Assembly (NCBI GenBank): GCA_021295755.1
Contig: JAGWBT010000003.1
Span: 43,129 to 107,128, forward strand
DNA length: 64,000 nucleotides
Source of the DNA: Candidatus Poribacteria bacterium
Lineage (GTDB): Bacteria > Poribacteria > WGA-4E > PCPOR2b
Direction: 5' to 3'
Shown: in pieces, positions 1 to 64,000 of the stretch
How the letters are laid out: the number at the start of each line of letters is the position of its first letter
How positions within the stretch are numbered: the first letter of the stretch is position 1
Made by a program: the position numbers and the translations under genes
The notes under the pieces: generated by a model
Database searches by the model: none
What the model was told of the DNA's origin: nothing
Seen by the model: the letters and a program-made list of their open reading frames with translations, nothing else

Positions 1-867
1 GGGCGGAATCTTACCAATCCAATCAAGGATTTGGTACAATTCACGCGGAAGGTTGCCGGGGGTAACTTGAACGAGCAATGCGAGGTGAAGATGCACGACG
101 AAATTGGCGACCTCACTGTTGCGTTTAATCAAATGACGCGTGACCTGCGAAATTCACGAAATGAGCTGATAAGTGCTGAACGCCTCGCCACAGCGGGCAA
201 GATGGCAGCATCCTTTGCCCACGAGATCCGGAATCCACTCTCATCGATGCAGATGCTAGCGCAGATGCTAATGCGAAAGGAAGATCTCTTGGAAGCGAGG
301 CGAAAACAGTCGATGCAATATATCCTTGAGGAAATTGAACGGATTGATGTTATTGTCAAAGGGTTCATGGATTTCGCCCGTCCTGCCTCTCTTAATCCTG
401 CGCTCCACGATCTGAATCAGGTGTTACAGGGGGTCTTGGATCTGATGGAGGCTAACCTAAATCATCATCAAATCTCGCTAATCAAGAAATTTGCGCCCAA
501 CCTTCCACCGGTTTCGTTGGATCGGGATAAGTTGAAACAGGCGTTTATGAATATCGTATTAAATGCTATGGACGCCATGCCAGAAGGCGGTGCTTTGAAA
601 ATCGTGACACTACAGGATTCAGACAAGGTCCGTATTGATGTCGTAGACACAGGAATTGGGATCCCACCGGAAGATTTAAATCAACTTTTTGAGCCTTTCT
701 TCACGACAAAATCACAAGGAACCGGGCTTGGGCTGGCAAACGCGAAACGCGTTCTTGAACAACATGGTGGGGATATACAGGGCAGAAGCATTGTTGGACG
801 GGGAACAACAATATCGCTTTGGCTACCACTGTCTAGTGATCCCTCACCTTCAAAATCAAAAAAATAG
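1..867 (+). CDS. Sensor histidine kinase, C-terminal part (HAMP-HisKA-HATPase); the gene starts upstream of the window
   Basis: H-box FAHEIRNPL, HATPase G-box GTGLGLA and a HAMP-like segment at the N-terminal edge. The frame is open back to nt 1, and the listed ORF start at 31 is a TTG. Confidence 0.85.
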   Translation, partial: GRNLTNPIKDLVQFTRKVAGGNLNEQCEVKMHDEIGDLTVAFNQMTRDLRNSRNELISAERLATAGKMAASFAHEIRNPLSSMQMLAQMLMRKEDLLEARRKQSMQYILEEIERIDVIVKGFMDFARPASLNPALHDLNQVLQGVLDLMEANLNHHQISLIKKFAPNLPPVSLDRDKLKQAFMNIVLNAMDAMPEGGALKIVTLQDSDKVRIDVVDTGIGIPPEDLNQLFEPFFTTKSQGTGLGLANAKRVLEQHGGDIQGRSIVGRGTTISLWLPLSSDPSPSKSKK

Positions 868-876
868 GAGAATAGT

Positions 877-1491
877 ATGGCAGAACAGAAGGCAACGAAT
901 ATTACGTGGCACGAAGCGAACGTTGTCCAGAAAGATAGGGAGCAGCTGCTCAATCAGAAGGGATGTGTCATCTGGTTCACAGGGTTGTCAGGCTCCGGCA
1001 AATCCACACTCGCCTTGGAAGTGGAAAGTCAATTATACCAGCGCGGGCATCTCACCTATGTTCTCGATGGCGATAACATCCGACACGGTCTAAACAAGAA
1101 CCTGGGCTTCTCGCCGGAAGATCGGGAGGAGAACATCCGCCGTATTGGGGAGGTTGCGAAGTTGTTTGCCGATGCCGGCGTTATTGCGATGACAGCCTTT
1201 ATTTCGCCCTACCGCACAGATCGAGACAATGCGCGTGACCTACTTGGCGAAGGCCGATTTGTGGAGGTATTCGTTGATTGCCCGTTGGAAGTGTGCGAAG
1301 CACGAGATACTAAGGGGTTATATGAGAAGGCGCGGGCAGGCGAGATCAAAGAGTTCACGGGAATCAGTGCACCTTACGAAGCACCGAGCCAACCGGAACT
1401 GACGGTGAATACAGACAACCAGAACCTTGAGGAATGCACGGAACGCGTCATTGCCCTCCTCACAAGCAAGGGGCTTATTCCTGCGTCATAA
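877..1491 (+). CDS. cysC: Adenylyl-sulfate (APS) kinase
   Basis: P-loop GLSGSGKST, 204 aa, typical CysC length. A GGAG-type RBS precedes the ATG. Confidence 0.9.
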
Positions 1492-1620
1492 TGAGCTTAG
1501 GAGTTGGGCAGTTCAGTTTGTAGGAGCGCGATTCATTGCGTGTCCGGATGGACGATAAATCACTTGACTACAAATCTTACCCGTTGCTCCCGACAGGGTA
1601 GGTTCAGAATCTCATTAATC

Positions 1621-1650
1621 GTAGGGGCAACCCTTGTGGTTGCCCAATTC
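1621..1650. terminator. Hairpin GGGCAACC-CTTGT-GGTTGCCC between the convergent cysC (+) and radical-SAM (-) genes; possible bidirectional terminator
   Basis: Perfect 8-bp stem with a 5-nt loop. It lies between convergent gene ends, and a related hairpin recurs at 10632-10650. Confidence 0.45.
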
Positions 1651-1685
1651 TTTGAATCGTAGTACATCGAGACATTAGTTAAGTT

Positions 1686-2906
1686 TCAAAATCCCATCAA
1701 TCCACAGCATCGACGACACACAGGCATAGGACCGTCGGTGCTGATAGAATTGCGAAATTTACGAGCGGCGGTGTTATTCCACATATCCTCGACAGCATCC
1801 GTTTTAATATTGCCAATGATGTAGTCATGGTAATCACGGCAGAGGCTAACGTCGCCGTTACTGTCAATTTCCATTGTCATGTAAATGCTGACACACTGAT
1901 TGTAGCCGAACACTTCCGTGTGGTCGGTGTAGTATCGCTGGATCTCATCTCGTGTGTTGAGTTTTGGCATCATCATCGGTGGGCACCGCCGCGTCTCTTT
2001 GGAGAGTTTTTCCATCTGCTCAAACTTATCGAGGATAACACCGTGATCAAAATCTTTCCACGTCCCAATCCAACCGTAGTGGGTTTGGGGCTTGAACCCA
2101 AAACGATCCTCAAAATCTTCGGTGTGTGCCTGTGCGGAATGTGAGTCGATCCACCACGTCAGGTACAAGATCTGTGCATCTGCATACTGGTTCGTGAATT
2201 TGTAGAGATCAACGACATAGTCGATATTGTACATCGTAACGCAACTGAGCGGGACGATATACGGAAATGCAACATTCCGACGCTTCTTTTCTTCGCTTAA
2301 TGTTTCAAGGGCTGCCTTTACGTCCTTAAAATTGTCGTAATTCTCCGAAACCCCAGGACGCTGATTGTTGTGAATTTCCTCATTTGGTCCGTCAACGCTC
2401 AAATATAGAATTTTGCATGTTTCCAGAATGTCGTCGGCGCGTCTGGCGAGATGGGTCCCATTTGTCACAAGCGAGATTGCCATATCCCGTTCTTTGATGT
2501 AATGCAGCAATTCAATCAAACCGGGGTAGAGCATCGGCTCACCGCCCCAGATATACCAGACAGGAGACCAGCCGGCATCAACAACCTGATCGACAAGCCG
2601 TTTGTAGTATTCAACGGGAACCTCCCGTTGCTTCAACGATTTGAGAGATTCGCCGAGCAGATATCCGTTATCTCCCCACTGTCCACAGGAGTGACAGCGT
2701 AGGTTGCACATATCCGTGATTCGTAGGCTCACTAGTTGGACATCGTCGCCCTTGCCATGCGTGGCACCAAACGGATGCCTCCAATTAAAACTTTCCTTCG
2801 CGATCTGATATTTCATGAGTGCGTAGGAAGTTGCCCAATCATCAGACATCGCAGTTGCAAGTTCATTCACAAAAAAACGGGGTGAAACACGACTTCGAAT
2901 TGCCAT
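1686..2906 (-). CDS. Radical SAM enzyme with a C-terminal SPASM-type Cys-rich domain
   Basis: CNLRCHSCGQWG (CxxxCxxC) near the N-terminus, GGEPMLYP, and a C-terminal Cys cluster CRDYHDY...CRRCCG. Confidence 0.8.
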   Translation of the reverse strand: MAIRSRVSPRFFVNELATAMSDDWATSYALMKYQIAKESFNWRHPFGATHGKGDDVQLVSLRITDMCNLRCHSCGQWGDNGYLLGESLKSLKQREVPVEYYKRLVDQVVDAGWSPVWYIWGGEPMLYPGLIELLHYIKERDMAISLVTNGTHLARRADDILETCKILYLSVDGPNEEIHNNQRPGVSENYDNFKDVKAALETLSEEKKRRNVAFPYIVPLSCVTMYNIDYVVDLYKFTNQYADAQILYLTWWIDSHSAQAHTEDFEDRFGFKPQTHYGWIGTWKDFDHGVILDKFEQMEKLSKETRRCPPMMMPKLNTRDEIQRYYTDHTEVFGYNQCVSIYMTMEIDSNGDVSLCRDYHDYIIGNIKTDAVEDMWNNTAARKFRNSISTDGPMPVCRRCCGLMGF

Positions 2907-2998
2907 AGCCTTCCTCTCTGTTACAGGACACCAAGTCTAAATAAACTTATGAACTCTTAAATACTTAAACCGACCTTCCTCCGCTCTACGCCTTGGTT

Positions 2999-4204
2999 TT
3001 ACCCTTCTTCTGTGGCCCGCCCTAAAACACGAGACTCTGTCGCTGAAAGAATTTCGTATCGAACACCGCCCCATACAATCTTACTCTGAAATAGCGCGTA
3101 CACCGCATTCAGCCCTGCGAGAAACATCGCTATCGGTACGACTAGCGAGGCAGCGCGGAGGGTTTCACGTATCTTAGGTATATCTTTCAGCCAGCGGGGC
3201 AAATTTCGAGAAAACATGCGAAAGCTTTGGATCTCTATAAATGGAACAAGCAATACGAGGAGAAATCTTCTATCGGCATAGAATGTAAGCGGAATTGAGC
3301 CAAGCACAAGCAAAGCCTTCGGCAAAAGTACCAACAAGGTGCCCCACCACTGCGCCTTTAGTCCCATCCGAAAGGTCATCACTATTTGTCGATTGGTAAA
3401 CTCTATGACCTGTTTCCATGTCCGTTTTTCAGTATGGGTAACTGCGATGCAGTCCGGCACAAAATGAACTTTGCGTTTAAGAGATCTCACCGCATGTGTC
3501 AAATTGTGGTCTTCAATAGTTGCGTTGTCCCAACGTTGTAGTACCTTGCTTTTTTCAAAGGATTCACGACGGATTGCGTTGGACCCTCCCCAAACCATAG
3601 CGAATGGATGATCGCCCTGCAACGCTATCTGAAAATTGATCCAAACTGCCTCGACAAGCGATGCCGTATTGAAGGTATGTGGAAAATAAAATCTTGCTCC
3701 CACTGTCGCGCCGACTGTGTTGTCCTGAAGCGGTTGGACGAGCAGCTTTAGCCAATCTCGCTCGATTGTCGCATCCGCATCGACAAAAGCGATGATCTCA
3801 ACATCATCTGAAAAGGTTTCAATTGCTGTTATCAGGTTCTGAACCTTCTGTGAACGCGGGAGGGAGTTATCCACAATGTTCGGTGCAAGCAGTGTATGCA
3901 CATTGGGTTGTCCTTCGGCGATCTCAAGCAGGTACGGATACGACTCATCGTAACCGGATTCCCCCTTTGCGTGCGTGACAAAAAACACTTCATATGAGCC
4001 TGCATAATCCTGATTGAGCAGCCGCTTTACATTCTCTGCTGTCTGATCGTCCCAGCCATAGTGCGGTGCGATGATAGCCGCTTTTGGGGTATAATCTGGC
4101 CGTTTGGCATTTCTCTCCCGACGTGCATATCGGAATGAGTTGATGATTAGCAGCACTTCAAAGATAAGGACGAAATAGGCTGCTCCAATAATGTATGAAA
4201 TCAT
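2999..4204 (-). CDS. Family-2 glycosyltransferase (membrane-associated)
   Basis: N-terminal TM helix, a DxD-type motif (FVDADATIERD) and a C-terminal multi-TM region. It is co-directional with, and upstream of, the radical SAM gene. Confidence 0.7.
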   Translation of the reverse strand: MISYIIGAAYFVLIFEVLLIINSFRYARRERNAKRPDYTPKAAIIAPHYGWDDQTAENVKRLLNQDYAGSYEVFFVTHAKGESGYDESYPYLLEIAEGQPNVHTLLAPNIVDNSLPRSQKVQNLITAIETFSDDVEIIAFVDADATIERDWLKLLVQPLQDNTVGATVGARFYFPHTFNTASLVEAVWINFQIALQGDHPFAMVWGGSNAIRRESFEKSKVLQRWDNATIEDHNLTHAVRSLKRKVHFVPDCIAVTHTEKRTWKQVIEFTNRQIVMTFRMGLKAQWWGTLLVLLPKALLVLGSIPLTFYADRRFLLVLLVPFIEIQSFRMFSRNLPRWLKDIPKIRETLRAASLVVPIAMFLAGLNAVYALFQSKIVWGGVRYEILSATESRVLGRATEEG

Positions 4205-4387
4205 AGGGCAATATGTGCTGAGTGTTTGAAATGATTGATGATTCTACAAAATCCCATCTTAACATACATGAGCGGGTTCAGTCAATATAAAAATAGAAGG
4301 AGAATTTGTAAAGTTTATGTCAGTATAAACGGGTGATGTGTTATTATATATACAGATGTTTGAGATTATGTGACAAAGGAGGGTTTT

Positions 4388-7102
4388 ATGGCAAATCAAT
4401 ACGATTTTCAAGAGGTTGGCAGACTACCAGCGCCGAGCGATAACGTAGCAATCACCACGCGAAGAGTAGATGCGGGCGCAGAAATTAACTACGACGTTCA
4501 TCGTTTTACTGTATCCCATACAATTTTAGAGGGGCACCGGTTCGCAATTCAGGCGATTCCCGAGGGGGAACCACTGTTGTCGTGGGGGTTGCCTTTCGGG
4601 GTGGCAATTACTGACCTGTCTCCTGGCGACTATGCTTGTAACCAGAAGATCCTTGACGCACTTGGGATACGCGATATCGACTTCGCGCTACCCTCCCAGC
4701 CAAACTTCAAAGATCAAATTGCCCCCTACATCCTTGATGAAAACACATTCCAGCCGGGAGCACAAGTTCCTCGATATGATCACGATAGATCTTTCCTCGG
4801 CTATCGGCGAGACGGAGGGCGTGGCGTCGGAACACGAAATTATATTGTTATCATGGGAACCACCTCCCAGACTTCCGGCTATGCGAAGGCGCTTGCAGCC
4901 CGATTCCAAGAGGTTAGTGAAAATTACGAAAACATTGACGGAGTCGTCGCCGTAACGCACACCGAGGGCGGGGAGAGCGCAACACCCAATAACCTGGAGA
5001 TGTTGCTTCGGACACTTGCAGGTTTTACGGTTCATCCCAACATCGGAGCGATCCTAGCTGTTGATTACGGTTCAGAAGTAGTGACGAATCAGATGCTGCA
5101 GCGCTATATGGATGAAAACAACTATCCGTTGGAGGCTGTGCCACACCGTTTTCTGAGCATACACGGCGGCTTTGATACCAGTTTGGAGGCAGGCGAAGCA
5201 ATCATCAAAGAGTGGTTAGGGCCGGTAAACGCAATGCAGCGTACCGAGGAATCTCTCTCCAATGTGAAAATTGCACTTCAATGCGGTGGCTCAGACGCGT
5301 TCTCCGGCGTATCGGGCAACCCACTGGCAGCCCACGTTGCAAAGGAAGTTATCCGTTACGGTGGTGCCGCCAATCTCGCAGAAACCGACGAATTGATCGG
5401 CGCTGAACCGTATGTGCTACAGAACGCCAGAGATTTTGAGACTGCTCGCACGTTTTTAGACACAATCGAACGATTTAAGGAGCGGGCGCGTTGGCACGGC
5501 CATACCGCCGAGGCGAATCCCTCCGGGGGAAACAATTTTCGAGGGTTATACAATATTGTAATCAAATCAATCGGTGCTGCGATGAAACGCGATCCGGAAG
5601 TCTGTCTCGATTACGTCATCGACTATAGTGAACGGATGCGTGCGCCGGGCTACTACTTCATGGACAGCCCCGGAAATGACCTTGAAAGTATCGCAGGGCA
5701 GGTAGCCTCCGGTTCAAATATGATCTTCTTTGTCACCGGCAACGGATCGATTACGAACTTTCCGTTTGTTCCGACAATCAAAATTGTTACCACTACCCCG
5801 CGATACGAAATGTTGAAAAACGACATGGATGTCAACGCCGGTGCTTACCAAGATGGCGTACCGATGCAGGAATTAGGGCAACAGATGCTCGATCTCACCG
5901 TCAATGTTGCTGCTGGGGAGCGGTCTGTCGGGGAGAAGGCAGGGCATTCGCAGGTGTCGATATGGCGGAATTGGAAGCAGACAGGACCTGTCAATCCAGA
6001 AGCAGTGCTTCCAGCCGACGCTCCAACCGGTGAACCGATCCCAATTCAACTCAATATCCTACAATCAGAACACACTTTTAGTGCTATACAGACCGAAAGC
6101 GGTTACCGCAGCGATCAGATCGGGTTGGTCTTGCCGACAAGTCTCTGCTCCGGTCAGATTGCCCAGATGATTGCTGACCGGCTCAACCAAAAAGGGCTCG
6201 GGCGCGAACACGGCATTTCGCGCTATGTTGCGTTGGCGCATACAGAGGGGTGTGGCGTATCGGGCGGAAACTCGGAAGATATCTACAGACGCACACTCAT
6301 CGGGCATCTGATTCACCCAGTGGTTGCCCTCGGGTTACCCTTGGAACATGGCTGTGAAAAAACCCACAACGACTACATCCGCCACGCCCTCACCGAACAG
6401 GATATCCCACTTGAACGATACGGTTGGGCGAGTGTGCAGTTGGATGGCGGCATTGATGCAGTGATTCAAAAAGTCGAGGATTGGTTCAGTCGATCCTTGG
6501 AATCAATGCCCCGACCCGATTACGCCGAGGTCGGTCTGGAACACCTTCGGATCGGATTGACATCGAGCGGTAAAGTGACAGAAACGGTTGCACAGAGTCT
6601 AGCGCATCTCACCCAAACCATCGCCGGTGCAGGTGGAACGGTCGTCGTTCCAGCAAATGTGCCCTTCTTGACTTCACATGCCTATGTTGGGAGCGCGCTT
6701 GGCAATCGTTCTCAAGTGAGAAACACCCTGTCTTACGGTCAACCTATCACTGAACCCGGATTTCATGTCATGGAGACCCCCACCGATCATGTTGTGGAAA
6801 CGTTAACAGGATTGGGTGCGACAGGGGTTGATTTGATGTTCGCGCATGTCGTTGGGCATCCCCTTCAAGCACACCGAATGATTCCGTTGATCCAAGCCAC
6901 GACGGACGAGACCACAGGGTCAATCTATGAAGCGGATTTGGACCTCCTACCCGCTGATGAGAATTGGACGCCGGAGGGCTTTTCGGCACAAATGTTGGAA
7001 ACTATCCTAGAGGTCGCCTCGCGCCGCTACACACCCAAACTTTATGGGAAAGGAAACACAGATTTCCAATTTACGCGCGGACTGCTCGGCATTTCGATGT
7101 GA
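4388..7102 (+). CDS. Altronate/galactarate dehydratase (UxaA/GarD) family protein, unusually long (about 900 aa) with an internally duplicated C-domain
   Basis: N-terminal SAF-like segment (HRFAIQAIPEGEPLLSWGLPFGVA). GTRNYIVIMGTTSQTSGYAKALA...VTHTEGG is echoed later by IGLVLPTSLCSGQIAQMIADRL...LAHTEGCG. An AGGAGG RBS precedes the ATG at 4388; the listed ORF begins at a GTG at 4370. Confidence 0.7.
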   Translation: MANQYDFQEVGRLPAPSDNVAITTRRVDAGAEINYDVHRFTVSHTILEGHRFAIQAIPEGEPLLSWGLPFGVAITDLSPGDYACNQKILDALGIRDIDFALPSQPNFKDQIAPYILDENTFQPGAQVPRYDHDRSFLGYRRDGGRGVGTRNYIVIMGTTSQTSGYAKALAARFQEVSENYENIDGVVAVTHTEGGESATPNNLEMLLRTLAGFTVHPNIGAILAVDYGSEVVTNQMLQRYMDENNYPLEAVPHRFLSIHGGFDTSLEAGEAIIKEWLGPVNAMQRTEESLSNVKIALQCGGSDAFSGVSGNPLAAHVAKEVIRYGGAANLAETDELIGAEPYVLQNARDFETARTFLDTIERFKERARWHGHTAEANPSGGNNFRGLYNIVIKSIGAAMKRDPEVCLDYVIDYSERMRAPGYYFMDSPGNDLESIAGQVASGSNMIFFVTGNGSITNFPFVPTIKIVTTTPRYEMLKNDMDVNAGAYQDGVPMQELGQQMLDLTVNVAAGERSVGEKAGHSQVSIWRNWKQTGPVNPEAVLPADAPTGEPIPIQLNILQSEHTFSAIQTESGYRSDQIGLVLPTSLCSGQIAQMIADRLNQKGLGREHGISRYVALAHTEGCGVSGGNSEDIYRRTLIGHLIHPVVALGLPLEHGCEKTHNDYIRHALTEQDIPLERYGWASVQLDGGIDAVIQKVEDWFSRSLESMPRPDYAEVGLEHLRIGLTSSGKVTETVAQSLAHLTQTIAGAGGTVVVPANVPFLTSHAYVGSALGNRSQVRNTLSYGQPITEPGFHVMETPTDHVVETLTGLGATGVDLMFAHVVGHPLQAHRMIPLIQATTDETTGSIYEADLDLLPADENWTPEGFSAQMLETILEVASRRYTPKLYGKGNTDFQFTRGLLGISM

Positions 7103-7180
7103 AATAAAATCCATTCACAATAGATCATTATTGACTTAAATCTACCGCGGATTCCAAGCAACTTGAGATGATTTTGAATC

Positions 7181-7281
7181 CTGTAGGTCGATTTTCCAAA
7201 ATAGACCGCCTTTCGTAGTCATCCCGATACATCGGGATGATCATGGCATAGGAAAATGTCGAAATATGAATCTCGACCTAC
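7181..7281. repeat. MITE-like small element with terminal inverted repeats GTAGGTCGA...TCGACCTAC and an inner hairpin ATCCCGAT/ATCGGGAT; a shorter copy lies at 13741-13798
   Basis: The 5' about 30 nt and 3' about 25 nt are near-identical to 13741-13798. The terminal inverted repeats are exact reverse complements. Confidence 0.6.
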
Positions 7282-7461
7282 TCCGTGACTAAGGTGCATT
7301 GGTTCATTAATGAACTAGCGAGCTTTCGGCGTCGTTCACTGCAACCTACACCGCTTGATTTTCATCTTGACTGACATATAGGATCGTGCTATCATTGGCA
7401 TCGGGAACTATCTTTCCGCATTTGGGAACACATCCTAGCAAGTTAATCAGGGGAGGAAACT

Positions 7462-8586
7462 GTGAAAATCGCAGATCTCAAAGTATTTCCGGTGGGGCAG
7501 TTCATATATGTCAAGATCGTGACTGACGAAGGACTATATGGTATTGGAGAAGGCTCGTTAAGCGGCAGATCGTTGGCTGTTGTCGGGGCGTTGGAAAATC
7601 ATATTAAACCACTCCTGATTGGACAGGACGCTACCCGAATAGAGCATATATGGCAGGACATCTTCCGGGGGACGTTCTGGCGCGGTGGTCCCGTGCTACA
7701 ATCTGCGCTCGCCGGGGTTGACATTGCGCTGTGGGATCTAGCAGGAAAGGCACTCGGTGTGCCGACCTACCGATTGCTTGGTGGTGCCACGCGGGATAAG
7801 GTGCTAGTCTATCGACATACCGGCGGAGGCACACCGGAACAACTCATTGAAACAGCACAGCGACAGTTGGAAGAAGGGTGGAAAGTCTTACGAATCTCGC
7901 CTATTGACACCATTGAGGGTGGCTTCAATCAAAAACTCGCAGTTATGCGTGGGGTTGAGCATTTTAGTGCGCTCCGGAAAGCAATCGGGGACGAAGCTGA
8001 GATTATCTTTGAGGTGCATACTCGCTTGACGCCAACCCGCGCCATCGAGTTGTGCAACGCAATTGAGGAATATCACCCATTCTTTGTCGAAGATCCCATC
8101 CGCTCCGAGAATCCGATCTCGTTTGCGACGCTACGCGAGCATACAAATGTCCCCATTGGCACCGGTGAGCAACTGCCGACGAAATGGATGTTTCGAGAAC
8201 TGATTGAACAGGAATTAATCGATTACATTCGGGTGGACATCTGTCACAGCGGCGGAATAACGGAAGGAAAGAAGATCGCGACGATGGCGGAAGTCCATTA
8301 TCAAGAACTAGCGTGTCATTACACCTCAAGTCCTGTTAGTTCCGCAGCGATGTTGCATCTGAATATGTCGATTCCTAACTGTGCGGTGCAAGAGTATGCC
8401 CCATCGTCAGGTTGGATGGACGAAGTTATTCAACACGACCTGCGGACAGAGGATGGCTATCTCCTCGCCCCTGAATCACCGGGCTTGGGAATTGACCTGA
8501 ACGAAGAAGCCGCAGCTGCCTATCCGCCCACACCGGGTGAGCCCCCACATTTGCGACGGGAGGACGGTTCGGTTCAGGATTGGTAA
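7462..8586 (+). CDS. Enolase-superfamily dehydratase (mandelate racemase/muconate lactonizing enzyme family; D-mannonate/galactonate dehydratase-like)
   Basis: N-terminal capping domain MKIADLKVFPVG...YVKIVTDEGLYGIGEG, barrel-domain signatures and a length of 374 aa. Confidence 0.8.
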   Translation: MKIADLKVFPVGQFIYVKIVTDEGLYGIGEGSLSGRSLAVVGALENHIKPLLIGQDATRIEHIWQDIFRGTFWRGGPVLQSALAGVDIALWDLAGKALGVPTYRLLGGATRDKVLVYRHTGGGTPEQLIETAQRQLEEGWKVLRISPIDTIEGGFNQKLAVMRGVEHFSALRKAIGDEAEIIFEVHTRLTPTRAIELCNAIEEYHPFFVEDPIRSENPISFATLREHTNVPIGTGEQLPTKWMFRELIEQELIDYIRVDICHSGGITEGKKIATMAEVHYQELACHYTSSPVSSAAMLHLNMSIPNCAVQEYAPSSGWMDEVIQHDLRTEDGYLLAPESPGLGIDLNEEAAAAYPPTPGEPPHLRREDGSVQDW

Positions 8587-8624
8587 TTACTTGAGTCGCT
8601 CATCTATACAACAGGAGATACGGT

Positions 8625-10604
8625 ATGCAGTTTCCCCGCCTTTTTTCTCCAATAAAGGTTGATTCACTAGAGTTAAAAAATCGCGTTGTTTTGGCACCGC
8701 TTGATGTCGGGCTGCATGATCCAGAAGGGCACGTCACTGACCGTTATATAGATTTTCTGGTTGAGCGAGCAAAGGGCGAAACGAGCCTGATTATCACTGA
8801 ATTCACTTCCGTTTGGCCCGAACAACGTGTGATTACCACAGCGGTTTGGGATGATAAATTCGTGCCAGGGCTTACGCGCATGGCAGAAGCCGTTAAGGAC
8901 GCCGGATCCAAGATATTCATGCAGATTGCTGTACTAGGTGGAAAATCTTATATTGAGCCGTTTGCCCCCTCCGCGATCGAAAGCGAACTCTACACCGAGG
9001 TGCCGCGCGAAATGACGGTGGATGATATTAAAAGAGTAATAGAAGCATTCATCTTGGGAGCAACGCGGGCGAAACGAGCCGGTTTCGACGGGGTGGAGTA
9101 TCACTGTGCACATTCATATCTCGGTGGACAATTTATGTCGCCCCACACAAATCAACGGGATGATGACTACGGCGGTGACTTTGAACGGCGTATGCGGTTC
9201 GGCACCGAAATTGTCACAGGGATTAAGCAGGTTTGCGGTGAGGATTTTCCAGTCGGTTTTAAGTTCAGTGCGCATGAACATCTCCATGGCGGCGTGAATG
9301 ACCGATACGACGAAGATGTGAAAGATGACCTTCATCTGCAGATTGCGGAATATATGGAAAATCTCGGTGTCGCCTACCTGCATGTAGCGACTACTTCTGC
9401 GACGATTATGCAGGTCAAAGGATTCGTGGAATGTACCCATCCATCTGTGCCACCGCTATATATCAAGCCCAATACGCTGGTTGATCTGGCAGAGGAGGTT
9501 AAGCAGAATGGCGCTAAAATCCCTGTTATCGCCACGGGCGGAATCACCGACCCCGTACATGCAGAAGAGATTATTTCGCAGGGACGCGCTGATATGGTTG
9601 CCCTTGGTCGCACGCTGATTGCCGATGCGCACTGGGCAAAGAAAGCTCATGAAGGTGAGAATATTGTTCCATGTATTCGGTGTAATTTTTGTCACACCTT
9701 TGTGGTCATGGATCGTGGCGGTGTGCAGTGTACGACAAATCCCATCGTCGGCAGAGAACAACTGATCGCGTTCAACAAAACGGATTTGCCCAAAAAGGTG
9801 GTTGTCGTCGGAGCGGGTCCCGGCGGTCTAGAGGCGGGTTTGCGTGCCAAGGAGATGGGGAATGATGTTATCGTATACGAAAAACGGGATGTCATTGGTG
9901 GAGAGATGATTTCGGCATCGATACCCGACTTCAAATGGGATATTAAACGCCTGCTCCAGTATTATATTACAGAAGTTCAGAAGGTGGGCTTAGAGGTTCG
10001 GACGGGCACGACCGTGACGTTAGATACACTAAGAGCCGACGACCCGGATGTCGTGATCCTTGCAACAGGCGGCGAGGCAATTATTCCAGATATCCCCGGC
10101 ATTGACAGAGACAACGTAATTACCGCAATTGACGCGATAGTCCGCTGGGACGAACTGGAGGTCGGTGAGCGGGTCATGGTGCTTGGTGCAGGGCTTGTCG
10201 GATATGAGGTCGCGTGGTTTGCCGCACAGCAGGGACGCGATGTTGTTCTGGTTTCACGCCGTAGTGAAGATGATGTCATCAAATTGAAAGAACACGGCAC
10301 AAACTTGGCTGTGCTTAGAAAAGGTGTTCGGGAGTCAGGGGCGAGGATACTGGCAAGCCGTGAGTTGAAGCGAGTTGACAAAACGGGGGCTGTGCTGACC
10401 TCGGACGATGGGACAGAGGAATTCCATCCCGTTGAGACCCTGATAATCAGTCGTGGCTATACGCCACGAAGCGGACTCAAGCGGGATATTGAAGCTGCTG
10501 ACTTGCGATGCGAGGTTTACGAAGTAGGAGACTGCGTCGAAGTCCGAAATTTCTTTGATGCAATTAATGAAGGCGCGCATGTTGTCCGGGAGAAACTTGG
10601 ATAA
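8625..10604 (+). CDS. Old-Yellow-Enzyme-type NADH:flavin oxidoreductase fused to an FAD/NAD(P)-binding domain (2,4-dienoyl-CoA reductase-like)
   Basis: OYE N-terminus (LFSPIKVDSLELKNRVVLAPL), a Cys cluster CIRCNFCHTF, and a Rossmann GxGxxG (VVVVGAGPGGLEAG) in the C-terminal half. Confidence 0.8.
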   Translation: MQFPRLFSPIKVDSLELKNRVVLAPLDVGLHDPEGHVTDRYIDFLVERAKGETSLIITEFTSVWPEQRVITTAVWDDKFVPGLTRMAEAVKDAGSKIFMQIAVLGGKSYIEPFAPSAIESELYTEVPREMTVDDIKRVIEAFILGATRAKRAGFDGVEYHCAHSYLGGQFMSPHTNQRDDDYGGDFERRMRFGTEIVTGIKQVCGEDFPVGFKFSAHEHLHGGVNDRYDEDVKDDLHLQIAEYMENLGVAYLHVATTSATIMQVKGFVECTHPSVPPLYIKPNTLVDLAEEVKQNGAKIPVIATGGITDPVHAEEIISQGRADMVALGRTLIADAHWAKKAHEGENIVPCIRCNFCHTFVVMDRGGVQCTTNPIVGREQLIAFNKTDLPKKVVVVGAGPGGLEAGLRAKEMGNDVIVYEKRDVIGGEMISASIPDFKWDIKRLLQYYITEVQKVGLEVRTGTTVTLDTLRADDPDVVILATGGEAIIPDIPGIDRDNVITAIDAIVRWDELEVGERVMVLGAGLVGYEVAWFAAQQGRDVVLVSRRSEDDVIKLKEHGTNLAVLRKGVRESGARILASRELKRVDKTGAVLTSDDGTEEFHPVETLIISRGYTPRSGLKRDIEAADLRCEVYEVGDCVEVRNFFDAINEGAHVVREKLG

Positions 10605-10631
10605 TTGATATTGCACTAAAGTGTGTGTAGA

Positions 10632-10743
10632 GGCAAACCTTGTGGTTGCCCTCATTCCTTTCGCTCCAGAGGAGCGATATGTCTATAGAAGGGTAATGGG
10701 ACCAATCCACGCGCTCCAGAGGAGCGCAATGTGTAAGCAAAGT
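10632..10743. repeat. REP-like palindromic repeat block: hairpin GGCAAACC-TTGT-GGTTGCC plus two tandem units CGCTCC-AGA-GGAGCG followed by ATGTCTATAGA or ATGTGTAAG
   Basis: A paralogous block lies at 13917-14003, where the stems differ by compensatory changes. Confidence 0.6.
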
Positions 10744-10809
10744 ATGTCCAACACCAATACCCCAAATTCCCAACAGGACGACAAATATCTAATATATGGA
10801 GGAATAATA

Positions 10810-12255
10810 ATGTATTTGAGATTGGAACAACCCAAAATTAGACGAAAGATTGTCGTCTGGTTTCTGGCAGTTGTTTTGGGAACCGGGGGCATTGTCTCAG
10901 AAAGCGTCGCAGAACACGATTGGACAGACCAGATTGCTGCTTTCAAACCGATGGTTGTGAATGTGGAGACCTCTTCAGAGGTTGTGTTTGAAACGGAGTC
11001 GAAAGGGACTAGTTTCGCCACCGGTTTCATCGTTGATGCTGAGCAAGGGATTATCGTGACCAATCGGCATGTAACGGGCAGCAGTCCGTCTTATGTCAAG
11101 ATCAATTTCTACGATGGTAGCTTTACAGAAGCACAGGTGCTTTACTACGATCCCACGCACGACTTCGGCTTTTATCAGATTGATCCGAAGGAAGTGTTGT
11201 TTGAACTCCAAGCTGTGCAACTCGGTTCATGGCGGGATCTTGCGCTCGGGGACGAGCTGCTTCTAATCGGCAATAATGAGAAAGAGGAGTATTCCATCAA
11301 GCGCGGCAGGGTTGCCAATCTCAATGTGAACAAAGGCGATCGGCATTCCAGCTACATCCATACAACGTTTGATCGCACAGGTGGATCAAGCGGCAGTCCG
11401 GTGTGGAACACGAAAGGCGAGGTCATCGCCATCCATGCGCGTGGAACCGATACCTCTAGCTTTGAATTACCAGTCAATTATGTGATTGATACCCTCAAAC
11501 AGATTCAAAGCGGAGGGACAATCCAACGTGGAGAGATTGGGGTGGATTTAGAGTTGATCTCGATTGGGGAGGCAATTAAGCATTTTGGATTACCTGAAGC
11601 TTCCCGTGCAGAGATAGGCCCCTCTGAGGCGGGAACGCCGAAAGTGATACAGATTGAATCGATTATTCCCAAAACGACAGGTGAGGCAGGCCTTCTTGCT
11701 TCCGATATCATCTATAGGATAAATGGAAAACTAATTCGTGATGACCTGTATACTTTTGATGCAATCCTCAACGAAAACGCCGGGGAAAGTGTGATCTTGG
11801 ATATCTATCGCAACGGAAAGGCTGTGACAGTTGAAGTCATGGTAGAAGATATGGAGTTGAAGAAAGTTCGCCGATTCGTCCGATTCGCCGGATCTGTCTT
11901 CCACGACATAACACCTCAGCTTAGGCATCTGCTTTACTTTGAGGCTGATGGGGTCTACCTCCCACATGCTGATGCGGGAAGTAGCTTTTCCCGGGTTGGC
12001 ATCCGCGAACGCAGCGGCAACTCAAAAGTGGTCATTCTGGAGATTAACGGACGGGCGATTAGGAATCTTGACGATTTTATCGCTGCCTGCGCAGAGATTT
12101 CGGGAGGACAGCATACCTATGTGGTCATCCGCGACTTCAATCGCTTTGACAGTTCACCGACCCCTAGGAGTTTAACGATTAACCTGAAATTTGGTACCCT
12201 TGACGTATTTGAGTGGAATGAGAACAATCTCGATTGGGAAAAAGTTGAGGAATGA
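10810..12255 (+). CDS. Trypsin-like serine protease with C-terminal PDZ-like domain(s) (DegP/HtrA-like), secreted
   Basis: Catalytic-triad contexts TNRHVTG, HDFGFYQID and GGSSGSPV, plus a signal-like N-terminus MYLRLEQPKIRRKIVVWFLAVVLG. The start is moved to the ATG at 10810, which has a GGAGG RBS; the longer listed ORF covers the repeat block. Confidence 0.75.
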   Translation: MYLRLEQPKIRRKIVVWFLAVVLGTGGIVSESVAEHDWTDQIAAFKPMVVNVETSSEVVFETESKGTSFATGFIVDAEQGIIVTNRHVTGSSPSYVKINFYDGSFTEAQVLYYDPTHDFGFYQIDPKEVLFELQAVQLGSWRDLALGDELLLIGNNEKEEYSIKRGRVANLNVNKGDRHSSYIHTTFDRTGGSSGSPVWNTKGEVIAIHARGTDTSSFELPVNYVIDTLKQIQSGGTIQRGEIGVDLELISIGEAIKHFGLPEASRAEIGPSEAGTPKVIQIESIIPKTTGEAGLLASDIIYRINGKLIRDDLYTFDAILNENAGESVILDIYRNGKAVTVEVMVEDMELKKVRRFVRFAGSVFHDITPQLRHLLYFEADGVYLPHADAGSSFSRVGIRERSGNSKVVILEINGRAIRNLDDFIAACAEISGGQHTYVVIRDFNRFDSSPTPRSLTINLKFGTLDVFEWNENNLDWEKVEE

Positions 12256-12295
12256 CACACTGAACCTAATGCGTATTTTGATGGAAGGAAATGAG

Positions 12296-13711
12296 ATGCG
12301 TTATAAACCCGTTTCTGCAATGTTTGCAGTGACTTGTTTGATGTTGTGCGCGCTCGGTCCAGCGATTGGGGATATTGAAATTGATATCTTCCTGCTGAAC
12401 ACTGAGTTCTTTTTCGATAATAAGAAACCGCATGGAGAAGTTGTCGGCAAATCGGTGCCTGTGCCAACCGCAGAGCAATATGAGGCAAAAGCCAAAACCA
12501 TCGCTGAACTTATTGACACCCACAAGGCAAATATCGTCGGGCTCATTGAAGTTGAAAACCGAGCTGTCCTCGAAAAAGTCAAATATTACCTCGCAAGTCC
12601 CGACGATTGGGAAATCGCTTTCGATGAAGGCAGGGATACCTATACCGGTCAAGATGTCGCCATTCTCACGAAATTTCGGATTGTGCGGGGGAGTGCGACA
12701 AACTTTCCGGAGGAGCGTGAGATCTACTTTGTGAATGACCAAGAGTACGATGTGAACCCTTCAAAGATTCTGGGTGTCGAATTAAAGATTGACAACCAAT
12801 CGTTCTATGTCCTAATCACTCACCTCATTTCTCGACGTAACCCAAGGGACGCCAAGCGGCTTGCACAAGCCACCGTCCTGCGGCGGCAGGCCGTCAAAGC
12901 GATGATGGAAGATAAGAATGTCATTGTCATGGGAGACATGAACGACACACCGGCAACGCCGGTAATTAACCGGCTCCGTGGGTTCGATGACATTTGGGGT
13001 GATTTCTTGCAGACTGCCAATGCAGTTGAAGCTAATAATCGGTATACGTACATCCACGAAGGTCAGAAAAATCTGATCGATTACATCCTCATCAGTCCGA
13101 GCCTGCGAAATGAGTTTCGCAATGTTGAGAAGACAAAGCGGTGTGAAATTATTGATGTCAGCGAGCTATCGGATCATCGGGCAATCCTTGCTCGATTGCG
13201 GATTATCCATCCTGTTGTTGTTCTTGAAACGGACAAAGGGACCATCGAAATCGAACTTTACCCAGATGTTGCCCCGAAAACTGTCGCCAACTTTATCAAG
13301 CTAATTGAAATGGACTTTTACGACGGTCTCACCTTTCACCGGTATGTGGAGAGCTTTGTGATTCAGGGCGGAGATCCGGAGGGTAGTGGTAGTGGTGGTC
13401 CAGGATGGACAATTCCGGGCGAGTTTCAAAATTCGAAACTCCGTGCGAAGATGCCTCGACACAGAAAAGGGGTGGTGGCTATGGCACGAGCGAACAAGCC
13501 GGACTCCGCAGGAAGTCAATTCTACATCTGCTTGGACGCAAAGCCCTCTCGCTATTTTAGCCTTAACGGTCAGTATACCACTTTTGGGAAAGTCATTGCA
13601 GGCATTGATGTAGTCGATCAACTCCGCAAAGGAGATGTGATGAACACAGTGCAGATAAAGGGCAAGAACGAAGAATCAGCCGCACCAACTGGGGAACAGA
13701 CATCTCAATAA
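12296..13711 (+). CDS. Fusion protein: endonuclease/exonuclease/phosphatase (EEP) domain plus a cyclophilin-type peptidyl-prolyl isomerase
   Basis: The C-terminal half has cyclophilin signatures (FHRYVESFVIQGGDP, GVVAMARANKPDSAGSQFYI). The N-terminal half is EEP-like with a signal peptide. The start is set at the ATG after a GGAAGGA RBS to avoid overlap with the protease. Confidence 0.7.
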   Translation: MRYKPVSAMFAVTCLMLCALGPAIGDIEIDIFLLNTEFFFDNKKPHGEVVGKSVPVPTAEQYEAKAKTIAELIDTHKANIVGLIEVENRAVLEKVKYYLASPDDWEIAFDEGRDTYTGQDVAILTKFRIVRGSATNFPEEREIYFVNDQEYDVNPSKILGVELKIDNQSFYVLITHLISRRNPRDAKRLAQATVLRRQAVKAMMEDKNVIVMGDMNDTPATPVINRLRGFDDIWGDFLQTANAVEANNRYTYIHEGQKNLIDYILISPSLRNEFRNVEKTKRCEIIDVSELSDHRAILARLRIIHPVVVLETDKGTIEIELYPDVAPKTVANFIKLIEMDFYDGLTFHRYVESFVIQGGDPEGSGSGGPGWTIPGEFQNSKLRAKMPRHRKGVVAMARANKPDSAGSQFYICLDAKPSRYFSLNGQYTTFGKVIAGIDVVDQLRKGDVMNTVQIKGKNEESAAPTGEQTSQ

Positions 13712-13740
13712 AGGATTGGCATAACCCATGTTGCTCGGTT

Positions 13741-13840
13741 CTGTAGGTCGATTTTCCAAAATCGACGTGCTGTGTCGAGATATGAATCTTGACCTACAGG
13801 TTGCAACCAATCCCCGTAGGTCGGGCATCTTGCCCGACCT
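13741..13840. repeat. Short copy of the MITE-like element (CTGTAGGTCGA...TCAAGACCTACAG) followed by a related hairpin AGGTCGGGC-ATCTT-GCCCGACCT
   Basis: Sequence identity of its ends with 7181-7281. The adjacent perfect 9-bp hairpin shares the GTAGGTCG core. Confidence 0.55.
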
Positions 13841-13916
13841 CCTTATCGGGCGGTGCGACATGTGTTAAAGTAGAAATGGAGGAAAAACCAGAGATATTAA
13901 TCTTTGCTTACTTTCG

Positions 13917-14003
13917 TTTTTCGCCCCAGAGGGGCGACATGTCTATAGGGTAGCGGTATACCTAATCTTCGCGCTCCAGAGGAGTGCTATGTGTATAGTA
14001 GAG
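13917..14003. repeat. Second REP-like block: CGCCCC-AGA-GGGGCG then ACATGTCTATAGGG, and CGCTCC-AGA-GGAGTG then CTATGTGTATAG
   Basis: Paralogous to 10660-10743. The stem change CGCTCC/GGAGCG to CGCCCC/GGGGCG preserves base pairing. Confidence 0.6.
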
Positions 14004-14061
14004 TTTTCATTGTGATAACAAGGCAGATAATTTGCCAACAACATCAAGGAGGTAACAAAAC

Positions 14062-14706
14062 ATGTCAGAATCGTTGAAACAACGTCTACACCGGGGCGAG
14101 AGCCTTAAAGTCGCAGGATCCTCTATAGATGCATCGAGGAGCGAACTCGAAGCCCTTCTCAGTCAAGATTCCTACGATATAGTCTCTATCGACAGCCAGC
14201 ACGCAGCGTTCAATGAAGACAGATTGGTTTCATTTTGCGCCATGGCAGCCGAGTTGAGCGTGCCTACCCAATTTCGCATCAAAAACACGCGGCAGGCGTA
14301 CTTAATCGGCAACTACCTAGACCTCGGACCATTTTCCATTGTGGTGCCACAGGTTGAGGACGAGGAAACCGTCGATGAGGCGATAAACGCCTTCTACTAT
14401 CCACCAATCGGCAAAAGGAGTTGGGGTCCCAGTTCGGGGTACGGCTTCAAACCGGATATGGAACGACTGGAGTACGCCGAATGGTGGAACAACAACGGCA
14501 TCCTTGCTATCCAACTAGAGTCGGTCAATGCCGTAACCAATGCACGACACCTCGGCAAACCGGGTATTGACATGTTCCTCTTTGGCGCAAATGACATGAA
14601 CTTTAGTTTGGAACAATACCCAGACCATCCGTTCAAGACGGTTGAGGATATGATTCAGCACGTTGTGGAACAAATGGAAGGCACACACGTCAAGGTCAAT
14701 GCTTGA
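14062..14706 (+). CDS. HpcH/HpaI-family aldolase (2-keto-3-deoxy sugar-acid aldolase-like)
   Basis: Family-typical IVSIDSQHAAFNEDRL context, 214 aa, and a GGAGG RBS. Confidence 0.65.
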   Translation: MSESLKQRLHRGESLKVAGSSIDASRSELEALLSQDSYDIVSIDSQHAAFNEDRLVSFCAMAAELSVPTQFRIKNTRQAYLIGNYLDLGPFSIVVPQVEDEETVDEAINAFYYPPIGKRSWGPSSGYGFKPDMERLEYAEWWNNNGILAIQLESVNAVTNARHLGKPGIDMFLFGANDMNFSLEQYPDHPFKTVEDMIQHVVEQMEGTHVKVNA

Positions 14707-14823
14707 GAATGCGCGAAACTTGATGCGTAGGGTGTAGGTTGGGTTGAACGGTTAACCCCAAATCCCTATCAAGCACAATGGAGTTTCCGTTTTCCAACAT
14801 CGCATCTTTTCGTATAGAGATAG

Positions 14824-14880
14824 TGAAACCCAACACCCCAATCCAACCGACGCTCAAACGTTGGGTTTCACTCGATTTTT
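14824..14880 (+). terminator. Hairpin GTGAAACCCAAC...GTTGGGTTTCAC followed by TCGATTTTT
   Basis: 12-bp perfect stem with a large 24-nt loop and a T-rich tail. It lies about 120 bp downstream of the aldolase stop codon. Confidence 0.35.
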
Positions 14881-14989
14881 GACCTTTTAACTAGTCCTAC
14901 ACCACCCGATCCAATTGTAATGCGCGATATTTTTGATTTTTTCCCCGTTCAATTCAACCACGGATCAATGAACGAATGAACCTTTGACC

Positions 14990-15022
14990 GTTTACGCATT
15001 ACGTTTCATGTTTTACGCTTCA
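14990..15022. repeat. TTTACGC / ACGTTT direct-repeat cluster (CCGTTTACGCATTACGTTTCATGTTTTACGCTTCA)
   Basis: The same ACGTTTTACGCATCACGTTT-like motif recurs at 25704-25730, 61427-61455 and 45764-45790, and on the reverse strand near 42137-42160. Confidence 0.5.
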
Positions 15023-15066
15023 TTCTAGCACTGCCTTCCCGCCCTCATACACCTTGCTAAGAGAGG

Positions 15067-15129
15067 TCACGGATATCCGTGAATCCCTTTATTTTATGCC
15101 TTGATCTCTCTTTTGTGTCATGCTATAAT
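15067..15129 (+). promoter_or_regulatory. Candidate promoter of the bc-complex operon: perfect 16-bp palindrome TCACGGATATCCGTGA, then TTGATC, a 17-bp spacer and an extended -10 TGcTATAAT
   Basis: The palindrome centre lies about 50 bp upstream of the -10 start. The identical palindrome, at the same spacing from a TGcTATcAT -10, is found at 24718-24781. Confidence 0.5.
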
Positions 15130-15237
15130 GACTGCCGATTCGACGAACTGCAATCAAAATACTCGGGTCGTGTCCTTTGCTTTCATTACACACCGTTTTA
15201 CTATATTCCACAAACTTTGAAATTTGAGGTGAAGTTG

Positions 15238-15726
15238 GTGCTATCACGACGTTCATTTTTTAAGTTTCTGGGCTGGGGAAATTTCCTCGCTGCTACCGGC
15301 CTTGCCTTTGGTCCCGGATTGATCCGATTCTTATACCCGCGAGTCCTTTTTGAACCATCCTCGGTCTTTAAGGCTGGATTTCCCGGCGAATATCCTCCCG
15401 GAACGGTTAGCGAGAAGTTCAAGAAAAATCCGTATCGCGTCTGGATTGTTCGAAAAGAAGATGGCGAGTTTTACGCATTGTTAGCTATTTGCACCCACCT
15501 CGGTTGCACCCCTCGATGGTTTGCATCTGAGAATAAATTTAAGTGCCCTTGTCACGGCAGCGGATTTGACCGTGAAGGGATGCACTTTGAAGGCCCTGCA
15601 CCGCGTCCCCTTGAGCGCGTGCAAATTACGCTGGCGGAGGATGGACAACTGCTGATTGATAAGTCCGTAAAGTTTCTGGAAGAGCGGGGCGATTGGGGAA
15701 AACCAGGGTCTTCTTTAAGGGTTTAA
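15238..15726 (+). CDS. Rieske [2Fe-2S] protein of a cytochrome bc-type complex, Tat-exported
   Basis: Rieske boxes CTHLGC and CPCHGSGF, and a twin-arginine motif SRRSFFKFL right after the GTG at 15238 (GAGGTGA RBS). The longer listed ORF from 15079 would cover the promoter elements. Confidence 0.8.
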   Translation: MLSRRSFFKFLGWGNFLAATGLAFGPGLIRFLYPRVLFEPSSVFKAGFPGEYPPGTVSEKFKKNPYRVWIVRKEDGEFYALLAICTHLGCTPRWFASENKFKCPCHGSGFDREGMHFEGPAPRPLERVQITLAEDGQLLIDKSVKFLEERGDWGKPGSSLRV

Positions 15727-15733
15727 TAAAGTA

Positions 15734-15758
15734 GTAGGCATACTCTGTATGCCGTAAC
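15734..15758. repeat. 3'-UTR hairpin element GTAGGCATAC-TCT-GTATGCCGTAAC immediately after the Rieske stop codon
   Basis: 7-bp stem and 3-nt loop. Near-identical elements follow the stop codons at 20806 and 22620. Confidence 0.55.
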
Positions 15759-15941
15759 CGATTTATAGTAGATATACTCTGTCTTGATCTCCGCGACGAG
15801 GCTTTGAAGGTTCGACTGCGTAAATTCTAATTCTACTAAATTATACCCTTTTGGTGCGGTCTTAACAAGAAAACCAAATTGAGCAAGAAAGGAGCTATAC
15901 AGCCTTGGTGATGCTAACGCGAAACAGGCTGAGTTGTTATT

Positions 15942-16715
15942 ATGAATGAAAGACGTAATGGATTAAAAGAGAAAATCACAAATAACCAGATCTGGCAGTC
16001 GATGTTTCGCCACGGCTACGAAAAAACAGGAAGACGATATACCCTCCAAGTCCTCCAAAATGTCTGGCTTCATCTGCATCCTCCCCGCGTTACCCGCCAC
16101 GCGATTAACTTCCGATTTACATGGTGCATGGGCGGGATTACCTTTCTGATGTTTCTTGTCACCGCCGTTACTGGTGTGTTATTGATGTTCTACTATCGTC
16201 CCACCGCAGAATACGCATTCCGTGATATCCAGTATCTTGAATTTGACATCCCATTCGGGATGCTCCTGCGTAATATGCACCGTTGGGCAGCCCACGGCAT
16301 GGTCATCGCAGTGATGCTCCACATGTTCCGCGTTTTCCTGACCGGGTCCTATAAAAAACCTCGCGAATTTAACTGGGGGGTCGGTGTCATCCTACTGCTT
16401 GTCACCTTTTTCCTCAGCTTTACCGGCTATCTGCTGCCGTGGGATCAGCTCGCATTTTGGGCGGTCACCGTCGGAACGAACATGGCGCGAGCAACACCCG
16501 TCTTAGGACATGAAGGTCCCTTCGCCCCGCAGGATATTGTTACTCAATCGAATGATGTCCGCTTCGCCCTCCTTGGGGGAACAATTGTTGGACCTTCAAC
16601 GCTATTACGATTTTACATCCTTCATTGTGTCGCCGTGCCGCTTTTGGCAAGCGTGTTGATGGCTCTACATTTCTGGCGTGTCCGTAAGGATGGCGGTATT
16701 TCTGGACCCCTGTAG
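15942..16715 (+). CDS. Cytochrome b, N-terminal (b6-like) half of a split cytochrome b
   Basis: Heme-ligand regions LLRNMHRWAAHGMVIAVMLHMFR and YLLPWDQLAFWA. It is 257 aa and is followed by a separate C-terminal-half gene. Confidence 0.85.
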   Translation: MNERRNGLKEKITNNQIWQSMFRHGYEKTGRRYTLQVLQNVWLHLHPPRVTRHAINFRFTWCMGGITFLMFLVTAVTGVLLMFYYRPTAEYAFRDIQYLEFDIPFGMLLRNMHRWAAHGMVIAVMLHMFRVFLTGSYKKPREFNWGVGVILLLVTFFLSFTGYLLPWDQLAFWAVTVGTNMARATPVLGHEGPFAPQDIVTQSNDVRFALLGGTIVGPSTLLRFYILHCVAVPLLASVLMALHFWRVRKDGGISGPL

Positions 16716-16756
16716 AACTGAATTCATTTCAATACTTATTTTCAGTGAGGTGATAT

Positions 16757-17623
16757 ATGGAGCATTTTCTTTTATTGGTTACGAAGCCGGATAACGTTCC
16801 AATTGTTGCAATTGTGTTGTTGTTACCTTTCTTCACTTGGCTTGCATTCAGCCAAGGGCGCAGAAATGACCGAGCCGGCACACCCGCAGAAGCAGCACTT
16901 AACGATAAAGTCTACTGCTGGCCCTACCTTTGCCGCAACGAGTTTCTCTGTGCGATTATTGTAATGCTCGTGCTGGGGATATGGTCTATTACCATTGATG
17001 CCCCCCTCGAAGAGCCCAGCGATCCAACAAAAACCCCGAATCCATCTAAGGCCCCATGGTATTTCCTCGCGCTACAGGAAATGCTAGTTTACTTTGATCC
17101 GTGGATTGCAGGTGTTGTCTTGCCAGGATTGATTATCGCCGGTTTAGTCGCCATTCCCTTTATAGATATCAATCCCAAAGGAAAAGGCTACTATACCCTA
17201 AAAGAGCGTCCGTTTGCACTTATTATCTTCTGTTTCGGCTTTTTCGTGTTATGGATCGTGTTGATGGTCGTCGGCACCTTCCTGAGGGGACCCGGTTGGA
17301 ACTTTTTCGCCCCATGGAAAGAGTGGGATCCGCACAAAATTGTGCCGTTAACCAACGTCAACCTCTCTTACCTATTTGGCATCCGGAACGAACAGCCCGC
17401 CGGTATCTTCGGGATGTGTGTTGTCGTCGGCTATTTTGCTCTGGGTCCCATCTATTATTATCTAAAAAGAGGAACGAGTAAGTTCCTTCAAGAGTTGGGA
17501 TTAGTGCGATACATCGTGGTTTCATTCCTGTTTTTAACGATGATGTCTTTGCCTATCAAGATGATTCTTCGGTGGACATTGAATATCAAGTATATTTGGG
17601 TTTCTCCGTGGTTCAATATCTAG
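16757..17623 (+). CDS. Cytochrome b C-terminal half (subunit-IV/PetD-like), extended
   Basis: Multi-TM protein with PEWY-region-like PWYFLALQEMLVYF. It sits immediately downstream of the b6-like gene. Confidence 0.75.
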   Translation: MEHFLLLVTKPDNVPIVAIVLLLPFFTWLAFSQGRRNDRAGTPAEAALNDKVYCWPYLCRNEFLCAIIVMLVLGIWSITIDAPLEEPSDPTKTPNPSKAPWYFLALQEMLVYFDPWIAGVVLPGLIIAGLVAIPFIDINPKGKGYYTLKERPFALIIFCFGFFVLWIVLMVVGTFLRGPGWNFFAPWKEWDPHKIVPLTNVNLSYLFGIRNEQPAGIFGMCVVVGYFALGPIYYYLKRGTSKFLQELGLVRYIVVSFLFLTMMSLPIKMILRWTLNIKYIWVSPWFNI

Positions 17624-17680
17624 GGCGTATTGGACAATGTGTAATTCGTCCATTCAAATAGTAAGGAGTCAATAGGAATC

Positions 17681-20600
17681 GTGAGGAGCAATAAAGAAAT
17701 TCAGGTTGAGGAAAAATCTTACGCAGCACTGTTTTTTATCCTTTCCGGTTTGTTGGGATTCGTTACGCTGTGGGGTTTCTATAACGAGACTATCACTAGA
17801 CGACCATGGAAGGAAATTCAGCGGCAATTTTACGAATACGAATATCAAAAAACCAAGATCGATTTGGAAAAGGCAAAACAGGATCTGCCTGAGATTGAAG
17901 CACCTCAAGAAATTGACCCTAAACAGGAGAGCAGCCTAAAAGGTGCGATTGCGAAGTTGCAGATAAAACTGGACGAAGCCCTGCAGGAACGCAAATTTGA
18001 TCAGAGTGAATCGGATGCAATCAATTATAAATATCAGCATGCACTGCACCACGGGGAACAAGAGAAAGCCGAAAAATGGAAAAAGAAATTAGACGAATTT
18101 GAAAGTCGGATTGAGGGACCATTGACGGACGCTGTACTGGAGGCGGAGCGGAATCTTGCCGATGCTTATAAGGATCTCGCTGAGCTTTATGATACCAATG
18201 GACACGTTGAGGCAGCGTTAAGTGAATATCTCCTTGTTCGAAAATATAATGCAGCAGACTCGACAGCTTCGGCGAAGATTGATGAACTTCAGGCGAAAAT
18301 TGAGGATGCGAAAGCGGATAAAGCCAAATACGCTGAGGTAGACAGACTTGAGGAGAAGCTCCATTCCGTTGGCGGTATTAAGCGCACTTTCATCGGCACG
18401 TTGGCGGAAAGCCCCTTCACAAAGACGCGCACGGTTGTGCAATACTACATTGAAGATTTTGACTATACGGCAGATCGATGTGCAACCTGTCACTTCGCTT
18501 CGGACAAAGCTGGATATGACAAGTTCGCCAAAGAGCAGTTTGAGGAAATCGAGGGGGATGGCGAAAGCCTGTTGACACTCCAATTAAAACATCCCTACAT
18601 TAATACAGATAGCGAAACGGTGCTCATTGATGAGGAAGATGCCGAAGAGGGTAGCTATGAGTTAAGCGAAGACGGCAAGTTGACCTTCACCGATCCGGAT
18701 GTTTTTGCCGATCTCGTCGAAATCGCGTATGAAACCGGATATGATCCCGTGCTTCGGACGCACCCCCACCGGGATGTGCTGCTCGGTAAACACCCCGGTG
18801 AAAGATTTGGATGCACCCCCTGCCACGGCGGACAGGGACAAGGTCTGACTCAAATAGCCGCACACGCCCTAGACCATAAGAAGGAGTATTGGTTGACACC
18901 TGTCTTGGGGTTGGATGAACACACAGGTAAGGCTTCAGAAGAATTGCACGGCTACATGGAGTCTAATTGTCGGCGCTGCCATGATGGCGTGATGATGCTA
19001 GACGCTCCGAATCCAGAGACAGGGCAGCTCCAAGATTATTCACCGGTTCTCTCGAAGGGAATGGCACTCTTTGAGGATATCGGGTGTCATGGCTGTCATG
19101 CTGTTGAGGGATATTCCGTGTTAGCGGACCTCGACCAAGTTGGTCCATCGCTTGCTAAAGTCGGTAGTAAAGTCAATGGTGTTGACTGGTTGGAAGGGTG
19201 GATTAAGCAGCCCACCGCCTATCTACCAGAGACCAAGATGCCAGATTTCTTCCCCGTCGAAAAGTTGACCCAAGCGGTTTATCTCAAAAATGGAAATAAG
19301 CACTACGGCGTCGTCACCAAGACCGACACCGGCATTATTCTCCAAAAAGACGATGGCACGAAATATCCTTATCCTGACACCGCTGTTGAAAGGGTTGTTG
19401 ATGAAGTGAAATCAATTGCGGCATACTTGGCACAGATGAAAGACCCGGCGATAGATCAGGCCGATACCTCATACTCGACGGCATCCCGTGCGATTGCTGC
19501 CGGTGAACAGGTCGTTAAATCTGTTGGCTGCCTGTCATGTCATGCAGTTGATGGACTCGGAAGCGATTTCGCACCAAAATTGGATAATGTGGGCAGCAAA
19601 CTCACACCACAATTTCTCCGTCAATGGATCAGCGATCCAAAATCTTACGACCCCGACACCGCTATGCCCAGCCTCCGTTTGACCAAAACTGAGGTGAACA
19701 ATGCGGTTGCCTATCTGATGTCGTTGCAAGAGACGGCAATCTCTCCTATTGCCGGCAACGAAAATCCGCACGCAGCGGTTGATCCGATGGAAGGCGAAAA
19801 GCTAGTTCGCACCTACGGTTGCTTCGGTTGCCATAACATCCCCGGCTTCGAGAATGAGTCGAAGGTCGGTGCAGATCTCGGCGAATTTGGCGCCAAGACC
19901 GTTGAGGAACTAGACTTTGGAGATACGACGGATATCGAACACAGTTGGCACGGTTGGACAATCGGCAAGGTGACCAATCCAAGACGCTATCAAACGCGTC
20001 GCATTGTATCCCGGATGCCCGTCTTTAGTGAACACACCATCGGCGAGGAAGAGGCACGTGCCCTCGCTGTTCTGCTCAAGAGTTTCCAACCCGTAAAATA
20101 CCCTGTGAGCTACCTCCACCAACCGAGCGAAAAAACATGGCAGGTTGATGCCGGACGCCGTCTCGCCAAAAAATACAACTGTACCGGCTGCCATGAGATT
20201 GAAGGAAAAGGCGGCGATTTTGTCAATGTTGTTGCCGCTAATGAAGACCTAGACCTACTAAACGCCAAGCGCTTCGCCCCGCCTACTCTGCAAGCGCAAG
20301 GTGCTAAGGTTTATCCGGAGTGGTTGTTTGAGTTCCTGAAATCACCTACTCCTATCCGCTACGGGCTTGAAGTTCGGATGCCGACTTTCGGTTTAGCAGA
20401 CGAGGAAGCGACTGCGCTTGTCAAATACTTCTCTGCGCTTGACGATGAGGTTTTCCCGTATGAGACCATCGCATTACAACCGGCGTCGCGAGGGGAGCTC
20501 CGTGTCGGCAAACAGATCTTTGACGCGCTCCAGTGTATCTCCTGCCACCCGGAACAAGGCGAAGTTATACCACCGGGCAGCGATAAAACCGGACGCCCCG

Positions 20601-20806
20601 ACCTTGCATTAGCGAAGGGTCGTCTCAAAGCGGACTGGGTCATTGAATGGCTCAAGGATCCACAATCCTTCCAACCGGGGACTGCGATGCCGCAAGCTTG
20701 GCCCAAAATCGGCGGCGCATATCAACCTGTTGATGGGTTTGCAGTCGATGATGCCGAAGAGCAGATCCGGCTGGTGAGAGATTACCTCAACTCGCTGGGC
20801 GAGTAA
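17681..20806 (+). CDS. Membrane-anchored octaheme c-type cytochrome of the bc complex, with a long coiled-coil-like linker
   Basis: Eight CxxCH motifs: CATCH, CTPCH, CRRCH, CHGCH, CLSCH, CFGCH, CTGCH and CISCH. It has an N-terminal TM helix and a GTG start with an AGGAG RBS. Confidence 0.8.
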   Translation: MRSNKEIQVEEKSYAALFFILSGLLGFVTLWGFYNETITRRPWKEIQRQFYEYEYQKTKIDLEKAKQDLPEIEAPQEIDPKQESSLKGAIAKLQIKLDEALQERKFDQSESDAINYKYQHALHHGEQEKAEKWKKKLDEFESRIEGPLTDAVLEAERNLADAYKDLAELYDTNGHVEAALSEYLLVRKYNAADSTASAKIDELQAKIEDAKADKAKYAEVDRLEEKLHSVGGIKRTFIGTLAESPFTKTRTVVQYYIEDFDYTADRCATCHFASDKAGYDKFAKEQFEEIEGDGESLLTLQLKHPYINTDSETVLIDEEDAEEGSYELSEDGKLTFTDPDVFADLVEIAYETGYDPVLRTHPHRDVLLGKHPGERFGCTPCHGGQGQGLTQIAAHALDHKKEYWLTPVLGLDEHTGKASEELHGYMESNCRRCHDGVMMLDAPNPETGQLQDYSPVLSKGMALFEDIGCHGCHAVEGYSVLADLDQVGPSLAKVGSKVNGVDWLEGWIKQPTAYLPETKMPDFFPVEKLTQAVYLKNGNKHYGVVTKTDTGIILQKDDGTKYPYPDTAVERVVDEVKSIAAYLAQMKDPAIDQADTSYSTASRAIAAGEQVVKSVGCLSCHAVDGLGSDFAPKLDNVGSKLTPQFLRQWISDPKSYDPDTAMPSLRLTKTEVNNAVAYLMSLQETAISPIAGNENPHAAVDPMEGEKLVRTYGCFGCHNIPGFENESKVGADLGEFGAKTVEELDFGDTTDIEHSWHGWTIGKVTNPRRYQTRRIVSRMPVFSEHTIGEEEARALAVLLKSFQPVKYPVSYLHQPSEKTWQVDAGRRLAKKYNCTGCHEIEGKGGDFVNVVAANEDLDLLNAKRFAPPTLQAQGAKVYPEWLFEFLKSPTPIRYGLEVRMPTFGLADEEATALVKYFSALDDEVFPYETIALQPASRGELRVGKQIFDALQCISCHPEQGEVIPPGSDKTGRPDLALAKGRLKADWVIEWLKDPQSFQPGTAMPQAWPKIGGAYQPVDGFAVDDAEEQIRLVRDYLNSLGE

Positions 20807-20810
20807 TGTG

Positions 20811-20837
20811 GTCAGCATACTCCGTATGCCGTGACCT
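20811..20837. repeat. 3'-UTR hairpin element GGTCAGCATAC-TCC-GTATGCCGTGACC
   Basis: Same family as 15734-15758 and 22618-22643. It lies 5 nt after the stop codon. Confidence 0.55.
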
Positions 20838-20875
20838 CCGTGGTTCATGTGAAAAAAATGTGTGAAGCGATCCAA

Positions 20876-20908
20876 AGAAACCGAGCTTTTTCTTGAAAAC
20901 TCGGTTTC
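20876..20908 (+). terminator. Hairpin AGAAACCGAGCTTTT-TCTTG-AAAACTCGGTTTC
   Basis: A 12 to 13-bp near-perfect stem followed by T-rich sequence. An almost identical hairpin lies at 25609-25640. Confidence 0.5.
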
Positions 20909-20982
20909 TTTCCACGATTTCTTAACATAAGCGATGACGTGTATTCAATCCTTCCTATCGTGGTACTAAAAGGGGGCTACAA

Positions 20983-22620
20983 ATGCTTCAAGCCAATCCC
21001 TCCGTATCTTCCGAAGCCTCAACAGCAGGAAATAGTGGCCAACGTATCCTCATCGGCATCGTTATCGCCATCATCGTTGGGCTTATTGTCGGTGGTTGGA
21101 TACCAAACTTCGCCGCAAAGACAACCCTGCTCGGCGACATATTCTTGAATGCCCTAAAAATGATTGTCGTCCCGCTGGTCATGTTTTCAATGATTGTTGG
21201 CATTACCGGCTTAGGGGACATTCGCAACCTCGGCCCAATAGGTGGACGCACTGTCCTCTATTACATGGCGACCACTGGGATTTCCGTGCTCATCGGTATC
21301 ATTTTGGTCAACATCACCCAACCGGGGAAAGGAATTTCTCGCGGCGCAGATTATCCAGAGTATACCTACACCGTTGGTGGCGAAAACAATCGCACTGTTA
21401 CGTTCACCAACGGCACCTGGGAGAACACACGTTTTGACGACAGGTATGTCCTGATTTTATCCGATCAAGGGGTGCAAGGTGCGATTCAGTCAATGACTGA
21501 AAACTCCGCTACAGTAAAGTTGTGGGAACCCACCCAAGGCGGTGAGGAGGTCTATATTGAGGCGGAGGATGGCACACGCCTGCCTTTTCGGCGGGTCGGA
21601 GGGCAGCTCGTTTCCGATGAACCGGAGCTGCAACCCGGAGGAAAAGGCGTAAAAATTGACCTACCTATCGCCGGGGCAGTTCGCGGCAAAGAAGAGCGAA
21701 ACATCGGCAACATCTTGTCGGAAGTCCTGATTGGAAACGAAGAAACCGGAAAAGAGGGCTTGATTCCGCGAAACCTGTTCAACGCGATGGTACGGACTGA
21801 CATCCTCCCGTTGATCTTTTTCTCGTTGCTGATCGGCAGCGCATTTTCCATCTTGGGTGAACGTGGACAGAATGCCATTAATTTTATTTCGGTGCTGAAC
21901 GATGGTGTCATGCGTATTGTGCACTGGATCATGATTTTCGCGCCAATCGGTATCTTCGGATTAGTTGCAGGTCGTATTGGACGCGCCGGTGGATTCACCA
22001 AATTTCTGCCTGAACTGCTTGCAGTTGGGAAATATAGTTTCACAGTCCTATTTGGACTCGCTATACACGCCGTTGTTGTGTTGCCGCTAATCCTCCTGCT
22101 AATTGGTAGACGGAATCCGTTGACCTACGTAAAGGGGATGGGAGCAGCGCTGCTAAACGCTTTCTCCACAGCATCAAGCTCAGCGACACTGCCGTTGACA
22201 ATGGAAGGCACTGAGAAGAAAAATGGCATATCCAATCGGACTTCAAGTTTCGTCTTACCACTTGGTGCAACAATTAATATGGACGGCACTGCCCTCTACG
22301 AAGCCGTTGCTGCGATGTTTATCGCACAGGTCTACGGAATAACCCTCGGTCCTGTGGAGCAGATTGTTATCTTTCTGACCGCGACGATTGCCGCTATCGG
22401 GGCTGCAGGTATCCCTGAGGCGGGGCTTGTGACAATGGTGATTGTCTTAAAAGCCGTTGGATTGCCGATTGAAGGTATTGGATTGATCCTGACTATCGAT
22501 TGGTTCCTTGACCGATGCCGGACAACCATCAACGTCTGGGGCGATAGTGTGGGTGCTGGTGTAATTGAGACGCTTGAATCGAGGACTGCTCCAGAACAGG
22601 AGGCAGACTCCTTAAGGTAG
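20983..22620 (+). CDS. Dicarboxylate/amino acid:cation symporter (DAACS, GltP-like) with an insertion of about 140 aa in a hydrophilic loop
   Basis: DAACS TM-core signatures (MIVVPLVMFSMIVGITGLGD; ATINMDGTALYEAVAAMFIAQ) plus a long insert from GADYPEYTYTV to LIGNEE. Confidence 0.75.
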   Translation: MLQANPSVSSEASTAGNSGQRILIGIVIAIIVGLIVGGWIPNFAAKTTLLGDIFLNALKMIVVPLVMFSMIVGITGLGDIRNLGPIGGRTVLYYMATTGISVLIGIILVNITQPGKGISRGADYPEYTYTVGGENNRTVTFTNGTWENTRFDDRYVLILSDQGVQGAIQSMTENSATVKLWEPTQGGEEVYIEAEDGTRLPFRRVGGQLVSDEPELQPGGKGVKIDLPIAGAVRGKEERNIGNILSEVLIGNEETGKEGLIPRNLFNAMVRTDILPLIFFSLLIGSAFSILGERGQNAINFISVLNDGVMRIVHWIMIFAPIGIFGLVAGRIGRAGGFTKFLPELLAVGKYSFTVLFGLAIHAVVVLPLILLLIGRRNPLTYVKGMGAALLNAFSTASSSATLPLTMEGTEKKNGISNRTSSFVLPLGATINMDGTALYEAVAAMFIAQVYGITLGPVEQIVIFLTATIAAIGAAGIPEAGLVTMVIVLKAVGLPIEGIGLILTIDWFLDRCRTTINVWGDSVGAGVIETLESRTAPEQEADSLR

Positions 22621-22643
22621 TAGGCAGACTCCGTATGCCGTAA
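22618..22643. repeat. 3'-UTR hairpin element GTAGTAGGCAGAC-TCC-GTATGCCGTAAC overlapping the symporter stop codon
   Basis: Same family as 15734 and 20811. There is one stem mismatch. Confidence 0.5.
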
Positions 22644-22729
22644 CTGTGTAGCTCCAGAACAAGGGTCAGATTCCCCCGCACTGTCGAGTTAAGTGGAATC
22701 ATGCGAATAACAAAGGTGGTATCGTTCAA

Positions 22730-23104
22730 ATGATTCGACATCTTCTCATCATCGTTGGGATATTTGCCGCTAGTATGAGTTGGCTGATTTGGCTCTGTCG
22801 GGCGGTAGACCCCAGTACACGATACGGCTCCGAAGTCGAGTACAATTATGCTAGATATTGTGCCGGTTGTCATGGTGCGAACGGTGAAGGCAATGGACGG
22901 ATTGGACGGTTCAAAAAGCTAGAACCTGCAGATCTGACGACAACCGAATTTTGGGAGGGTCGTACCGACGAACAACTTATCCACAGTATTGATGCCGGCA
23001 AGGATAATATGCCGGCATTTTTTTACTACCTAACCGATGAAGAACAGTGGGAACTGTTCGAGTTTATCAAAGAGACTTTTCGACCAACGCCGACGCATGA
23101 TTAG
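22730..23104 (+). CDS. Monoheme class-I c-type cytochrome, membrane-anchored
   Basis: CAGCHG heme motif and an N-terminal hydrophobic helix; 124 aa. Confidence 0.75.
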   Translation: MIRHLLIIVGIFAASMSWLIWLCRAVDPSTRYGSEVEYNYARYCAGCHGANGEGNGRIGRFKKLEPADLTTTEFWEGRTDEQLIHSIDAGKDNMPAFFYYLTDEEQWELFEFIKETFRPTPTHD

Positions 23105-23268
23105 GCACATCGTTTTTCTCGTTATGTGTCGTCAGACAGAGTAAAACCTCCTCAACCACTTCATTGCAAAACTAGCTACGGGTATAGTTATGGGGAACAG
23201 ATACGAAAATGTGCGTATCCGTTTTGCCCATCCTAACCTTTTTAGTTTCAAAACTAAGGAGGTTCAAA

Positions 23269-24195
23269 ATGAACATCGGAAGATTCACCAAATTCGCTTC
23301 TGTACTGACGATTGTTGCCCTGATTGTGGGGCTTTCAGCCTGTGACCAAATCGGACAACTTCTCCTCCCTGCTCCTACACCACCTGAGATGGACGGGCTT
23401 CCCGGAGAAATTATCATCGGTGTCTCCCTGCAGCTGGAAGGCGAAGATGCCACTCGCTTCCGCTGCCGGTCTGAGCGCGCTTAGCGATTTGTTTTCCGGA
23501 CAGGGCTCCCCACAAATGTGCTAAATCCAGCGGGTATCCGGGTGAGTCAGGCGAAACTCGGCTATCAACGGGCAGCACTGATATATGATGAGGCCGATGT
23601 CTATTCCACGAGTAGCAACGAGGAGGTAAGTAAAGCCCTTGCTGCTAGTGGTGTCGATATTGTGATTACAGAGACCATCCAAACCGATGGGACTGATTTT
23701 AGGTCACAATTAACTCGGATAATGGAGACAAATCCTGAGGCTGTCTTTATCTCCGCCTTATCCGCCCAGATGACTGATATTATGATTCAAGGGCGTGAGG
23801 TCGGTATCCCTGCCTCTGTTACGTACATTGTTCCCGATCTGACCGGAATCGAAGTGCAAATCGCAGGGGAAGCCGCCGAGGGGGCGATTGCTTTTACCAA
23901 TTGGAGTGCTATGGCTGACACCCCGGGCAATCAAGCTTTTGTCGAGAATTACCGGGCGAAATATGGTATCGAAGCTGGTCCCTGGGCCGCACAGTCGTAT
24001 GCTACCCTTTATATTCTAGCAGAAGCGATTGCGAATGCACAATCCACCGAGGCAACGGCAGTTCGGGACGCACTCGCAAAGACCATGGATTTCCCCACCG
24101 TTATGGGGAATTTCTCTTTTGATGAAGTCGGGGACGCGGTTTACGACCCAATTATACTGACTGTTGAAAATGGCGAACTTGTCGCATTTGAGTAA
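23269..24195 (+). pseudogene. Degraded branched-chain amino-acid ABC substrate-binding protein (LivJ-like): lipoprotein signal peptide and the C-terminal two-thirds survive in three different frames
   Basis: The signal peptide with a lipobox (LIVGLSAC) and GEIIIGVS are in frame A. ...AAGLSALSDLF is in frame B. The LivJ-like remainder (NPEAVFISALSAQ...AIAFTNW...FDEVGD) is in frame C. About 100 residues of the N-domain are missing. Confidence 0.65.
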
Positions 24196-24217
24196 GTCTC
24201 AGTGGTAAATATGCATG

Positions 24218-24270
24218 ACCGACCCCTGTTATCAGTCGTTTGCTGATGGCAGGGGGTCGGTTCTAATTTG
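24218..24270 (+). terminator. Hairpin ACCGACCCCT...AGGGGGTCGGT followed by TCTAATTT
   Basis: A roughly 10-bp GC-rich stem, with a nested small hairpin in the loop. It sits right after the LivJ-like pseudogene. Confidence 0.4.
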
Positions 24271-24687
24271 GTAACCCCTCGTTGTAAAGGAGGTTGCCTT
24301 AAAATGAAATTCACATCAAGGAGAGTTACCGGTCAGATCTGGTATACCACTGTTCTCGGAGTGACCATCTACGTTTTTTTGTTCTTGGTTGCGTATATAT
24401 GGATTGACCATGCTTCTAACCGCGAGGAATTCCCTATCCATATACTCGGTCCGATGTATATCGGCCTTTCGTTCTACCAGATCTTATCCATCATCAACGT
24501 TGCATGGTTGTTCTTTCTAATGGCAGATCTGTCCTCCGCGCTGCGCTTACTAACCCCTCCACGAAAAGGAAAACTTCGAGGTATCGTGATACGCCTAGGC
24601 AGCATCCTGTTATCAATTGCAGCGGTTGTTACGGTGCAGTGGGCTGCCTCGTCGCTAAAACGTGTGGCCGACGCTTACGCGATCTAA
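24268..24687 (+). CDS. Hypothetical small integral membrane protein
   Basis: ORF with 3 to 4 predicted hydrophobic helices. No recognisable motif, and the start is uncertain (an ATG at 24304 is an alternative). Confidence 0.35.
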   Translation: MVTPRCKGGCLKMKFTSRRVTGQIWYTTVLGVTIYVFLFLVAYIWIDHASNREEFPIHILGPMYIGLSFYQILSIINVAWLFFLMADLSSALRLLTPPRKGKLRGIVIRLGSILLSIAAVVTVQWAASSLKRVADAYAI

Positions 24688-24717
24688 TTACATCCGCCAA
24701 CCATAAGCAGATAATAT

Positions 24718-24781
24718 TCACGGATATCCGTGACATCTTCTTTTTTAACCCTTGATTCCCCTTTTCGTATGCTGCTATCAT
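24718..24781 (+). promoter_or_regulatory. Candidate promoter of the cupredoxin/bd-like/cytochrome-c operon: palindrome TCACGGATATCCGTGA, then TTGATT, an 18-bp spacer and TGcTATcAT
   Basis: Identical 16-bp palindrome and near-identical geometry to 15067-15129. Confidence 0.5.
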
Positions 24782-24845
24782 AAATACCATCAACATACAA
24801 TCATTTCAACATCGGACTTAAATAAAGAAAGGATCGGTTCAAATC

Positions 24846-25595
24846 ATGAAAACTGCAATAACTCTGGCCGCACTCAGCTTTATGCTCATCGCAAGCCTGA
24901 CGTATGCCGGCACAATCACCGGAACAGTTATGTATGATGGGGAGGCCCCAGCACGCCCAGCGATGCAAGCGACCAAAGACCAGCACTGTGTTGATTCGCT
25001 AAAAAATGGCAAATCTGAAGCCCTTGTAGTCTCTAAAGGCAAAGGAATTAAAAACGTCGTTGTCTACTTGCGGGCACGAGGCGCGAAGCCAACAATTCCC
25101 ACCAAAAATCCAGTCATGGATCAGGTCAACTGCATGTACTATCCGCATGTCCTCGTTGTGACCGCAGGCACCACAATAGATGTGACCTCCAGCGACCCGG
25201 TTGCCCATAACGTCCATTCTCATGCAACGAAGAACGAGGCACCGAATTGGCAAATACCGGGTCCCGGTAAAAAGTTGCCTCTGAAACTAGAAAAACGTGA
25301 AGCTATTAAATTCACCTGCGACATCCACAATTGGATGACGGGATATATCTTTGTTACGGACAATGACTATTACGCTGTGACCGGCTATAAGGACAAAGAC
25401 GGCAAATGGATCAGTTCCGATGCCTACGAAGGTTCGAGCGATACGGGTGCCTACATGATCAAAGATGTTCCCGCCGGCAAATACCGGGCTATAGCATGGC
25501 ACGAGGAGCTTGGAGAGACCAAAGCTCAGGTTGTCGAAGTTGCAGACGGAGACGTTGAGATTAACTTTACCAGTGCTGATTTCAAGAAGAAGTAA
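24846..25595 (+). CDS. Secreted cupredoxin-like (type-1 copper, plastocyanin/amicyanin-like) protein
   Basis: Signal peptide; copper-ligand pattern H (VAHNVHSH) ... C-x2-H-x2-M (TCDIHNWM). It is paralogous to 31850-32629. Confidence 0.6.
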   Translation: MKTAITLAALSFMLIASLTYAGTITGTVMYDGEAPARPAMQATKDQHCVDSLKNGKSEALVVSKGKGIKNVVVYLRARGAKPTIPTKNPVMDQVNCMYYPHVLVVTAGTTIDVTSSDPVAHNVHSHATKNEAPNWQIPGPGKKLPLKLEKREAIKFTCDIHNWMTGYIFVTDNDYYAVTGYKDKDGKWISSDAYEGSSDTGAYMIKDVPAGKYRAIAWHEELGETKAQVVEVADGDVEINFTSADFKKK

Positions 25596-25608
25596 CACTG
25601 CCGACGCA

Positions 25609-25640
25609 GAAACCGAGTTTTTTCTTCAAAACTCGGTTTC
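25609..25640 (+). terminator. Hairpin AGAAACCGAGTTTT-TTCTTC-AAAACTCGGTTTC
   Basis: 13-bp perfect stem, 14 nt after the stop codon; near-identical to 20876-20908. Confidence 0.5.
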
Positions 25641-25703
25641 TCTGAACGTTTTCCACTTTTTTTGACATGAAACCCGTGGGTCAGATACCAATGAACAAAT
25701 TGT

Positions 25704-25730
25704 GTTTACGTTTTACGCATCACGTTTTAA
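25704..25730. repeat. GTTTACGTTTTACGCATCACGTTTTAAGC direct-repeat motif upstream of the bd-like gene
   Basis: Same motif family as 14990-15022 and 61427-61455. Confidence 0.5.
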
Positions 25731-25800
25731 GCCCTTGGTGTTTGGCATTTGCTTTTGGCATGAGCCTCGATATTAAGTCTGGAGTGACAGAGAAAAACCA

Positions 25801-27624
25801 ATGTATCTCACCAAACATCTCAATATGAGCCAGTCCAAAAACAGGCTATATTTTCTTCTCGCTCTGCTTGCTATGTATCTGCTGTTGACGGTTGCGACTG
25901 TCTTCGCTCAAGATGCGACTGACACAGAATACCGCCCCTTCCCGGGGATCGGCAGCCGTAACGCCGCATGGATCGCTGCCCAGCTGCATCTGTTGTTCGG
26001 TTCCTTCATCTTGGGTGTTCCGATGTTTGCGGTTGTCATTGAGTTTGTCGGGCTGAAAACGAAGGACAAACGGTATGACAAGATGGCGCAGGAGTTCATC
26101 AAACTGTGTATGGGAGCGTTCTCAACGACCGCGTTGATGGGCGGGGTACTTGTTTTTATCCTCATCTGGTGTTACCCGAAAGTGATGAACAAACTGTCAG
26201 GAATCTTCGGTCCTTCGATGATTTTCTACGTCATCCTGTTTTTTGGGGAGACCTTTACGCTCTATCTCTATTCTTACGGGTGGGATCGGATGCAGGGCAG
26301 GGTGTCGAAAATGTGGCACCTATTTCTCGGCGTGCTCCTGAACGTGTTCGGTACAGCGATTATGTTCGTCTCTAACGCTTGGCTGACATACCAGACAAGC
26401 CCAGCGATTATGGGCCCCAAACCCGACCACGAGGCAATTCCGCTTCATGATGAGTCGGGCGCATTCATCGGTACGCTGTGGCAGGCAATCAATAACTATA
26501 CGTGGATGCCTGTCAATATCCACCGTCTCATTGGGAATATAGCTTTCGGTGGTGCAATCGTTGGTGCCTATGCCGCCTTTCGGTTCCTTGCTGCCAAAAC
26601 GCAGGAAGACAGGGCGCATTACGACTGGATGGGATATACGGGCAATTTTATCGCACTGTGCGGATTGATTCCATTGCCATTCGCCGGATATTGGTTGGGA
26701 CGGGAAATCTATATGTTCAACCAAACGATGGGCATCAACATGATGGGAAGCCTCTTTTCTTGGCTGTTTATTATTCAAGCGGTGATGATTGGAGTGCTGT
26801 TCATCGGAGCGAATTACTATCTCTGGTCTGGCATGACCCGCATCGCAGGCGGCGAGGTATACGCTCGTTTTCGTCCCTACATGATCGCTATCATTGTTCT
26901 ATCTGTCGCAGTCTGGATGACGCCGCGCACACTCATTGTGACGCCTACGGAGTCGGCTGCAATGGGTGGGCCAAATCACCCGCTCGTTGGACTTTTCGGC
27001 TTGATGACAGCGAAGAACACGGTTGTCAATCTCATTATCTTGACCACCTTTCTCAGCTTTCTGTTTTACCGTCGATCCGGTAAAACACCGACAGTGAGTT
27101 GGCGCAAAGCGGGCAATATCGTCATCGCAGCGATTTTTGGACTGGCTGTCGCAGCGATTGTTACAATTGGGATCGTAGGGTTCAAGGTTAACACTGACTT
27201 CCGCGTCAATGTCCTAACGCCGATACAAGTGATGGTCGCGTTAGCTGTCATGGTTTTGGTAACGGTGATTGACTTGATTATGTATCGCAAAGCGATGCGT
27301 TCAAGCGAAATCAGTTGGGGGCAGATGACGGACCGGTCACAATATGTGCTGATTTTACTCGCCATTACCTTTACCTCATTGATGGGATTGATGGGCTACG
27401 CACGGTCGGGGCTTCGAGAGGCGTGGCATATTTTCGGTGTAATGCCCGACAAGTCGCCGGATGCACACACCCCGCTGCTTGCGGATGCCGTTAACATGAT
27501 TGCCGTTATTATAGTGATTTTCTTCGCTTTGGTAGGCTTTATTTTCTGGCTCGGTTTGTGGGGCGATAAGAAAAAAGAGGGACAGCCACCCGTTAAAGCA
27601 GAAGCCTCCGCAGGAGATGATTAA
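25801..27624 (+). CDS. Cytochrome bd oxidase subunit-I (CydA)-like polytopic membrane protein, enlarged (607 aa), with no adjacent cydB ('bd-like')
   Basis: By eye, it has a CydA-like helix 1 with a His (AAQLHLLFGSFILGVPMF) and a helix-5-like segment PVNIHRLIGNIAFGGAIVGAYAAFRFL. It has about 12 to 14 hydrophobic helices and a signal-like N-terminus. This is pattern recognition only. Confidence 0.5.
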   Translation: MYLTKHLNMSQSKNRLYFLLALLAMYLLLTVATVFAQDATDTEYRPFPGIGSRNAAWIAAQLHLLFGSFILGVPMFAVVIEFVGLKTKDKRYDKMAQEFIKLCMGAFSTTALMGGVLVFILIWCYPKVMNKLSGIFGPSMIFYVILFFGETFTLYLYSYGWDRMQGRVSKMWHLFLGVLLNVFGTAIMFVSNAWLTYQTSPAIMGPKPDHEAIPLHDESGAFIGTLWQAINNYTWMPVNIHRLIGNIAFGGAIVGAYAAFRFLAAKTQEDRAHYDWMGYTGNFIALCGLIPLPFAGYWLGREIYMFNQTMGINMMGSLFSWLFIIQAVMIGVLFIGANYYLWSGMTRIAGGEVYARFRPYMIAIIVLSVAVWMTPRTLIVTPTESAAMGGPNHPLVGLFGLMTAKNTVVNLIILTTFLSFLFYRRSGKTPTVSWRKAGNIVIAAIFGLAVAAIVTIGIVGFKVNTDFRVNVLTPIQVMVALAVMVLVTVIDLIMYRKAMRSSEISWGQMTDRSQYVLILLAITFTSLMGLMGYARSGLREAWHIFGVMPDKSPDAHTPLLADAVNMIAVIIVIFFALVGFIFWLGLWGDKKKEGQPPVKAEASAGDD

Positions 27625-27651
27625 CAATCAAACACAATCAGGACGAGAGCG

Positions 27652-29154
27652 ATGCAAAGAAGACTAATTAGAATTATCTGCCTAATTTTAATGGTTGTGA
27701 GTTTTATCGCCTATATCGCGAAAGCGCCGGCTTTCCCGATCGCTTCGGAAAACCTACTGCCGTGGTCTGCATGGTTTTTTATCTTTGCTTTGGCGAATAT
27801 CATACTCTGGCAGAGCGTGGTCAAACTCATGTCATTTGCGTTGATGGTCATCTGGTTCTATGCGTTTGCGGCCAGCATTGTTCCAGAAACATCGACTGCG
27901 ACGTTTGACCCTAACGCCGTAGACCGGACGCCGGATGCGTTTATTGAGGTTGGGGAGATAATCTTTAACGGGAAAGGAAAATGCAACACCTGCCATACAC
28001 TTGATCCGTCTGCGCCAAAAAGTCGCTGTCCCGATTTAACGGATATTGGCACTCGCGCTGCAACACGCCAACCGGGAATGACTGCGAAGGAGTATCTCAT
28101 CGAATCCACCTATGAACCCCACAAATTCCTTGTTCCCGGCTACAGCAACATTATGCCGCCCGTCTGGAAACCACCAATCAGTCTAACTGAGTTGGAAATC
28201 GAAACCGTCATTGCCTTCCTCCAGAGTCAGGGTGGAGAAGTGGATGTAACAAAGTTTGAGCCGCCCGTTGATATCGGAAGTGCGGAAGCCATAGCCGAGG
28301 AATTGCCACCCCTCCTCACAGGCGACGTAGAACGTGGTAAAAAGGTTTTTGTAGAGGGCGCGAAGTGTATCGCGTGTCACGCTGTCGCTGGTGTCGAGCA
28401 ACCTACCGGTCAAACGCTTGACGAAGGTGTTGAAGTTGTCGCTGCACCCGAATTGACGGATATCGCTGGGTTAAACAGTCTCCGGTATATTGAGGAATCC
28501 GTCCTATTACCGAATGCTCAAATTGTGAGCGGATACGGTTCCGTTACGGTGAAAACCGGCGGTGCCACAATTCAGGGAACGCTTGTTACGCAAGATAATG
28601 AGCAGATCAGTGTGCGTGTTAAGGACGTAGCCGGTAACGAAGAAGAGCACACCATTCTATTGAGCGAGCTCGATCCAGAGCCGATTGAAGAGTTGACAGA
28701 TCTGACAGGGAAAGGATACTTCTGGATTCAAGTAACGCTTGCCGACACGGGAGCCACCGTAAGTGGCGATCTCGTAGAAGAGGACGACGAAAACATTATA
28801 CTTCAGGCGGGTGGAGAGACGCAAACGGTTTCTAAGTCGAACGTGAAGGTTCAGGCGACATTGATTGACTTTGATGAGAATGTTATCGTTGGGGAATTGG
28901 TATCGGAAAATGAGGACGAAGTCATCTTAAACGTTGATGGTGAGGAGCAGATCATTGATACATTCGATATCGACGAAGGTCCGAACTACAGCCGTGCTTT
29001 CGGTAAGCGATTGGTTGTAACTTCCCCGATGCCGAATAACTTTCCGTTGTTGCTATCGGTTTCCGACATGAGCGATCTACTCGCCTATCTAGCAAGCTTA
29101 ACGGGTGCGACAGACGCGACAGCGGCTGAGGGAGCAGAGGCAACCGCCGAATAA
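27652..29154 (+). CDS. Diheme c-type cytochrome with an N-terminal membrane domain and three C-terminal beta-rich repeats of about 35 aa
   Basis: CNTCH and CIACH motifs. Internal repeats: TGATIQGTLVTQDNEQISVRVKD, TGATVSGDLVEEDDENIILQAGG and VIVGELVSENEDEVILNVDG. Confidence 0.7.
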   Translation: MQRRLIRIICLILMVVSFIAYIAKAPAFPIASENLLPWSAWFFIFALANIILWQSVVKLMSFALMVIWFYAFAASIVPETSTATFDPNAVDRTPDAFIEVGEIIFNGKGKCNTCHTLDPSAPKSRCPDLTDIGTRAATRQPGMTAKEYLIESTYEPHKFLVPGYSNIMPPVWKPPISLTELEIETVIAFLQSQGGEVDVTKFEPPVDIGSAEAIAEELPPLLTGDVERGKKVFVEGAKCIACHAVAGVEQPTGQTLDEGVEVVAAPELTDIAGLNSLRYIEESVLLPNAQIVSGYGSVTVKTGGATIQGTLVTQDNEQISVRVKDVAGNEEEHTILLSELDPEPIEELTDLTGKGYFWIQVTLADTGATVSGDLVEEDDENIILQAGGETQTVSKSNVKVQATLIDFDENVIVGELVSENEDEVILNVDGEEQIIDTFDIDEGPNYSRAFGKRLVVTSPMPNNFPLLLSVSDMSDLLAYLASLTGATDATAAEGAEATAE

Positions 29155-29170
29155 GGAGAGTTAAACCGCC

Positions 29171-29950
29171 ATGCAAAGATTATCCCTTTTCACAAAATGC
29201 CTAATCATATTTGTTGTGCTTTGGCTCTTTTTAAGATTCTTCATCGGTGGTGTATGGTCTGTGCCGTTACCCGCTAGCGTGATCTCAATGTATTTGGGGC
29301 TTATTCTATTGGCGATTCTGGTTCACGTGTCCGTCGAAGATGACAGGTTTCGAGAATTTCTCCGTCCTGTCAAAGAGACCTTGGCTGATGAGGATAGGGG
29401 GACAAGGCGTACTGTGTTGTTTGTCCTTATTCCTTTGGTTATGCTTGGTTTAAGTTTTTCTAGGTTGTCAACAAAGGCAGATCCACCAGCCGCGCTGCGC
29501 ACTGCCCATCCGGCGCCACCTGATGAACTGACCTACCGCGACAAGGTTATCGGTCCCACGCAACAGGTGGAAAACCCCTTCCGGCACCTTGAAAAAGATG
29601 ACAAGGAAGCATTTAAGGCTCATGTAGAGAACGGACGGCGGGTCTATTATCAAAACTGTTTCTACTGCCACGGCGACGATCTTGATGGCGAAGGACATTT
29701 CGCTCACGGTTTCAACCCACCGCCTGCAAACTTTCAGGACCCTGGGATTATTCCGAACTTCCAGGAATCTTTCTTCTTCTGGCGTATTAGTAAGGGAGGC
29801 CCCGGTCTGCCGCCAGCTGCAACCCCGTGGGATTCTGCCATGCCGGTCTGGGAGGATCACCTGACAGAGGAGGAGATTTGGGATGTGATTCTCTTCCTGT
29901 CTGAATACACAGGGTATCGACCACGGACGTTTGGTGAAGCGGCGCATTAA
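29171..29950 (+). CDS. Membrane-anchored monoheme c-type cytochrome
   Basis: CFYCHG motif and two N-terminal hydrophobic helices. Confidence 0.7.
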   Translation: MQRLSLFTKCLIIFVVLWLFLRFFIGGVWSVPLPASVISMYLGLILLAILVHVSVEDDRFREFLRPVKETLADEDRGTRRTVLFVLIPLVMLGLSFSRLSTKADPPAALRTAHPAPPDELTYRDKVIGPTQQVENPFRHLEKDDKEAFKAHVENGRRVYYQNCFYCHGDDLDGEGHFAHGFNPPPANFQDPGIIPNFQESFFFWRISKGGPGLPPAATPWDSAMPVWEDHLTEEEIWDVILFLSEYTGYRPRTFGEAAH

Positions 29951-29972
29951 GATTGGAGCGGAAGAAAAAACA

Positions 29973-31715
29973 ATGAAAAAGCAATCCTATAATACAATGT
30001 TGATTTCAGTCGCCGGTCTTATTTTGTTGTTAGTGGTTTTTCCAATTACATCTCTTGCCCAAGGGAAACAGGCACCCGCAGCCTCCGAAGCAGGAAAGGC
30101 ACTCTATGATGATAAGTGTGCGCACTGCCACGGTATAGAGGGAGCGGGCGATGGATCTGCAGCAGAAAACCTGTTGCCAAGACCGAGGGATTTCACGCGG
30201 GGGCTTTACAAAATCCGTTCGACGGAAAGCGCTCAACTGCCCACCGATCAAGATCTCTTTGACATCATATCGAACGGTATGCCGGGATCCTCAATGCCAG
30301 CTTGGAGCGAACTGCTGAGTGAGGATCAACGGTGGCAACTCGTTGCCCATATCAAAACATTCCACGACGGCTTTGAAGGGGCTTCACCGCGGTTAATTGA
30401 TGTGTCGGGCAAAGTTCCATATTCTGAAGAGAGTGTCGCAAAAGGAAAAGAATTTTACACCACTCTTGGGTGTGTCGATTGCCACGGAGTGATTGGCAGA
30501 GGCGATGGTACGTCCGCCCCAGATCTGACCGATGAGTGGGGCTTTCGCACATGGCCCGCCAATCTATGGGAACAGTGGAATTATCGGGGCGGTGCGACAA
30601 CTGAGGATATTTTCAAACGATTCATCGGTGGTATTGCTGGCTCGCCGATGCCTTCGTTCATCTCAAGTTTTCGACTCGGTCTGACAGATGAGGAATCGGC
30701 TCGTATGAATGAGCTAGAACTCAAAATGGATGACGACGGTCTTTCAGAAGCGGAAGACGAAGAATACGCAGCGCTTGAGGAAAAGTTGTTTATGTTTGAA
30801 GACATCATGCTCAAGGTTGAAGAAGGCGAAGAACTTGAACCTGACGAACAGACTAAACTCGATACAGCCCTGAAGCCGATTTTTGAGAAAAGCTGGCACC
30901 TCGCAAATTATGTAAAATCCCTAGGACCCGAAGAGCGACCACCAGCGGCAGTCGGCGACAAAGTACTACGCTCACAATATCGCGCCGGTGCCTTGCCGGG
31001 CATAAACGATGAAGTGTGGAATGAAATTCAAGAAGCCAGTTATTTTCCGCTGGTCGGTCAAATTGTTATTGACCCTCGACAATTCAACCCCTCGATCGAT
31101 TCAATAATGGCAAAGTCGTTCTATAACGATAATGAAATTGCGTTTCTATTTACATGGGATGATCGGACGAAAACCCTTCCCCAGACAGACGACGAGACCG
31201 GAGAGACGGTTGAAGATGCTCTAGCAATTCAATTTCCGGTGAAGATTGCTGAAGGTCCGACGGATCCCAAACCTTACTTCATCTGGGGCGATCGGCTTCC
31301 CGTCTATCTCTGGAGTTGGAAGGTCGCTGAGCCGTCAACGGTGACAGAGATGACTGCGAAGGGGATCGATAAAGCGACTGTCCAAGCTGATCAAAGCCTA
31401 ATACAGGCTGAAGGGGTTTACGAAGATGGGCAATATCAACTATGGGTTAAAAGATCCCTCACAACCGATGACAAAAGAAATGACGTGCAGTTTACACCGG
31501 GCGTATTCATACCCATCGCTTTTTCTGCATGGGATGGCGCAAATGGTGATGTAAAAACGAAGCGAGCCATTTCAACGTGGTACACATTCGTCCTTGATCC
31601 CGTTCCATCGAACAAGCGATTTGTCTATCCGCCGCTGGTTGCCCTTATCTCCGTTGGCCTCCTTTTCGGCTTGAGAAGTAGTGTCAGGAGACGACAGAAT
31701 ACAGAAGAAGTTTAA
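29973..31715 (+). CDS. Diheme c-type cytochrome with a large C-terminal domain and a C-terminal TM anchor
   Basis: CAHCHG and CVDCHG motifs, a signal peptide, and a terminal hydrophobic helix YPPLVALISVGLLFGL. The start is the ATG at 29973 after GGAG; the listed ORF begins at an upstream TTG that overlaps the previous gene. Confidence 0.7.
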   Translation: MKKQSYNTMLISVAGLILLLVVFPITSLAQGKQAPAASEAGKALYDDKCAHCHGIEGAGDGSAAENLLPRPRDFTRGLYKIRSTESAQLPTDQDLFDIISNGMPGSSMPAWSELLSEDQRWQLVAHIKTFHDGFEGASPRLIDVSGKVPYSEESVAKGKEFYTTLGCVDCHGVIGRGDGTSAPDLTDEWGFRTWPANLWEQWNYRGGATTEDIFKRFIGGIAGSPMPSFISSFRLGLTDEESARMNELELKMDDDGLSEAEDEEYAALEEKLFMFEDIMLKVEEGEELEPDEQTKLDTALKPIFEKSWHLANYVKSLGPEERPPAAVGDKVLRSQYRAGALPGINDEVWNEIQEASYFPLVGQIVIDPRQFNPSIDSIMAKSFYNDNEIAFLFTWDDRTKTLPQTDDETGETVEDALAIQFPVKIAEGPTDPKPYFIWGDRLPVYLWSWKVAEPSTVTEMTAKGIDKATVQADQSLIQAEGVYEDGQYQLWVKRSLTTDDKRNDVQFTPGVFIPIAFSAWDGANGDVKTKRAISTWYTFVLDPVPSNKRFVYPPLVALISVGLLFGLRSSVRRRQNTEEV

Positions 31716-31849
31716 CCGCAACGTATGAGGGTAGACCATAACTCTTATTGCGAGAAGGTTCAAATATCTTGACTGTATTTGAAGCAGTCAAACATAATTG
31801 CCTCTCACTTATAACCTGTTCAAACAATAATTTCAAAAGGAGTTCAATC

Positions 31850-32629
31850 ATGAAAACCAAAGTTGTTACAATCCTAACCCTGCTCATTGCATGTGTTTAC
31901 GTTACCACTGCCATCGCTGCCGGTGGGGACGAAGAGGTCGAGTCGCTAGTCTTCCCGGCTTCCTATAAAGCAATGAGTGTCTCTAATGGTGGCACTATCA
32001 GCGGAATGGTAAAATTTGATGGCGCCGCGCCCGAGATGAAAAAACTCGAAATTACCAAAGACACACAAGTTTGTGGTAAAACCGACAAGCATGATGAGTC
32101 GATTGTTCTTGGCGAAGGAAATGGTTTGCAGAACACCATCGTCTATCTGATGGACATCTCATCAGGAGCCGATTTTCCAAGCGATGCCAAATACGAAATC
32201 GATCAGAAAGGCTGCCACTTTAAGCCACATGTGCGCCTCCTGCCGGTTGGAAAACGGCTGACCATGATCAATCCTGACAGGATCAACCATAACGTTCATA
32301 TCTTTAGTTCGGTGAATCCCGCATTTAATAAATCGCAGCCCGGAACTAGACGGAAGATGAACGTTAAGGCCATAAAGAAAGCCGAAGGGCCCGTACCAGT
32401 TAAATGCGATGTGCACGGCTGGATGAAGGCTTGGATTGCATACATTCCCCATCCGTATTTTACGGTCACCGACGAGAACGGGCAGTACACCCTTGAAAAT
32501 GTTCCGCCGGGAACCTACAAGTTAGGCTATTGGCAAGAAGCCTGTGGTTCAAATAAAGACGCACCCGTTTCGGTTACTGTTGAAGCTGGGGGAACAGTTG
32601 CACAAGACTTTACACTCGCGCTAAAATGA
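31850..32629 (+). CDS. Secreted cupredoxin-like protein, paralogue of 24846-25595
   Basis: Signal peptide; H (INHNVHIF) ... C-x2-H-x2-M (KCDVHGWM). An AAGGAG RBS precedes the ATG at 31850. Confidence 0.6.
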   Translation: MKTKVVTILTLLIACVYVTTAIAAGGDEEVESLVFPASYKAMSVSNGGTISGMVKFDGAAPEMKKLEITKDTQVCGKTDKHDESIVLGEGNGLQNTIVYLMDISSGADFPSDAKYEIDQKGCHFKPHVRLLPVGKRLTMINPDRINHNVHIFSSVNPAFNKSQPGTRRKMNVKAIKKAEGPVPVKCDVHGWMKAWIAYIPHPYFTVTDENGQYTLENVPPGTYKLGYWQEACGSNKDAPVSVTVEAGGTVAQDFTLALK

Positions 32630-32643
32630 GCAAATGAGGGAAG

Positions 32644-33606
32644 ATGTTCCCTATCAAAGTCGAGAATCTCTCGTACGCTTATGGGGCTCGGCGGGCACTT
32701 GTAGATGTAACCTTTAGCATCTCACAAGGCGAAGTCTTCGGGTTTCTTGGCCCAAACGGCAGCGGTAAAACCACACTCTTTAAGATACTTTCTACCCTGA
32801 TTCCGGTTAATCAAGCTGCGGTCAATATTCTTGGTCATGAGCTTGCCAGAGAATCGCAAAGCGTCAGGCAGTATCTGGGTGTGGTTTTTCAGCATCCGAG
32901 TTTGGATCTAAAACTCACAGTCACGGAGAATCTCCGGCATCACGGTCACCTGTACGGGCTGCGGGGTAAAACGCTGAAGCAGCGAATCCAAGAGGCGCTC
33001 AACCAATTTGAATTGACCGATCGCGCTCATGAGGGCGTGGAAACACTATCGGGTGGACTAAGAAGGCGTGCGGAGTTGGCAAAGGCGACCCTTCACAAGC
33101 CGAAGCTTCTGCTACTGGACGAGCCGAGCACCGGACTCGATCCCGGGGCACGCAGAAGTTTCAGAGAATATTTGGCGAGTTTGCAAGAAACAACCGTTAT
33201 CCTGACAACCCACATTTTGGATGACGCCGAAGCGTGTGACCGCGTGGGGATTCTCAACGCGGGGGAATTGGTTGCCATCGGAACACCGGACGAACTGAAA
33301 GATCATGTTGGTGGAGATGTTGTCATCGTTGATTCTCCAGCGCCTGAAGAACTAGCGCCGAAAGTAAGCCAACGATTTGGGCGTACGGCAACATTGATTG
33401 AGGGGCTGTTACGAATCGAATGCCACAACGGACATGAATTTGTTCGAGATGTAGTCGCTGCGTTTCCGAGCGAAATCCGATCCGCGCGCTTTGGAAAGCC
33501 CACATTGGAAGATGTGTTTATCAAACTGACAGGACGTCGCTTTGAGGAAAACGGTTCCAGTCAAAATTCAGTAGAATTGAAAAGCAGCCACACTGAAACG
33601 CACTAA
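32644..33606 (+). CDS. ABC transporter ATP-binding protein (ABC-2 exporter type)
   Basis: Walker A GPNGSGKTT, signature LSGGLRRR and Walker B LLLLDEPSTGLD. Confidence 0.85.
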   Translation: MFPIKVENLSYAYGARRALVDVTFSISQGEVFGFLGPNGSGKTTLFKILSTLIPVNQAAVNILGHELARESQSVRQYLGVVFQHPSLDLKLTVTENLRHHGHLYGLRGKTLKQRIQEALNQFELTDRAHEGVETLSGGLRRRAELAKATLHKPKLLLLDEPSTGLDPGARRSFREYLASLQETTVILTTHILDDAEACDRVGILNAGELVAIGTPDELKDHVGGDVVIVDSPAPEELAPKVSQRFGRTATLIEGLLRIECHNGHEFVRDVVAAFPSEIRSARFGKPTLEDVFIKLTGRRFEENGSSQNSVELKSSHTETH

Positions 33607-33614
33607 ACTGAACT

Positions 33615-34409
33615 GTGCCAATATCAAGATTCTTACTCCCTGTGGCGACGATTTGGTGGCGTGAGATCATTCGATTTCTACGCCAACGGAGCCGTCTATT
33701 GAGCGCGGTTGCGCAACCGTTAATCTTTTGGCTGCTTTTGGGTGGTGGGCTGAACGCTTCATTTAAGCCGCCCGGCGTTCCCGAAGGAACGAGCTACATC
33801 GAATATTTTTACCCCGGTATCATCACGCTTACACTACTGTTTACAGCAATTTTTGCAACAATTTCGGTTGTCCAAGACCGTCGAGAAGGTTTTCTTCAAG
33901 GTGTGCTTGTTGCCCCGGTTTCAAGATGGGTTATCGTGCTGGGACAAGCACTTGGCGGCACAACGTTAGCACTCTTGCAGGGTGGTCTTTTTCTGTTTCT
34001 CGCACCGATAGTTGGAGTGCCGCTAAGCTTCTTCTCCGTGCTCGCAGCACTCGGTGTGATGTTGACCTTGTCCTTTGGCTTGACGAACTTAGGATTAATG
34101 ATCGCGTGGCGAATGGATTCTACACAAGGTTTTCATGCGATTATGAATCTTATTCTAATCCCAATTTGGCTGCTCTCCGGTGCTTTCTTCCCCGTATCTG
34201 GGGTGCCGATACTCCTTGAGTGGGTAATGAAATTAAATCCGCTTACCTACGGCGTTGCAGCCTTACGTCGTTGTCTATACTTTAACGCACCCATAATTTC
34301 TGAGGGAATTCCTCAACTCGCGTTATCGCTACTTGTTACCGGCGCGTTCTGCGTTATTACATACTTTGGTGCTGCTCGAACGGCATACCGTCGTCCGAAT
34401 GTAGCGTAA
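33615..34409 (+). CDS. ABC-2 family transporter permease
   Basis: Six-TM ABC-2 type, 264 aa, directly downstream of the ATPase. Confidence 0.75.
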   Translation: MPISRFLLPVATIWWREIIRFLRQRSRLLSAVAQPLIFWLLLGGGLNASFKPPGVPEGTSYIEYFYPGIITLTLLFTAIFATISVVQDRREGFLQGVLVAPVSRWVIVLGQALGGTTLALLQGGLFLFLAPIVGVPLSFFSVLAALGVMLTLSFGLTNLGLMIAWRMDSTQGFHAIMNLILIPIWLLSGAFFPVSGVPILLEWVMKLNPLTYGVAALRRCLYFNAPIISEGIPQLALSLLVTGAFCVITYFGAARTAYRRPNVA

Positions 34410-34453
34410 AAGAGATTGACTTACAAATTCAGCAGCCTCGAAAGGAGCTTTTA

Positions 34454-35081
34454 ATGAATTGGCTGAATTTTCCTGCATGGCTTCCAGAGAATGTCTCAAC
34501 TTTTGGAAAAGGGGTCGATGACCTCTTTATCCTAATCTACTGGATTACCTCAATTGTATTTTTGGCTGTTATGGCGGTACTCATTGTCTTCATCATTAAG
34601 TGGAGTACATTGAAGGTAGCACAACCCTTGAAATCGTATGGACTGCTGCGACCACCGTCATTGTGTTTGGACTTGCAATGTTGAGTCTGCCCCAATGGAA
34701 CAAGATTAAATTCCCTTCCCAATTTCCCGGCGACCCCGGCGCTGTCGTTCAAGTGAGTGGGAAACAATTTAACTGGGATATGACTTATCCAGGACCTGAT
34801 GGCGAATGGGGCACTGACGATGACTTAGTACTTGAGAACCAGCTGCATGTCCCGGTTAACGAGATTGTGCATATCAGGCTCACATCTATTGATGTTATTC
34901 ATAGCTTCTTTGTCCCTCAACTCCGGCTCAAGCAGGATGCCCTTCCTGGAAGGTTTATAAACATGTGGTTTGAAGCGACGAAACCGGGTACGTATTTGGA
35001 CACTCCGGGATGCTTGGATACCTTACCGTCCACACGGCTGAGGACTACGCAGCGTGGACAAATGAACGGTGGGGAGAATAA
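34454..35081 (+). pseudogene. coxB: Heme-copper oxidase subunit II (coxB/ctaC-like) interrupted by two -1 frame changes and lacking the CuA Cys-x-E-x-Cys-Gly motif
   Basis: The TM1 segment (34454-34684) is in frame A. The TM2 and cupredoxin-fold part (STTLEIVWT, VSGKQFNWDM, DVIHSFFVPQL, KPGTY; 34600-about 34998) is in frame B. The C-terminus (FGHSGMLGYLTVHTAEDYAAWTNERWGE, ending with TAA at 35079) is in frame C. No Cys pair occurs in any frame. Confidence 0.6.
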
Positions 35082-35105
35082 TGAAAAGAAAGGAGTCAAT
35101 ATAGA

Positions 35106-36953
35106 ATGAATGATCACGCACATGAATCTCATGATCATCATCATGAAGAGAGTTTTGTTCGTAAATACCTCTTTTCGCTCGATCATAAAATGATTGGCAA
35201 GCAGTTCCTGATCTTTGGTCTGGTTATGTTCATGGTTGGGGGCGGGCTAGCACTGCTTTTCCGTTGGCAACTCGCATGGCCCGACAGGCCCCTTCCCATC
35301 ATTGGAGTCTCCAAAGCATATCAGGAAGAGGGCGAAGTCACAACCGCTGCAGACCGTAAATGGGAGGAACGGTTCGATGATGACAAAGAAACATGGATAG
35401 AGACGAACATGCCGGCCGGCGTAATAGACCCAGCATTTTATAATTCGCTGTTTACAATGCATGCGACTATCATGGTTTTCTTTGTGGTTGTGCCGCTACT
35501 TGTTGGCGCGTTTGGTAATTTCCTCATACCATTGATGATCGGGACCAGAGATATGGCTTTTCCTGTCCTGAATATGCTATCTTTCTGGTTCAACATGCTG
35601 GGAGGGGTTATCATGATGGCTGGGTTCTTCGTCCCCGGTGGGCACGCTGCTGCGGGCTGGACTGGATACGCACCGCTCTCTTCAGTCCCTGAGCTTAGCG
35701 GTGTAGATTGGGGACAGAATCTCTGGTGCATCAGCCTTATCGTCATGGGTATCTCCTCACTGATGGGGTCCATCAACTATATCACCACGATTATCAATAT
35801 GCGAGCACCGGGGATGACCTGGTTCCGTCTCCCACTTGCGATTTGGGCGCTCTTTATCGTCGCTATTCTTCTACTGCTTGCATTCCCTGTGGTCGCTTCT
35901 GCGCTCGCACTAATCCTCTTTGACCGAATGGCGGGAACGTCCTTCTTTTTGGCGGAAGGTGGTGGCGACTCGTTGCTGTGGCAACACCTCTTCTGGTTCT
36001 TCGCGCATCCAGAGGTTTATATCCTCATTCTGCCCGGCATGGGCATGGCATCAGAGATGCTTCCTGTCTTTGCCAGAAAGCCCATCTTCGGCTATAAATC
36101 AATGGTTTTTGCCATGATATCGATCGCCTTTCTCAGTTGGATTGTGTGGGGACACCACATGTTCCAGAGTGGGATGAACCCTGCGCTCGGAGCGAGTTTC
36201 ATGACCACAACCATGTTAATCGCTGTCCCTTCGGCAATCAAAACCTTTAACTGGATCGGCACCCTTCACCGTGCATCAATCCGATTCACGGTGCCAATGT
36301 TAAACACGTTGGCTTTTGTCTCGATGTTTGTTATCGGTGGTCTTAGCGGTATCTACATGGCGAACTCGCCAGTCGATATCTACATCCACGATACATACTA
36401 CATTGTGGCGCATATCCATTACGTTGTCTTCGGTGGAAGCGTCTTCGCTATCTTTGGCGGCATCTTTTACTGGTTCCCTAAGATGTTCGGGCGACACATG
36501 AATGCGACGCTTGGCAAGATTCATTTCTGGATCACCTTCCTCGCCTTTAACGGTGTCTTTTTCCCGATGCACATCCTCGGTGTTGGTGGACACATGCGAC
36601 GCATCGCCAACCCGACGCAGTATGAATTCTTACAACATATGCAAGGGATAAATGTGTTTATTACGATCAGTGCATTTATTTTAGGTGTGGCTCAAATTCT
36701 GCTGCTAGTCAACGTATTCTGGAGTATCTTCCGCGGGAAAGTCGCTGAACAGAATCCGTGGCAAGCAAATACTCTCGAGTGGCATGCACCAACGCCTGTC
36801 CCTCACGGCAACTTCGGAGCGATTCCGCAGGTGTATCACGGACCCTATGAGTACAGCGTTCCCGGTGCTGAAACGGACTGGACGCCGCAGACGGAGCCGA
36901 ACGGCGAATCAGTGCACGGTGAACCCGTCCCTGCCGGAGCTAGTGCGGATTAA
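35106..36953 (+). CDS. coxA: Heme-copper oxidase subunit I
   Basis: LFWFFAHPEVYILILPGMG, the TM6 ligands HH in HIHDTYYIVAHIHYV, 12 or more helices, and 615 aa. Confidence 0.92.
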   Translation: MNDHAHESHDHHHEESFVRKYLFSLDHKMIGKQFLIFGLVMFMVGGGLALLFRWQLAWPDRPLPIIGVSKAYQEEGEVTTAADRKWEERFDDDKETWIETNMPAGVIDPAFYNSLFTMHATIMVFFVVVPLLVGAFGNFLIPLMIGTRDMAFPVLNMLSFWFNMLGGVIMMAGFFVPGGHAAAGWTGYAPLSSVPELSGVDWGQNLWCISLIVMGISSLMGSINYITTIINMRAPGMTWFRLPLAIWALFIVAILLLLAFPVVASALALILFDRMAGTSFFLAEGGGDSLLWQHLFWFFAHPEVYILILPGMGMASEMLPVFARKPIFGYKSMVFAMISIAFLSWIVWGHHMFQSGMNPALGASFMTTTMLIAVPSAIKTFNWIGTLHRASIRFTVPMLNTLAFVSMFVIGGLSGIYMANSPVDIYIHDTYYIVAHIHYVVFGGSVFAIFGGIFYWFPKMFGRHMNATLGKIHFWITFLAFNGVFFPMHILGVGGHMRRIANPTQYEFLQHMQGINVFITISAFILGVAQILLLVNVFWSIFRGKVAEQNPWQANTLEWHAPTPVPHGNFGAIPQVYHGPYEYSVPGAETDWTPQTEPNGESVHGEPVPAGASAD

Positions 36954-36969
36954 GATAATATAGGACGTA

Positions 36970-37011
36970 GAGAACGCAGAGCAAATACTTTTTCTCTGCG
37001 CTCTCTGCGTT
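36970..37011 (+). terminator. Hairpin GAGAACGCAGAG...CTCTGCGCTCTC/CTCTGCGTT after coxA
   Basis: Alternative 9 to 12-bp stems, 17 nt after the stop codon, followed by AAGATTTTA. Confidence 0.35.
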
Positions 37012-37161
37012 AAGATTTTACCACTAACAACTCATTCTATTTTCTTGCATGGAAAGCCAAAGTATCTGTGCGATGGCTTCCAAAACCATCGGTCTAAAAG
37101 AGATCCCCAAATCTGTGTTTATCTGCGTCCTATCTAAGCCAAGGAGGTTGTTACTGGCTCA

Positions 37162-38304
37162 ATGTATCGTCCATGGCTTCATAGACTTGCTGTACTTACC
37201 GCTGTAACGACTTTCATCCTGATCTGCATGGGTGGGCTTGTAACTAGCACGAATTCAGGGATGGCTGTCCCCGATTGGCCCACAACATTCGGATACAACA
37301 TGTTTCTCTATCCGCTCTCTAAAACGGTCAGCGGATTCCTGTTCAGCGTTGATCCAAATCTCCAAGCTGATTTGGATACGGGCAATCTGTCCGTGGGGCT
37401 ACGGAAGGCACTTGAAAAAAACGAGATTTCCGTATCAGAAAATGTTATAATTTCAACCGAAGAGCAGGGCAGTAAGTGGAGACTCGCAGATCGAAAGAAT
37501 GAACGAACCTATACGCTGATTAAATCGGGCGAGCGGCTTGATGTATATGTTCATGGCGTGCTGTACGAACATAGCCATCGGTTGATTGGTTCTATCGTTG
37601 GTTTTCTGACGATTGCATTGATGGTATCAATCTGGGCGAAAGATAGGCGGAAATGGATGAAATGGCTCGGCGTTATCGCCCTCGTTGCAGTTATTGCTCA
37701 GGGGGTGATGGGTGGCCTCCGTGTTACGAATCTCAGTAGGGTTCTGGCTATCATACACGCCTGTTTTGCCCAAGCGTTTTTTGCGTTGACTGCAAGTCTT
37801 GCGTTGTTTACTTCGCTCAGTTGGTTGCAAATGTCGGCGAAAATTGAGATTACAGATGCTGCGCGCCTGAAAAATTTGAGTCTCATCACATTGGGACTTA
37901 TCTATATCCAATTCATCTTTGGTGCCGTGTTGAGGCATACAGGGAATCGACTGGATGCCCACCTGCTTTTCGCGGGCCTAGTAACAATTCACATATTTCT
38001 CCTTTTGAGACGAATCTCGAAAAATTATCCGGAAAATCCAGCCCTTGTTCGTCTTATTTTGCTGTTGAGTGGTCTGCTTGCCGTACAATTGACTTTGGGT
38101 ATCGGGGCATACCTCGCCGAGTTCACCGCTTTTGGCGAAGGCGTGCCTCCTGTTGCCGGTGTAATAATCACAACGGCCCATGCTGCCATTGGTGCTTTAA
38201 TGTTGGTTGTTTCTGTCGTACTAACACTGGACGTTTTTCGATTCACAAGTAGATCAGAACCTGTTGCAAGTCGAAGTATCGTTTCCGATGAGGTGTCTGC
38301 ATGA
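37162..38304 (+). CDS. ctaA: Heme A synthase (CtaA/COX15 family)
   Basis: N-terminus RLAVLTAVTTFILICMGGLVTST and His-containing helices (HRLIGS, HACFAQ, HLLFAGLVTIH). The predicted periplasmic loop 1 carries no Cys pair. Confidence 0.8.
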   Translation: MYRPWLHRLAVLTAVTTFILICMGGLVTSTNSGMAVPDWPTTFGYNMFLYPLSKTVSGFLFSVDPNLQADLDTGNLSVGLRKALEKNEISVSENVIISTEEQGSKWRLADRKNERTYTLIKSGERLDVYVHGVLYEHSHRLIGSIVGFLTIALMVSIWAKDRRKWMKWLGVIALVAVIAQGVMGGLRVTNLSRVLAIIHACFAQAFFALTASLALFTSLSWLQMSAKIEITDAARLKNLSLITLGLIYIQFIFGAVLRHTGNRLDAHLLFAGLVTIHIFLLLRRISKNYPENPALVRLILLLSGLLAVQLTLGIGAYLAEFTAFGEGVPPVAGVIITTAHAAIGALMLVVSVVLTLDVFRFTSRSEPVASRSIVSDEVSA

Positions 38305-39203
38305 TATCAACAACAGAGACGCTAGGGGTTGACCTATCCCAAATGAGTCGTCGAATGTCGGCTCTTGTTGAACTGACAAAGCCACGGCTCGTTTCGATGA
38401 TACTGATTACAACATCAGCCGGCTTTTATATTGCCTCCTCGCAACCGCTTAATTGGTTGCAACTAATTCACACCATCGTCGGCACGGGGTTATCAGCAGC
38501 GGGCGTATTAGCGCTCAATCAGTACCTTGAACGTGATCTGGACGCCCAGATGGTGAGAACGTGCCACCGCCCGCTGCCGGATCAACGTCTTCAACCGACG
38601 ACAGCCCTGTTTTTTGGGGTTTTATTGACCGTCAGCGGTTTGCTCTATATGGCATTTTCCGTGAACGCCCTAGGCGCATTGGTCATCTCTGCTATCGTTG
38701 TGACGTATCTGTTTGTCTATACCCCACTGAAGCAGAAAACATCGCTCTGTACTGTTGCAGGTGCGTTTCCGGGGGCGTTACCACCTGTTATCGGTTGGGT
38801 TGCAGCGCGAGGGACACTCAATATCGAAGCGTGGGTGCTTTTTGCAATTCTGTTCCTTTGGCAACTACCACACTCGCTGTCAATCGCGTTTATCTATCGT
38901 GAAGAGTACGCCCAAGCTGGATTCCGTTTGTTGCCGGTTATCCATCCTGACGGCAAGAGCACGAACAGACAGATTGTCATCAACTGTCTTGGACTTCTCG
39001 TTGTAGCGCTACTGCCTACGTTAATAGGTATTGCTGGTATCATTTATTTTTTCGCCGCGCTTACGTTGAGCATCATCTTTCTTGGATTTGGCATCAACCT
39101 ATCTATTTCTCGATCGACCGTAGCAGCAAAACGATTGCTGTACGCCTCATTGATGTATCTGCCGCTTGTGTTTCTGGTCATGGCACTCGACAGATTGGTA
39201 TAA
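38301..39203 (+). CDS. ctaB: Protoheme IX farnesyltransferase (heme O synthase)
   Basis: UbiA-family signatures (NQYLERDLDAQMVRTCHRPLP), 300 aa, and an overlap with the ctaA stop codon. Confidence 0.88.
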   Translation: MISTTETLGVDLSQMSRRMSALVELTKPRLVSMILITTSAGFYIASSQPLNWLQLIHTIVGTGLSAAGVLALNQYLERDLDAQMVRTCHRPLPDQRLQPTTALFFGVLLTVSGLLYMAFSVNALGALVISAIVVTYLFVYTPLKQKTSLCTVAGAFPGALPPVIGWVAARGTLNIEAWVLFAILFLWQLPHSLSIAFIYREEYAQAGFRLLPVIHPDGKSTNRQIVINCLGLLVVALLPTLIGIAGIIYFFAALTLSIIFLGFGINLSISRSTVAAKRLLYASLMYLPLVFLVMALDRLV

Positions 39204-39421
39204 TGGCATGGGGGTATCAAATTTAAATGAGTGCTAACGAAAAACAGGGTCAAAACCGACGGATCGGTTGGTTCTTATTCGCGATATTTATCATCCTATT
39301 TATTTGTGCAACGATTCTCGCAATCGTCAAAAACTAATGTATTGTGATCGAGGTTTTCTAGCCTCGATTGTATCGCAATAAAGATTTTCCACCTTTTTTA
39401 CGTTTCATTTTTTTACCGACG

Positions 39422-40027
39422 ATGAATGAACTAGAACACACATCATACGAACGTGCGGAAGAGGAAAACCGACCAATCAGCAATGCACGGTTAGCTGTGT
39501 TGGTACTCCTAGGAGCCGAAATCATGTTTTTCGCAGGGTTGATCGGGACATTCCTTGTATTCCGTTTGGGGAGTGTCACTTGGCCCCCCCCATCGCAGGC
39601 TGATGTTCGTTTGCCCATTGGTGTGACTGGACTGAATACAATCGTCCTGCTCTTGAGCGGCTATACAATGTTTCAGGGGCTACGAGCCATTCGGCAGGAT
39701 CGTCAGAAAGAACTCAGAAACTGGCTGTTCGCGACGGGACTTCTTGGTGTAATTTTCCTTGTGGTGCAAGGCTCTGAATGGGTCCGTTTAGTGCATCACG
39801 GTTTTACACTTTCATCGGGGGTATACGGCTCAGTCTTCTATGTCCTCATCGGTTGTCATGCTTTGCATGTTCTGATAGCAGTTTTCTGGCTGTTAGCGGT
39901 TTTCGCTCGGGCAATAGCCGGCCGGTTTTCTGCGAATCAATACGTTGGAGTTGAAGTTTGTGCAATTTACTGGGCGTTTGTTGTCGTGTTATGGCCCCTT
40001 CTTTATATTCTTGTATACTTAATCTAA
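39422..40027 (+). CDS. coxC: Heme-copper oxidase subunit III (short 5-TM type), copy 1
   Basis: COX3 family signature GSVFYVLIGCHALHVLIAVFWL. The start is uncertain: the ATG at 39422 is used here, and an upstream TTG at 39368 is possible. Confidence 0.75.
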   Translation: MNELEHTSYERAEEENRPISNARLAVLVLLGAEIMFFAGLIGTFLVFRLGSVTWPPPSQADVRLPIGVTGLNTIVLLLSGYTMFQGLRAIRQDRQKELRNWLFATGLLGVIFLVVQGSEWVRLVHHGFTLSSGVYGSVFYVLIGCHALHVLIAVFWLLAVFARAIAGRFSANQYVGVEVCAIYWAFVVVLWPLLYILVYLI

Positions 40028-40077
40028 ATGGAGTTTAGCGGAGAGCAGGACCTCTCTAGCTCCCTGGAGATTCAGAA

Positions 40078-40299
40078 ATGACAGCCATACCCAAAAAAAG
40101 GCACCAATCAAAAAAGAAAAAAGCTCTTGATTCGATAAATGAAGAAACCGTTGTGCAATGTCAGTCGCAAAAACCGATTTGGAAAGTTGTTGCTGATATT
40201 GGGTCACAGATTCCCTTGGCAACGTGGGAAAAAGTCCCCGATGATGCTTCAATTAATTTCAAGCATTATCTTTACGGGGAACCCAAAAGGAACGCATGA
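40078..40299 (+). CDS. Putative antitoxin of a type II toxin-antitoxin pair (VapB-like)
   Basis: 73-aa Lys-rich ORF whose stop codon overlaps the PIN-toxin start codon (ATGA). Its C-terminal motif (...INFKHYLYGEPKR) resembles those I associate with PIN-partner antitoxins. Confidence 0.5.
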   Translation: MTAIPKKRHQSKKKKALDSINEETVVQCQSQKPIWKVVADIGSQIPLATWEKVPDDASINFKHYLYGEPKRNA

Positions 40300-40712
40300 A
40301 TGCCGTATTTGCTGATGCGGGATATTGGATTGCGCTGTTCAATCCTCGCGATCGGTTGCATGACATAGCAACTGCTGTGTCTCAAACTATAGAGAATCGA
40401 TCCATTGTTACCAGTCAGTTGGTGTTAATGGAATTCCTCAATTACTATGCCTCACTGGGTCGGATATTTCGGCAACGGGCAGTAGAAGTCGCGAGAAGTC
40501 TTCAACAATATCCGAACGTTGAAGTTGTCCCTTTGTCTGATGAACAGTTTGAAGCGGCATTGACTATGTATGCTCAGCGGCAAGATAAAACATGGGGGCT
40601 CATCGACTGTGCATCATTCCTCATTATGCAACAACGGCGTATTACAGAAGCACTTGCCTATGATGAACATTTCAGGCAAGCAGGTTTCATTCCTTTATTA
40701 CGCGAGAATTAG
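40296..40712 (+). CDS. vapC: PIN-domain toxin (VapC family)
   Basis: PIN acidic motifs: the N-terminal FADAGYWIALFNPRD and the distal LIDCASFLIMQQRRITEALAYDEHF; 138 aa. Confidence 0.75.
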   Translation: MNAVFADAGYWIALFNPRDRLHDIATAVSQTIENRSIVTSQLVLMEFLNYYASLGRIFRQRAVEVARSLQQYPNVEVVPLSDEQFEAALTMYAQRQDKTWGLIDCASFLIMQQRRITEALAYDEHFRQAGFIPLLREN

Positions 40713-40861
40713 ATGAAGGGGTACCTATCACGTCGGTGTGTCTGACAAGTTTTTCCAATGCAGGTCGGGATTGTTGGAAACGGTACGGCGTCAAAACTGA
40801 TTTTACAGTATGCAAATTCGTATAAGTCGTTATCTTCATTTCGCGAGTAAGGAGATTTCTT

Positions 40862-41116
40862 ATGATTCGTCGATATTTTTCACTCATAGTAGGGATTATG
40901 GTTCTTGCGTTGCTGATACCAACAGTTGTGGAAGCCTGTCCCTCATGTAAGACGATTGATGACCCAATTGTTCAGGGCTTTAAGTGGAGTATTCTATTCC
41001 TTATGGCAATGCCCTATATTGTTTCCGGCCTAATTGGCGGTGGCGTGTTCTATGTATACTACCGCACACATCGGGCCGGTAATCGTAAACCACCTTCAAA
41101 TGTGAAAGGAGTGTGA
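40862..41116 (+). CDS. Small membrane protein with a periplasm-proximal CxxC (CPSC) motif; possible oxidase accessory or assembly subunit
   Basis: 84 aa with two hydrophobic helices and an AGGAG RBS. It sits between the vapBC pair and the second coxC. Confidence 0.4.
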   Translation: MIRRYFSLIVGIMVLALLIPTVVEACPSCKTIDDPIVQGFKWSILFLMAMPYIVSGLIGGGVFYVYYRTHRAGNRKPPSNVKGV

Positions 41117-41119
41117 AAA

Positions 41120-41764
41120 TTGGAAGAAACTACAACACTCGATCATTCCGCAGATGTCTACGAACCATCCCTCACGCCCGATAGTCTGGGCAAGCTGGGG
41201 ATGTGGCTCTTTCTTATTAGCGATGCGATGTCCTTTGGTGCGTTGCTCGCTGCCTACGGTGCCGTGCGCGCCGGTGCAGCGGAATGGGCACCCCCAGCCG
41301 AAATACTCGGCATTAACCTCACAGCGGGCATGACCTTTCTGTTAATCTGCAGTAGTGTTACGATGGTCAAAGCCCTTGAAGCTATCCAGAACGGTAACCA
41401 ATCGAGGATGTGTACCTTTCTCGGCTTGACGATTCTGGGTGGACTAATCTTCCTAGGGCTGCAAGCGTATGAATGGACAGCACTAATCAAGCACGGTCTC
41501 ACCCTCACCACAATTCCTCATCACGGGTTGACTGGTGCTGAGATTTCCGGCTCGGTGCTTTTTGGTCCAACTTTCTACACTATTACAGGTTTCCACGGTG
41601 CCCACGTCACCGGCGGGGTCATCTACCTTATCGTTATCTTGATTAAGGGGCTGCGAGGAACATACACAGCCGAATATAACCACAAAGTTGAGATTTTGGG
41701 GCTATATTGGCACTTCGTTGACCTAATCTGGATCATGGTCTTTACTTTTGTCTATCTACTGTAA
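41120..41764 (+). CDS. coxC: Heme-copper oxidase subunit III, copy 2
   Basis: COX3 family segment MWLFLISDAMSFGALLAAY...TITGFHGAHVTGGVIYL. It has a TTG start with an AAGGAG RBS and is paralogous to 39422-40027. Confidence 0.75.
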   Translation: MEETTTLDHSADVYEPSLTPDSLGKLGMWLFLISDAMSFGALLAAYGAVRAGAAEWAPPAEILGINLTAGMTFLLICSSVTMVKALEAIQNGNQSRMCTFLGLTILGGLIFLGLQAYEWTALIKHGLTLTTIPHHGLTGAEISGSVLFGPTFYTITGFHGAHVTGGVIYLIVILIKGLRGTYTAEYNHKVEILGLYWHFVDLIWIMVFTFVYLL

Positions 41765-41784
41765 TCACCGAATGGAGAATCAAG

Positions 41785-42126
41785 ATGGAACACGCTCATA
41801 AAGAACATCCGAAATACATGAGAATATTTTGGATTCTTTTCGCACTCACAATCCTTGAAGTCGCTGTCGCCATGCCTTTTTTGAAGGCGGTTTTGGGGCA
41901 GACTGCGACTGCACTCCTGCTAATTGGTATGGCATGTTCTAAAGCGGTTTATGTCGCGCTCTATTTCATGCACCTGAAATTTGAGAAAAGAACCTTGATG
42001 ATCATTGCGCTGACACCATTTATTATCTGTGTTTTTCTCGTGTTTATGCTGCTTCCGGATCTGATGGACGATGCTCGCCATGAGGGAGCTAAAGCGGAAT
42101 CTCAGGTCGTTGATACATCTCGCTAA
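41785..42126 (+). CDS. coxD: Heme-copper oxidase subunit IV (CoxD/CyoD-like)
   Basis: 113 aa with three TM helices; HPKYMRIFWILFALTILEV is typical of prokaryotic subunit IV. Confidence 0.65.
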   Translation: MEHAHKEHPKYMRIFWILFALTILEVAVAMPFLKAVLGQTATALLLIGMACSKAVYVALYFMHLKFEKRTLMIIALTPFIICVFLVFMLLPDLMDDARHEGAKAESQVVDTSR

Positions 42127-42188
42127 TGTAAAAAGTAACGCGTGAAACGTGAGATTTTTTATGTTGCACGTATTAGGGTTTATGCCTT

Positions 42189-42857
42189 ATGTCTATGGAA
42201 GCCGAAGTCAAATCTTCAGAACAGGACGCTAGACCCAGTGACCGTATGCTGCGCGGACTTCTCTGGGGTGTGTTAGCCCTCGTGATTGTTGGCATCTTGG
42301 GTGCCAATTTCTGGACCTTCGTTCATCAAAAGTCCAGCACAACTTCTGAGTCGGCAACTTCGTTGTCAGAACTCGCGGCTCATGGACAACTGCCGGACTT
42401 TTCCTTGACTGATCAGCTTGGTGCTTCCTTTGCGTTGTCCGATCTCCAGGATAAAGTTTGGGTCGCCGATTTCATCTTTACCAGTTGTGGGACAATCTGT
42501 CCGCCAATGACGATTGAAATGGCACGTCTTCAAGACGAATTTGCCGCGGGGGACCTCCATTTCGTCTCTTTCTCCGTAGATCCAGAACAGGATACCCCTG
42601 AAGCTCTCTTTCGTTATGCAGATTACTATGGGGCAGACAGCGATCGTTGGTCGTTCTTGACCGGACAGAAAGAAGCTATCTATCAACTGGCTCAAGATGG
42701 TTTTAGCTTAGCAGCCGGTCATCGTGGAAGCGAAATCCTTCACAGTACCCGGTTTGTGCTCGTTGATCGAAACCAGCAGGTACGTGGCTACTACGATAGT
42801 CGGAGCAAGGCACATCTCCAACAACTTCGCCAGGATATGCAAACCCTGCTCAGGTAA
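42189..42857 (+). CDS. sco: SCO1/SenC copper chaperone (thioredoxin fold)
   Basis: CxxxCP motif FTSCGTICP and a conserved His downstream, with an N-terminal TM anchor. Confidence 0.8.
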   Translation: MSMEAEVKSSEQDARPSDRMLRGLLWGVLALVIVGILGANFWTFVHQKSSTTSESATSLSELAAHGQLPDFSLTDQLGASFALSDLQDKVWVADFIFTSCGTICPPMTIEMARLQDEFAAGDLHFVSFSVDPEQDTPEALFRYADYYGADSDRWSFLTGQKEAIYQLAQDGFSLAAGHRGSEILHSTRFVLVDRNQQVRGYYDSRSKAHLQQLRQDMQTLLR

Positions 42858-42967
42858 AATCCGTTGTGGTTTCCAGATTGAGCCTGCTACATACTTGTGC
42901 CTCTAGGCACCCATTAACGCTGGCTTAAAATGCGTTCCTAAGTAAAGAAAGGATACAGGAAAGGTTT

Positions 42968-44671
42968 ATGATTGAATACGATGTGCTCGTTATTGGCGGC
43001 GGTTTGGCGGGGATGAGTGCTGCCCTGCATGCGGGAGAGGCCGGTGCGAGCGTGGCAATGGTGTCCAAGGTTTACCCAACCCGCTCCCACTCGGCTGCTG
43101 CACAAGGTGGTATTAACGCAGCGCTAGGGATTGAAGACTCGTGGGAGGTTCACGCTTATGAGACCGTCAAGGGCAGCGACTTCTTAGGCGACCAAGATGC
43201 CATCGAAATCCTTTGCCGCGACGGTATTCAGGATGTCTTCGCTCTTGAACATTGGGGCGTTATTTTTGACCGCAACGAAGAGGGAAACATCCACATGCGT
43301 GGCTTCGGCGGAACTGACAAGAGCCGTACGTGCCATGTCGGTGATATGACCGGGCAGACCATTTTGCACGTCATGTATGAGCGCCTGCTCAGGATGAATG
43401 TCAAATCCTACGATGAATGGTTCGTGACGACGCTGCTCATGGAAGAAGGCGCATGCTGTGGTGCCGTGGCGATGGATATAACGAGTGGCAAGTTAGAAGT
43501 CTTTAAGGCGAAAGCGGTCATTATCTGCACCGGCGGTTGTGGACGGGTCTACGAGCCAAGTACCAATGGGCTTATTGTGACGGGCGATGGGTTGTCTTTA
43601 GCCTACCGTGTTGGTGCCCTGCTTATGGACATGGAGATGGTACAATATCATCCGACTACACTTCCTGCCAACGGCTTTCTCATCACGGAGGGCGCGCGCG
43701 GCGAAGGCGCGTATCTGCTGAACTCCGAGGGCGAACGGTTTATGCAGGAGGAACGCTACGGCGCAACAACATTGGAGGAAAAAGCCTCGCGCGATGTGGT
43801 CTCTCGCGCTGAAACAATCGAAATCCAAGAAGGACGTGGGATTGATGGCTGCGTGTTGCTCGATTGCCGACACATCAAAGACCGTATTTTAGAAGCTTTT
43901 CATCAAATTTCTGAACTCGCAATTGATTATGCTGGGGTGGACATTACGCAGCAGCCCCTACCGATTCGACCAGGGATGCATTATATGATGGGTGGCATTA
44001 AGACCGATATAGATGGGCGCTGCTATCGACATAACGGCGATGGGTCAGAACCACTGCCCGGCTTGTACTCGGCCGGTGAGGCTGCCTGTGTCTCAGCACA
44101 TGGAGCAAATCGACTCGGAGGCAACAGCCTGCTGGACTGTGTTACATTTGGCCGGAAAGCGGGGGTACATGCAGCGGAATATGCCAGCAGCATTAACTCC
44201 CCCAATATCTCCGAAGCGGTCACTGGGGTGGAGGAGCAGAAAATTAGTGACCTCTTTGCCCGCTCGACGAACGAGCGTGCCCCCGCTCTGCGACTGGAAA
44301 TGGGCGAGATTATGCATACCTTCACTGGTGTGTTTCGCGAAGAAGCCGGTTTGCTTGAAGCACAGCGCAGAATCCACGCTGTCCGTGAACGTTTTCCAGA
44401 AGTTTCTGTTCACGACAAGGGTAGAGTGTTCAATACCGATTTGCTAGCTGTTTTAGAGCTGGACTTCATGTTCGATTGTGCTGAAACGATTATCGCTAGT
44501 GCCCTTGCGCGCAAAGAGAGCCGCGGTGCCCACACCCGCACCGATTATCCTGAACGGGACGATGAGAACTGGCTTAAGCATGTGGCTGTCTACCATACCC
44601 CTGATGGACCTGTAGTTACCTATCTGCCGGTAACGATTACAAAATGGCAGCCAGAGGCACGCCAGTACTAA
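42968..44671 (+). CDS. sdhA: Succinate dehydrogenase/fumarate reductase flavoprotein subunit
   Basis: GGGLAG dinucleotide fold and the covalent-FAD His context RSHSAAAQGG; 567 aa. Confidence 0.92.
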   Translation: MIEYDVLVIGGGLAGMSAALHAGEAGASVAMVSKVYPTRSHSAAAQGGINAALGIEDSWEVHAYETVKGSDFLGDQDAIEILCRDGIQDVFALEHWGVIFDRNEEGNIHMRGFGGTDKSRTCHVGDMTGQTILHVMYERLLRMNVKSYDEWFVTTLLMEEGACCGAVAMDITSGKLEVFKAKAVIICTGGCGRVYEPSTNGLIVTGDGLSLAYRVGALLMDMEMVQYHPTTLPANGFLITEGARGEGAYLLNSEGERFMQEERYGATTLEEKASRDVVSRAETIEIQEGRGIDGCVLLDCRHIKDRILEAFHQISELAIDYAGVDITQQPLPIRPGMHYMMGGIKTDIDGRCYRHNGDGSEPLPGLYSAGEAACVSAHGANRLGGNSLLDCVTFGRKAGVHAAEYASSINSPNISEAVTGVEEQKISDLFARSTNERAPALRLEMGEIMHTFTGVFREEAGLLEAQRRIHAVRERFPEVSVHDKGRVFNTDLLAVLELDFMFDCAETIIASALARKESRGAHTRTDYPERDDENWLKHVAVYHTPDGPVVTYLPVTITKWQPEARQY

Positions 44672-44750
44672 GGTGTAATATATAAAGCTTAGAGAGTAAA
44701 AAGTCAATAGACGTTTAGACACATTACTCACGACGTACAGGAGATAAAGA

Positions 44751-45713
44751 ATGATAGAAGCCAATTTGAAAGTATACCGTTACGACCCGCAGACAGCCCA
44801 GGAACCGCATTATGATACCTATGAAGTAAAAGAGTTGCCCGATTTTGCAACCGTGCTGGATGCGCTCATCAAAGTCCGCGAAGATATCGACGGCACACTG
44901 GCAATGCGCTGTTCATGTCGCAGCGCGGTTTGCGGTTCATGTGCCTTTCGGGTCAATGGACACGCGAAGTTGGGCTGCAAGACCAAAGTCTCAACGCTTG
45001 CACCTGACGGTGAGGAAATTTGTGTTGAGCCGATGGGCAACATGAAGGTGATTAAAGACCTTGTTACTGAAATGGATATCTTCTGGGATAAATTGAAACA
45101 GGTGAAACCGTGGATTGAGACAGCAGGGGAACCGCCAGAACGTGAGTATCAGGTCCCACACGAGAAGATGGTCGAACTGCAACAACCGATGAACTGCATC
45201 ATGTGCGGCGCGTGTGTGAGCGATTGCACAGTGCTGGAGGAGGATTCAAACTTCTTAGCCCCGGCGGCGCTGGCGAAGGCGTACCGCGTGGTCGGCGATC
45301 CTCGCCACGGTAAAACCACAGAGTGGTTGACGGATCTGAGTGAAGAGGGCGGTATCTGGGATTGCACGCGGTGTCTGGAATGCGTGGAGGTCTGTCCGAA
45401 GGATGTCGCACCAATGGACCAAATTATCAAGCTGCGCGAGCAGGCAATTGAGGAAGGGTTGACCGACAACATAGGCGCGAAACATGTGCTTCACTTCACC
45501 GAAAGCGTAGCACATACCGGCGTCCTCGATGAGCGTATGCTACCGATAAAGGCTGCCGGTTGGGGCTGGGCCGTTAAGAACGCAGGTATTGCGATCAAAG
45601 CAACCCTGAAAGGGAAAATCAAACCCCTGTTGCCCGGTTCGCACCCTTCAGTGACAGAGGTCCAGGATGTCCGGCGCATTCATGAAGAATTGGAAGCAGG
45701 AAAAAAGAAATAG
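44751..45713 (+). CDS. sdhB: Succinate dehydrogenase iron-sulfur subunit
   Basis: 2Fe-2S CSCRSAVCGSCAF, and 4Fe-4S/3Fe-4S clusters CIMCGACVSDC and CTRCLECVEVCP. Confidence 0.9.
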   Translation: MIEANLKVYRYDPQTAQEPHYDTYEVKELPDFATVLDALIKVREDIDGTLAMRCSCRSAVCGSCAFRVNGHAKLGCKTKVSTLAPDGEEICVEPMGNMKVIKDLVTEMDIFWDKLKQVKPWIETAGEPPEREYQVPHEKMVELQQPMNCIMCGACVSDCTVLEEDSNFLAPAALAKAYRVVGDPRHGKTTEWLTDLSEEGGIWDCTRCLECVEVCPKDVAPMDQIIKLREQAIEEGLTDNIGAKHVLHFTESVAHTGVLDERMLPIKAAGWGWAVKNAGIAIKATLKGKIKPLLPGSHPSVTEVQDVRRIHEELEAGKKK

Positions 45714-45811
45714 CGGACTGAAGGAAAATCACGATGAGAAAGTGATCCTCGAATTCTGAGAATACCTTTTACGTCTCACGTTCTAAATTATAATTGATAC
45801 CGGAGGATATA

Positions 45812-46687
45812 ATGAGAGTTGCCTACTTCCCTGGCTGTGTTGCCAAGGGAAACTGTCCAGAACTGAACCAAGCCACCAAAAGGATTGCGCCCTTAATTGG
45901 TATTGAGTTGGTCGAATTGACCGGTGCCCCTTGTACCGGCGCAGGTGTGCTTCAAGCGCAGAATCCGGTCCTTGCCGACACATACAACGCCAAGACCCTT
46001 GCGCTCGCGGAGGAGCTGGACCTACCGCTGATGACGGTCTGTTCGACCTGCATCGGTTGTTTACGCAAAAGCAATCAGAAACTGTCCGAGGACGAGGGGT
46101 ACCGGGCAGAGGTCAACGCGGTGCTTAAGTCAGGTGGTCACGAGTATCATGGGGGTGTAGATGTCACCCACCTTCTCTATGTCCTTATCAAAGAACTCGG
46201 TCTGGATAATCTACGCGGCATGGTCAAAAAACCGTTGACCGACTTGCGGGTCGCGCCGTTTTACGGCTGCTACATTCTGCGTCCTGCCAGCATCATGGGG
46301 ATTGACGACCCCGACAATCCCACTTCGATGGAACGCGTGATTGAAGCGTTGGGTGGGACTCCAGTGGACTACTACGGCAAAACACGCTGTTGCGGTTTCC
46401 CGATCGGACTTGAGAACGAAGAAGCGTCATACAAAATGGCTGGGAAGCATATTGGCGAGGCGAAAGATAAGGGAGCGGATTGCATGGTAACGCCTTGTCC
46501 GCTCTGCCACATGAACCTTGATCTCCTGCAGCCCGGCGTCAGTCAGGTAGTTAAACGTCAACTTGATATGCCGGTGTTCCATCTGCCGCAAATGATCGGC
46601 TTGGCGCTTGGCTTGCCACCAAAAGAGTTGGGCCTCAGCAAACACATAGTATCAGCCCAAAGCGTACTAGCAAAGGTAGGGGGATAG
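45812..46687 (+). CDS. sdhE: HdrB-like CCG-domain subunit of a type-E (non-classical) succinate dehydrogenase (SdhE)
   Basis: Two Cys-rich CCG-like motifs (FPGCVAKGNCPE...; PFYGCY...TRCCGFP) with no TM anchor. The start is the ATG at 45812 after GGAGGA. Confidence 0.75.
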   Translation: MRVAYFPGCVAKGNCPELNQATKRIAPLIGIELVELTGAPCTGAGVLQAQNPVLADTYNAKTLALAEELDLPLMTVCSTCIGCLRKSNQKLSEDEGYRAEVNAVLKSGGHEYHGGVDVTHLLYVLIKELGLDNLRGMVKKPLTDLRVAPFYGCYILRPASIMGIDDPDNPTSMERVIEALGGTPVDYYGKTRCCGFPIGLENEEASYKMAGKHIGEAKDKGADCMVTPCPLCHMNLDLLQPGVSQVVKRQLDMPVFHLPQMIGLALGLPPKELGLSKHIVSAQSVLAKVGG

Positions 46688-46809
46688 GTGAGTGTTGTAA
46701 GAATCTTCGGAAAGCACTAAGCGGTTCATTAGCCTTCTCACACGCTTGAATCAACGGATTGCCGACAATCGTGCAGAACCATATCACCAGAAGTCACTTG
46801 GAGAGGTAA

Positions 46810-48198
46810 ATGCAAACAAGAACTGAATCAGACAGCATGGGGAAGATTGAGGTCGCAACAGATCGGTATTGGGGAGCACAGACCCAGCGTTCATTGCAGA
46901 ACTTTAAGATTGGCGGGGAACGTTTCCCGCGTGAGATGATCTGGGCACTCGGTATTGTCAAACAATCTGTCGCTGAGGTTAACGCCGAGTTAGAGACGCT
47001 AGATACGGATCTGGCTGAAATTATCATCAAAGCCGCACAGGAAGTAATTGATGGCGATCTGGATAGCCATTTTCCGCTGGTTGTTTGGCAGACCGGCAGT
47101 GGCACCCAAACCAACATGAACGTCAACGAAGTGATTTCAAACCGTGCCATCGAAATGCTTGGTGGCGTCCTCGGCAGCAAAGAACCCGTCCACCCCAACG
47201 ACCACGTCAACAAATCTCAATCTACCAACGATGCTTTCCCAACGGCTATTCATGTCGCTGTCGTCGACCGGATTCACAATCACCTGATTCCTTCGGTGAC
47301 TGCCCTGCGCGATGCGCTTGCAGCGAAAGCCGAAGCCTTTACGGATATTGTCAAGACCGGACGCACCCATCTTCAAGACGCTACCCCGTTGACGTTGGGA
47401 CAGGCGTTTTCCGGATATGTTACACAGTTAAACAATTCGCTTCGCGCAATCGATCACGCACTACCACACCTATACGAACTGCCAATCGGTGGAACGGCGG
47501 TCGGCACAGGATTGAACACCCATCCCGACTACGCAACGAAAGCCGCCGCTGCAATCTCGAAGCGCACCGGATTTTCCTTTGTTACTGCGCCCAACAAATT
47601 TGAGGCTCTCGGCGCTCGAGATGCTATTGTCGAGGCAAGCGGTGCGATCAAAACCCTAGCATGTGCGTTGAACAAAATAGCGAACGACCTACGTTGGCTT
47701 GGCAGCGGTCCTCGCTGCGGCATTGGCGAGCTCCTGTTACCAGAAAACGAGCCGGGAAGTTCGATTATGCCGGGGAAAGTGAACCCGACACAATGCGAAG
47801 CCATGACAATGGTTTGCGCCCAAGTTATCGGCAGCGACACGACAGTTGCTATCGCAGGTGCATCGGGCAATTTTGAACTGAATGTGTTTATGCCCGTCAT
47901 CGCTTTTAATGCGCTCCAATCCATCCGCCTACTTGCGGATGCCTGTGATTCGTTCAATGAAAACTGTGTCGTCGGCATTGAGCCAAATCGAGAAAAAATC
48001 CAGGAATACCTGAACGACTCATTGATGCTCGTTACAGCACTTAACCCCTACATTGGCTATGACAATGCAGCACTGGTTGCCAAAACTGCCCATCAGGAAG
48101 GTAAAACGCTACGGCAGACTGTGGTCGAATTGAATCTGCTGAGCGAGGAAGAGTTTGATCGAGTGGTTATTCCTAGCCAGATGATTGGACCAAAGTAA
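46810..48198 (+). CDS. fumC: Class II fumarate hydratase
   Basis: Signature [19 protein letters not shown]; 462 aa. Confidence 0.93.
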
Positions 48199-48295
48199 AA
48201 CGGTGAAAATTAACACGGCCAAGAGACATCGTAGATAGAGCAAAGATCAAAAAAACATAATTTGTTAATGGAAAATTGACATTGGAGGGAGAAAG

Positions 48296-50239
48296 ATGTT
48301 CAAAAAAATCTATGTACCTGTTGACAACTCGGACCATTCCGATGCGAGCGTCAATTTCGCTGTGGAGTTCGCCAAAAAATTTCAATCGCAACTCGTCGGC
48401 TCTCACGTCTATGCGGCGAAGATGCACGATGTGCGCTTCAAACAGATGGAGTACACGCTTCCCGAAGAATATCAGGATGAAGCCGAGCTTGAAAAACAGC
48501 GCCGGATTCATGACACATTGATTACGATGGGACTTCAGTTGATCTCCGATTCGTATTTGGAGGTCATGAAGAACAAGTGTGCTGAAAATGACATTCCCTT
48601 TGAAGCCAAGATGCCTGAGGGCAAACACTTCATCAAATTAGCAGAGGACATTCAGGCAAGCGATTATGACCTCGTGATCATGGGTGCCCTCGGTATGGGT
48701 GCCGTTAAGGATAGCCTACTCGGCGGCGTGGTTGAACGGGTTGTGCGACGTATTGAGACCGATACCCTTGTCGTCCGAAATATTGAGGAGATGCACGAAC
48801 AGAAGGGGCATATCCTCGTCGGGATCGACGGCAGCCCCGAATCCTTCGGCGGACTGAAGACGGCAATACGAATGGGCAAGGAGTTTGGTAGACAGGTTGA
48901 GGCAGTTGGTGTTTACGACCCGTATCTCCACTATGTGGTGTTCAACTCGGTTGTCAGCGTCCTAACCGAGCGAGCTTCCAAAACCTTCCGATTCAAAGAG
49001 CAGGAGCAGCTGCACGAGGAGGTCATTGACACCGGACTTGCCAAAATTTATCAATCCCATCTAGAGATTGCCCGGACCATCGCTAAGGAAGACCACAACT
49101 ACGACCTCAAAATTACCTTGCTAGACGGGAAAGCGTTTGAGAAGATCCTACAATATGCCCGAAAAACCGAACCGTGGATGTTAATGCTGGGCAGAATCGG
49201 TGTTCACAGCGATCCCGACATGGACATCGGCAGCAACACCGAAAACTTACTGCGCCTTGCTCCGTGTAATGTGTTCCTATCGAGCCAGCGGTATGTCCCA
49301 AAAGTTGATGTCAGGGCAGAGGAGACGGTGGTCTGGACACAGGAAGCCTTGGATCGGATGGCTAAGGCACCGCCGCAAGTGCAAGGTATCGCACGCACCG
49401 CTGTCCACCGTTTCGCCATTGAGCGTGGACACTCTGTGATTACGGAGAGCGTCATAGAGCAGGCAATGGACACCTTTATGCCGGGACGTTCGGCAGAACG
49501 GATGACCAAGGTTGCCAAAGAGATTGCAACGCAAACGGTTTTGGATTCCAATGCCATTAAGACCTACATCTGTGGGGATTGCGGCTATGCCGCCCGTGAC
49601 CAACAGCCGGTGAAATGTCCCGTTTGCGGCGTGGACGGAGATCAATTCCAGATGGTTGATAAAGATTCTCTCCAGAGGGTTGCGGATCAAGAGGGCGGCG
49701 TCAGTGAAGAACAGACCTTCGACGGTGTGCGTCTCCAATGGTCGGATCAAGCGAAAAAGGCTTTGCGCAATGTCCCAAGAGGATATATGCGTCGCAACGT
49801 CAAAGCGCGGATCGAAAAATCGGCACGTGTCCAAAAAATCGGTACAATCACCAACGAGTTTGCGATGCAGATTATCAACGAGAGTATGGATCAAGCTTCC
49901 GCTGTCCGTGAAGACGCGCCTGAACTGAAAGCTGTCGCGCAGTCCCGTGAGTCCACTGATACTTCCCAAGGAGAAATATTTGAAAGTCCGCTTGAATGGA
50001 CTTCAGATGCCCGTGAACGGCTGAACCTCGTGCCCGCTGGATTTATGCGGAACATCACGCAATCCCGTGTCGAGCAGCGAGCGCAGGAAGCCAACCTTAC
50101 AACAATCAACCTAGATTTCGCAGCGCAGGTGATTGAAGAAGGACGAAGTCTGGACAATGAGGTGCTTGGAACTTATTACCAGCAGGGTGAAGACACTACT
50201 GAAACGGAGAGCGATGAAGAGGAAGCGACGCAAGCGTAA
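48296..50239 (+). CDS. Multidomain protein: 2 x universal-stress-protein (USP) domains, a rubredoxin-like zinc ribbon and 3 x ChlB/BchB-C-terminal-like (PCP_red-like) domains
   Basis: Two USP-like halves (YVPVDNSDHS...; ILVGIDGSPES...). PCP_red-like repeats: VWTQEALDRMAKAPPQVQGIARTAVHRFAIERGHSVITESV, QWSDQAKKALRNVPRGYMRRNVKARIEKSAR and EWTSDARERLNLVPAGFMRNITQSRVEQRAQ. Zinc ribbon: CGDCGY...CPVCG. Confidence 0.6.
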   Translation: MFKKIYVPVDNSDHSDASVNFAVEFAKKFQSQLVGSHVYAAKMHDVRFKQMEYTLPEEYQDEAELEKQRRIHDTLITMGLQLISDSYLEVMKNKCAENDIPFEAKMPEGKHFIKLAEDIQASDYDLVIMGALGMGAVKDSLLGGVVERVVRRIETDTLVVRNIEEMHEQKGHILVGIDGSPESFGGLKTAIRMGKEFGRQVEAVGVYDPYLHYVVFNSVVSVLTERASKTFRFKEQEQLHEEVIDTGLAKIYQSHLEIARTIAKEDHNYDLKITLLDGKAFEKILQYARKTEPWMLMLGRIGVHSDPDMDIGSNTENLLRLAPCNVFLSSQRYVPKVDVRAEETVVWTQEALDRMAKAPPQVQGIARTAVHRFAIERGHSVITESVIEQAMDTFMPGRSAERMTKVAKEIATQTVLDSNAIKTYICGDCGYAARDQQPVKCPVCGVDGDQFQMVDKDSLQRVADQEGGVSEEQTFDGVRLQWSDQAKKALRNVPRGYMRRNVKARIEKSARVQKIGTITNEFAMQIINESMDQASAVREDAPELKAVAQSRESTDTSQGEIFESPLEWTSDARERLNLVPAGFMRNITQSRVEQRAQEANLTTINLDFAAQVIEEGRSLDNEVLGTYYQQGEDTTETESDEEEATQA

Positions 50240-50278
50240 AATCACGCCTTGAATGTCAATTTAGATCGGAGTTTGCCA

Positions 50279-50977
50279 ATGCCCCCCAGAAATCCTTTAC
50301 ATTTTGCGGAAATCCTTGTGTGTCTCGATGACTCAAACTATTCTCAGGCAGCGGTCGAATATGCCACCCAAATCGCTCTTGACCATGACGCATCACTGAC
50401 CGGTATCGGAGTAATCGATCTGCCGGGTATCCAACGTTCAAGCGGTCCCGCGCCAATTGGAGCGATGCACTACGATCGACTAGCTGACCAGCAACGCTTC
50501 CAGGAGACGCGGGAGGTAGTGTCTGGGGTCCTTGAAAATTTTGGGAAAACCTGTCAGGAAAAAGAGATCCGCCACTCCATCCATTCAGAGATGGGTAGCC
50601 CATTTCGGGAAATTATCGAAGAATCAAAATTCCACGATTTTATTATCATTGGGCAGAAGACCTTTTTTCGGTATAGCGTCAGACACGAACCGGGTAACAC
50701 CCTGGATCGAATCCTTCATAACGGGTTGACGGCGGCCCTTGCAGTCCCCGATTCTGTCAGACAGATTAAAAAAGTGCTTGTTGCTTATGATAACAGCGTC
50801 CAAGTTACCAAAGCAATTCAGATGTTTCTTCTGCTTCATATCTGGAATCAATGCGACATCACCCTCCTGAATGTCAACAACAATGCAAGTCGTGGAATAC
50901 AGTTGCTCGGCAGGCTCGGCGATTACTTCTGTAGGTATGGGGTACAGACAGAGAAAGTCCAAAATCGAAACGTATGA
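50279..50977 (+). CDS. Universal stress protein family protein
   Basis: USP-like ILVCLDDSNYSQAAVEYATQIA...; a partial second USP-like segment (KVLVAYDNS) follows. The start is uncertain (ATG 50279 versus TTG 50249). Confidence 0.55.
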   Translation: MPPRNPLHFAEILVCLDDSNYSQAAVEYATQIALDHDASLTGIGVIDLPGIQRSSGPAPIGAMHYDRLADQQRFQETREVVSGVLENFGKTCQEKEIRHSIHSEMGSPFREIIEESKFHDFIIIGQKTFFRYSVRHEPGNTLDRILHNGLTAALAVPDSVRQIKKVLVAYDNSVQVTKAIQMFLLLHIWNQCDITLLNVNNNASRGIQLLGRLGDYFCRYGVQTEKVQNRNV

Positions 50978-51867
50978 AAACCTACAAAGACCTCCCCGCC
51001 GATGGCGGTTCTAACATCGTTGGACAAGTGACACAGCAAGTCAATCGTTTGCAAAAACGGCTTGCATCAGTCCACCACACTGTTGCTATCATGAGTGGCA
51101 AAGGCGGTGTGGGCAAGAGTTCAGTCACGGCAAACCTTGCTTCGGCACTTAGATTGCGTGGGCACAATGTTGGTGTGATTGACGCTGACATCAACGGTCC
51201 TTCGATTGCTAAAATAATGGGGGTGAGAGGCCAGCGAATTGATTATGGTGACGATGGTGTAAAACCCGCTCTCAGTCCGCTAGGGGTCAAGGTGATGTCG
51301 ATGGATCTATTCCTCAAGGACGACGAAACACCAGTCCTCTGGGAATCCCAAACACAGAAGGATGCCTTCACTTGGCGGGGGACGATGGAAATGAGTGCTC
51401 TCCGCGAATTTCTCTCTGATACTGAATGGGGAACGCTTGATTATTTGCTGATTGATCTTCCACCCGGCGCAGATCGATTGCCAAATATCGTCGATCTCCT
51501 GCCAAATCTTAGCGGAACGGTTGTTGTCACAATTCCTTCTGGAGTGTCACAGCTTGTCGTCAAAAAATCGCTGACGATGGCAAAGAAACTACTTAACGCG
51601 CCGGTGATCGGCATCGTCGAAAATATGGCCGCTTATGTGTGCGCCGATTGTGGTAAAACCGAAGACCTGTTTCCGTCGGGACACACCGAGGAGATGGCAC
51701 GTCAATTCGACATCCCTCTACTTGGTAAAATACCTTTTGATCCGCGCATCTCTATTGCAGCGGATGAAGGCAGTGTGTTTGTCGATCAATACGAAGATAC
51801 TCCCGCAGGACAAACGTTTTTCCGCATCACAGATGAAATTCGGATGTTCTTGGAACGGAAAATGTAA
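50974..51867 (+). CDS. apbC: Mrp/NBP35/ApbC-family Fe-S cluster carrier ATPase
   Basis: Deviant Walker A GKGGVGKSS and the conserved CxxC (CADCGK) of Mrp/NBP35 proteins; 297 aa. Confidence 0.85.
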   Translation: MKTYKDLPADGGSNIVGQVTQQVNRLQKRLASVHHTVAIMSGKGGVGKSSVTANLASALRLRGHNVGVIDADINGPSIAKIMGVRGQRIDYGDDGVKPALSPLGVKVMSMDLFLKDDETPVLWESQTQKDAFTWRGTMEMSALREFLSDTEWGTLDYLLIDLPPGADRLPNIVDLLPNLSGTVVVTIPSGVSQLVVKKSLTMAKKLLNAPVIGIVENMAAYVCADCGKTEDLFPSGHTEEMARQFDIPLLGKIPFDPRISIAADEGSVFVDQYEDTPAGQTFFRITDEIRMFLERKM

Positions 51868-51887
51868 CGTATAAATGGAGTCAACCA

Positions 51888-52388
51888 ATGAAATTCTTAT
51901 GTCTTGAATGTAACACAGCGATGGAATTTAAGGAAACAGCGACGCCGGATCAAGGTTCGTTGACGGCGATCTTCGAGTGCCCAGATTGCTTCGCTGAGTT
52001 CGCAATGCACATGAACCCGTGGGAAACCCAGATGCTGAAATCCCTCGATGTGCAACTCGGTGGTAAAAGCGAAGCAGCACAGCCGATGCAGGTCGTACGT
52101 TCCTTCTTGAGTGAAAAGAACCCCGAAAATCTGACCTCCGAGGCACCTACAGCGTCCACGGAAGGTGGTGGGAAATGCCCGTTTACATCAGTTGTATCGG
52201 AAGCGTTTCAGGAGGCGGAGGCGAGCGGACCGGTATGGACACCAGAAGCATTAACGCGTTTAGAGCGCGTACCTAGTTTCGTCCGCTCAATGGCGAAAAA
52301 CAGCATCGAAGAGTTCGCCCGCGAAAATGGACACACCGAAATCACCACCGAAGTGATGGATACTGCACGCGGTGACTTTGGAATGTAG
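51888..52388 (+). CDS. Zinc-ribbon protein with a C-terminal PCP_red-like domain
   Basis: CLECN...CPDCF treble-clef-like Cys pairs, and the C-terminal VWTPEALTRLERVPSFVRSMAKNSIEEFARENGHTEITTEVM. Confidence 0.55.
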   Translation: MKFLCLECNTAMEFKETATPDQGSLTAIFECPDCFAEFAMHMNPWETQMLKSLDVQLGGKSEAAQPMQVVRSFLSEKNPENLTSEAPTASTEGGGKCPFTSVVSEAFQEAEASGPVWTPEALTRLERVPSFVRSMAKNSIEEFARENGHTEITTEVMDTARGDFGM

Positions 52389-52470
52389 GAGTTGATCATA
52401 GGGAAAGCGAAAGGGATTTTTCTCACACAAGTTGCGATAGACCCGCCATCGTATCCTATTTCACTCACTT

Positions 52471-52980
52471 ATGGCTCCAATTGTCGAACTGTTCATCCGA
52501 TGGATACATTTTACCGCCGCAATCGTTTGGCTTGGCGGAATCTTTTTTTCTCTCAGCGTCGCAACTCCGATTCTGAGAAAGCATTTTCAAATCCTTGAAA
52601 GTGTCCAACATACCACCACGATCCGGAATCGTCTGCGGCACGTTATCCGATTCACAATCCACATTCTCCTGATTACCGGTGCGATGAACCTGTTCATCGT
52701 CGGATTGAACACGCAGATGCGCTTTTCTCAGGACTACGGCTATTTTGTCCTTTTTATTGTAAAACTTGCCTTTGTAGGATTGATGACGCTTTTTCATAGC
52801 CTGCATATCGCAGTTTTCAATCGAAAATTAGAGTCAGCGGTGACAAACCCGAATTTCGATGCTTCAGAAGTCGCCAAGCTGCGAAGGAAAGTAGACCTAT
52901 TCGGAATTTTGACTATCTTTGCTGGACTTGTTGTCTTTGCATGCTCCCTGTATCTCCGCCAAATGATAGGGGGCCAATAA
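52471..52980 (+). CDS. Four-TM membrane protein, HemJ/CopD-like (a conserved His in TM1)
   Basis: IRWIHFTAAIVWLGGIFF resembles the W-x-H...W-x-G N-terminal helix of the HemJ and CopD families; 169 aa. Confidence 0.35.
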   Translation: MAPIVELFIRWIHFTAAIVWLGGIFFSLSVATPILRKHFQILESVQHTTTIRNRLRHVIRFTIHILLITGAMNLFIVGLNTQMRFSQDYGYFVLFIVKLAFVGLMTLFHSLHIAVFNRKLESAVTNPNFDASEVAKLRRKVDLFGILTIFAGLVVFACSLYLRQMIGGQ

Positions 52981-53088
52981 GGCTGAAATTCACGTCAAAA
53001 CATGTGGACTGGTGTAATCAAAAACTCTGCGTTCTCCGTGTCTCTGCGGTGAAATACATGACAGCATATCAAGTTTTAAGGAACACTC

Positions 53089-54390
53089 ATGGAAACGAAA
53101 GTCCAAGCCGTTTCGTGGAATATCACACGGCTATGCAATCTCAAATGTACACACTGCTATCTCCCCGCTGGGTTTGTTGATACCAACGAGTTTCCGAGCG
53201 GATATTATCGAGATACAGAGTTGACTCAATCCCAGTGTTTTCGCGTGATTGATGAGATTGCCGAAATCAATCCCAATATTCTCCTCATTCTCACAGGTGG
53301 TGAACCGTTGCTGCGGCCTGATATCCTGAAAATATCAGATTACGCGGCCCGCACCGGATTCTTAGTGGTGATGGGCACAAACGGCGTTCTGCTGAACGAT
53401 GAAACGGTTCAGAAGATGAGCGACCACGGTGTCGCTGGCGCAGGCATCAGTTTGGATGCTGTGGATCCGGTCAATCACGACAAGTTCCGAGGCATGGACG
53501 GGGCTTGGGAAGGCACGATGAACGGCGTCGAAGCCCTTAAGCGTGCAAACCTCGATTTCCTTGTGCAGACTTCCGTGACGCGCTGGAATTACGACGAAAT
53601 TCCACAAATTGTTGATTTCGCCTATGAACTCGGTGCGAAGGTGTTCAATCTCTATTTCCTCGTGAGAACTGGCAGAGGAAAAACAGTGATGGATATCACT
53701 CCAGCTCAATATGAACGTATGCTCTCAACGCTCTTTGAATTGCAAGCGAAATATCGAGGCAAAATGCTTGTTGCGGCGAAATGTGCGCCACACTACAAAC
53801 GGGTCATCTATGAGCAACAATCGGATTCCCCATTCCTGCAAGCCTATCCGAGTGGCACCTGCCCCTGTGGTATCTACTACTGCCGCATCACACCTGAAGG
53901 CGATTTGACACCGTGCCCATACATGCCGGTAAATGTCGGGAATCTGAAGACTGAAAGTTTTGCGACCCTCTGGAATCAATCGAAGGTTTTTCATGAACTA
54001 CGAGATCGGAAATTGTTGGAAGGTAAGTGTGGTGCCTGTGAATTTCGAGACGTTTGCGGCGGTTGTCGCGCCCGTGCTTATGCCCTCACCGACAACTATC
54101 TCGCTGAAGATCCATCCTGCGAATACCAACCGGGACAGGCGGGAAATCAAAACATCCGTTTTGAAAAAACGACGCCCTTTGCAGCTGAAACCGACTACGA
54201 GTTACAATGGACAGATGCTGCACAACAAAGATTACAGCGTGTCCCCTCCTTTGCACGGGGGATGGTCACCAAAAGCGTCGAAAAATACGCCCGTGAGCAC
54301 GGCTACAATGAAATCACGCCGGAAATCATGAAAGCTGTCAAGGATCGGTTTGATAAAACGGGCATTCCGTCCTTCAGACCCCGGCGGTAA
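53089..54390 (+). CDS. Radical SAM/SPASM enzyme (AhbD/NirJ/PqqE-like) with a C-terminal PCP_red-like domain
   Basis: CNLKCTHCY radical-SAM cluster, TGGEPLLRPD, a SPASM-type Cys cluster (CPCG...CGACEFRDVCGGCRARA) and the C-terminal QWTDAAQQRLQRVPSFARGMVTKSVEKYAREHGYNEITPEIM. Confidence 0.75.
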   Translation: METKVQAVSWNITRLCNLKCTHCYLPAGFVDTNEFPSGYYRDTELTQSQCFRVIDEIAEINPNILLILTGGEPLLRPDILKISDYAARTGFLVVMGTNGVLLNDETVQKMSDHGVAGAGISLDAVDPVNHDKFRGMDGAWEGTMNGVEALKRANLDFLVQTSVTRWNYDEIPQIVDFAYELGAKVFNLYFLVRTGRGKTVMDITPAQYERMLSTLFELQAKYRGKMLVAAKCAPHYKRVIYEQQSDSPFLQAYPSGTCPCGIYYCRITPEGDLTPCPYMPVNVGNLKTESFATLWNQSKVFHELRDRKLLEGKCGACEFRDVCGGCRARAYALTDNYLAEDPSCEYQPGQAGNQNIRFEKTTPFAAETDYELQWTDAAQQRLQRVPSFARGMVTKSVEKYAREHGYNEITPEIMKAVKDRFDKTGIPSFRPRR

Positions 54391-54432
54391 ACTATAGCTG
54401 ACAGACATATTTTCAATTGAGGAGAGAAAATA

Positions 54433-54846
54433 ATGAGCAGTGAAAATAAAGTTGAAGAACGATTATCTGCGGTCGAAGACCGGTTGAATCGCTTAGAAGA
54501 TCTACTAGTTGGTATCAGTCAGAAACTGGATCAGAAACCTCAACCGACGGCAATTGATGAGGAGAAAGGGGAAGCATTCAAAGGTTGGGTGACCGATTAC
54601 GTGTCCATGCGCTTGCAGCAACTCGTACCAGAGACGTGCGACCATCCCGCCGAAGCGAAAGCGGGAGAAGGCCCATTTTTGGGTAACACCTCAATCCGTT
54701 GCACGGAGGAAGTCGTTCACCGTGTCAAGCGAATCCCCATCCCATTTGTTCGAGAGATGGTTGTCCAGCGTGTTGCTGACAATGCACGGCGGGCGAATGT
54801 AGATGTGGTCGAAATTGATTTCTTTGAAAAAGCGGCAACCTTTTGA
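54433..54846 (+). CDS. Small protein: N-terminal coiled-coil plus one PCP_red-like domain
   Basis: RCTEEVVHRVKRIPIPFVREMVVQRVADNARRANVDVVEIDF aligns with the repeats in the neighbouring genes. Confidence 0.5.
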   Translation: MSSENKVEERLSAVEDRLNRLEDLLVGISQKLDQKPQPTAIDEEKGEAFKGWVTDYVSMRLQQLVPETCDHPAEAKAGEGPFLGNTSIRCTEEVVHRVKRIPIPFVREMVVQRVADNARRANVDVVEIDFFEKAATF

Positions 54847-54933
54847 CAATGCGAAGCAACGGAGGAGTTTCCTCTGCCGCACTTCCACTGGGAGGATTTT
54901 TTAACATCTCCTCTTTGAGATGATGCCGATCCC

Positions 54934-55428
54934 ATGTCAACATACCCACTCGATGAAAATCAACGGGAAGCCTATCAAGCCTTAGCCGCTCACATCGATT
55001 CCGGGGCTAAGGGCGGGACGGTATGTCTCGTCGGAGAATTTCAGTCCGGTAAAACAAATTTAGTCAAGCATCTACTCAAGAAAAAAATTGGTAACTCTAC
55101 AGATTACTATGTAAACCTAAATCTGTATCTGCTTGATGAATTAGACAAGCAGCGGGGATCAATCGCATACGCCGGCGCGAAAGCGAAAATACACCTCCTG
55201 ATACAGATCGCAATTGAAGATCTGCTAGACAAGCATTTCCAAACGCACAATCTCCTCGTCCTTGATGCTATTGAAATGGTATATTCCTACGAGCTCAATC
55301 TCGTTGCCATTACCGATCGCTTTGCCCGCGATGGTAAGTGCTGTATCATCTGCGTGCCTGAAAGCGAAAAAAATAATTACCACTTCGACTTTAGTTGGGA
55401 ACTTGCAGAGGCGATCCGAATCAACTGA
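54934..55428 (+). CDS. Small P-loop NTPase of unknown function
   Basis: Walker A GEFQSGKTN and a Walker-B-like LLVLD; 164 aa. Confidence 0.45.
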   Translation: MSTYPLDENQREAYQALAAHIDSGAKGGTVCLVGEFQSGKTNLVKHLLKKKIGNSTDYYVNLNLYLLDELDKQRGSIAYAGAKAKIHLLIQIAIEDLLDKHFQTHNLLVLDAIEMVYSYELNLVAITDRFARDGKCCIICVPESEKNNYHFDFSWELAEAIRIN

Positions 55429-55747
55429 AAATGGAATTGGGACTGTTTATGAAGCTGCTGTGAGGCATCGGTAGAACCGCTGCTGTCTATCGCTCCAGTC
55501 TCTTTGCCTATTTGTGCGGGGCTATCTGACTTTGGTGTTGACTGAAATTGCGAAATGTGATATAGTTATTTAGCAATGTTATAATTGATAACCTTCCTTG
55601 ATATTGAGGTGGCTTGATACAGAGAGCAACGCGAGGACGACCTAAGTAAACACCAAGGATTAGAGATAAACTGTAAGCGATCGGATGCTCGCGAGTGCTA
55701 ACATCAAGCCTGCACAACCCACCTATACCACCAGATTGGAAAGATTC

Positions 55748-56260
55748 ATGAGTAAGCAAGCTGAAATCGCCAACGACCGAGCCATTGAATATTGGAAACA
55801 GAATCGCTTTGACGAGGCAATTGCTCAATGGGAAGAAATCGTTCGTAAAGATTTGAATCTTGCGGAGATACACTATAACCTTGGAAATGCTTACATGTAC
55901 CAAGGCAAAATTGAGAGTGCGATCGACGCATTTAAGCGAGCGCTATCTATCGATCCTACCCTGCCTGAAGCGTACAACAAGTTGGGAATTATCTGTTACA
56001 AGCAAGGCAATGCAGGACTGGCGTTCGCCTGTTGGAAGCAAGCATTAGTGATTAATCCGGACTTTGAAGAAGCACGCCGTAATATTGGATTAATCCAGAA
56101 CGCTCCCCAGTTTGATGTAGAAGACGAAATACCTGCTTACCAACATGTAGCGGAGGGTGATGCAACAGGCGATGCAAACGCTAGCATTGAGGATAGCGAC
56201 GACCTACCCACATGGAAAAATAAAATTCGTCAGGGTTGGGGCGCATTCCGAAGAAAATGA
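55748..56260 (+). CDS. TPR-repeat protein
   Basis: Three or more TPR-like 34-mers (AEIHYNLGNAYMYQGKIESAIDAFKRALSIDP ...). The start is the ATG at 55748; the listed ORF begins at an upstream TTG at 55685. Confidence 0.6.
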   Translation: MSKQAEIANDRAIEYWKQNRFDEAIAQWEEIVRKDLNLAEIHYNLGNAYMYQGKIESAIDAFKRALSIDPTLPEAYNKLGIICYKQGNAGLAFACWKQALVINPDFEEARRNIGLIQNAPQFDVEDEIPAYQHVAEGDATGDANASIEDSDDLPTWKNKIRQGWGAFRRK

Positions 56261-56376
56261 AGCGGCTTCCATGATAAGAGAGTAATCGAAACAATGCTGA
56301 TTTGGCTCGATTTTTTAAGAGCATCAAGAGCTTCTCAGCTAGTTCTCTACCCTGCATTGATTCTGTCTAGCCCAAT

Positions 56377-56411
56377 AAAAAAAGCCCTCAATTGCTTGAG
56401 AGCCTTTTTTT
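56377..56411. terminator. Bidirectional intrinsic terminator: A-run, hairpin GCCCTCAA-TTGC-TTGAGAGC, T-run
   Basis: Serves the convergent TPR gene (+) and cspA (-). U-tracts flank it on both strands. Confidence 0.6.
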
Positions 56412-56443
56412 CCCCGGTTTTATCCTTGTTAACTTTATCAATT

Positions 56444-56644
56444 TTAGATTTTTCTAACTTCTTCGGCTTGGAGTCCCTTCTCCCCTTCCACAACGTTGAA
56501 CTCGACCTCTTGTCCCTCATCAAGGGTTTTAAAGCCGGTTCCTTCAACGTTGGAATAATGGACGAAGACATCTTGTCCTTCATCAGTTACAATAAATCCG
56601 TAACCTTTCTGATCACTGAACCATTTCACTCGACCTGTTGCCAT
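56444..56644 (-). CDS. cspA: Cold-shock protein (CspA family)
   Basis: RNP motifs KGYGFI and VFVHY; 66 aa. Confidence 0.93.
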
Positions 56645-56953
56645 CGGTGTGTACCTCCTTTCCTAAAGATTCAGAACTGCAAATGAAAATCAAGTCTTAG
56701 CGCAAGAGGTACAAAATATAGCATATGGCCGGGGAAATGCTTCCATTTGAACCTAACACCACTTCTCTAATCCATTGTACAGTTACGTATAAAATTATAC
56801 TTGATTCAAAATAGGAATGCAAGCAAGAATTCTAGTGAAAAATCATTTAACAGCGAATTTGATCTCGAATTTACGTAGGATGAGTGCTTTCTGAAGGTTT
56901 TATTGCGCTCAATTTTATGATGGGTTGATGGTCTGTATCAAATTTAGTCGTCC

Positions 56954-57715
56954 CTAATGTTGCAGTGTTTGGGAAATAAAAAGTTGAGTACGTTCGTTCT
57001 GCGGATTATCGAAGAAAACCCCTGGTGCTGCTTCTTCTACAATCGCTCCTTCATCCATAAAAATTATTCGATCTGCTACCTCACGGGCAAACCCCATCTC
57101 ATGCGTGACAACCAACATTGTCATGCCAGACGCAGCTAACTCACGCATTACATCGAGTACTTCGTTTATCATCTCAGGGTCAAGGGCGCTTGTCGGCTCG
57201 TCGAATAGCATAATTTTGGGATGCATTGCCAAAGCCCTTGCAATTGCCACACGCTGTTGTTGCCCTCCCGAAATCTGTGCGGGAAATTTGTGAGCATGTT
57301 CTTCAATACCAACTCTTTCTAATAACGCTAAAGCCTCCGATTCCGCTTCCCTTTTTGATAGCTTCTTCACCCAGATAGGGCTTAACGTTACATTTTGCAG
57401 GACGGTCAGGTGGGGAAACAAGTTGAATTGTTGGAAGACCATGCCCACTTCTTGGCGGATACGGTCTATATTACGAAGGTCGTCGCTGAGTTCGATACCA
57501 TCAACGATAATGCGTCCCCTTTGGTGCGTCTCCAAACGATTTATTGTACGGATGAACGTAGACTTTCCCGATCCCGAAGGACCGCATATCACAACCTTCT
57601 CCCCTTTTTTGAACGCGGTCGTAATCCCTTTGAGTACGTGAAAATCGTCGAACCATTTATGGACATCCTCACAGACAATAATTGAGTCAGCCGGAGTATT
57701 TTCAAGATCTGCCAC
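56954..57715 (-). CDS. aapP: Polar amino-acid ABC transporter ATP-binding protein (AapP/GlnQ-like)
   Basis: [24 protein letters not shown]; 253 aa. Confidence 0.88.
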
Positions 57716-57759
57716 TGTTTAATCTCTCCCTTCCTAGAATGCACGAAATAACCTCATCC

Positions 57760-58950
57760 CTACCCGAATCCCAAAGCATCTTCAATTTTCTGACTGATAT
57801 ATGACATAGAATAACTGAAAACAAAATAGACCACTGCAGCGAATAGATATACCTCAGCTTGCAGTCCCAACCAGTCAGGATTTGCAATAACCGTTTTGGC
57901 TATACCCAATAGATCTAGCAGCCCGATGACAGTAACCAGCGATGTATCCTTAAAAAGGCTGATAAACTGCCCAACAATTGCCGGGATGACTGAGCGAAGT
58001 GCCTGTGGTAAGACGATAAGTAACATCGTAAGTGGATAATTGAGTCCGAGCGCATGGGCGGCTTCGTGCTGTCCTTTCGGGATCGATTGCAACCCGCCAC
58101 GGACGTTCTCCGCCATGTAAGCGGCGGAAAAAAGTGTGATACCGAGCATCGCCCGCAAAATTTTGTCAATGCGAAAATCAGGCAAGAAAATGGGGACCAT
58201 AATCTGTGCCATGAACAGAATTGTCACCAAAGGCACGCCGCGTACTGTCTCAATATACGCTGTCGAAAACCATTTAATCGCAGGGAGATTGCTCCGTCGC
58301 CCGAGAGCCAGAAGAACGCCTAGTGGAAATGAGACAACGATGCCAACGGCCGCGAGAATCAACGTTAGTAGCAGCCCACCCCAGTTGCTTGTAAAGACAG
58401 TAGGCAAACCCGAAAATCCGTGAAGCCATATCATAGTCCAAGGAAATGAGAGCAGCCAACCGCCCAGAACCCAAGGGCGCAATCCTGTTCTACCACGGGC
58501 AAGGAATAGGGCGGCTGCTAGCAGCGCCACCCCACCGAGCAGACCAAATCTATTAAAAAAGGTAGCGGGAAAAAAAGTGAGGATAATCCCAACGCCTCCC
58601 CCTATTCCTCCGATGACAAGAGAAAGCCGGAGGGCTAGGCCGCCCCAGATTCCAGAACTCAAGCCCAATAGGAGGCCCAAAGTATAAATCACAACCCATA
58701 CACGCCAGATCTCCTCTCTTGGATAAGCACCGACGAGAAAAATTTGCAGGTTAGCGGGTATAACGCCCCAATTTGCTTCAGTGAACGCCCAAGTCAAGAC
58801 TTCCTTAAAGACAACGTATAAAAAAACGATGGCTAAGAGGCTGAAGAGTGCGTTGTACCAAGTATTAAACAGATTTTCCTTCAGCCACCGCAATATGCCC
58901 TTCGATTCAGTGGGTGGTTTAACGACTGGGTTCGGTGCTTGCTCTTCCAC
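57760..58950 (-). CDS. aapM: General L-amino-acid ABC transporter permease (AapM-like)
   Basis: His/Glu/Gln/Arg/opine-family EAA-type loop GLQSIPKGQHEAAHALGL; 396 aa. Confidence 0.75.
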   Translation of the reverse strand: MEEQAPNPVVKPPTESKGILRWLKENLFNTWYNALFSLLAIVFLYVVFKEVLTWAFTEANWGVIPANLQIFLVGAYPREEIWRVWVVIYTLGLLLGLSSGIWGGLALRLSLVIGGIGGGVGIILTFFPATFFNRFGLLGGVALLAAALFLARGRTGLRPWVLGGWLLSFPWTMIWLHGFSGLPTVFTSNWGGLLLTLILAAVGIVVSFPLGVLLALGRRSNLPAIKWFSTAYIETVRGVPLVTILFMAQIMVPIFLPDFRIDKILRAMLGITLFSAAYMAENVRGGLQSIPKGQHEAAHALGLNYPLTMLLIVLPQALRSVIPAIVGQFISLFKDTSLVTVIGLLDLLGIAKTVIANPDWLGLQAEVYLFAAVVYFVFSYSMSYISQKIEDALGFG

Positions 58951-58965
58951 GTGCTTCTTATCCTC

Positions 58966-60186
58966 TCATCGTCCGATTCGATTAATCCTGCGGTTGTACC
59001 AATTCATGTACGCCGACGTCGCCAAGCTGATAATCAGATAGCTCATCATGATCATCCCAAAGATTGGGATGGATTGTCCGGTTTGATTCATCATCGTATT
59101 ACCGATGTTAAATAGATCTGGGAAGCCTATTGCGACAGCGAGACTGGAATTTTTAGTGAGATTCAAATACTGGCTGGTGAGCGGTGGTGCGATTACGCGC
59201 AATGCTTGGGGTAGGACAATCAACCGCAGCGTTTGAAATTCGTTTAAGCCTACCGCTTTAGCAGCCTCTCGTTGTCCCTTTGCCACGGACTGTATACCAC
59301 TCCTCACTACTTCAGCGATGAAAGCCCCGGTATAAATAACAAGTCCAACCAAAAGGGCAGAGAATTCGGGTGACAGATATATCCCTCCTGCAAAATTAAA
59401 GCCCTTCAAAGCAGGTAACTCCCAAGTATATGGTCTCCCCGGTGTCAGAAACCAGCCCACAAAAGCAACCAACAGAAACGCTGGCAAAGCCCACTTTGCC
59501 GGAAAACCGGGCTGCTCCATCTGTCGAAGTTTTCTCAACCGTACGAGATAGAGAATCAATGCTAAAATAAGTCCTCCAACGAGATAACCGAACCAAATCT
59601 TCACGCCCGATGTGGGTTGAGGCTCAGGAAGATATACCCCTCGTTGGTTGATGAACACGCCTCCAAAGAATGTGAAGCTCTTCCGGACCGAGGGCAGTTG
59701 AAGGATTACAGCGGTATACCAAAACAGAATCTGTAGCAGCAGCGGGATATTGCGGAAACATTCGACATAAATGGCTGCGATCGTTCTGACCAACCAGTTG
59801 CTTGATAGCCGAGCGATACCGACAACAAGCCCTAGGATTGTGGCGCACACAATTCCGATAATGCTGACCCTGATCGTGTTAATCACACCTACCCAAAACG
59901 CTCTTAGATAGGTATCTGAAGGTTCATAGGCAATTCCCTCGGCTATTCCAAATCCAGCCTCATCATTAAGAAAGTCGAGGTTCAAGGTCAAGCCGAGTCC
60001 ACGGAGTCCCCTCAACATATTCATGTAAAGGATACCAGCTAACAGGAGGACTCCGACAAGAAAGATGACCTGAAATAGAACACGCAGCACCCGAATATCC
60101 CGCCAAAAAGGGATTGTCTCTGATGCACTTTTAGTTGAGTTGTTTTCCATTGTGTTGTGGCTCAAGTGGTAACGCTGAGTTTGCAA
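58966..60186 (-). CDS. aapQ: General L-amino-acid ABC transporter permease (AapQ-like)
   Basis: EAA-type loop GIQSVAKGQREAAKAVGL; 406 aa. Confidence 0.75.
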   Translation of the reverse strand: MQTQRYHLSHNTMENNSTKSASETIPFWRDIRVLRVLFQVIFLVGVLLLAGILYMNMLRGLRGLGLTLNLDFLNDEAGFGIAEGIAYEPSDTYLRAFWVGVINTIRVSIIGIVCATILGLVVGIARLSSNWLVRTIAAIYVECFRNIPLLLQILFWYTAVILQLPSVRKSFTFFGGVFINQRGVYLPEPQPTSGVKIWFGYLVGGLILALILYLVRLRKLRQMEQPGFPAKWALPAFLLVAFVGWFLTPGRPYTWELPALKGFNFAGGIYLSPEFSALLVGLVIYTGAFIAEVVRSGIQSVAKGQREAAKAVGLNEFQTLRLIVLPQALRVIAPPLTSQYLNLTKNSSLAVAIGFPDLFNIGNTMMNQTGQSIPIFGMIMMSYLIISLATSAYMNWYNRRINRIGR

Positions 60187-60192
60187 CGCTCA

Positions 60193-61209
60193 CTAACGGA
60201 ACGGCATCGCGTACAACAGACCCCCTTGAGTCCAAGGCTTGTTGACGTCGCGCGGTAGGCCAATGGAGGTCAGGTTACGTTCAAAAATTTCGCCATAGTT
60301 GCCAACGGCAGCGATAACCTGACGCGCCCAATCTTTCGACAGACCGAGTTTCCCGCCCATATCGCCGGTTTCCCCCAAGAAGCGTCCAATCTCTGGGTTT
60401 TTCGATTTATAAGTGCCAACATTCGATTGGGTGATTCCCTGTTCCTCGGCGAAGAATGTGGCATAAACAACCCAGCTAACGACATCGTTCCATTTGTTGT
60501 CGCCATGGATAGTGACGGGTCCCAGCGGTTCCTTCGAGATAGTCACATCGAGGATAACGTGCGCCTCCGGGTTCTTCAAGACGTTGCGACGAGCGGCTAG
60601 CTGCGATTTATCACTTGTAACTACATCACAACGATCCTGTTCGTAACTGTTGTAAAGGGTATCAATCTCCTCAAAAACCACCGGCTTAAAATCTACCCCT
60701 AAAGCCCGCATCGTATCCGCGAGGTTTAGCTCAGTTGTGCTACCAGCGGTGACACAAATACTCGCACCTGCCAACTCCTCTAGGGAGGTAACGCCGAGTT
60801 CTTTACGCAGCATGAATCCCTGACCGTCGTAAAAGGTGGGTGGAGCGAAATCTGCCCCCACCTGGGTGTCGCGGGTAAGCGTCCAAGTGGTGTTTCGGAT
60901 CAAGACATCTATCTCCCCTGTCTGAAGGGCTGGAAAACGTTCCGGTGCCTTTAACGGCACGAATTCAACCTTATCTGGATCACCGAGAATAGCTGCAGCA
61001 ATTGCCCGACAATAATCCACGTCGAAGCCACTCCATGTGCCATCTTGATTGAGGAAGCTAAAACCGGGCAACCCGCCGTACACCCCACAAACGAGCCTCC
61101 CCCTGTTTTTTACTTTGTCCAATACGCTTTCCTGTCCGCTTGCCAGTGGTGGACCTACCAGTGAAATGGCTAGAACAAATACAAAAATGCTAAACCAAAC
61201 CCTACGCAT
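60193..61209 (-). CDS. aapJ: Periplasmic polar amino-acid binding protein (AapJ-like, SBP family 3)
   Basis: Signal peptide; 338 aa; first gene of the J-Q-M-P order on the - strand. Confidence 0.75.
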   Translation of the reverse strand: MRRVWFSIFVFVLAISLVGPPLASGQESVLDKVKNRGRLVCGVYGGLPGFSFLNQDGTWSGFDVDYCRAIAAAILGDPDKVEFVPLKAPERFPALQTGEIDVLIRNTTWTLTRDTQVGADFAPPTFYDGQGFMLRKELGVTSLEELAGASICVTAGSTTELNLADTMRALGVDFKPVVFEEIDTLYNSYEQDRCDVVTSDKSQLAARRNVLKNPEAHVILDVTISKEPLGPVTIHGDNKWNDVVSWVVYATFFAEEQGITQSNVGTYKSKNPEIGRFLGETGDMGGKLGLSKDWARQVIAAVGNYGEIFERNLTSIGLPRDVNKPWTQGGLLYAMPFR

Positions 61210-61426
61210 TAAAATTCTCCTTTTTACTTTTGAATAAAGACGAACTGAAAACCCGTAACTATTAGAAATTGGAAAGCCTTAAGTCGCTTGGCTTTAACAC
61301 AGATTCTAACACAATTCAAGATAGCTGTCAATCAACCTACTACCAAAGGTTAGGGCAATCGCATCTGTTAATTTGATCAGTTGTAAGCCGCTTCTCCCTA
61401 TTGGTTCATCCGTTGATTGGTTTCTT

Positions 61427-61455
61427 TTTTACGTTTTACGCATCACGTTTCACGT
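61427..61455. repeat. TTTTTTACGTTTTACGCATCACGTTTCACGTC direct-repeat motif
   Basis: Third clear copy of the ACGTTTTACGCATCACGTTT motif; it lies upstream of rqcH. Confidence 0.5.
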
Positions 61456-61562
61456 CAAGGGGATAGGCTAAGGGGCTAACAGCGGGTCAGAGGTTTCAAT
61501 CGCGTTCATATGCGATTGCCCTCACCACAGGTCAGTTTTTCGTGCCGTTCTCAGCGGAATTA

Positions 61563-61571
61563 TGGTATAAT
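61563..61571 (+). promoter_or_regulatory. Extended -10 element TGGTATAAT upstream of the rqcH-like gene
   Basis: TGnTATAAT match about 95 nt upstream of the start codon. No convincing -35 element. Confidence 0.3.
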
Positions 61572-61662
61572 GAGCAACCGTTCCGCCGGGCGACACGCTG
61601 AGAAACGCGATACGCTGAAGGTGTGAGAACCTACGACACATCACTTCCACGAGGTTTACATC

Positions 61663-63426
61663 ATGTCATTCGACAGTCTAGCTTTGCATCTTGTGACGGA
61701 TGAACTCCGTCGGACAATTCTGAATGGGACCATTCGGCATATTGAACAGTTGAACCCTCACAGCATTGTACTCAAAATCTCCCAAGCAGCCAAGACTCAC
61801 TTTTTGCTTATTTCAACCCATTCTATTCATGCCCGCGCACATCTCATTGAACGTTCGCCCAAAGGACAGTCTAGGTCCCATTTTGCCGACTTCCTGATGA
61901 AGCACGCTCTGCGTGGTCAGATCACAGCGATAGAACAGGTTGGCTTGGATCGGATACTAAAGCTTACTATCGCCCCCACATCCGACGTGCTTGAGGCGTC
62001 GCCTAAGTCGATTATCGCAGAGCTGATGGGGAAATACAGCAATATCATCCTCGTTGATGAAGCAAGTGGCAATATCCTCGAAAGCATCAAGCACATTGAT
62101 GAGACGATGAGTCGCTATCGTGAGGTATTGCCCGGTTTGACCTATACCTCACCACCACAGCAGGATAAATGGCATCCATTAAAATTAGATCAGGACACCT
62201 TTATTTCGATCGTTGAAAATCAGGAAGTAAGTTGGCGATTCCTTTTTAATCAGATTGATGGCTTGAGTCCAACCCTTGCCAAAGAAATTATCGCTCGCGT
62301 CAGTGATCAGTCTACCCTAGCAGACTTGTGGGAGGCATATCAGCAGGTTGTGGGCTGCTTCCAGCCTTCCCACAGCCAACCCCAAGTGCTTATTGAAGGG
62401 GGCAATTCGGGCAAACAGTTCCAACGAGAGGCTGAAGCAAGTAACCATGCTTACTTGCAAGACAGTGATAAAGTTGTCGCTGTGTCTGCATTAAAACTGG
62501 CGCAATTTCCAAACACTGAGAGCCGGTTTTTTCAAACAATGAGCGAGGCTCTATCCGCCTACTACGATGCCGTTACTCGTGATGAAGCGATGCAATCTGA
62601 GCGGAATGCGTTGCGCCAAATTTTGAACAAGATGACTGCTGCACTGGAACGAAAACAGGTATCGCTACGACAGGATTTGGTAAATGCGGAACAGGCTGAG
62701 GATTATCGAATCAAAGGCGAACTCCTCACTGCGAATTTACACCAAGTCGAGCGAGGACAGACAATTATCGAAGTGCAAAACTACTACGCTCCAGATTTAA
62801 ACGTCCTGCCAATCGAACTTGATCCGCAACTCAGTCCCTCAGAAAACGCCCAACAATACTTTAAGCAGTATACCAAAGCAAAGCGCGGGGTTTCGGTAAT
62901 CCACCGTTTGATTGCTGATAATGAAGCGGAACAGGAGGCGTTACAGGCATATGTCTCCGAAGTGGAAGAGGCAAAGGGGTTGAAGGAACTTCGAGCGATT
63001 CAGTCTGAGTTTGTAAAAAAAGGTTGGATAAAAGAAACCAAGCGTCGGTCCAAGCAGAGCGAATCCGCCGGTGCATTTCGGAAGTATACCTCGCCTGACG
63101 GTTTTCAGATTTATGTGGGTCGCAATAGCAAGGAAAATGACCTGCTCCTTCGCCGAATCGCTTCAAGTCAGGATATGTGGTTACACACAAAGCAGATTCA
63201 CGGTTCACACGTTATTATTCGCAATCCTGAAAAGAAGCCGGGTATTCCAATGCCAACGCTGCTAAAAGCCGCCCAGATTGCAGCGTTTTTCAGTAAAGCA
63301 CAACACGCTAGCTATGTCCCTGTCGACTATACATGGTTTCGGTATGTCGTCAAACCCAAGGGAACCGCTTCAGGCTTCGTGACTTACACCCATGAAAAGA
63401 CATTGTATGTTGAACCGAGCGTGTAA
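61663..63426 (+). CDS. rqcH: NFACT-family ribosome quality-control protein (RqcH/FbpA-like)
   Basis: NFACT-N start MSFDSLALHLVTDEL, and the NFACT-R block GRNSKENDLLLRRIASSQDMWLHTKQIHGSHVII; 587 aa. Confidence 0.8.
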   Translation: MSFDSLALHLVTDELRRTILNGTIRHIEQLNPHSIVLKISQAAKTHFLLISTHSIHARAHLIERSPKGQSRSHFADFLMKHALRGQITAIEQVGLDRILKLTIAPTSDVLEASPKSIIAELMGKYSNIILVDEASGNILESIKHIDETMSRYREVLPGLTYTSPPQQDKWHPLKLDQDTFISIVENQEVSWRFLFNQIDGLSPTLAKEIIARVSDQSTLADLWEAYQQVVGCFQPSHSQPQVLIEGGNSGKQFQREAEASNHAYLQDSDKVVAVSALKLAQFPNTESRFFQTMSEALSAYYDAVTRDEAMQSERNALRQILNKMTAALERKQVSLRQDLVNAEQAEDYRIKGELLTANLHQVERGQTIIEVQNYYAPDLNVLPIELDPQLSPSENAQQYFKQYTKAKRGVSVIHRLIADNEAEQEALQAYVSEVEEAKGLKELRAIQSEFVKKGWIKETKRRSKQSESAGAFRKYTSPDGFQIYVGRNSKENDLLLRRIASSQDMWLHTKQIHGSHVIIRNPEKKPGIPMPTLLKAAQIAAFFSKAQHASYVPVDYTWFRYVVKPKGTASGFVTYTHEKTLYVEPSV

Positions 63427-63485
63427 AAGGTAAAGCAGTAACCCGCTTTTTGCATTTGCCCCATTAACTTTAACGAGCATATGTA

Positions 63486-64000
63486 TCAAATCTTGAAAAT
63501 CTCGCCTAAACGTTCCCCCAGGATACGGCCCGCAGAAACTAAGCACGCTATCAGAATAAACATGCCCACCACACCCAACGCACAAGCAATATACGCCCCA
63601 CCAACCGGACGTTGTGACAGATTCCAAATCGCTTTGGTGATTGGATTATACTGATCTCGCATAGCAAGAATCAAGCTGTCAGCAACTTCCAGCATTGAGA
63701 ACGAGAACACAAGGATTGAGCCAGCGATGACATTGGCAATGACAAGGGGCAGCGTAATCTTATACAGCGTCCGTGCTGAGTTTGCGCCAAGATTCTGTGA
63801 CGCCTCTTCCAATGTTATACTGGTCTGCTGAAGGCCCGCGTAAATTGAACGGAGCATATACGGTAAACGTCTCACCGCATAACTGACGATTAGCAGTAAA
63901 ATCGGGTTTTGTCGAGGATCTAAGATAGATACGATGGACTGGGGCAAATGACGGAGCAAAAGCGTCGTATCCGCAAAGCTACCTACATAGCCAAAAGCGA
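63486..64000 (-). CDS. ABC transporter permease (binding-protein-dependent type), partial; the N-terminus lies beyond the window
   Basis: EAA-loop-like LEEASQNLGANSARTLYKITLP. The - strand frame stays open to nt 64000. Confidence 0.7.
   Translation of the reverse strand, partial: AFGYVGSFADTTLLLRHLPQSIVSILDPRQNPILLLIVSYAVRRLPYMLRSIYAGLQQTSITLEEASQNLGANSARTLYKITLPLVIANVIAGSILVFSFSMLEVADSLILAMRDQYNPITKAIWNLSQRPVGGAYIACALGVVGMFILIACLVSAGRILGERLGEIFKI

What the first reader, a model, noticed from the sequence alone, without database searches (positions are those of the whole stretch)
10660..10743. REP-like hairpin repeats with compensatory stem substitutions in the 5' regions of two genes
Two tandem units of a 6-bp stem with an AGA loop followed by (A/C)(T/A)ATGT(C/G)TAT(A/G)G occur upstream of the protease gene (10660-10743) and again upstream of the aldolase gene (13917-14003). 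Between the loci the first stem changes from CGCTCC/GGAGCG to CGCCCC/GGGGCG, a compensatory double change. This argues for selection on the secondary structure, either in RNA (a regulatory 5' UTR element) or in DNA (a REP-like protein-binding site).
Basis: seen in the sequence. Interest (0 to 1): 0.5.

Follow-up and report, generated by a model that had tools for sequence, protein, structure and literature searches.

The report
REP-like hairpin doublets, Y1-transposase associated
The two pairs of small hairpins are real, but they are copies of a dispersed, REP-like repeat that in related Poribacteria genomes flanks an IS200-like tyrosine (Y1) transposase gene, not gene-specific regulators of the protease and aldolase genes.

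Summary
Four same-strand units sit at 10661-10688, 10711-10738, 13921-13948 and 13971-13998. Each is a 5-7 bp stem with an AGA loop, one base, then ATGTNTA(TAG). Both pairs have exactly 50-nt phasing, and the T-A to C-G stem swap is real.

The motif is not specific to these genes. A one-genome-per-species scan hit its 120-locus limit, mostly in Candidatus Poribacteria, also in Acidobacteriota, Flavobacterium and Acidimicrobiia. In 661 kb of Poribacteria DNA, 86% of 237 units lie outside ORFs. They occur in both orientations, including convergent spacers, usually as 49-51-nt direct doublets.

At seven distinct gene loci a ~157-aa Y1 (HUH) transposase is flanked by direct units upstream and inverted units downstream, which is the REP/RAYT layout. 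A relative with 91%-identical HtrA and the same gene order lacks the doublet, and six other HtrA orthologues lack it too.

Stem covariation is strong: all four Watson-Crick pair types occur, beyond every shuffle.

The best reading is a REP-type element recognised as a single-stranded DNA hairpin. It differs from canonical REPs: no GTAG tag, a conserved 3' decamer, direct rather than inverted doublets. Its transposase carries the signature of TnpAY1 subclass 1.2, which was reported to lack REPs. Mobilisation is inferred, and no transposase lies in the window.

The parts
10657..10738 (+). Doublet 1: TTTC + unit A + 22-nt semi-conserved linker + unit B. It matches the ~80-nt Poribacteria doublet consensus TTTCGCTCCAGAGGAGCGAtATGTCTATAGAA..cgat....C.AAtccCcGCGCTCCAGAGGAGCGCaATGTGtAta.
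   Evidence: In the consensus of 38 unique doublets, conservation starts 4 nt before hairpin A and ends about 10 nt after hairpin B.
10661..10688 (+). Unit 1A: 5' arm 10661-10667, loop AGA 10668-10670, 3' arm 10671-10677, tail ATGTCTATAG 10679-10688.
   Evidence: ssDNA hairpin at -7.1 kcal/mol, z = -3.8.
10711..10738 (+). Unit 1B: 5' arm 10711-10717, loop 10718-10720, 3' arm 10721-10727, tail ATGTGTAAGC 10729-10738 (the TATAG part has degenerated).
   Evidence: The orthologous copy in L056 is identical.
10739..10797 (+). About 59 nt that, together with doublet 1, is present in the window and in L056 but absent from the orthologous spacer of L122. Whether it belongs to the repeat family is uncertain: no other copy was found.
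   Evidence: BLAST finds it only in the window and L056.
13917..13998 (+). Doublet 2: unit A with the GCCCC stem + linker + unit B with the GCTCC stem and a G.T wobble.
   Evidence: L122 carries a diverged doublet with different stems at the orthologous position.
13921..13948 (+). Unit 2A: arms 13921-13927 and 13931-13937, loop AGA, tail ATGTCTATAG 13939-13948.
   Evidence: -8.0 kcal/mol.
13971..13998 (+). Unit 2B: arms 13971-13977 and 13981-13987 (one G.T), loop AGA, tail ATGTGTATAG 13989-13998.
   Evidence: Folds at -4.9 kcal/mol on the + strand; on the - strand the stem is weakened by a C.A mismatch.

Best explanation
The two doublets are copies of a REP-type dispersed repeat family of Candidatus Poribacteria (the lineage identified by the window's closest sequence matches; also found in Acidobacteriota, Flavobacterium, Acidimicrobiia and others).

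**Anatomy.** The unit is a short GC-rich hairpin (5 conserved pairs, up to 7, with a 3-nt loop) followed after one base by the decamer ATGTNTATAG. In Poribacteria the dispersed form is an ~80-nt element made of two such units on the same strand, 50 +/- 1 nt apart.

**Shown.** The family is physically associated with a ~157-aa IS200-like Y1 (HUH) transposase. That gene sits at a fixed chromosomal locus, flanked upstream by direct units and downstream by inverted units.

**Inferred mechanism.** This follows from established IS608/ISDra2 and E. coli TnpA(REP) biochemistry. The Y1 enzyme recognises the hairpin in single-stranded DNA and cuts and rejoins next to it, probably in or beside the conserved 3' decamer, and so copies or moves the doublets in trans. 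Compensatory stem changes are what recognition of stem shape rather than stem sequence predicts. Different Y1 paralogues are flanked by different stem variants (GCTCC or GCCCC).

**In the window.** The copies are insertions in intergenic spacers. Any effect on HtrA or aldolase expression would be incidental.
For: **1. Dispersal.**
My own arithmetic gives about 35 chance hits for the whole collection.
- There are 5-8 separate 8-kb blocks per complete Poribacteria chromosome even in the truncated list.
- The TAG that follows the pattern is about 90% conserved although it was not searched for.

**2. Extragenic position, any context.** In 77 Poribacteria loci (661 kb), 204 of 237 units lie outside ORFs of at least 100 aa, which cover 81% of the DNA. 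Counts by spacer type: tandem spacers 76 co-oriented and 43 anti-oriented, divergent 20, convergent 19.

**3. Doublet phase.** 72 same-strand neighbour pairs are 49-51 nt apart. Conservation has sharp edges.

**4. Transposase association.** Seven distinct genes have direct units upstream and inverted units downstream, with the stem type matching on both sides of the gene: L035, L007, L021, L102, P0045, P0020 and P0047.

**5. Protein identity.**
- Pfam Y1_Tnp scores 100.6 bits and NCBIfam transpos_IS200 scores 79.7 against a cut-off of 55.
- The closest solved structures are the ISDra2 and IS608 TnpA proteins, with HUH and Tyr aligned.

**6. Fixed locus.** P0047 (24 contigs read, of 29 indexed blocks) and P0020 (9 contigs) always have the same neighbouring genes.

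**7. Presence/absence.**
- L122 has the same synteny and 91%-identical HtrA, but only 73 bp between the oxidoreductase and HtrA genes and no doublet.
- The number of units upstream of the P0020 gene varies between assemblies: 15, 7 and 9.

**8. Covariation.** On 143 distinct units chosen by the tail alone, 83.3% of cells are paired against 73.9 +/- 0.6 in shuffles (0/500). There are 112 double-change cells against 38.9, and the covariation score is 0.321 against 0.06-0.14 for slid structures.

**9. No phage copies.** The unit pattern has no match in the viral contig collection.
Against: - No Y1 gene lies in the 64-kb window. I could not check the rest of the source genome.
- Mobilisation by the Y1 protein is inferred and not shown. 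Only one filled/empty site comparison was obtained, and there the extra DNA is about 142 bp, longer than the 80-nt doublet.
- Several insertions are conserved at orthologous sites across species: the window and L056, and probably the L003/L044/L055/L119 group, judged only from similar 5' flanks. This means slow turnover, or possibly a host function.
- In tandem-gene spacers the orientation is skewed 76:43 towards the gene direction. I cannot say whether that reflects replication-strand targeting or selection at the transcript level.
- Local GC skew shows no correlation with unit orientation.
- G.T (10) and C.A (7) mismatches do not single out one strand.
Confidence: 0.8

Rival explanations
1. 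It is a cis-regulatory RNA structure in the 5' UTRs of the protease and aldolase mRNAs. Two hairpins each sequester a GGAG Shine-Dalgarno-like arm next to an AUG and control translation or stability.
For: - Both window copies are co-oriented with, and 62-72 nt upstream of, a start codon.
- The 3' arm reads GGAG and is followed 5 nt later by ATG.
- The region folds more stably as RNA than shuffles do, z about -2.2 to -2.5.
- Orientation in tandem spacers is skewed 76:43 towards the gene direction.
Against: - No Rfam match even at E <= 10.
- Absent upstream of HtrA in L122 (91% identity, same synteny), and no doublet upstream in six further orthologues; L126 has one variant unit about 260 bp upstream.
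- 43 anti-oriented copies and 19 copies in convergent spacers.
- The downstream genes are unrelated across loci.
- The variable base of ATGTNTA is a second codon position, and the mini-ORFs differ in length and sequence.
- The same units flank a transposase gene in inverted orientation.
Confidence: 0.05
2. The doublets are inert relics: solo ends left behind by excision or deletion of an IS200-like element. On this view they are not independently mobilised non-autonomous elements.
For: - The doublet is identical in design to one flank of the Y1 gene.
- Poribacteria mostly carry single arms rather than the full inverted composite seen in Acidobacteriota and Acidimicrobiia.
- Some insertions are old and shared between species.
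Against: - The Y1 genes examined sit at one fixed locus per lineage and are not scattered. There is therefore no evident population of full-length elements to leave relics at hundreds of sites.
- Doublets far outnumber genes: 237 units in 661 kb of motif-selected Poribacteria DNA, of which only 2 of the 77 loci contain a Y1 gene.
- Stems remain paired, with compensatory changes.
Confidence: 0.1
3. It is an operator or promoter module: a palindromic binding site for a dimeric transcription factor next to a TATAG '-10-like' box, duplicated five helical turns apart.
For: - A palindrome next to an AT-rich box.
- A 50-bp phase, which is about 5 helical turns.
- Location upstream of genes in the window.
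Against: - Both half-sites change together through all four Watson-Crick pair types, which an unchanged protein would not tolerate.
- No sigma-70-like site falls on the units, while HtrA orthologue loci show plain TTGACA-N17-TAAAAT-like promoters.
- Units occur in convergent spacers and in both orientations.
- The T at the last position of a -10 hexamer is not conserved.
Confidence: 0.03
4. It is a degenerate CRISPR-like mini-array of two ~30-nt repeats and one ~20-nt spacer.
For: Repeat-spacer-repeat appearance with a hairpin in the repeat.
Against: - The period is 50 nt with a 20-22-nt 'spacer' that is itself partly conserved between loci.
- Copies are scattered in many intergenic spacers.
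- The arrays that do exist adjoin a Y1 transposase gene; the gene calls and Pfam labels listed around them show no Cas-effector family except a TnpB-type gene in L138.
Confidence: 0.01

Closest known systems
REP / RAYT (TnpA-REP) systems, REPtrons and REPINs (Nunvar 2010; Bertels & Rainey 2011; Ton-Hoang 2012; Quentin 2018, PMC6006769)
   Same: - Short hairpin repeats, mostly extragenic, with many copies per genome.
- A low-copy Y1/HUH transposase gene at a fixed locus, flanked by the repeats in inverted orientation.
- Different paralogues with their own repeat variants.
- Long persistence at orthologous sites.
   Different: - No GT[AG]G tag at the 5' foot. Instead there is a conserved decamer, ATGTNTATAG, 3' of the hairpin.
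- The stem is only 5-7 bp with a 3-nt loop.
- The dispersed form in Poribacteria is a same-strand doublet with a 50-nt phase, not an inverted REPIN.
- The protein has Y---Q--HH rather than Y---NP, and scores below the NCBIfam REP_Tyr_transpos cut-off (35.9 against 80).
IS200/IS605 insertion sequences (IS608, ISDra2) and their gene-less derivatives
   Same: - The transposase is closest to these by sequence (NCBIfam transpos_IS200 above its cut-off; best PDB matches are ISDra2 and IS608 TnpA).
- The signals are small hairpins on one strand.
- The right edge of the doublet lies about 10 nt 3' of hairpin B, comparable to the IS608 right-end cleavage distance. That comparison rests on my own knowledge of IS608.
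   Different: - The gene does not lie between the two hairpins of a doublet.
- The gene's flanks are inverted repeats of each other.
- The gene is single-locus and not multi-copy.
- No tnpB partner in the loci examined; one strain has an unrelated TnpB-like gene nearby (L138).
TnpAY1 subclass 1.2 (Quentin et al. [quoted passage not shown] 2017 (PMC5581495)
   Same: - Motifs DH[IV]H, WQ and Y-I-x-N-Q-x-x-H-H.
- Length about 150 aa.
- Low copy number and non-IS behaviour.
- Bertels' Group 3 had abundant flanking 16-mers without duplication.
   Different: [quoted passage not shown] Here the genes are flanked by a well-defined hairpin repeat and occur in Poribacteria and Acidimicrobiia.
- Equivalence with Bertels' Group 3 was not tested.
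BIMEs (bacterial interspersed mosaic elements) of enterobacteria
   Same: Regularly spaced REP units form composite arrays. Arrays of 7-15 units with a 51-nt period occur next to the P0020 Y1 gene.
   Different: BIME units alternate in orientation, whereas these are all direct.

Membership tests
REP/RAYT (REPtron) system | Short (20-40 nt) hairpin-forming repeat | tested here: met
   A 7-bp (5 conserved) stem plus 3-nt loop. Units fold as ssDNA at -4.9 to -8.6 kcal/mol. Covariation exceeds all 500 shuffles and all slid controls.
REP/RAYT (REPtron) system | Many dispersed, predominantly extragenic copies per genome | tested here: met
86% of 237 units lie outside ORFs that cover 81% of the DNA. 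The window has 4 units in 64 kb. An exact per-genome count was not obtainable.
REP/RAYT (REPtron) system | A Y1/HUH transposase gene flanked by the repeats in inverted orientation | tested here: met
   Seven distinct genes in relatives. None lies in the window, and the rest of the source genome could not be examined.
REP/RAYT (REPtron) system | Conserved GT[AG]G tetranucleotide at the 5' foot of the hairpin | tested here: not met
   The 5' foot is TTTC, TTTA or CCGC. The conserved extra element is the 3' decamer ATGTNTATAG.
REP/RAYT (REPtron) system | Class-2 RAYT protein signature (Y---NP; NCBIfam REP_Tyr_transpos) | tested here: not met
   REP_Tyr_transpos scores 35.9 bits against a cut-off of 80. 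The Y motif is YIENQEKHH.
REP/RAYT (REPtron) system | Transposase gene low-copy and at a fixed chromosomal locus (not IS-like) | tested here: met
   P0047 (24 contigs read, of 29 indexed blocks) and P0020 (9 contigs) always have the same neighbours. Some large contigs hold 2-3 divergent paralogues.
REP/RAYT (REPtron) system | Dispersed unit is a REPIN (two REPs in inverted orientation) | tested here: not met
   In Poribacteria there are 72 direct neighbour pairs at 49-51 nt against 6 inverted neighbours within 400 nt. By contrast, inverted composites [A B..B' A'] are common in Acidobacteriota and Acidimicrobiia loci.
IS200/IS605 insertion sequence | Y1 transposase with HUH motif and catalytic Tyr | tested here: met
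   Pfam Y1_Tnp 100.6 bits and NCBIfam transpos_IS200 79.7 against a cut-off of 55. HUH and Y align with ISDra2 TnpA.
IS200/IS605 insertion sequence | Gene lies between different left and right subterminal hairpins on the same strand, with no inverted ends | tested here: not met
   The flanks are inverted copies of the same two-unit module.
IS200/IS605 insertion sequence | Several near-identical full-length copies at different sites | tested here: not met
   Every contig holding P0047 or P0020 shows the same neighbourhood. Whole genomes were not scanned.
TnpAY1 subclass 1.2 (Quentin 2018) | Motifs DH[IV]H, WQ, Y---Q--HH; about 148 aa | tested here: met
   The proteins have DHIH/DHTH, WQ and YIENQEKHH / YIENQVEHH / YIQNQVEHH, at 155-160 aa, compared with Table 1 of PMC6006769. 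This is by motif inspection only; no phylogeny with reference members was made.
TnpAY1 subclass 1.2 (Quentin 2018) | Subclass-specific conserved C-terminal domain (~30 aa) | not tested
   No reference sequences of the subclass were available for comparison.
Cis-regulatory RNA element | Conserved upstream of orthologous genes, in a fixed orientation | tested here: not met
   None of the 7 HtrA orthologue loci has the doublet upstream; L126 has one variant unit about 260 bp upstream. Copies occur in both orientations and in convergent spacers. No Rfam hit.
CRISPR array | 28-37-nt repeats, unique 30-40-nt spacers, adjacent cas genes | tested here: not met
   The period is 50 nt and the linker is 20-22 nt and partly conserved. 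Copies are dispersed. The only arrays adjoin a Y1 gene.

The most novel reading that the evidence does not exclude
The hairpin + ATGTNTATAG doublet is the cognate DNA signal of the IS200-like Y1 lineage described as subclass 1.2, perhaps the same as Bertels' 'RAYT-like IS200 Group 3'. That lineage was reported to have no REPs.

If so, this is a second, separately organised domesticated Y1-repeat system, conserved in sequence across several phyla. Its repeats keep the IS200/IS605 logic: two hairpins on one strand, with the right edge about 10 nt past the second hairpin. Its gene, however, behaves like a RAYT. That would make it an intermediate between IS200/IS605 elements and REP/RAYT systems.
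Probability: 0.5. Interest if true: 0.6.

Novelty: new variant of a known kind. Interest (0 to 1): 0.45.

Why it matters
For annotating this window, the doublets should be labelled as repeat elements and not as regulators of HtrA or the aldolase.

More broadly, the data link a Y1 transposase lineage that the literature lists as REP-less to a sharply defined repeat conserved across phyla. That repeat has a hairpin, a 3' decamer and a 50-nt phase. This yields a directly testable protein-ssDNA recognition pair, and a possible evolutionary bridge between IS200/IS605 insertion sequences and domesticated REP/RAYT systems.

It also shows that Poribacteria genomes carry at least two coexisting Y1/REP systems: this one and canonical GTAG-tagged REPs with class-2 RAYTs. 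Together these fill a noticeable share of their intergenic DNA.

Tried and rejected
- **Rfam.** Scans of the window at gathering threshold, and of 10550-14150 at E <= 10, gave nothing relevant.
- **Leader peptides.** The mini-ORFs starting at the unit's ATG (MSIEG*, MSIG*, MCIVEFSL*) have no conserved length or sequence, and the variable base is a second codon position. Rejected.
- **Promoter or terminator.** No sigma-70-like site on the units and no T-run after the hairpin. Orthologous loci use ordinary TTGACA/TAAAAT promoters.
- **Replication-strand bias.** There is no relation between unit orientation and local GC skew in 8-kb blocks, and orientations along complete chromosomes are mixed. 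Inconclusive.
- **Strand of the structure from wobble types.** G.T 10 against C.A 7 is not informative.
- **Y1 gene in the window.** tblastn found none.
- **Phage origin.** No match in viral contigs.
- **Literature.** A search for the sequence GCTCCAGAGGAGC returned only an unrelated paper. No paper in the searched library links Poribacteria to REPs.
- **The ~59-nt tail after doublet 1.** It has no other copies, so its relation to the element remains open.
- **Candidate unit at 17611.** A 9-bp stem with a 7-nt loop followed by ATGTGTAA. It does not fit the family (wrong loop and stem) and is treated as chance.

Full report
**1. The observation**

Each is a 7-bp stem with an AGA loop, one base, then ATGT[C/G]TA followed by TAG; in 1B that ending is AGC.

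| Unit | Sequence | Coordinates |
|---|---|---|
| 1A | TCGCTCC-AGA-GGAGCGA-T-ATGTCTATAG | 10661-10688 |
| 1B | GCGCTCC-AGA-GGAGCGC-A-ATGTGTAAGC | 10711-10738 |
| 2A | TCGCCCC-AGA-GGGGCGA-C-ATGTCTATAG | 13921-13948 |
| 2B | GCGCTCC-AGA-GGAGTGC-T-ATGTGTATAG | 13971-13998 |

- The repeat finder groups them as one family with start-to-start spacings of 50, 3210 and 50.
- Pattern searches give 4 exact copies. With mismatches allowed they give more matches than any of 100 shuffles.
- The T-A to C-G swap between 1A and 2A is real. A second compensatory difference, T-A against G-C at the outermost pair, separates the A units from the B units.
- Each unit folds into the hairpin as single-stranded DNA, at -4.9 to -8.6 kcal/mol.
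- The neighbouring genes are ordinary chromosomal genes: MR/MLE enolase-type, an FMN/FAD oxidoreductase, an HtrA-like protease, an EEP-cyclophilin fusion, an HpcH/HpaI aldolase, and Rieske/cytochrome b genes.
- No Rfam family matches.

**2. Census outside the window**

I scanned one genome for each of about 186,000 species with GCYCCAGAGGRGYNNNATGTNTA. The scan stopped at its 120-locus limit. My own arithmetic gives about 35 chance matches for the whole collection.

- Most loci are from Candidatus Poribacteria MAGs, many of them complete chromosomes with 5-8 separate 8-kb blocks each.
- Others are from Pyrinomonadaceae, Blastocatellia and Chloracidobacterium (Acidobacteriota), three Flavobacterium isolates, and Acidimicrobiia, Verrucomicrobiota and other MAGs.
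- The TAG after the searched pattern is about 90% conserved although it was not imposed. These are therefore true relatives and not chance hits.
- L056 (OZ220744.1) is the orthologue of window locus 1. That places the window in Poribacteria.
- A looser scan (any perfect 5-bp stem, any 3-nt loop, N3, ATGT) finds 300 units in the fetched DNA against 10 in shuffles. Stems found are GCTCC, GCCCC, ACTCC, GCGCC, GTCCC, GATCC and GCACC. Loops found are AGA, AGC, GGA and GTA.
- The decamer ATGTNTATAG alone occurs 218 times, against about 8 expected.

**3. Covariation**

I chose 143 distinct units by the decamer alone, with no stem requirement (alignment A5), and counted the 7-pair structure on them.

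| Measure | Observed | Control |
|---|---|---|
| Cells forming a standard pair | 83.3% | 73.9 +/- 0.6% in shuffles (0/500 reach it) |
| Cells changed on both sides | 112 | 38.9 in shuffles |
| Covariation score | 0.321 | 0.152 in shuffles; 0.06-0.14 with slid partners |

- The five inner pairs carry the signal. The two outer pairs are often unpaired.
- The copies are related by descent, so these are not independent events. Even so, the structure is clearly maintained.
- The mismatch types (G.T 10, C.A 7) do not single out a strand.

**4. Genomic behaviour**

The figures below come from 77 Poribacteria loci totalling 661 kb.

- 204 of 237 units lie outside ORFs of at least 100 aa, which cover 81% of the DNA.
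- In spacers between tandem genes, 76 units point with the genes and 43 against. A further 20 lie in divergent spacers and 19 in convergent spacers.
- Same-strand neighbours peak sharply at 49-51 nt (72 pairs). Inverted neighbours are rare (6).
- The consensus of 38 unique doublets is TTTC-GCTCCAGAGGAGC-GAtATGTCTATAGAA..cgat....C.AAtccCcGC-GCTCCAGAGGAGC-GCaATGTGtAta. Conservation starts 4 nt before hairpin A and stops about 10 nt after hairpin B. This is a discrete ~80-nt element.
- In Acidobacteriota and Acidimicrobiia the common form is instead an inverted composite, [A B ... B' A'], of about 190 bp. Poribacteria mostly carry one arm of it.

**5. The associated gene**

In L035 the units flank a 155-157-aa ORF: direct A+B doublets lie upstream, tandemly amplified with a ~115-nt period, and an inverted B'+A' doublet lies downstream.

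- The protein matches Pfam Y1_Tnp at 100.6 bits and NCBIfam transpos_IS200 at 79.7 bits (cut-off 55). It falls below the REP_Tyr_transpos cut-off, at 35.9 against 80.
- Its closest solved relatives are the ISDra2 and IS608 TnpA proteins, with the HUH and Tyr motifs aligned.
- tblastn finds homologues in L007 (Poribacteria, 73%), L021 (Acidimicrobiia, 61%) and L102 (59%). L102 is a 2.4-kb contig binned as Akkermansia, and that binning is doubtful. No homologue lies in the window.
- All three homologues show the same layout of direct units upstream and inverted units downstream.
- Of 2725 homologues in the protein collection, the best 120 are Poribacteria proteins named 'IS200/IS605 family transposase'.
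- I fetched the contexts of three of them. P0047 was read on 24 contigs (of 29 indexed blocks) and P0020 on 9. Each always has the same neighbours, so each sits at a fixed locus and does not behave like a hopping IS.
- All three are flanked by 2-15 direct units upstream (49-51-nt phase, number varying between assemblies) and by inverted units downstream.
- The stem type matches on both sides of each gene and differs between paralogues: GCCCC for P0045 and P0020, GCTCC for P0047 and L035.

**6. Test of the regulatory reading**

- L122 has the same gene order as the window and 91%-identical HtrA. Its oxidoreductase-HtrA spacer is only 73 bp and lacks the doublet. About 142 bp of the window (10656-10797) is extra relative to it.
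- Six further HtrA orthologues (74-86% identity) have no doublet upstream. One has a single variant unit (GCCCA/GTA/TGGGC + ATGTTTATAG) 260 bp away. Several show plain TTGACA-N17-TAAAAT-like promoters.
- At the aldolase locus, L122 has a doublet in the same position but with different, partly degenerate stems.
- No promoter- or terminator-like site lies on the units.
- The units are therefore not conserved regulators of these genes.

**7. Mechanism**

*Shown:*
- a hairpin family with maintained pairing;
- extragenic dispersal;
- a 50-nt doublet phase;
- consistent inverted flanking of a fixed-locus Y1 gene;
- presence/absence and copy-number polymorphism.

*Inferred from what is established for IS608/ISDra2 TnpA and E. 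coli TnpA(REP):*
- The Y1 dimer binds the hairpins in single-stranded DNA.
- It cleaves and ligates next to them, probably at the conserved decamer.
- It thereby spreads the doublets in trans.

The same-strand A...B arrangement, with the right edge about 10 nt beyond hairpin B, resembles a gene-less IS200/IS605 left-end/right-end pair. The gene locus itself looks like a REPtron.

**8. Comparison with what is known**

- The protein motifs (DHIH, WQ, YIENQEKHH) match TnpAY1 subclass 1.2 of Quentin et al. 2018. That subclass is described as close to IS200 but non-IS, low-copy, 'REP: no', and found mainly in Cyanobacteria and Bacteroidetes.
- Bertels et al. 2017 noted a 'RAYT-like IS200 Group 3' with no duplicates and abundant flanking 16-mers. 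It may be the same lineage, but I did not test that.
- The canonical REP features are absent: there is no GT[AG]G foot, no Y---NP protein signature, and no inverted REPIN form in Poribacteria.
- I found no paper describing this repeat.
- I therefore file it as a new variant of the REP/Y1-transposase kind, and not as a member of the canonical RAYT family.

**9. Caveats**

- The source genome outside the window could not be examined.
- Gene calls in my context statistics are crude: longest ORFs of at least 100 aa.
- Only one empty-site comparison was obtained, and there the extra DNA is longer than the doublet.
- The 76:43 orientation skew is unexplained.

Noticed in passing
window 15727-15758, 20804-20835, 22613-22644 (+): A second repeat family, TAAnGTAGTAGGCATACTCyGTATGCCGTAAC. 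It has a GTAG tag at the 5' foot of a 7-bp hairpin and sits right at or after stop codons. It looks like a canonical GTAG-type REP.
   Followed up: no
window 1621-1645 and 10627-10651 (+); window 13811-13845 (+): More GTAG-tagged hairpins: GTAGGGGCAACCCTTGTGGTTGCCC and CCGTAGGTCGGGCATCTTGCCCGACCT. One lies immediately upstream of doublet 1 and is conserved at the orthologous site in L122. Both types recur in other Poribacteria loci.
   Followed up: partly
L022 5212-5685 (+) with flanks 5140-5175 and 5700-5735; L019 1050-1703 (-): Poribacteria relatives also encode class-2 RAYT-type Y1 proteins (DHVH...WQ...YCYVNP; NHVH...WQ...YIRKNP). The L022 gene is flanked by GGTAG + hairpin REPs in inverted orientation. 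Canonical REP/RAYT systems therefore coexist with the family studied here.
   Followed up: partly
window 13741-13800 (+), partial copy 7181-7206: A ~60-bp palindromic element, CTGTAGGTCGATTTTCCAAAATCGAC...GACCTACAG. It is dispersed in at least 15 Poribacteria loci and absent from the orthologous spacer of L122.
   Followed up: partly
L001 (ENA metagenome scaffold) versus window 13741-14706: A 2.2-kb metagenome contig encodes the identical aldolase protein. Its DNA matches the window at all but one base from 13741 through the upstream region and at least the start of the gene; the middle of the gene was not compared. The 3' end of the gene has only synonymous differences, and both flanks are unrelated. 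This is a rearrangement or recombination breakpoint at the edge of the palindromic element, or an assembly chimera.
   Followed up: partly
window 14984-15006, 25705-25727, 45761-45783, 61428-61450 (+); 15067-15114 and 24718-24765 (+): Two further intergenic repeat families: TTTACGTTTTACGCATCACGTTT (4 copies) and the palindrome-containing TCACGGATATCCGTGA... (2 copies). The first palindrome copy (15067) lies upstream of the Rieske/cytochrome b genes and the second upstream of the gene at 24846. These are possible operators or another repeat type.
   Followed up: no
window 20876-20921 and 25608-25653 (+): Paired long hairpins AGAAACCGAG(c/t)TTTTTCTT(g/c)AAAACTCGGTTTCT after genes. They look like terminators.
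   Followed up: no
L130-L135, 630-1480 (+): Upstream of the P0020 Y1 gene the units form arrays of 7 to 15 copies with a 50-51-nt period. The length differs between assemblies of otherwise identical neighbourhoods. Gene callers turn these arrays into spurious 30-95-aa ORFs.
   Followed up: partly
L138 1-710 (-): In one strain a TnpB-type gene (OrfB_IS605 / Cas12f1-like_TNB) replaces the glycosyltransferase gene that normally lies next to the P0047 Y1 locus.
   Followed up: no
L021 5400-7600 and L102 1200-2080: In the Acidimicrobiia-type loci the Y1 gene and its composite repeats lie among repeated 3' ends of a gene ending ...LQHRAFRGEL. That ending resembles a type I restriction specificity (HsdS) subunit; this rests on my recollection and was not tested.
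   Followed up: no
window 17611-17650 (+): A 9-bp hairpin with a 7-nt loop followed by A-ATGTGTAA, at the end of the cytochrome b C-terminal-domain (petD-like) ORF (16757-17623). It resembles the tail of unit 1B but not the family's stem or loop, and is probably chance.
   Followed up: no

What the first reader, a model, noticed from the sequence alone, without database searches (positions are those of the whole stretch)
15067..15129. Perfect 16-bp palindrome TCACGGATATCCGTGA, shared at identical promoter geometry by two respiratory operons
The palindrome occurs exactly twice in 64 kb, at 15067-15082 and 24718-24733. In both places its centre is about 50 bp upstream of an extended -10 (TGcTATAAT or TGcTATcAT), with a TTGATC or TTGATT -35 in between at 17 to 18-bp spacing. 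One site precedes the Rieske/cytochrome b/octaheme operon and the other precedes the cupredoxin/bd-like/cytochrome c operon. This is the classic architecture of a class-I dimeric activator site centred at about -61. It suggests one regulator, for example a CRP/FNR-family redox sensor, co-controls both respiratory modules.
Basis: seen in the sequence. Interest (0 to 1): 0.7.

Follow-up and report, generated by a model that had tools for sequence, protein, structure and literature searches.

The report
Conserved respiratory-operon operator in Poribacteria
A perfect 16-base palindrome sits at the same place in front of two respiratory-chain operons of an uncultivated sponge symbiont (Candidatus Poribacteria) and is conserved letter for letter across many species, so it is almost certainly the docking site of one unidentified regulator that controls both operons: real, undescribed, but of an ordinary kind.

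Summary
TCACGGATATCCGTGA occurs exactly twice (15067-15082, 24718-24733). These are the only 16-bp perfect palindromes in the window. Each lies upstream of a predicted sigma70 promoter with an extended -10. One promoter drives the Rieske/cytochrome b/octahaem operon, the other the cupredoxin/bd-like operon.

The window is from Candidatus Poribacteria. All 34 are intergenic, and 32 precede orthologues of these two operons. The other 86 hits are nearly all inside coding sequence.

Over 43 distinct promoters the palindrome is invariant while the flanks are random. The -10 stays 41-43 nt downstream of it (one class may use a -10 a helical turn further). A T-tract at about -44 to -40 is also conserved.

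Loci chosen by protein homology alone carry the site at both promoters (4 lineages) or at neither (4 lineages).

Best reading: the site of an unidentified dimeric regulator centred at -61.5, probably a class-I-type activator. The regulator's family and the sign of regulation are unproven. The motif fits neither the CRP nor the FNR consensus, and no regulator gene is nearby. It is a new regulon of a known kind.

The parts
15067..15082 (.). Palindrome copy 1 (TCACGGATATCCGTGA), the proposed regulator-binding site. Its centre is at about -61.5 relative to the predicted start of the Rieske operon transcript.
   Evidence: Exact match. Orthologous sites are conserved 16/16 upstream of Rieske genes in many Poribacteria.
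15092..15096 (+). Conserved T-tract (TTTTA), 10-14 nt after the palindrome, at about -44 to -40. Proposed alpha-CTD/UP-like contact or bend.
   Evidence: The three T positions at +10 to +12 carry 1.6-2.0 bits and the two A positions at +13 and +14 about 1.0-1.1 bits over 43 distinct promoters. TTT at +10 to +12 is present in 32/34 Poribacteria hits, 3/86 other genomes and 0/13 viral contigs.
15101..15106 (+). -35-like hexamer TTGATC of promoter P1.
   Evidence: Consensus scan.
15121..15129 (+). Extended -10 TGcTATAAT of promoter P1.
   Evidence: Consensus scan, 10/12 matches with TG. The -10 lies at +41 to +43 after the palindrome in classes A, B, D and E.
15238..23104 (+). Operon 1: Rieske protein, cytochrome b (N- and C-terminal parts), 1041-aa octahaem cytochrome c, SDF-family symporter, monohaem cytochrome c.
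   Evidence: Pfam. Eight CxxCH motifs. The same gene order occurs in related loci.
24718..24733 (.). Palindrome copy 2, the proposed regulator-binding site. Its centre is at about -62.5 relative to the predicted start of the cupredoxin/bd-like operon transcript.
   Evidence: Exact match. Orthologous sites lie upstream of cupredoxin-like genes in many Poribacteria.
24741..24748 (+). Conserved T-tract (TTTTTTAA) after palindrome 2.
24752..24757 (+). -35-like hexamer TTGATT of promoter P2.
   Evidence: Consensus scan.
24773..24781 (+). Extended -10 TGcTATCAT of promoter P2.
   Evidence: Consensus scan.
24846..31715 (+). Operon 2 (at least): cupredoxin-like protein, cytochrome bd-like subunit I, three c-type cytochrome proteins (the last with an EB_dh/DOMON-type domain). 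Genes on the same strand continue to the aa3-type oxidase genes (34600-36953), but a strong hairpin at 25608-25653 may limit read-through.
   Evidence: Pfam. Type-1 copper ligand pattern in alignment A1. Hairpin fold.

Best explanation
The palindrome is the binding site of one still unidentified homodimeric transcription factor of Candidatus Poribacteria. The factor sits at about -61.5 on two sigma70-type promoters with extended -10 elements and couples expression of the Rieske/cytochrome b/octahaem operon to that of the cupredoxin/bd-like oxidase operon.

The most likely mode is class-I-type activation. The dimer would sit one helical face upstream of RNA polymerase and hold the alpha C-terminal domain on the conserved T-tract at about -44 to -40, next to the -35 element.

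Shown here:
- exact sequence conservation;
- fixed spacing to the predicted -10;
- exclusively intergenic, promoter-linked location;
- joint presence or absence at the two promoters.

Inferred:
- that a protein binds;
- that the start site lies about 7 nt after the -10;
- that the effect is activation;
- that the signal concerns respiration (oxygen, redox or cofactor supply).

My sub-estimates are about 0.85-0.9 for a shared regulator site and about 0.5-0.55 for an activating effect given that. The confidence given (0.6) is for the statement as a whole, weighted towards the first part.
For: (1) Chance is excluded. These are the only two 16-bp palindromes in the window and they are identical.

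The expectation is about 0.0014 per 6-Mb genome. All 34 are intergenic. The 86 other hits are almost all inside long ORFs, and their number fits the roughly 139 chance hits expected in 596 Gb.

(3) Of the 34 sites, 32 precede a Rieske gene or a cupredoxin-like gene. One precedes an F-type ATP synthase operon (L018). One lies about 730 nt upstream of a CopD/radical-SAM cluster with no convincing ORF in between (L009).

(4) Over 43 distinct promoters, almost every palindrome position carries 2.0 bits (the outermost base 1.6), while upstream flanks carry about 0.1. The only other conserved features are TTT(A)A at +10 to +14 and the promoter hexamers. The -10 lies at +41 to +43 in four promoter classes. 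In the fifth class it lies either at +42 or one helical turn further, at +51/52.

(5) Loci chosen only by homology of the cupredoxin protein carry the site at both promoters (L130, L155, L136, L153) or at neither (L128, L129, L131, L154), never at one alone. Natural variants with 1 and 3 mismatches keep the core ACGGATATCCG and the geometry.

(6) Within a genome the two promoters share little beyond the palindrome. Upstream identity is 17-35% and downstream identity 39-51% (one exception at 80%). The site is therefore constrained, not copied along with a cassette.

(7) Promoters of the palindrome-less clade keep the same core promoter, so the site is an added regulatory input.

(8) Class C Rieske promoters have poor -35 elements (3-4 of 6), as activator-dependent promoters do.

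(9) The geometry matches the canonical class I site at -61.5 (PMC10853779) and alpha-CTD binding to the minor groove near -44 (PMC1874639).
Against: - No regulator was identified. No DNA-binding regulator gene (apart from an ECF sigma factor) lies in the window or in the 10 kb upstream. That stretch holds only an orphan histidine kinase and the divergent ECF sigma factor.
- Transcription starts are predicted, not measured.
- Several of the promoters, including both in the window, have a perfect or near-perfect extended -10 and a 4/6 -35. They might be strong on their own, which fits repression or modulation as well as activation.
- The 43 promoters were mostly found by searching for the exact 16-mer, which inflates apparent invariance. 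The homology-selected sample is small (8 lineages) and phylogenetically non-independent.
Confidence: 0.6

Rival explanations
1. The palindrome is the operator of a repressor or dual-function regulator. The protein would bind upstream of the -35 and lower transcription, for example by occupying or mis-positioning the alpha-CTD/UP-like tract, by over-stabilising RNA polymerase at strong promoters, or by cooperating with a second site.
For: Both window promoters and most class A, B and E promoters have an extended -10 (TGnTATAAT or TGnTATCAT) plus a 4/6 -35. They may not need an activator. Lineages without the palindrome keep a similar core promoter and presumably still express these essential complexes.
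Against: Simple repressors usually overlap the -35, the -10 or the start site, whereas this site is always upstream of the -35. Strict conservation of distance and helical face to the -10, with the adjacent T-tract, is the hallmark of a contact with RNA polymerase. Class C promoters have weak -35 elements. No second operator was found within 20-kb loci at up to 3 mismatches.
Confidence: 0.22
2. It is an RNA or DNA hairpin: an intrinsic terminator of the upstream gene, or a stabilising stem-loop, and not a protein-binding site.
For: The consensus scan flags the P2 copy as weakly terminator-like, with a 6-bp stem, a 4-nt loop and a T-rich tail. The RNA folds at about -9 to -12 kcal/mol, z about -3.
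Against: The P1 copy is not flagged. The T-run begins 8-10 nt after the stem, not directly after it. The stem is only 6 bp, whereas this genome's real hairpins have 12-14 bp stems at about -18 kcal/mol. The sequence, loop included, is invariant with no compensatory changes across lineages whose flanks are randomised, which is the opposite of what a structure-only element shows. The upstream genes differ in identity and distance (360 nt at P1).
Confidence: 0.03
3. It is part of a copied or mobile promoter cassette, or a REP/MITE-like dispersed repeat. The two copies would then be alike by common descent and not because a shared regulator constrains them.
For: In the window the similarity runs on for 48 nt at 77% (family D7). 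In one lineage (L153) the two promoters are 80% identical downstream of the site. The genome carries other short dispersed intergenic repeats (families D1, D2, D3 and D6).
Against: In nine genomes the flanks of the two copies are near random upstream (17-35% identity) and only 39-51% identical downstream, while the 16-mer is identical. Only 1-2 copies per genome were seen, always at these promoters. There are no terminal repeats or target duplications. The copies persist at orthologous positions across lineages whose first-gene proteins are only 57% identical.
Confidence: 0.03

Closest known systems
Class I CRP(CAP)-dependent promoters (lac type, site centred at -61.5)
   Same: A two-fold symmetric site for a dimer is centred at about -61.5, on the same helical face as RNA polymerase. 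An A/T tract lies between the site and the -35, where alpha-CTD docks (near -44). One promoter class may sit one helical turn further, at -71.5, which is also a permitted class I position.
   Different: The sequence is not a CRP or FNR box. The half-sites TCACG/CGTGA are everted relative to TGTGA/TCACA. The core promoters often carry a full extended -10. The regulator, the effector and the start sites are unknown.
NarL/FixJ-family response-regulator sites (NarL 7-2-7; ComA box TTGCGG-N4-CCGCAA, recalled from memory)
   Same: These are 16-bp palindromes read by a dimer of LuxR-type HTH domains. Ours can be read as 7-2-7 (TCACGGA-TA-TCCGTGA) or as 6-4-6 with a CGG-N4-CCG core like the ComA box. 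Such regulators control respiratory genes and activate from sites upstream of the -35 (PMC10853779).
   Different: The heptamer does not match TACYYMT. No response-regulator gene lies near the orphan histidine kinase at the window's start. The family assignment is only a lead.
Rex operator (TTGTGAA-N4-TTCACAA) and the Rex regulon of respiratory, ATP synthase and haem genes (recalled from memory)
   Same: A 16-18-bp palindrome containing TTCAC/GTGAA lies upstream of respiratory operons. In single lineages it also lies upstream of an ATP synthase operon and near a putative haem-related cluster.
   Different: The half-site order is reversed (TTCACG...CGTGAA versus TGTGAA...TTCACA). The position is upstream of the -35 and does not overlap the promoter. 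Rex is a repressor.
Streptomyces palindrome TTCACGGATATCCGTGAA next to an IclR-family regulator gene
   Same: The identical 18-bp palindrome is conserved in about 12 Streptomyces species. It lies between the stop of an IclR-type regulator gene and the start of a CoA-transferase gene, so it is probably that regulator's operator.
   Different: The phylum and the target genes are unrelated. One such coincidence is expected among roughly 139 chance hits. No IclR gene was seen near the Poribacteria sites.

Membership tests
Class I activator-dependent sigma70 promoter | Dimer site centred near -61.5 (or -71.5, -82.5, -92.5), on the same helical face as RNA polymerase. | tested here: met
   The -10 hexamer lies at +41 to +43 after the palindrome in classes A, B, D and E. 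This puts the centre at -60.5 to -62.5 if the -10 spans -12 to -7. Class C gives -61.5 or about -71.5. This is relative to predicted, not measured, promoters.
Class I activator-dependent sigma70 promoter | An alpha-CTD DNA contact (A/T-rich minor groove) between the activator site and the -35. | tested here: inconclusive
   A conserved TTT(A)A lies at +10 to +14, about -44 to -40 (the T positions at 1.6-2.0 bits, the A positions at about 1.0-1.1), and is present in 32/34 sites. This is consistent with alpha-CTD docking, but binding was not shown.
Class I activator-dependent sigma70 promoter | Transcription depends on the bound activator and on alpha-CTD. | not testable with these tools
   This needs reporter or in vitro transcription assays. 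The organism is uncultivated.
CRP/FNR-family binding site | Match to TGTGA-N6-TCACA (CRP) or TTGAT-N4-ATCAA (FNR) type consensus. | tested here: not met
   The site is TCACG-N6-CGTGA, with half-sites everted relative to CRP. There is no TTGAT/ATCAA pair. The TTGAT in the -35 has no partner.
CRP/FNR-family binding site | A CRP/FNR-family regulator encoded in the genome, ideally linked or co-occurring with the site. | tested here: inconclusive
   None was found among the ORFs of 100 aa or more in the 64-kb window, nor in the 10 kb upstream. The rest of the genome could not be searched.
NarL/FixJ 7-2-7 site | A 16-bp inverted repeat of heptamers matching TACYYMT, plus a cognate response regulator. 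| tested here: not met
   The 7-2-7 form is present, but the heptamer TCACGGA does not match TACYYMT. Only an orphan histidine kinase with a divergent ECF sigma factor lies nearby, and no response regulator.
Intrinsic terminator | A G+C-rich stem directly followed by a U-run, with the structure conserved through compensatory change. | tested here: not met
   P1 is not flagged and P2 only weakly. The stem is 6 bp, at about -9 kcal/mol. The sequence is invariant with no covariation.
Dispersed repeat (REP/MITE-like) | Many copies per genome at varied, non-orthologous positions. | tested here: not met
The 20-kb homology-selected loci hold only the two promoter sites. A full-genome count was not possible.

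The most novel reading that the evidence does not exclude
The element is a composite, Poribacteria-specific activator module (palindrome, 9 nt, then TTTAA) read by a regulator family, or a regulator/alpha-CTD docking mode, not yet described. It would act as the master switch of the symbiont's aerobic respiratory chain, and in some lineages of ATP synthase, in response to the oxygen swings of sponge tissue. It would have been lost as a unit, sites and factor together, in one large Poribacteria clade.
Probability: 0.25. Interest if true: 0.55.

Novelty: new member of a known kind. Interest (0 to 1): 0.4.

Why it matters
Poribacteria are abundant, uncultivated sponge symbionts, and nothing is known about how they regulate genes. 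This gives a concrete, conserved cis-element linking their two unusual respiratory modules, a Rieske/cytochrome b complex with an octahaem subunit and a cupredoxin/bd-like oxidase cluster.

The clean split into lineages with the site and lineages without it should allow the regulator to be named by phyletic profiling of closed MAG chromosomes. The prediction of co-regulation can be tested with sponge metatranscriptomes taken under oxic and anoxic (pumping and non-pumping) conditions.

The principle itself, one dimeric regulator at about -61.5 on several promoters, is textbook. The value is therefore organism-specific and not conceptual.

Tried and rejected
1. Chance was rejected.
2. A generic dispersed repeat was rejected. 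Non-Poribacteria hits are coding and at chance level, and Poribacteria hits are only at promoters.
3. A terminator or hairpin was rejected on structure and on the lack of covariation.
4. A known RNA family or tRNA was ruled out; none is in the window.
5. A recent promoter duplication was rejected on flank identities, except possibly in L153.
6. A regulator gene in cis was sought and not found. Pfam was run on all ORFs of 100 aa or more in the window, on the 10 kb upstream, and on the region upstream of the Rieske promoter in L136.
7. ATP synthase as a general regulon member was tested. The site is present in one lineage (L018) and absent, even at up to 4 mismatches, from four other Poribacteria atp promoters.
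8. Additional weaker sites in the window were sought. The only matches with up to 4 mismatches lie in coding sequence.
9. A viral-contig scan gave 13 hits, none with the T-tract signature, so chance level.
10. The literature holds no paper containing the motif, and the Poribacteria papers found do not address regulation.
11. The metagenome scan by protein pattern gave only 7 loci, fewer than hoped.
12. The Streptomyces IclR lead could not be carried over to Poribacteria.

Full report
**Observation**

TCACGGATATCCGTGA occurs at 15067-15082 and 24718-24733 and nowhere else in the window, even with up to 3 mismatches. These are the only two perfect 16-bp palindromes in the 64 kb. About one arbitrary 16-bp palindrome is expected by chance, but the expectation for a second copy of the same one is 1.5e-5.

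A consensus scan finds one sigma70-type promoter downstream of each copy. The first is TTGATC-17 nt-TATAAT with an upstream TG at 15101-15129. The second is TTGATT-18 nt-TATCAT with TG at 24752-24781.

The first promoter precedes a Rieske protein, a split cytochrome b, a 1041-aa protein with eight CxxCH motifs, a symporter and a monohaem cytochrome c. The second precedes a cupredoxin-like protein, a cytochrome bd-like subunit and several c-type cytochromes. The aa3-type oxidase genes follow on the same strand.

**Source organism**

The cupredoxin-like protein is 100% identical to an NCBI protein of Candidatus Poribacteria, and identical loci occur on ENA metagenome contigs. The rest of the window is a respiratory island:
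- haem A synthesis genes, COX3/COX4 and SCO1;
- succinate dehydrogenase and fumarase;
- a cluster of Usp, PCP_red and radical-SAM proteins.

No DNA-binding regulator is present. The 10 kb upstream of the window holds only an orphan histidine kinase and a divergent ECF sigma factor.

**Comparative evidence from exact matches**

I scanned one genome per bacterial and archaeal species for the exact 16-mer. Of these, 34 come from 29 Poribacteria genomes and 86 from everything else. About 139 chance hits are expected in 596 Gb, against about 0.0014 per 6-Mb genome.

The non-Poribacteria hits lie almost without exception inside long open reading frames. All 34 Poribacteria hits are intergenic.

Once oriented by the downstream promoter, the 34 sites divide as follows:
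- 17 precede a Rieske gene;
- 15 precede a cupredoxin-like gene followed by the bd-like gene;
- one precedes an F-type ATP synthase operon (L018);
- one (L009) lies about 730 nt upstream of a CopD-like/radical-SAM cluster, with no convincing ORF in between.

In five genomes both operons gave exact hits 8-16 kb apart. In two more, the second operon carries a one-mismatch copy (ACACGGATATCCGTGA).

**Anatomy**

I compared 43 distinct promoters: the window, the scan hits and the homology-selected loci. Almost every palindrome position carries 2.0 bits (the outermost base 1.6), while the 40 nt upstream carry about 0.1 bit.

Downstream, the only strongly conserved feature besides the promoter hexamers is a T-tract at +10 to +14 after the palindrome. 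The three T positions carry 1.6-2.0 bits and the two A positions about 1.0-1.1. TTT at +10 to +12 is present in 32 of 34 Poribacteria hits, 3 of 86 other genomes and 0 of 13 viral contigs.

The -10 hexamer, usually preceded by TG, lies at +41 to +43 in four promoter classes whose spacer sequences are otherwise unrelated. In the fifth class (class C Rieske promoters) it is either TATATT at +42 or TGnTATACT at +51/52, one helical turn further.

If the -10 spans -12 to -7, the geometry is:
- palindrome centre at -61.5 (window P2: -62.5; class C: -61.5 or about -71.5);
- T-tract at about -44 to -40;
- -35-like hexamer directly after the T-tract.

This is the geometry of class I activation: a dimer at -61.5 contacting alpha-CTD (PMC10853779), with alpha-CTD in the minor groove near -44 (PMC1874639). 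From memory, in the CAP-alphaCTD-DNA structure alpha-CTD sits about 19 bp from the centre of the CAP site. Here the centre of TTTAA is about 19-20 bp from the palindrome centre.

**Unbiased sample**

The set above was found with the exact motif, so I also fetched loci by homology of the cupredoxin protein alone.

Among lineages where both promoters are covered, four have the site at both:
- L130 and L155: exact at both promoters;
- L136: exact, plus a one-mismatch copy;
- L153: exact, plus CAACGGATATCCGCGA at the same geometry.

Four have it at neither, with no match at up to 3 mismatches anywhere in 20 kb: L128, L129, L131/L132 and L154. No lineage has only one site.

The lineages without the palindrome keep a recognisably related core promoter. 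The palindrome is therefore an added regulatory input that is gained or lost at both operons together, as expected if its regulator is gained or lost.

The natural variants keep the core ACGGATATCCG, which shows ordinary binding-site degeneracy.

**Regulon extent**

Four other Poribacteria atp promoters, chosen by AtpB homology, lack the site even at up to 4 mismatches. ATP synthase is therefore a lineage-specific addition and not a core target.

**Rivals**

- Hairpin or terminator. The stem is only 6 bp (about -9 kcal/mol), and the T-run starts 8-10 nt after it. The P1 copy is not flagged as a terminator. This genome's real hairpins have 12-14 bp stems at about -18 kcal/mol. The sequence is invariant, with no compensatory change.
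- Copied cassette or dispersed repeat. Within nine genomes the two promoters are 17-35% identical upstream of the palindrome and 39-51% downstream, with one exception of 80% in L153. Only 1-2 copies per genome were seen.
- Known RNA. There are no Rfam or tRNA matches.
- Repressor or dual regulator. This remains a serious rival. Many of these promoters have a full extended -10 and could be strong unaided. The weak -35 elements of class C, and the strict phasing to RNA polymerase, favour activation but do not prove it.

**Regulator identity**

The motif matches neither the CRP nor the FNR consensus. The half-sites are everted relative to TGTGA/TCACA.

Formally it is a 7-2-7 or 6-4-6 palindrome with a CGG-N4-CCG core. 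This resembles sites of NarL/FixJ-type response regulators (NarL 7-2-7; the ComA box from memory), but the heptamer does not match NarL's and no response regulator is nearby.

The same 18-bp palindrome lies next to an IclR-family regulator gene in about 12 Streptomyces species. This is a lead at most.

**Novelty and score**

No paper in the library contains the motif, and the Poribacteria papers retrieved do not deal with regulation. This is an undescribed regulon in an uncultivated phylum, but it is of a textbook kind, so I rate it a new member of a known kind with interest 0.4.

Limits:
- start sites are predicted, not measured;
- the genome scan was truncated;
- the regulator is unidentified;
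- the homology-selected sample is small and not phylogenetically independent.

Noticed in passing
window 14984-15030, 25705-25727, 45761-45783, 61428-61453 (all + strand); also L110, L113, L019: A second short dispersed element made of 7-bp direct repeats: TTTACGT TTTACGC ATCACGT TTCACG. It is always intergenic, in the orientation of the downstream gene, and recurs at orthologous intergenic positions in related Poribacteria (about 75 nt upstream of the palindrome, and between the cupredoxin and bd-like genes). There are 10 matches in 453 kb of Poribacteria DNA and 0 in 657 kb of other genomes. Its unit T(T/C)ACG resembles the palindrome half-site TCACG. Function unknown.
   Followed up: partly
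window 20876-20921 and 25608-25653; also L103: A repeated long hairpin (AGAAACCGAG...CTCGGTTTCT), with a 12-14 bp stem at about -18 kcal/mol and z of -4 to -5. It lies directly after the octahaem gene and after the cupredoxin gene. It could be a terminator or attenuator separating the cupredoxin gene from the bd-like gene, or a REP-like stabiliser.
   Followed up: partly
window 15727-15758, 20804-20835, 22613-22644: A 32-nt repeat that starts at the stop codon of three genes of the Rieske operon and contains the hairpin GGCATAC-TCTG-TATGCC (family D3).
   Followed up: no
window 10662-10744 and 13922-14004; 7181-7206 and 13741-13766: Paired REP-like hairpin repeats (CGCTCCAGAGGAGCG...) 50 nt apart at two intergenic sites, and a 26-nt repeat at 96% identity at two further sites (families D1 and D16).
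   Followed up: no
L092 3447-3462, and about 11 other Streptomyces/Kitasatospora loci (L014, L029, L060, L068, L070, L077, L093, L096, L118, L119, L124): The identical palindrome, extended to TTCACGGATATCCGTGAA, is conserved between the stop of an IclR-family regulator gene and the start of a CoA-transferase-like gene. It is probably that regulator's operator.
   Followed up: partly
L018 2548-2563 (OY282383.1): In one Poribacteria species the same palindrome, T-tract and spacing precede the F-type ATP synthase operon (AtpZ-like, AtpI, AtpB). Four other Poribacteria atp promoters lack it.
   Followed up: yes
L133 491-506 and about 150 nt downstream: An exact palindrome with its promoter is followed by a second, degenerate copy (TCACGGCTCCCCGTGT) with its own T-tract and a -10-like element. 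This looks like a tandem promoter duplication upstream of the cupredoxin gene.
   Followed up: no
window 20983-22620, 23518-24195, 40296-40712; L153 10801-11359; L130 8412-8618: The respiratory operons are interrupted by lineage-specific insertions. The window has an SDF symporter, a truncated periplasmic-binding-protein gene (225 aa against 374-407 aa in L155 and L130) and a PIN-domain gene between two COX3 paralogues. Other lineages carry toxin-antitoxin pairs inside the operon: PhdYeFM/YoeB (L153) and HicB-like (L130).
   Followed up: no
window 48296-54390: A cluster of proteins carrying the PCP_red domain, fused to Usp and rubredoxin-like domains or to a radical-SAM/SPASM enzyme, together with an Mrp/NUBPL-type ATPase and a CopD/HemJ-like membrane protein. 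It may be a cofactor (haem?) maturation module. In L009 the palindrome lies about 730 nt upstream of the homologous CopD-like/radical-SAM pair.
   Followed up: partly

What the first reader, a model, noticed from the sequence alone, without database searches (positions are those of the whole stretch)
24718..24781. Second copy of the palindrome-plus-promoter module
Reported separately so that the two sites can be tested independently. Same 16-mer, a TTGATT -35, an 18-bp spacer and a TGcTATcAT -10. It lies about 65 to 130 bp upstream of the cupredoxin start codon.
Basis: seen in the sequence. Interest (0 to 1): 0.5.

Follow-up and report, generated by a model that had tools for sequence, protein, structure and literature searches.

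The report
Conserved operator-plus-promoter upstream of respiratory operon
A perfect 16-base palindrome sits at a fixed distance upstream of an ordinary bacterial promoter for a copper-protein/oxidase operon, and also for the cytochrome bc operon. It is unchanged in about 35 related uncultured sponge-associated bacterial species, so it is very probably the docking site of a still-unknown regulator that switches the two respiratory operons together.

Summary
TCACGGATATCCGTGA lies at 24718-24733. It is followed by an 18-nt T-rich linker, TTGATT (-35, 24752-57), an 18-nt spacer and TGCTATCAT (extended -10, 24773-81). The module lies 128 to 65 nt upstream of the ATG of a type-1-copper (cupredoxin-like) gene that heads a cytochrome bd-like oxidase / cytochrome c cluster. 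The only other copy in the window (15067) has the same layout in front of a Rieske / cytochrome b / multihaem c operon.

The organism is a Candidatus Poribacteria bacterium. In 34 other species-level genomes the exact 16-mer occupies the same place at the cupredoxin promoter. It also does so at every Rieske promoter that could be inspected (17). The DNA just upstream of it is unalignable. Its centre stays 48.5-50.5 bp from the -10, which puts it near -61.5. A sister clade of 46 species has the same genes but different promoters and no palindrome.

Best reading: this is the operator of an unidentified dimeric transcription factor at a class-I-type position, co-regulating two respiratory operons. 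Activation is somewhat more likely than repression. No regulator gene lies within the 64 kb window or the 10 kb flanks. The motif matches no consensus I could recall and no paper in the library. It is a real but ordinary kind of element.

The parts
24718..24733 (.). Perfect 16-bp palindrome TCACGGATATCCGTGA, the inferred operator. Its centre (24725.5) lies about -62.5 from the inferred transcription start.
   Evidence: An exact copy sits at the orthologous position in 34 other species loci. The 40 nt upstream have a mean major-allele frequency of 0.47.
24734..24751 (+). 18-nt T-rich linker CATCTTCTTTTTTAACCC between the operator and the -35. A TTTnA core is partly conserved. It may be an UP-element-like tract or the alpha-CTD landing zone (inferred).
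   Evidence: conserved columns in the linker across both promoters. The gap length is 17-18 nt in all 53 sites.
24752..24757 (+). -35 hexamer TTGATT (4 of 6 matches to TTGACA), preceded by a conserved C.
   Evidence: TTGATT or TTGATC in 32 of 35 cupredoxin promoters.
24773..24781 (+). Extended -10 TGCTATCAT (TG-n-TATCAT), 18-nt spacer from the -35.
   Evidence: TGCTATCAT in 31 of 35 orthologous promoters.
24786..24789 (+). Inferred transcription start region, about 7 nt after the -10. It has not been mapped.
   Evidence: Inference from sigma-70 promoter geometry. No transcript data are available.
24827..24833 (+). Shine-Dalgarno-like GAAAGGA, 12 nt before the ATG.
   Evidence: AAAGAAAGGA is conserved in the orthologous leaders.
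24846..25595 (+). First gene driven by the module: a 249-aa secreted cupredoxin-like (type-1 copper) protein with a C-terminal CarboxypepD_reg/fn3-like domain.
25608..25653 (+). 46-nt hairpin plus T-tract just after the cupredoxin stop codon. It repeats 20876-20921 at 87% identity. It is terminator- or attenuator-like and could make the cupredoxin transcript more abundant than the downstream genes (inferred).
25801..31715 (+). Downstream same-strand genes: cytochrome bd-like oxidase subunit (607 aa), cytochrome c proteins (500 and 259 aa), and a cytochrome c / EB_dh-DOMON protein (594 aa). They probably belong to the same transcription unit.
15067..15129 (+). First copy of the module: palindrome 15067-15082, linker, TTGATC at 15101-15106, 17-nt spacer, TGCTATAAT at 15121-15129. 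The palindrome centre is near -61.5.
   Evidence: An exact palindrome is present in all 17 other loci that include the Rieske upstream region.
15238..20806 (+). Operon behind copy 1: Rieske protein (GTG at 15238, twin-arginine leader), cytochrome b N-terminal and C-terminal subunits, and a 1041-aa multihaem cytochrome c.

Best explanation
The 16-bp palindrome is the DNA operator of an unidentified, probably homodimeric, transcription factor. It is paired with a sigma-70-type promoter that has an extended -10. The operator centre is held about 49.5 bp upstream of the -10 hexamer, near -61.5. That is the position from which class I activators such as CRP contact the alpha-CTD of RNA polymerase across an A/T-rich linker. 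The same module precedes the Rieske/cytochrome b/multihaem c operon and the cupredoxin/bd-like oxidase/cytochrome c operon. One regulator can therefore set the level of an electron-transfer complex and its presumed downstream oxidase branch together. The signal is probably oxygen, redox state or metal supply. Shown: the sequence, its duplication, its invariance, its fixed spacing and its restriction to one clade. Inferred: protein binding, the transcription start, the sign of regulation (activation favoured, roughly 60:40 over repression) and the signal. The confidence given (0.55) is for the whole statement including activation. That the element is a protein operator coupled to a promoter I put at about 0.85.
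For: 1. There are two exact copies in 64 kb and no other site with up to 3 mismatches.
2. Both copies have identical architecture in front of respiratory operons.
3. The exact 16-mer is at the orthologous cupredoxin promoter in 33 GTDB species loci plus L076. It is at all 17 inspectable Rieske promoters. There is no exact copy elsewhere in 0.68 Mb of these loci.
4. The flanks are unconserved while the -35 and -10 are conserved.
5. The distance from palindrome centre to -10 is 48.5-50.5 bp in 53 of the 55 exact sites, the count that includes L118 and L180. The other two (Rieske promoters of L026 and L029) lack the TG and were not measured.
6. A tree of cupredoxin plus bd-like oxidase puts all palindrome-bearing loci in one clade and all 46 loci without it in the other. 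Cupredoxin identity within the bearing clade falls to about 65%.
7. Of 120 metagenome hits to the 16-mer, 101 lie inside long ORFs of unrelated taxa. Only the two that are homologous operons (L118, L180) carry the promoter layout.
8. The loop bases are as invariant as the stem bases. That fits recognition of double-stranded DNA better than an RNA hairpin.
Against: No regulator was identified. No DNA-binding protein is encoded in the window. The 10 kb upstream holds only an orphan histidine kinase and an ECF sigma factor, and the 10 kb downstream holds nothing relevant. The core promoters are already close to consensus (TGCTATAAT, TTGATC, 17 nt), so an activator may not be needed. That weakens the activation reading. 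Complete invariance means no position-specific information is available to assign a regulator family. There are no expression or transcription-start data. The sister clade runs the same operons without the site, so it is not indispensable. Clade A was recognised partly by having the site, although the protein tree gives the same split independently.
Confidence: 0.55

Rival explanations
1. The site is an operator, but for a repressor or anti-activator. The bound protein would occlude the A/T-rich upstream tract from alpha-CTD, or otherwise damp two intrinsically strong promoters. The operons would be derepressed when the signal releases it.
For: Both core promoters are near consensus with an extended -10, so they should fire without help. 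The T-rich linker sits directly beside the site.
Against: There is only a single site and it does not overlap the -35, the -10 or +1. No second operator is available for looping. The spacing is held to within 1 bp, which is more typical of a face-specific contact with RNA polymerase.
Confidence: 0.25
2. The palindrome works as an RNA hairpin. It would be an intrinsic terminator or 3'-end stabiliser for transcripts reading in from the upstream gene (24268-24687), and it merely sits next to the promoter.
For: The scanner flags it as terminator-like on both strands. The 6-bp stem folds at about -8.5 kcal/mol with z about -3.2. It starts 31 nt after the upstream stop codon.
Against: At copy 1 the upstream gene ends 360 nt away. 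In other lineages the upstream gene differs, for example a HicAB pair, yet the 16-mer and its distance to the -10 are unchanged. The T-run starts 6 nt or more after the stem, and it is weak in lineages such as L019-L031. The loop is invariant and no compensatory stem changes are seen. Real terminators drift in sequence.
Confidence: 0.05
3. It is a copied promoter cassette (a 'mobile promoter' or a relic of duplication). The palindrome would have no present regulatory role, or would serve as a structural or other protein site unrelated to transcription, such as a nucleoid or partition protein site.
For: The two modules are 77% identical over 48 nt, including non-consensus spacer bases. L076 carries a tandem second copy that is decaying.
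Against: A functionless 16-mer would not stay invariant at two loci across about 35 species while neighbouring bases randomise. In L076 the extra copy does decay, which shows what relaxed selection looks like. The spacing to the -10 is fixed. There are no copies outside these promoters in 1.5 Mb surveyed.
Confidence: 0.05

Closest known systems
Class I CRP-dependent promoters (e.g. E. coli lac P1, CRP site centred at -61.5)
   Same: It has a single dyad-symmetric 16-bp core site, centred about 61.5 bp upstream of the inferred start. That is one helical face and about 26 bp upstream of the -35, with an A/T-rich stretch between the site and the -35.
   Different: The sequence is TCACG-N6-CGTGA, not TGTGA-N6-TCACA, so the arms point the other way. 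The core promoter here is strong, whereas lac P1 is weak. The binding protein is unknown. The comparison rests on my knowledge of CRP promoters, not on a test.
Global regulators that co-control bc-type complexes and terminal oxidases (FNR/ANR/FixK, RegA/PrrA/RoxR, Rex, ArcA, ResD)
   Same: The logic is the same: one cis motif is shared by the promoters of a quinol:cytochrome c-type complex and an oxidase operon, giving coordinated respiratory remodelling.
   Different: The motif does not resemble the consensus sites I recall for these regulators: TTGAT-N4-ATCAA, GCGNC-N5-GNCGC, TTGTGAA-N4-TTCACAA, and direct repeats for ArcA and ResD. The aa3-type oxidase operon in the same window (34600-42126) lacks the site. 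The regulon seen so far is only two operons.
Sigma-70 promoters with an extended -10 (TGnTATAAT)
   Same: TG-n-TATCAT or TG-n-TATAAT, a 17-18-nt spacer, and TTGATT or TTGATC as the -35. The same TGCTATCAT also occurs 67 nt upstream of another gene start at 7462.
   Different: Nothing is unusual about it. It is the promoter half of the module.

Membership tests
Sigma-70-type promoter with extended -10 | -35-like hexamer, 16-18-nt spacer, -10-like hexamer with A2 and T6, and TG one base upstream of the -10 | tested here: met
   TTGATT-18-TATCAT with TG. Copy 1 has TTGATC-17-TATAAT with TG.
Sigma-70-type promoter with extended -10 | Elements conserved at orthologous positions relative to the gene | tested here: met
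   TGCTATCAT in 31 of 35 and TTGATT or TTGATC in 32 of 35 cupredoxin promoters. The leader and SD are conserved.
Sigma-70-type promoter with extended -10 | Mapped transcription start 5-9 nt downstream of the -10 | not testable with these tools
   No transcript data are available.
Transcription-factor operator (dimeric regulator site) | Dyad symmetry, conservation above the flanks in orthologous promoters, recurrence at functionally linked operons | tested here: met
   It is a perfect 8+8 palindrome. Conservation is 1.00 in the 16-mer against 0.47 in the flanks. It occurs at two respiratory operons in each genome.
Transcription-factor operator (dimeric regulator site) | An identified protein that binds it | tested here: not met
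   No candidate was found in the window or in 10 kb on either side. Binding itself cannot be tested with these tools.
Class I activator-dependent promoter | Site centred near -61.5 (or -71.5, -82.5 and so on) on the same helical face | tested here: met
   The centre is 48.5-50.5 bp from the first base of the -10 in 53 promoters. That gives -60.5 to -62.5 if the -10 spans -12 to -7. The start site is inferred.
Class I activator-dependent promoter | Core promoter too weak to fire unaided | tested here: inconclusive
   The -35 matches only 4 of 6, but the -10 is consensus or near-consensus with a TG extension. By E. coli rules this would be active alone.
CRP/FNR-family binding site | Consensus TGTGA-N6-TCACA or TTGAT-N4-ATCAA | tested here: not met
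   The sequence is TCACG-GATATC-CGTGA. The consensus sequences are recalled from memory.
Intrinsic terminator | G+C-rich stem immediately followed by a U-run, with the sequence free to covary | tested here: not met
   The stem has 6 bp and about -8.5 kcal/mol. The T-run is offset by 6 nt or more, and it is weak in lineages such as L019-L031. The loop and stem are invariant. The scanner's loose rule does flag it.
Dispersed repeat (REP or mobile-promoter family) | Many copies in varied genomic contexts | tested here: not met
   All exact copies in 0.68 Mb of clade-A loci are at the two promoters. None occurs in 0.89 Mb of clade-B loci. Whole genomes were not scanned.

The most novel reading that the evidence does not exclude
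The palindrome is the operator of a lineage-specific master regulator of respiration, from a family with no described motif. The regulator would have been acquired once in one Poribacteria clade and would have replaced the ancestral promoters of both the bc-type complex and the bd-like oxidase operon. The absolute invariance of all 16 bases, including the central ATAT, at every promoter where it occurs (53 distinct promoter sequences) would then reflect an unusually stringent or dual constraint, for example protein recognition together with a DNA or RNA hairpin.
Probability: 0.2. Interest if true: 0.55.

Novelty: new member of a known kind. Interest (0 to 1): 0.35.

Why it matters
Poribacteria are uncultured, abundant sponge symbionts, and nothing is known about how they regulate respiration. 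This module offers a concrete, testable handle. A 16-bp bait is available for DNA-affinity capture or DAP-seq. There is a two-operon core regulon linking a bc-type complex to a cupredoxin/bd-like oxidase branch. There is also a natural comparison: 35 species with the module and 46 without it, all carrying the same genes. That comparison could identify the regulator by phylogenetic profiling. It would also help show whether the poorly understood bd-like oxidase is tied functionally to the bc complex. As a class of element, an operator plus a promoter, it is ordinary.

Tried and rejected
Of these hits, 101 lay inside long ORFs of unrelated taxa. Only L118 and L180 were true modules. No new regulon members or regulator gene came from this scan.
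2. I looked for a regulator gene with Pfam across the window's ORFs and in 10 kb beyond each end. These turned up only an orphan histidine kinase, an ECF sigma factor, a cold-shock protein and a PIN toxin. The regions upstream of the Rieske promoter in L019 and L022, and the insertion in the L019 operon, also hold no regulator.
3. A third, 2-mismatch site in L019, L021 and L023 lies inside a HicB antitoxin coding sequence and is a chance match.
4. A literature search for the motif string and its sub-strings found only primers and unrelated sequences.
5. Rfam found nothing anywhere in the window.
6. From memory I compared the motif with CRP, FNR, Rex, NrdR, BldD, parS, LexA, Fur-family, LysR T-N11-A, and the sigma-54 -24/-12 elements. 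None fits. These comparisons are recollections, not tests.
7. Half-site and relaxed searches in the window gave no further intergenic sites.

Full report
**1. What is in the sequence**

One search shows TCACGGATATCCGTGA at 24718-24733. It is a perfect palindrome of two 8-base arms with an EcoRV-like GATATC at its centre.
- Eighteen T-rich bases follow (CATCTTCTTTTTTAACCC).
- Next comes TTGATT at 24752-24757, then an 18-nt spacer, then TGCTATCAT at 24773-24781.
- A GAAAGGA ribosome-binding site lies at 24827-24833, and the ATG of a 249-aa ORF is at 24846.

Every detail in the finding is correct. Allowing up to 3 mismatches, the window contains only two matches to the 16-mer, and both are exact: 15067 and 24718. 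The simple promoter scanner lists TTGATT-18-TATCAT with an upstream TG. However, promoter-like matches are not enriched in this stretch by themselves (2 found against 3.3 expected). The argument that the promoter is real therefore has to come from comparison with other genomes.

**2. The two copies are one module**

Copy 1 is TCACGGATATCCGTGA, an 18-nt linker, TTGATC, a 17-nt spacer and TGCTATAAT (15067-15129).
- Aligned without gaps, the first 48 nt of the two modules are 77% identical.
- Copy 1 precedes a Rieske protein (GTG at 15238, twin-arginine leader), a split cytochrome b and a 1041-aa multihaem cytochrome c.
- Copy 2 precedes the 249-aa protein, a 607-aa cytochrome bd-like subunit and three cytochrome c proteins.
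- The 249-aa protein is a plausible cupredoxin. Its Pfam Copper-bind hit is weak. A profile of the family hits type-1 blue copper domains and amicyanin at E 4.5e-6 to 2e-3. The His...Cys158-x2-His161-x2-Met164 ligand pattern is invariant.
- The aa3-type oxidase genes further along (34600-42126) have no such site.

**3. Origin and comparative evidence**

The cupredoxin protein is 100% identical to a Candidatus Poribacteria protein. A scan of one genome per species returned 80 loci, nearly all labelled Poribacteria.
- In the 33 closest loci (L001-L033, cupredoxin identity 94-71%) and in L076, the exact 16-mer lies 119-142 nt upstream of the cupredoxin start, and 235 nt in L076.
- A second exact copy lies 100-170 nt upstream of the Rieske gene in all 17 loci that reach that far.
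- No exact copy occurs anywhere else in these 0.68 Mb.
- A 2-mismatch match in three loci falls inside a HicB antitoxin gene and is a chance match.
- Anchored on the palindrome, the 40 nt upstream have a mean major-allele frequency of 0.47, close to random. The 16-mer scores 1.00, and the -35 and extended -10 are nearly fixed.
- I found the sites by exact matching. The non-circular statement is that no orthologous promoter in this clade carries a mismatched version.
- The distance from the palindrome centre to the first base of the -10 is 49.5 bp in 30 promoters, 48.5 in 15 and 50.5 in 8. This count of 55 exact sites also includes L118 and L180; two Rieske promoters that lack the TG (L026, L029) could not be measured.
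- With the -10 at -12 to -7, the centre falls at -60.5 to -62.5.

**4. Clade restriction**

The other 46 loci (L034-L080 apart from L076) carry the same genes in the same order.
- They have no match with up to 3 mismatches at either promoter.
- They use different promoters: TTTGCA-N17-TGTTAATAT for the cupredoxin gene, and a consensus TTGACA-17-TATAAT plus a proximal promoter for the Rieske operon.
- A neighbour-joining tree of cupredoxin plus bd-like oxidase separates palindrome-bearing from palindrome-free loci cleanly. The bearing clade includes deep branches (L180/L076, L033, L032).
- The module therefore arose or was lost once. It has since stayed unchanged over divergence down to about 65% cupredoxin identity.
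- It is also present in a groundwater metagenome contig (L118, Rieske 86% identical), so it is not confined to sponge samples.

**5. What it is not**

*An intrinsic terminator.* The 6-bp stem is weak, at about -8.5 kcal/mol. The T-run starts 6 nt or more after it, and it is weak in lineages such as L019-L031. The loop is as invariant as the stem. At copy 1 the upstream gene ends 360 nt away, and in other species the upstream neighbour is a different gene.

*A dispersed repeat.* All copies in 1.5 Mb of related DNA are at these two promoters. Of 120 metagenome hits to the 16-mer, 101 are chance occurrences inside long ORFs of unrelated organisms.

*A known RNA.* Rfam finds nothing in the window.

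*A sigma-54 promoter.* There is no GG-N10-GC element in the module (my reading).

**6. Mechanism**

The best-supported reading is a protein operator coupled to a sigma-70 promoter. A dimeric regulator binds the dyad. From about -61.5 it sits on the same face as RNA polymerase, one A/T-rich linker away from the -35. That is the geometry of class I activation, as I know it from CRP at lac. The fixed spacing within 1 bp across 53 promoters favours a face-specific contact.

Against activation, both core promoters look strong by E. coli rules. A repressor or anti-activator acting on the upstream tract therefore remains a serious alternative. I put it at about 0.25, against about 0.55 for activation within an overall probability of about 0.85 that this is an operator.

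The signal is unknown. Oxygen, redox state or copper/iron supply would be natural for operons rich in haem, iron-sulfur and copper. That is an inference only.

**7. The regulator**

I could not identify it.
- No DNA-binding regulator is encoded in the 64 kb window.
- The 10 kb upstream hold an orphan histidine kinase and a divergent ECF sigma factor. The 10 kb downstream hold nothing relevant. Neither flank carries a further site.
- The upstream regions examined in other lineages hold none either.
- The motif string is absent from the searchable literature.
- It does not match the consensus sites I recall for CRP, FNR, Rex, RegA, NrdR, BldD, LexA, Fur-family or LysR-type regulators.
- Because every site is identical, no degenerate logo exists from which to guess a family.

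**8. Verdict**

The element is a real, strongly constrained operator-plus-promoter module that couples two respiratory operons in one clade of Poribacteria. The kind of element is familiar. The motif and its regulator are undescribed. Interest is moderate to low. Its value lies mainly in giving a precise bait and a clean presence/absence contrast for finding a respiratory regulator in an uncultured phylum.

Noticed in passing
window 15727-15758, 20804-20835, 22613-22644: Three copies (81-100% identical) of a 32-nt element begin at or overlap the stop codons of the Rieske, multihaem cytochrome c and SDF-transporter genes. Each contains the hairpin GGCATAC-N4-GTATGCC. It is a REP-like or 3'-end stabiliser element.
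   Followed up: no
window 20876-20921 and 25608-25653: A 46-nt repeat (87% identical) forms a 10-bp stem AGAAACCGAG...CTCGGTTTCT followed by a T-rich tail. One copy follows the bc operon and one lies directly after the cupredoxin gene, before the bd-like oxidase gene. It may be a terminator or attenuator that splits the operon's expression.
   Followed up: partly
window 23209-24687; L019 9309-9733: The stretch between the small cytochrome c gene (22730-23104) and the palindrome varies between species. Here it holds a periplasmic-binding-protein gene that appears broken into two ORFs (23209-23484 and 23518-24195), plus a 139-aa membrane ORF with no Pfam match. In L019 it holds a HicAB toxin-antitoxin pair. 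In clade B the cytochrome c gene abuts the cupredoxin promoter.
   Followed up: partly
L076 8923-9158 (also L180): This deep-branching locus, labelled candidate division TA06, has two modules in tandem. The distal one is intact. The proximal one has a decayed palindrome (TCACGGCTCTCCGTGT, 3 mismatches) and a weakened promoter.
   Followed up: partly
clade-B loci, e.g. L048 and L054, about 50-75 nt upstream of the cupredoxin ATG: The alternative promoter of palindrome-free species carries an inverted repeat CTGTRRT-N8-AYYACAG straddling its -10 (TGTTAATAT). This could be a different, repressor-type operator. It was not seen at the Rieske promoters of those species.
   Followed up: no
window 14824-14870: A long inverted repeat GTGAAACCCAAC...GTTGGGTTTCAC lies in the 530-nt gap between the HpcH-like aldolase gene and module copy 1. 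Related GGTTGGGTTGAAC text lies at about 14738. Its function is unknown, possibly a terminator or a repeat element.
   Followed up: no
window 40078-40712: A PIN-domain toxin gene (40296-40712, E 2.9e-12) with a small upstream ORF overlapping by 4 nt is inserted between two COX3-like genes of the aa3 oxidase cluster.
   Followed up: partly
window 48296-54390: A cluster of proteins carries the small PCP_red domain (protochlorophyllide reductase 57 kD C-terminal domain) in unusual combinations: Usp+PCP_red x3+rubredoxin-like (647 aa), PCP_red alone (166 aa), and radical SAM/SPASM+PCP_red (433 aa). A NUBPL/ParA-type ATPase sits beside them. Its function is unclear.
   Followed up: no
window 7387-7395: The same extended -10 string TGCTATCAT occurs 67 nt upstream of the GTG start of the enolase-superfamily gene at 7462, without a palindrome. 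TGCTATMAT occurs 4 times in the window against 0.77 expected. This suggests a preferred strong -10 form in this genome.
   Followed up: no
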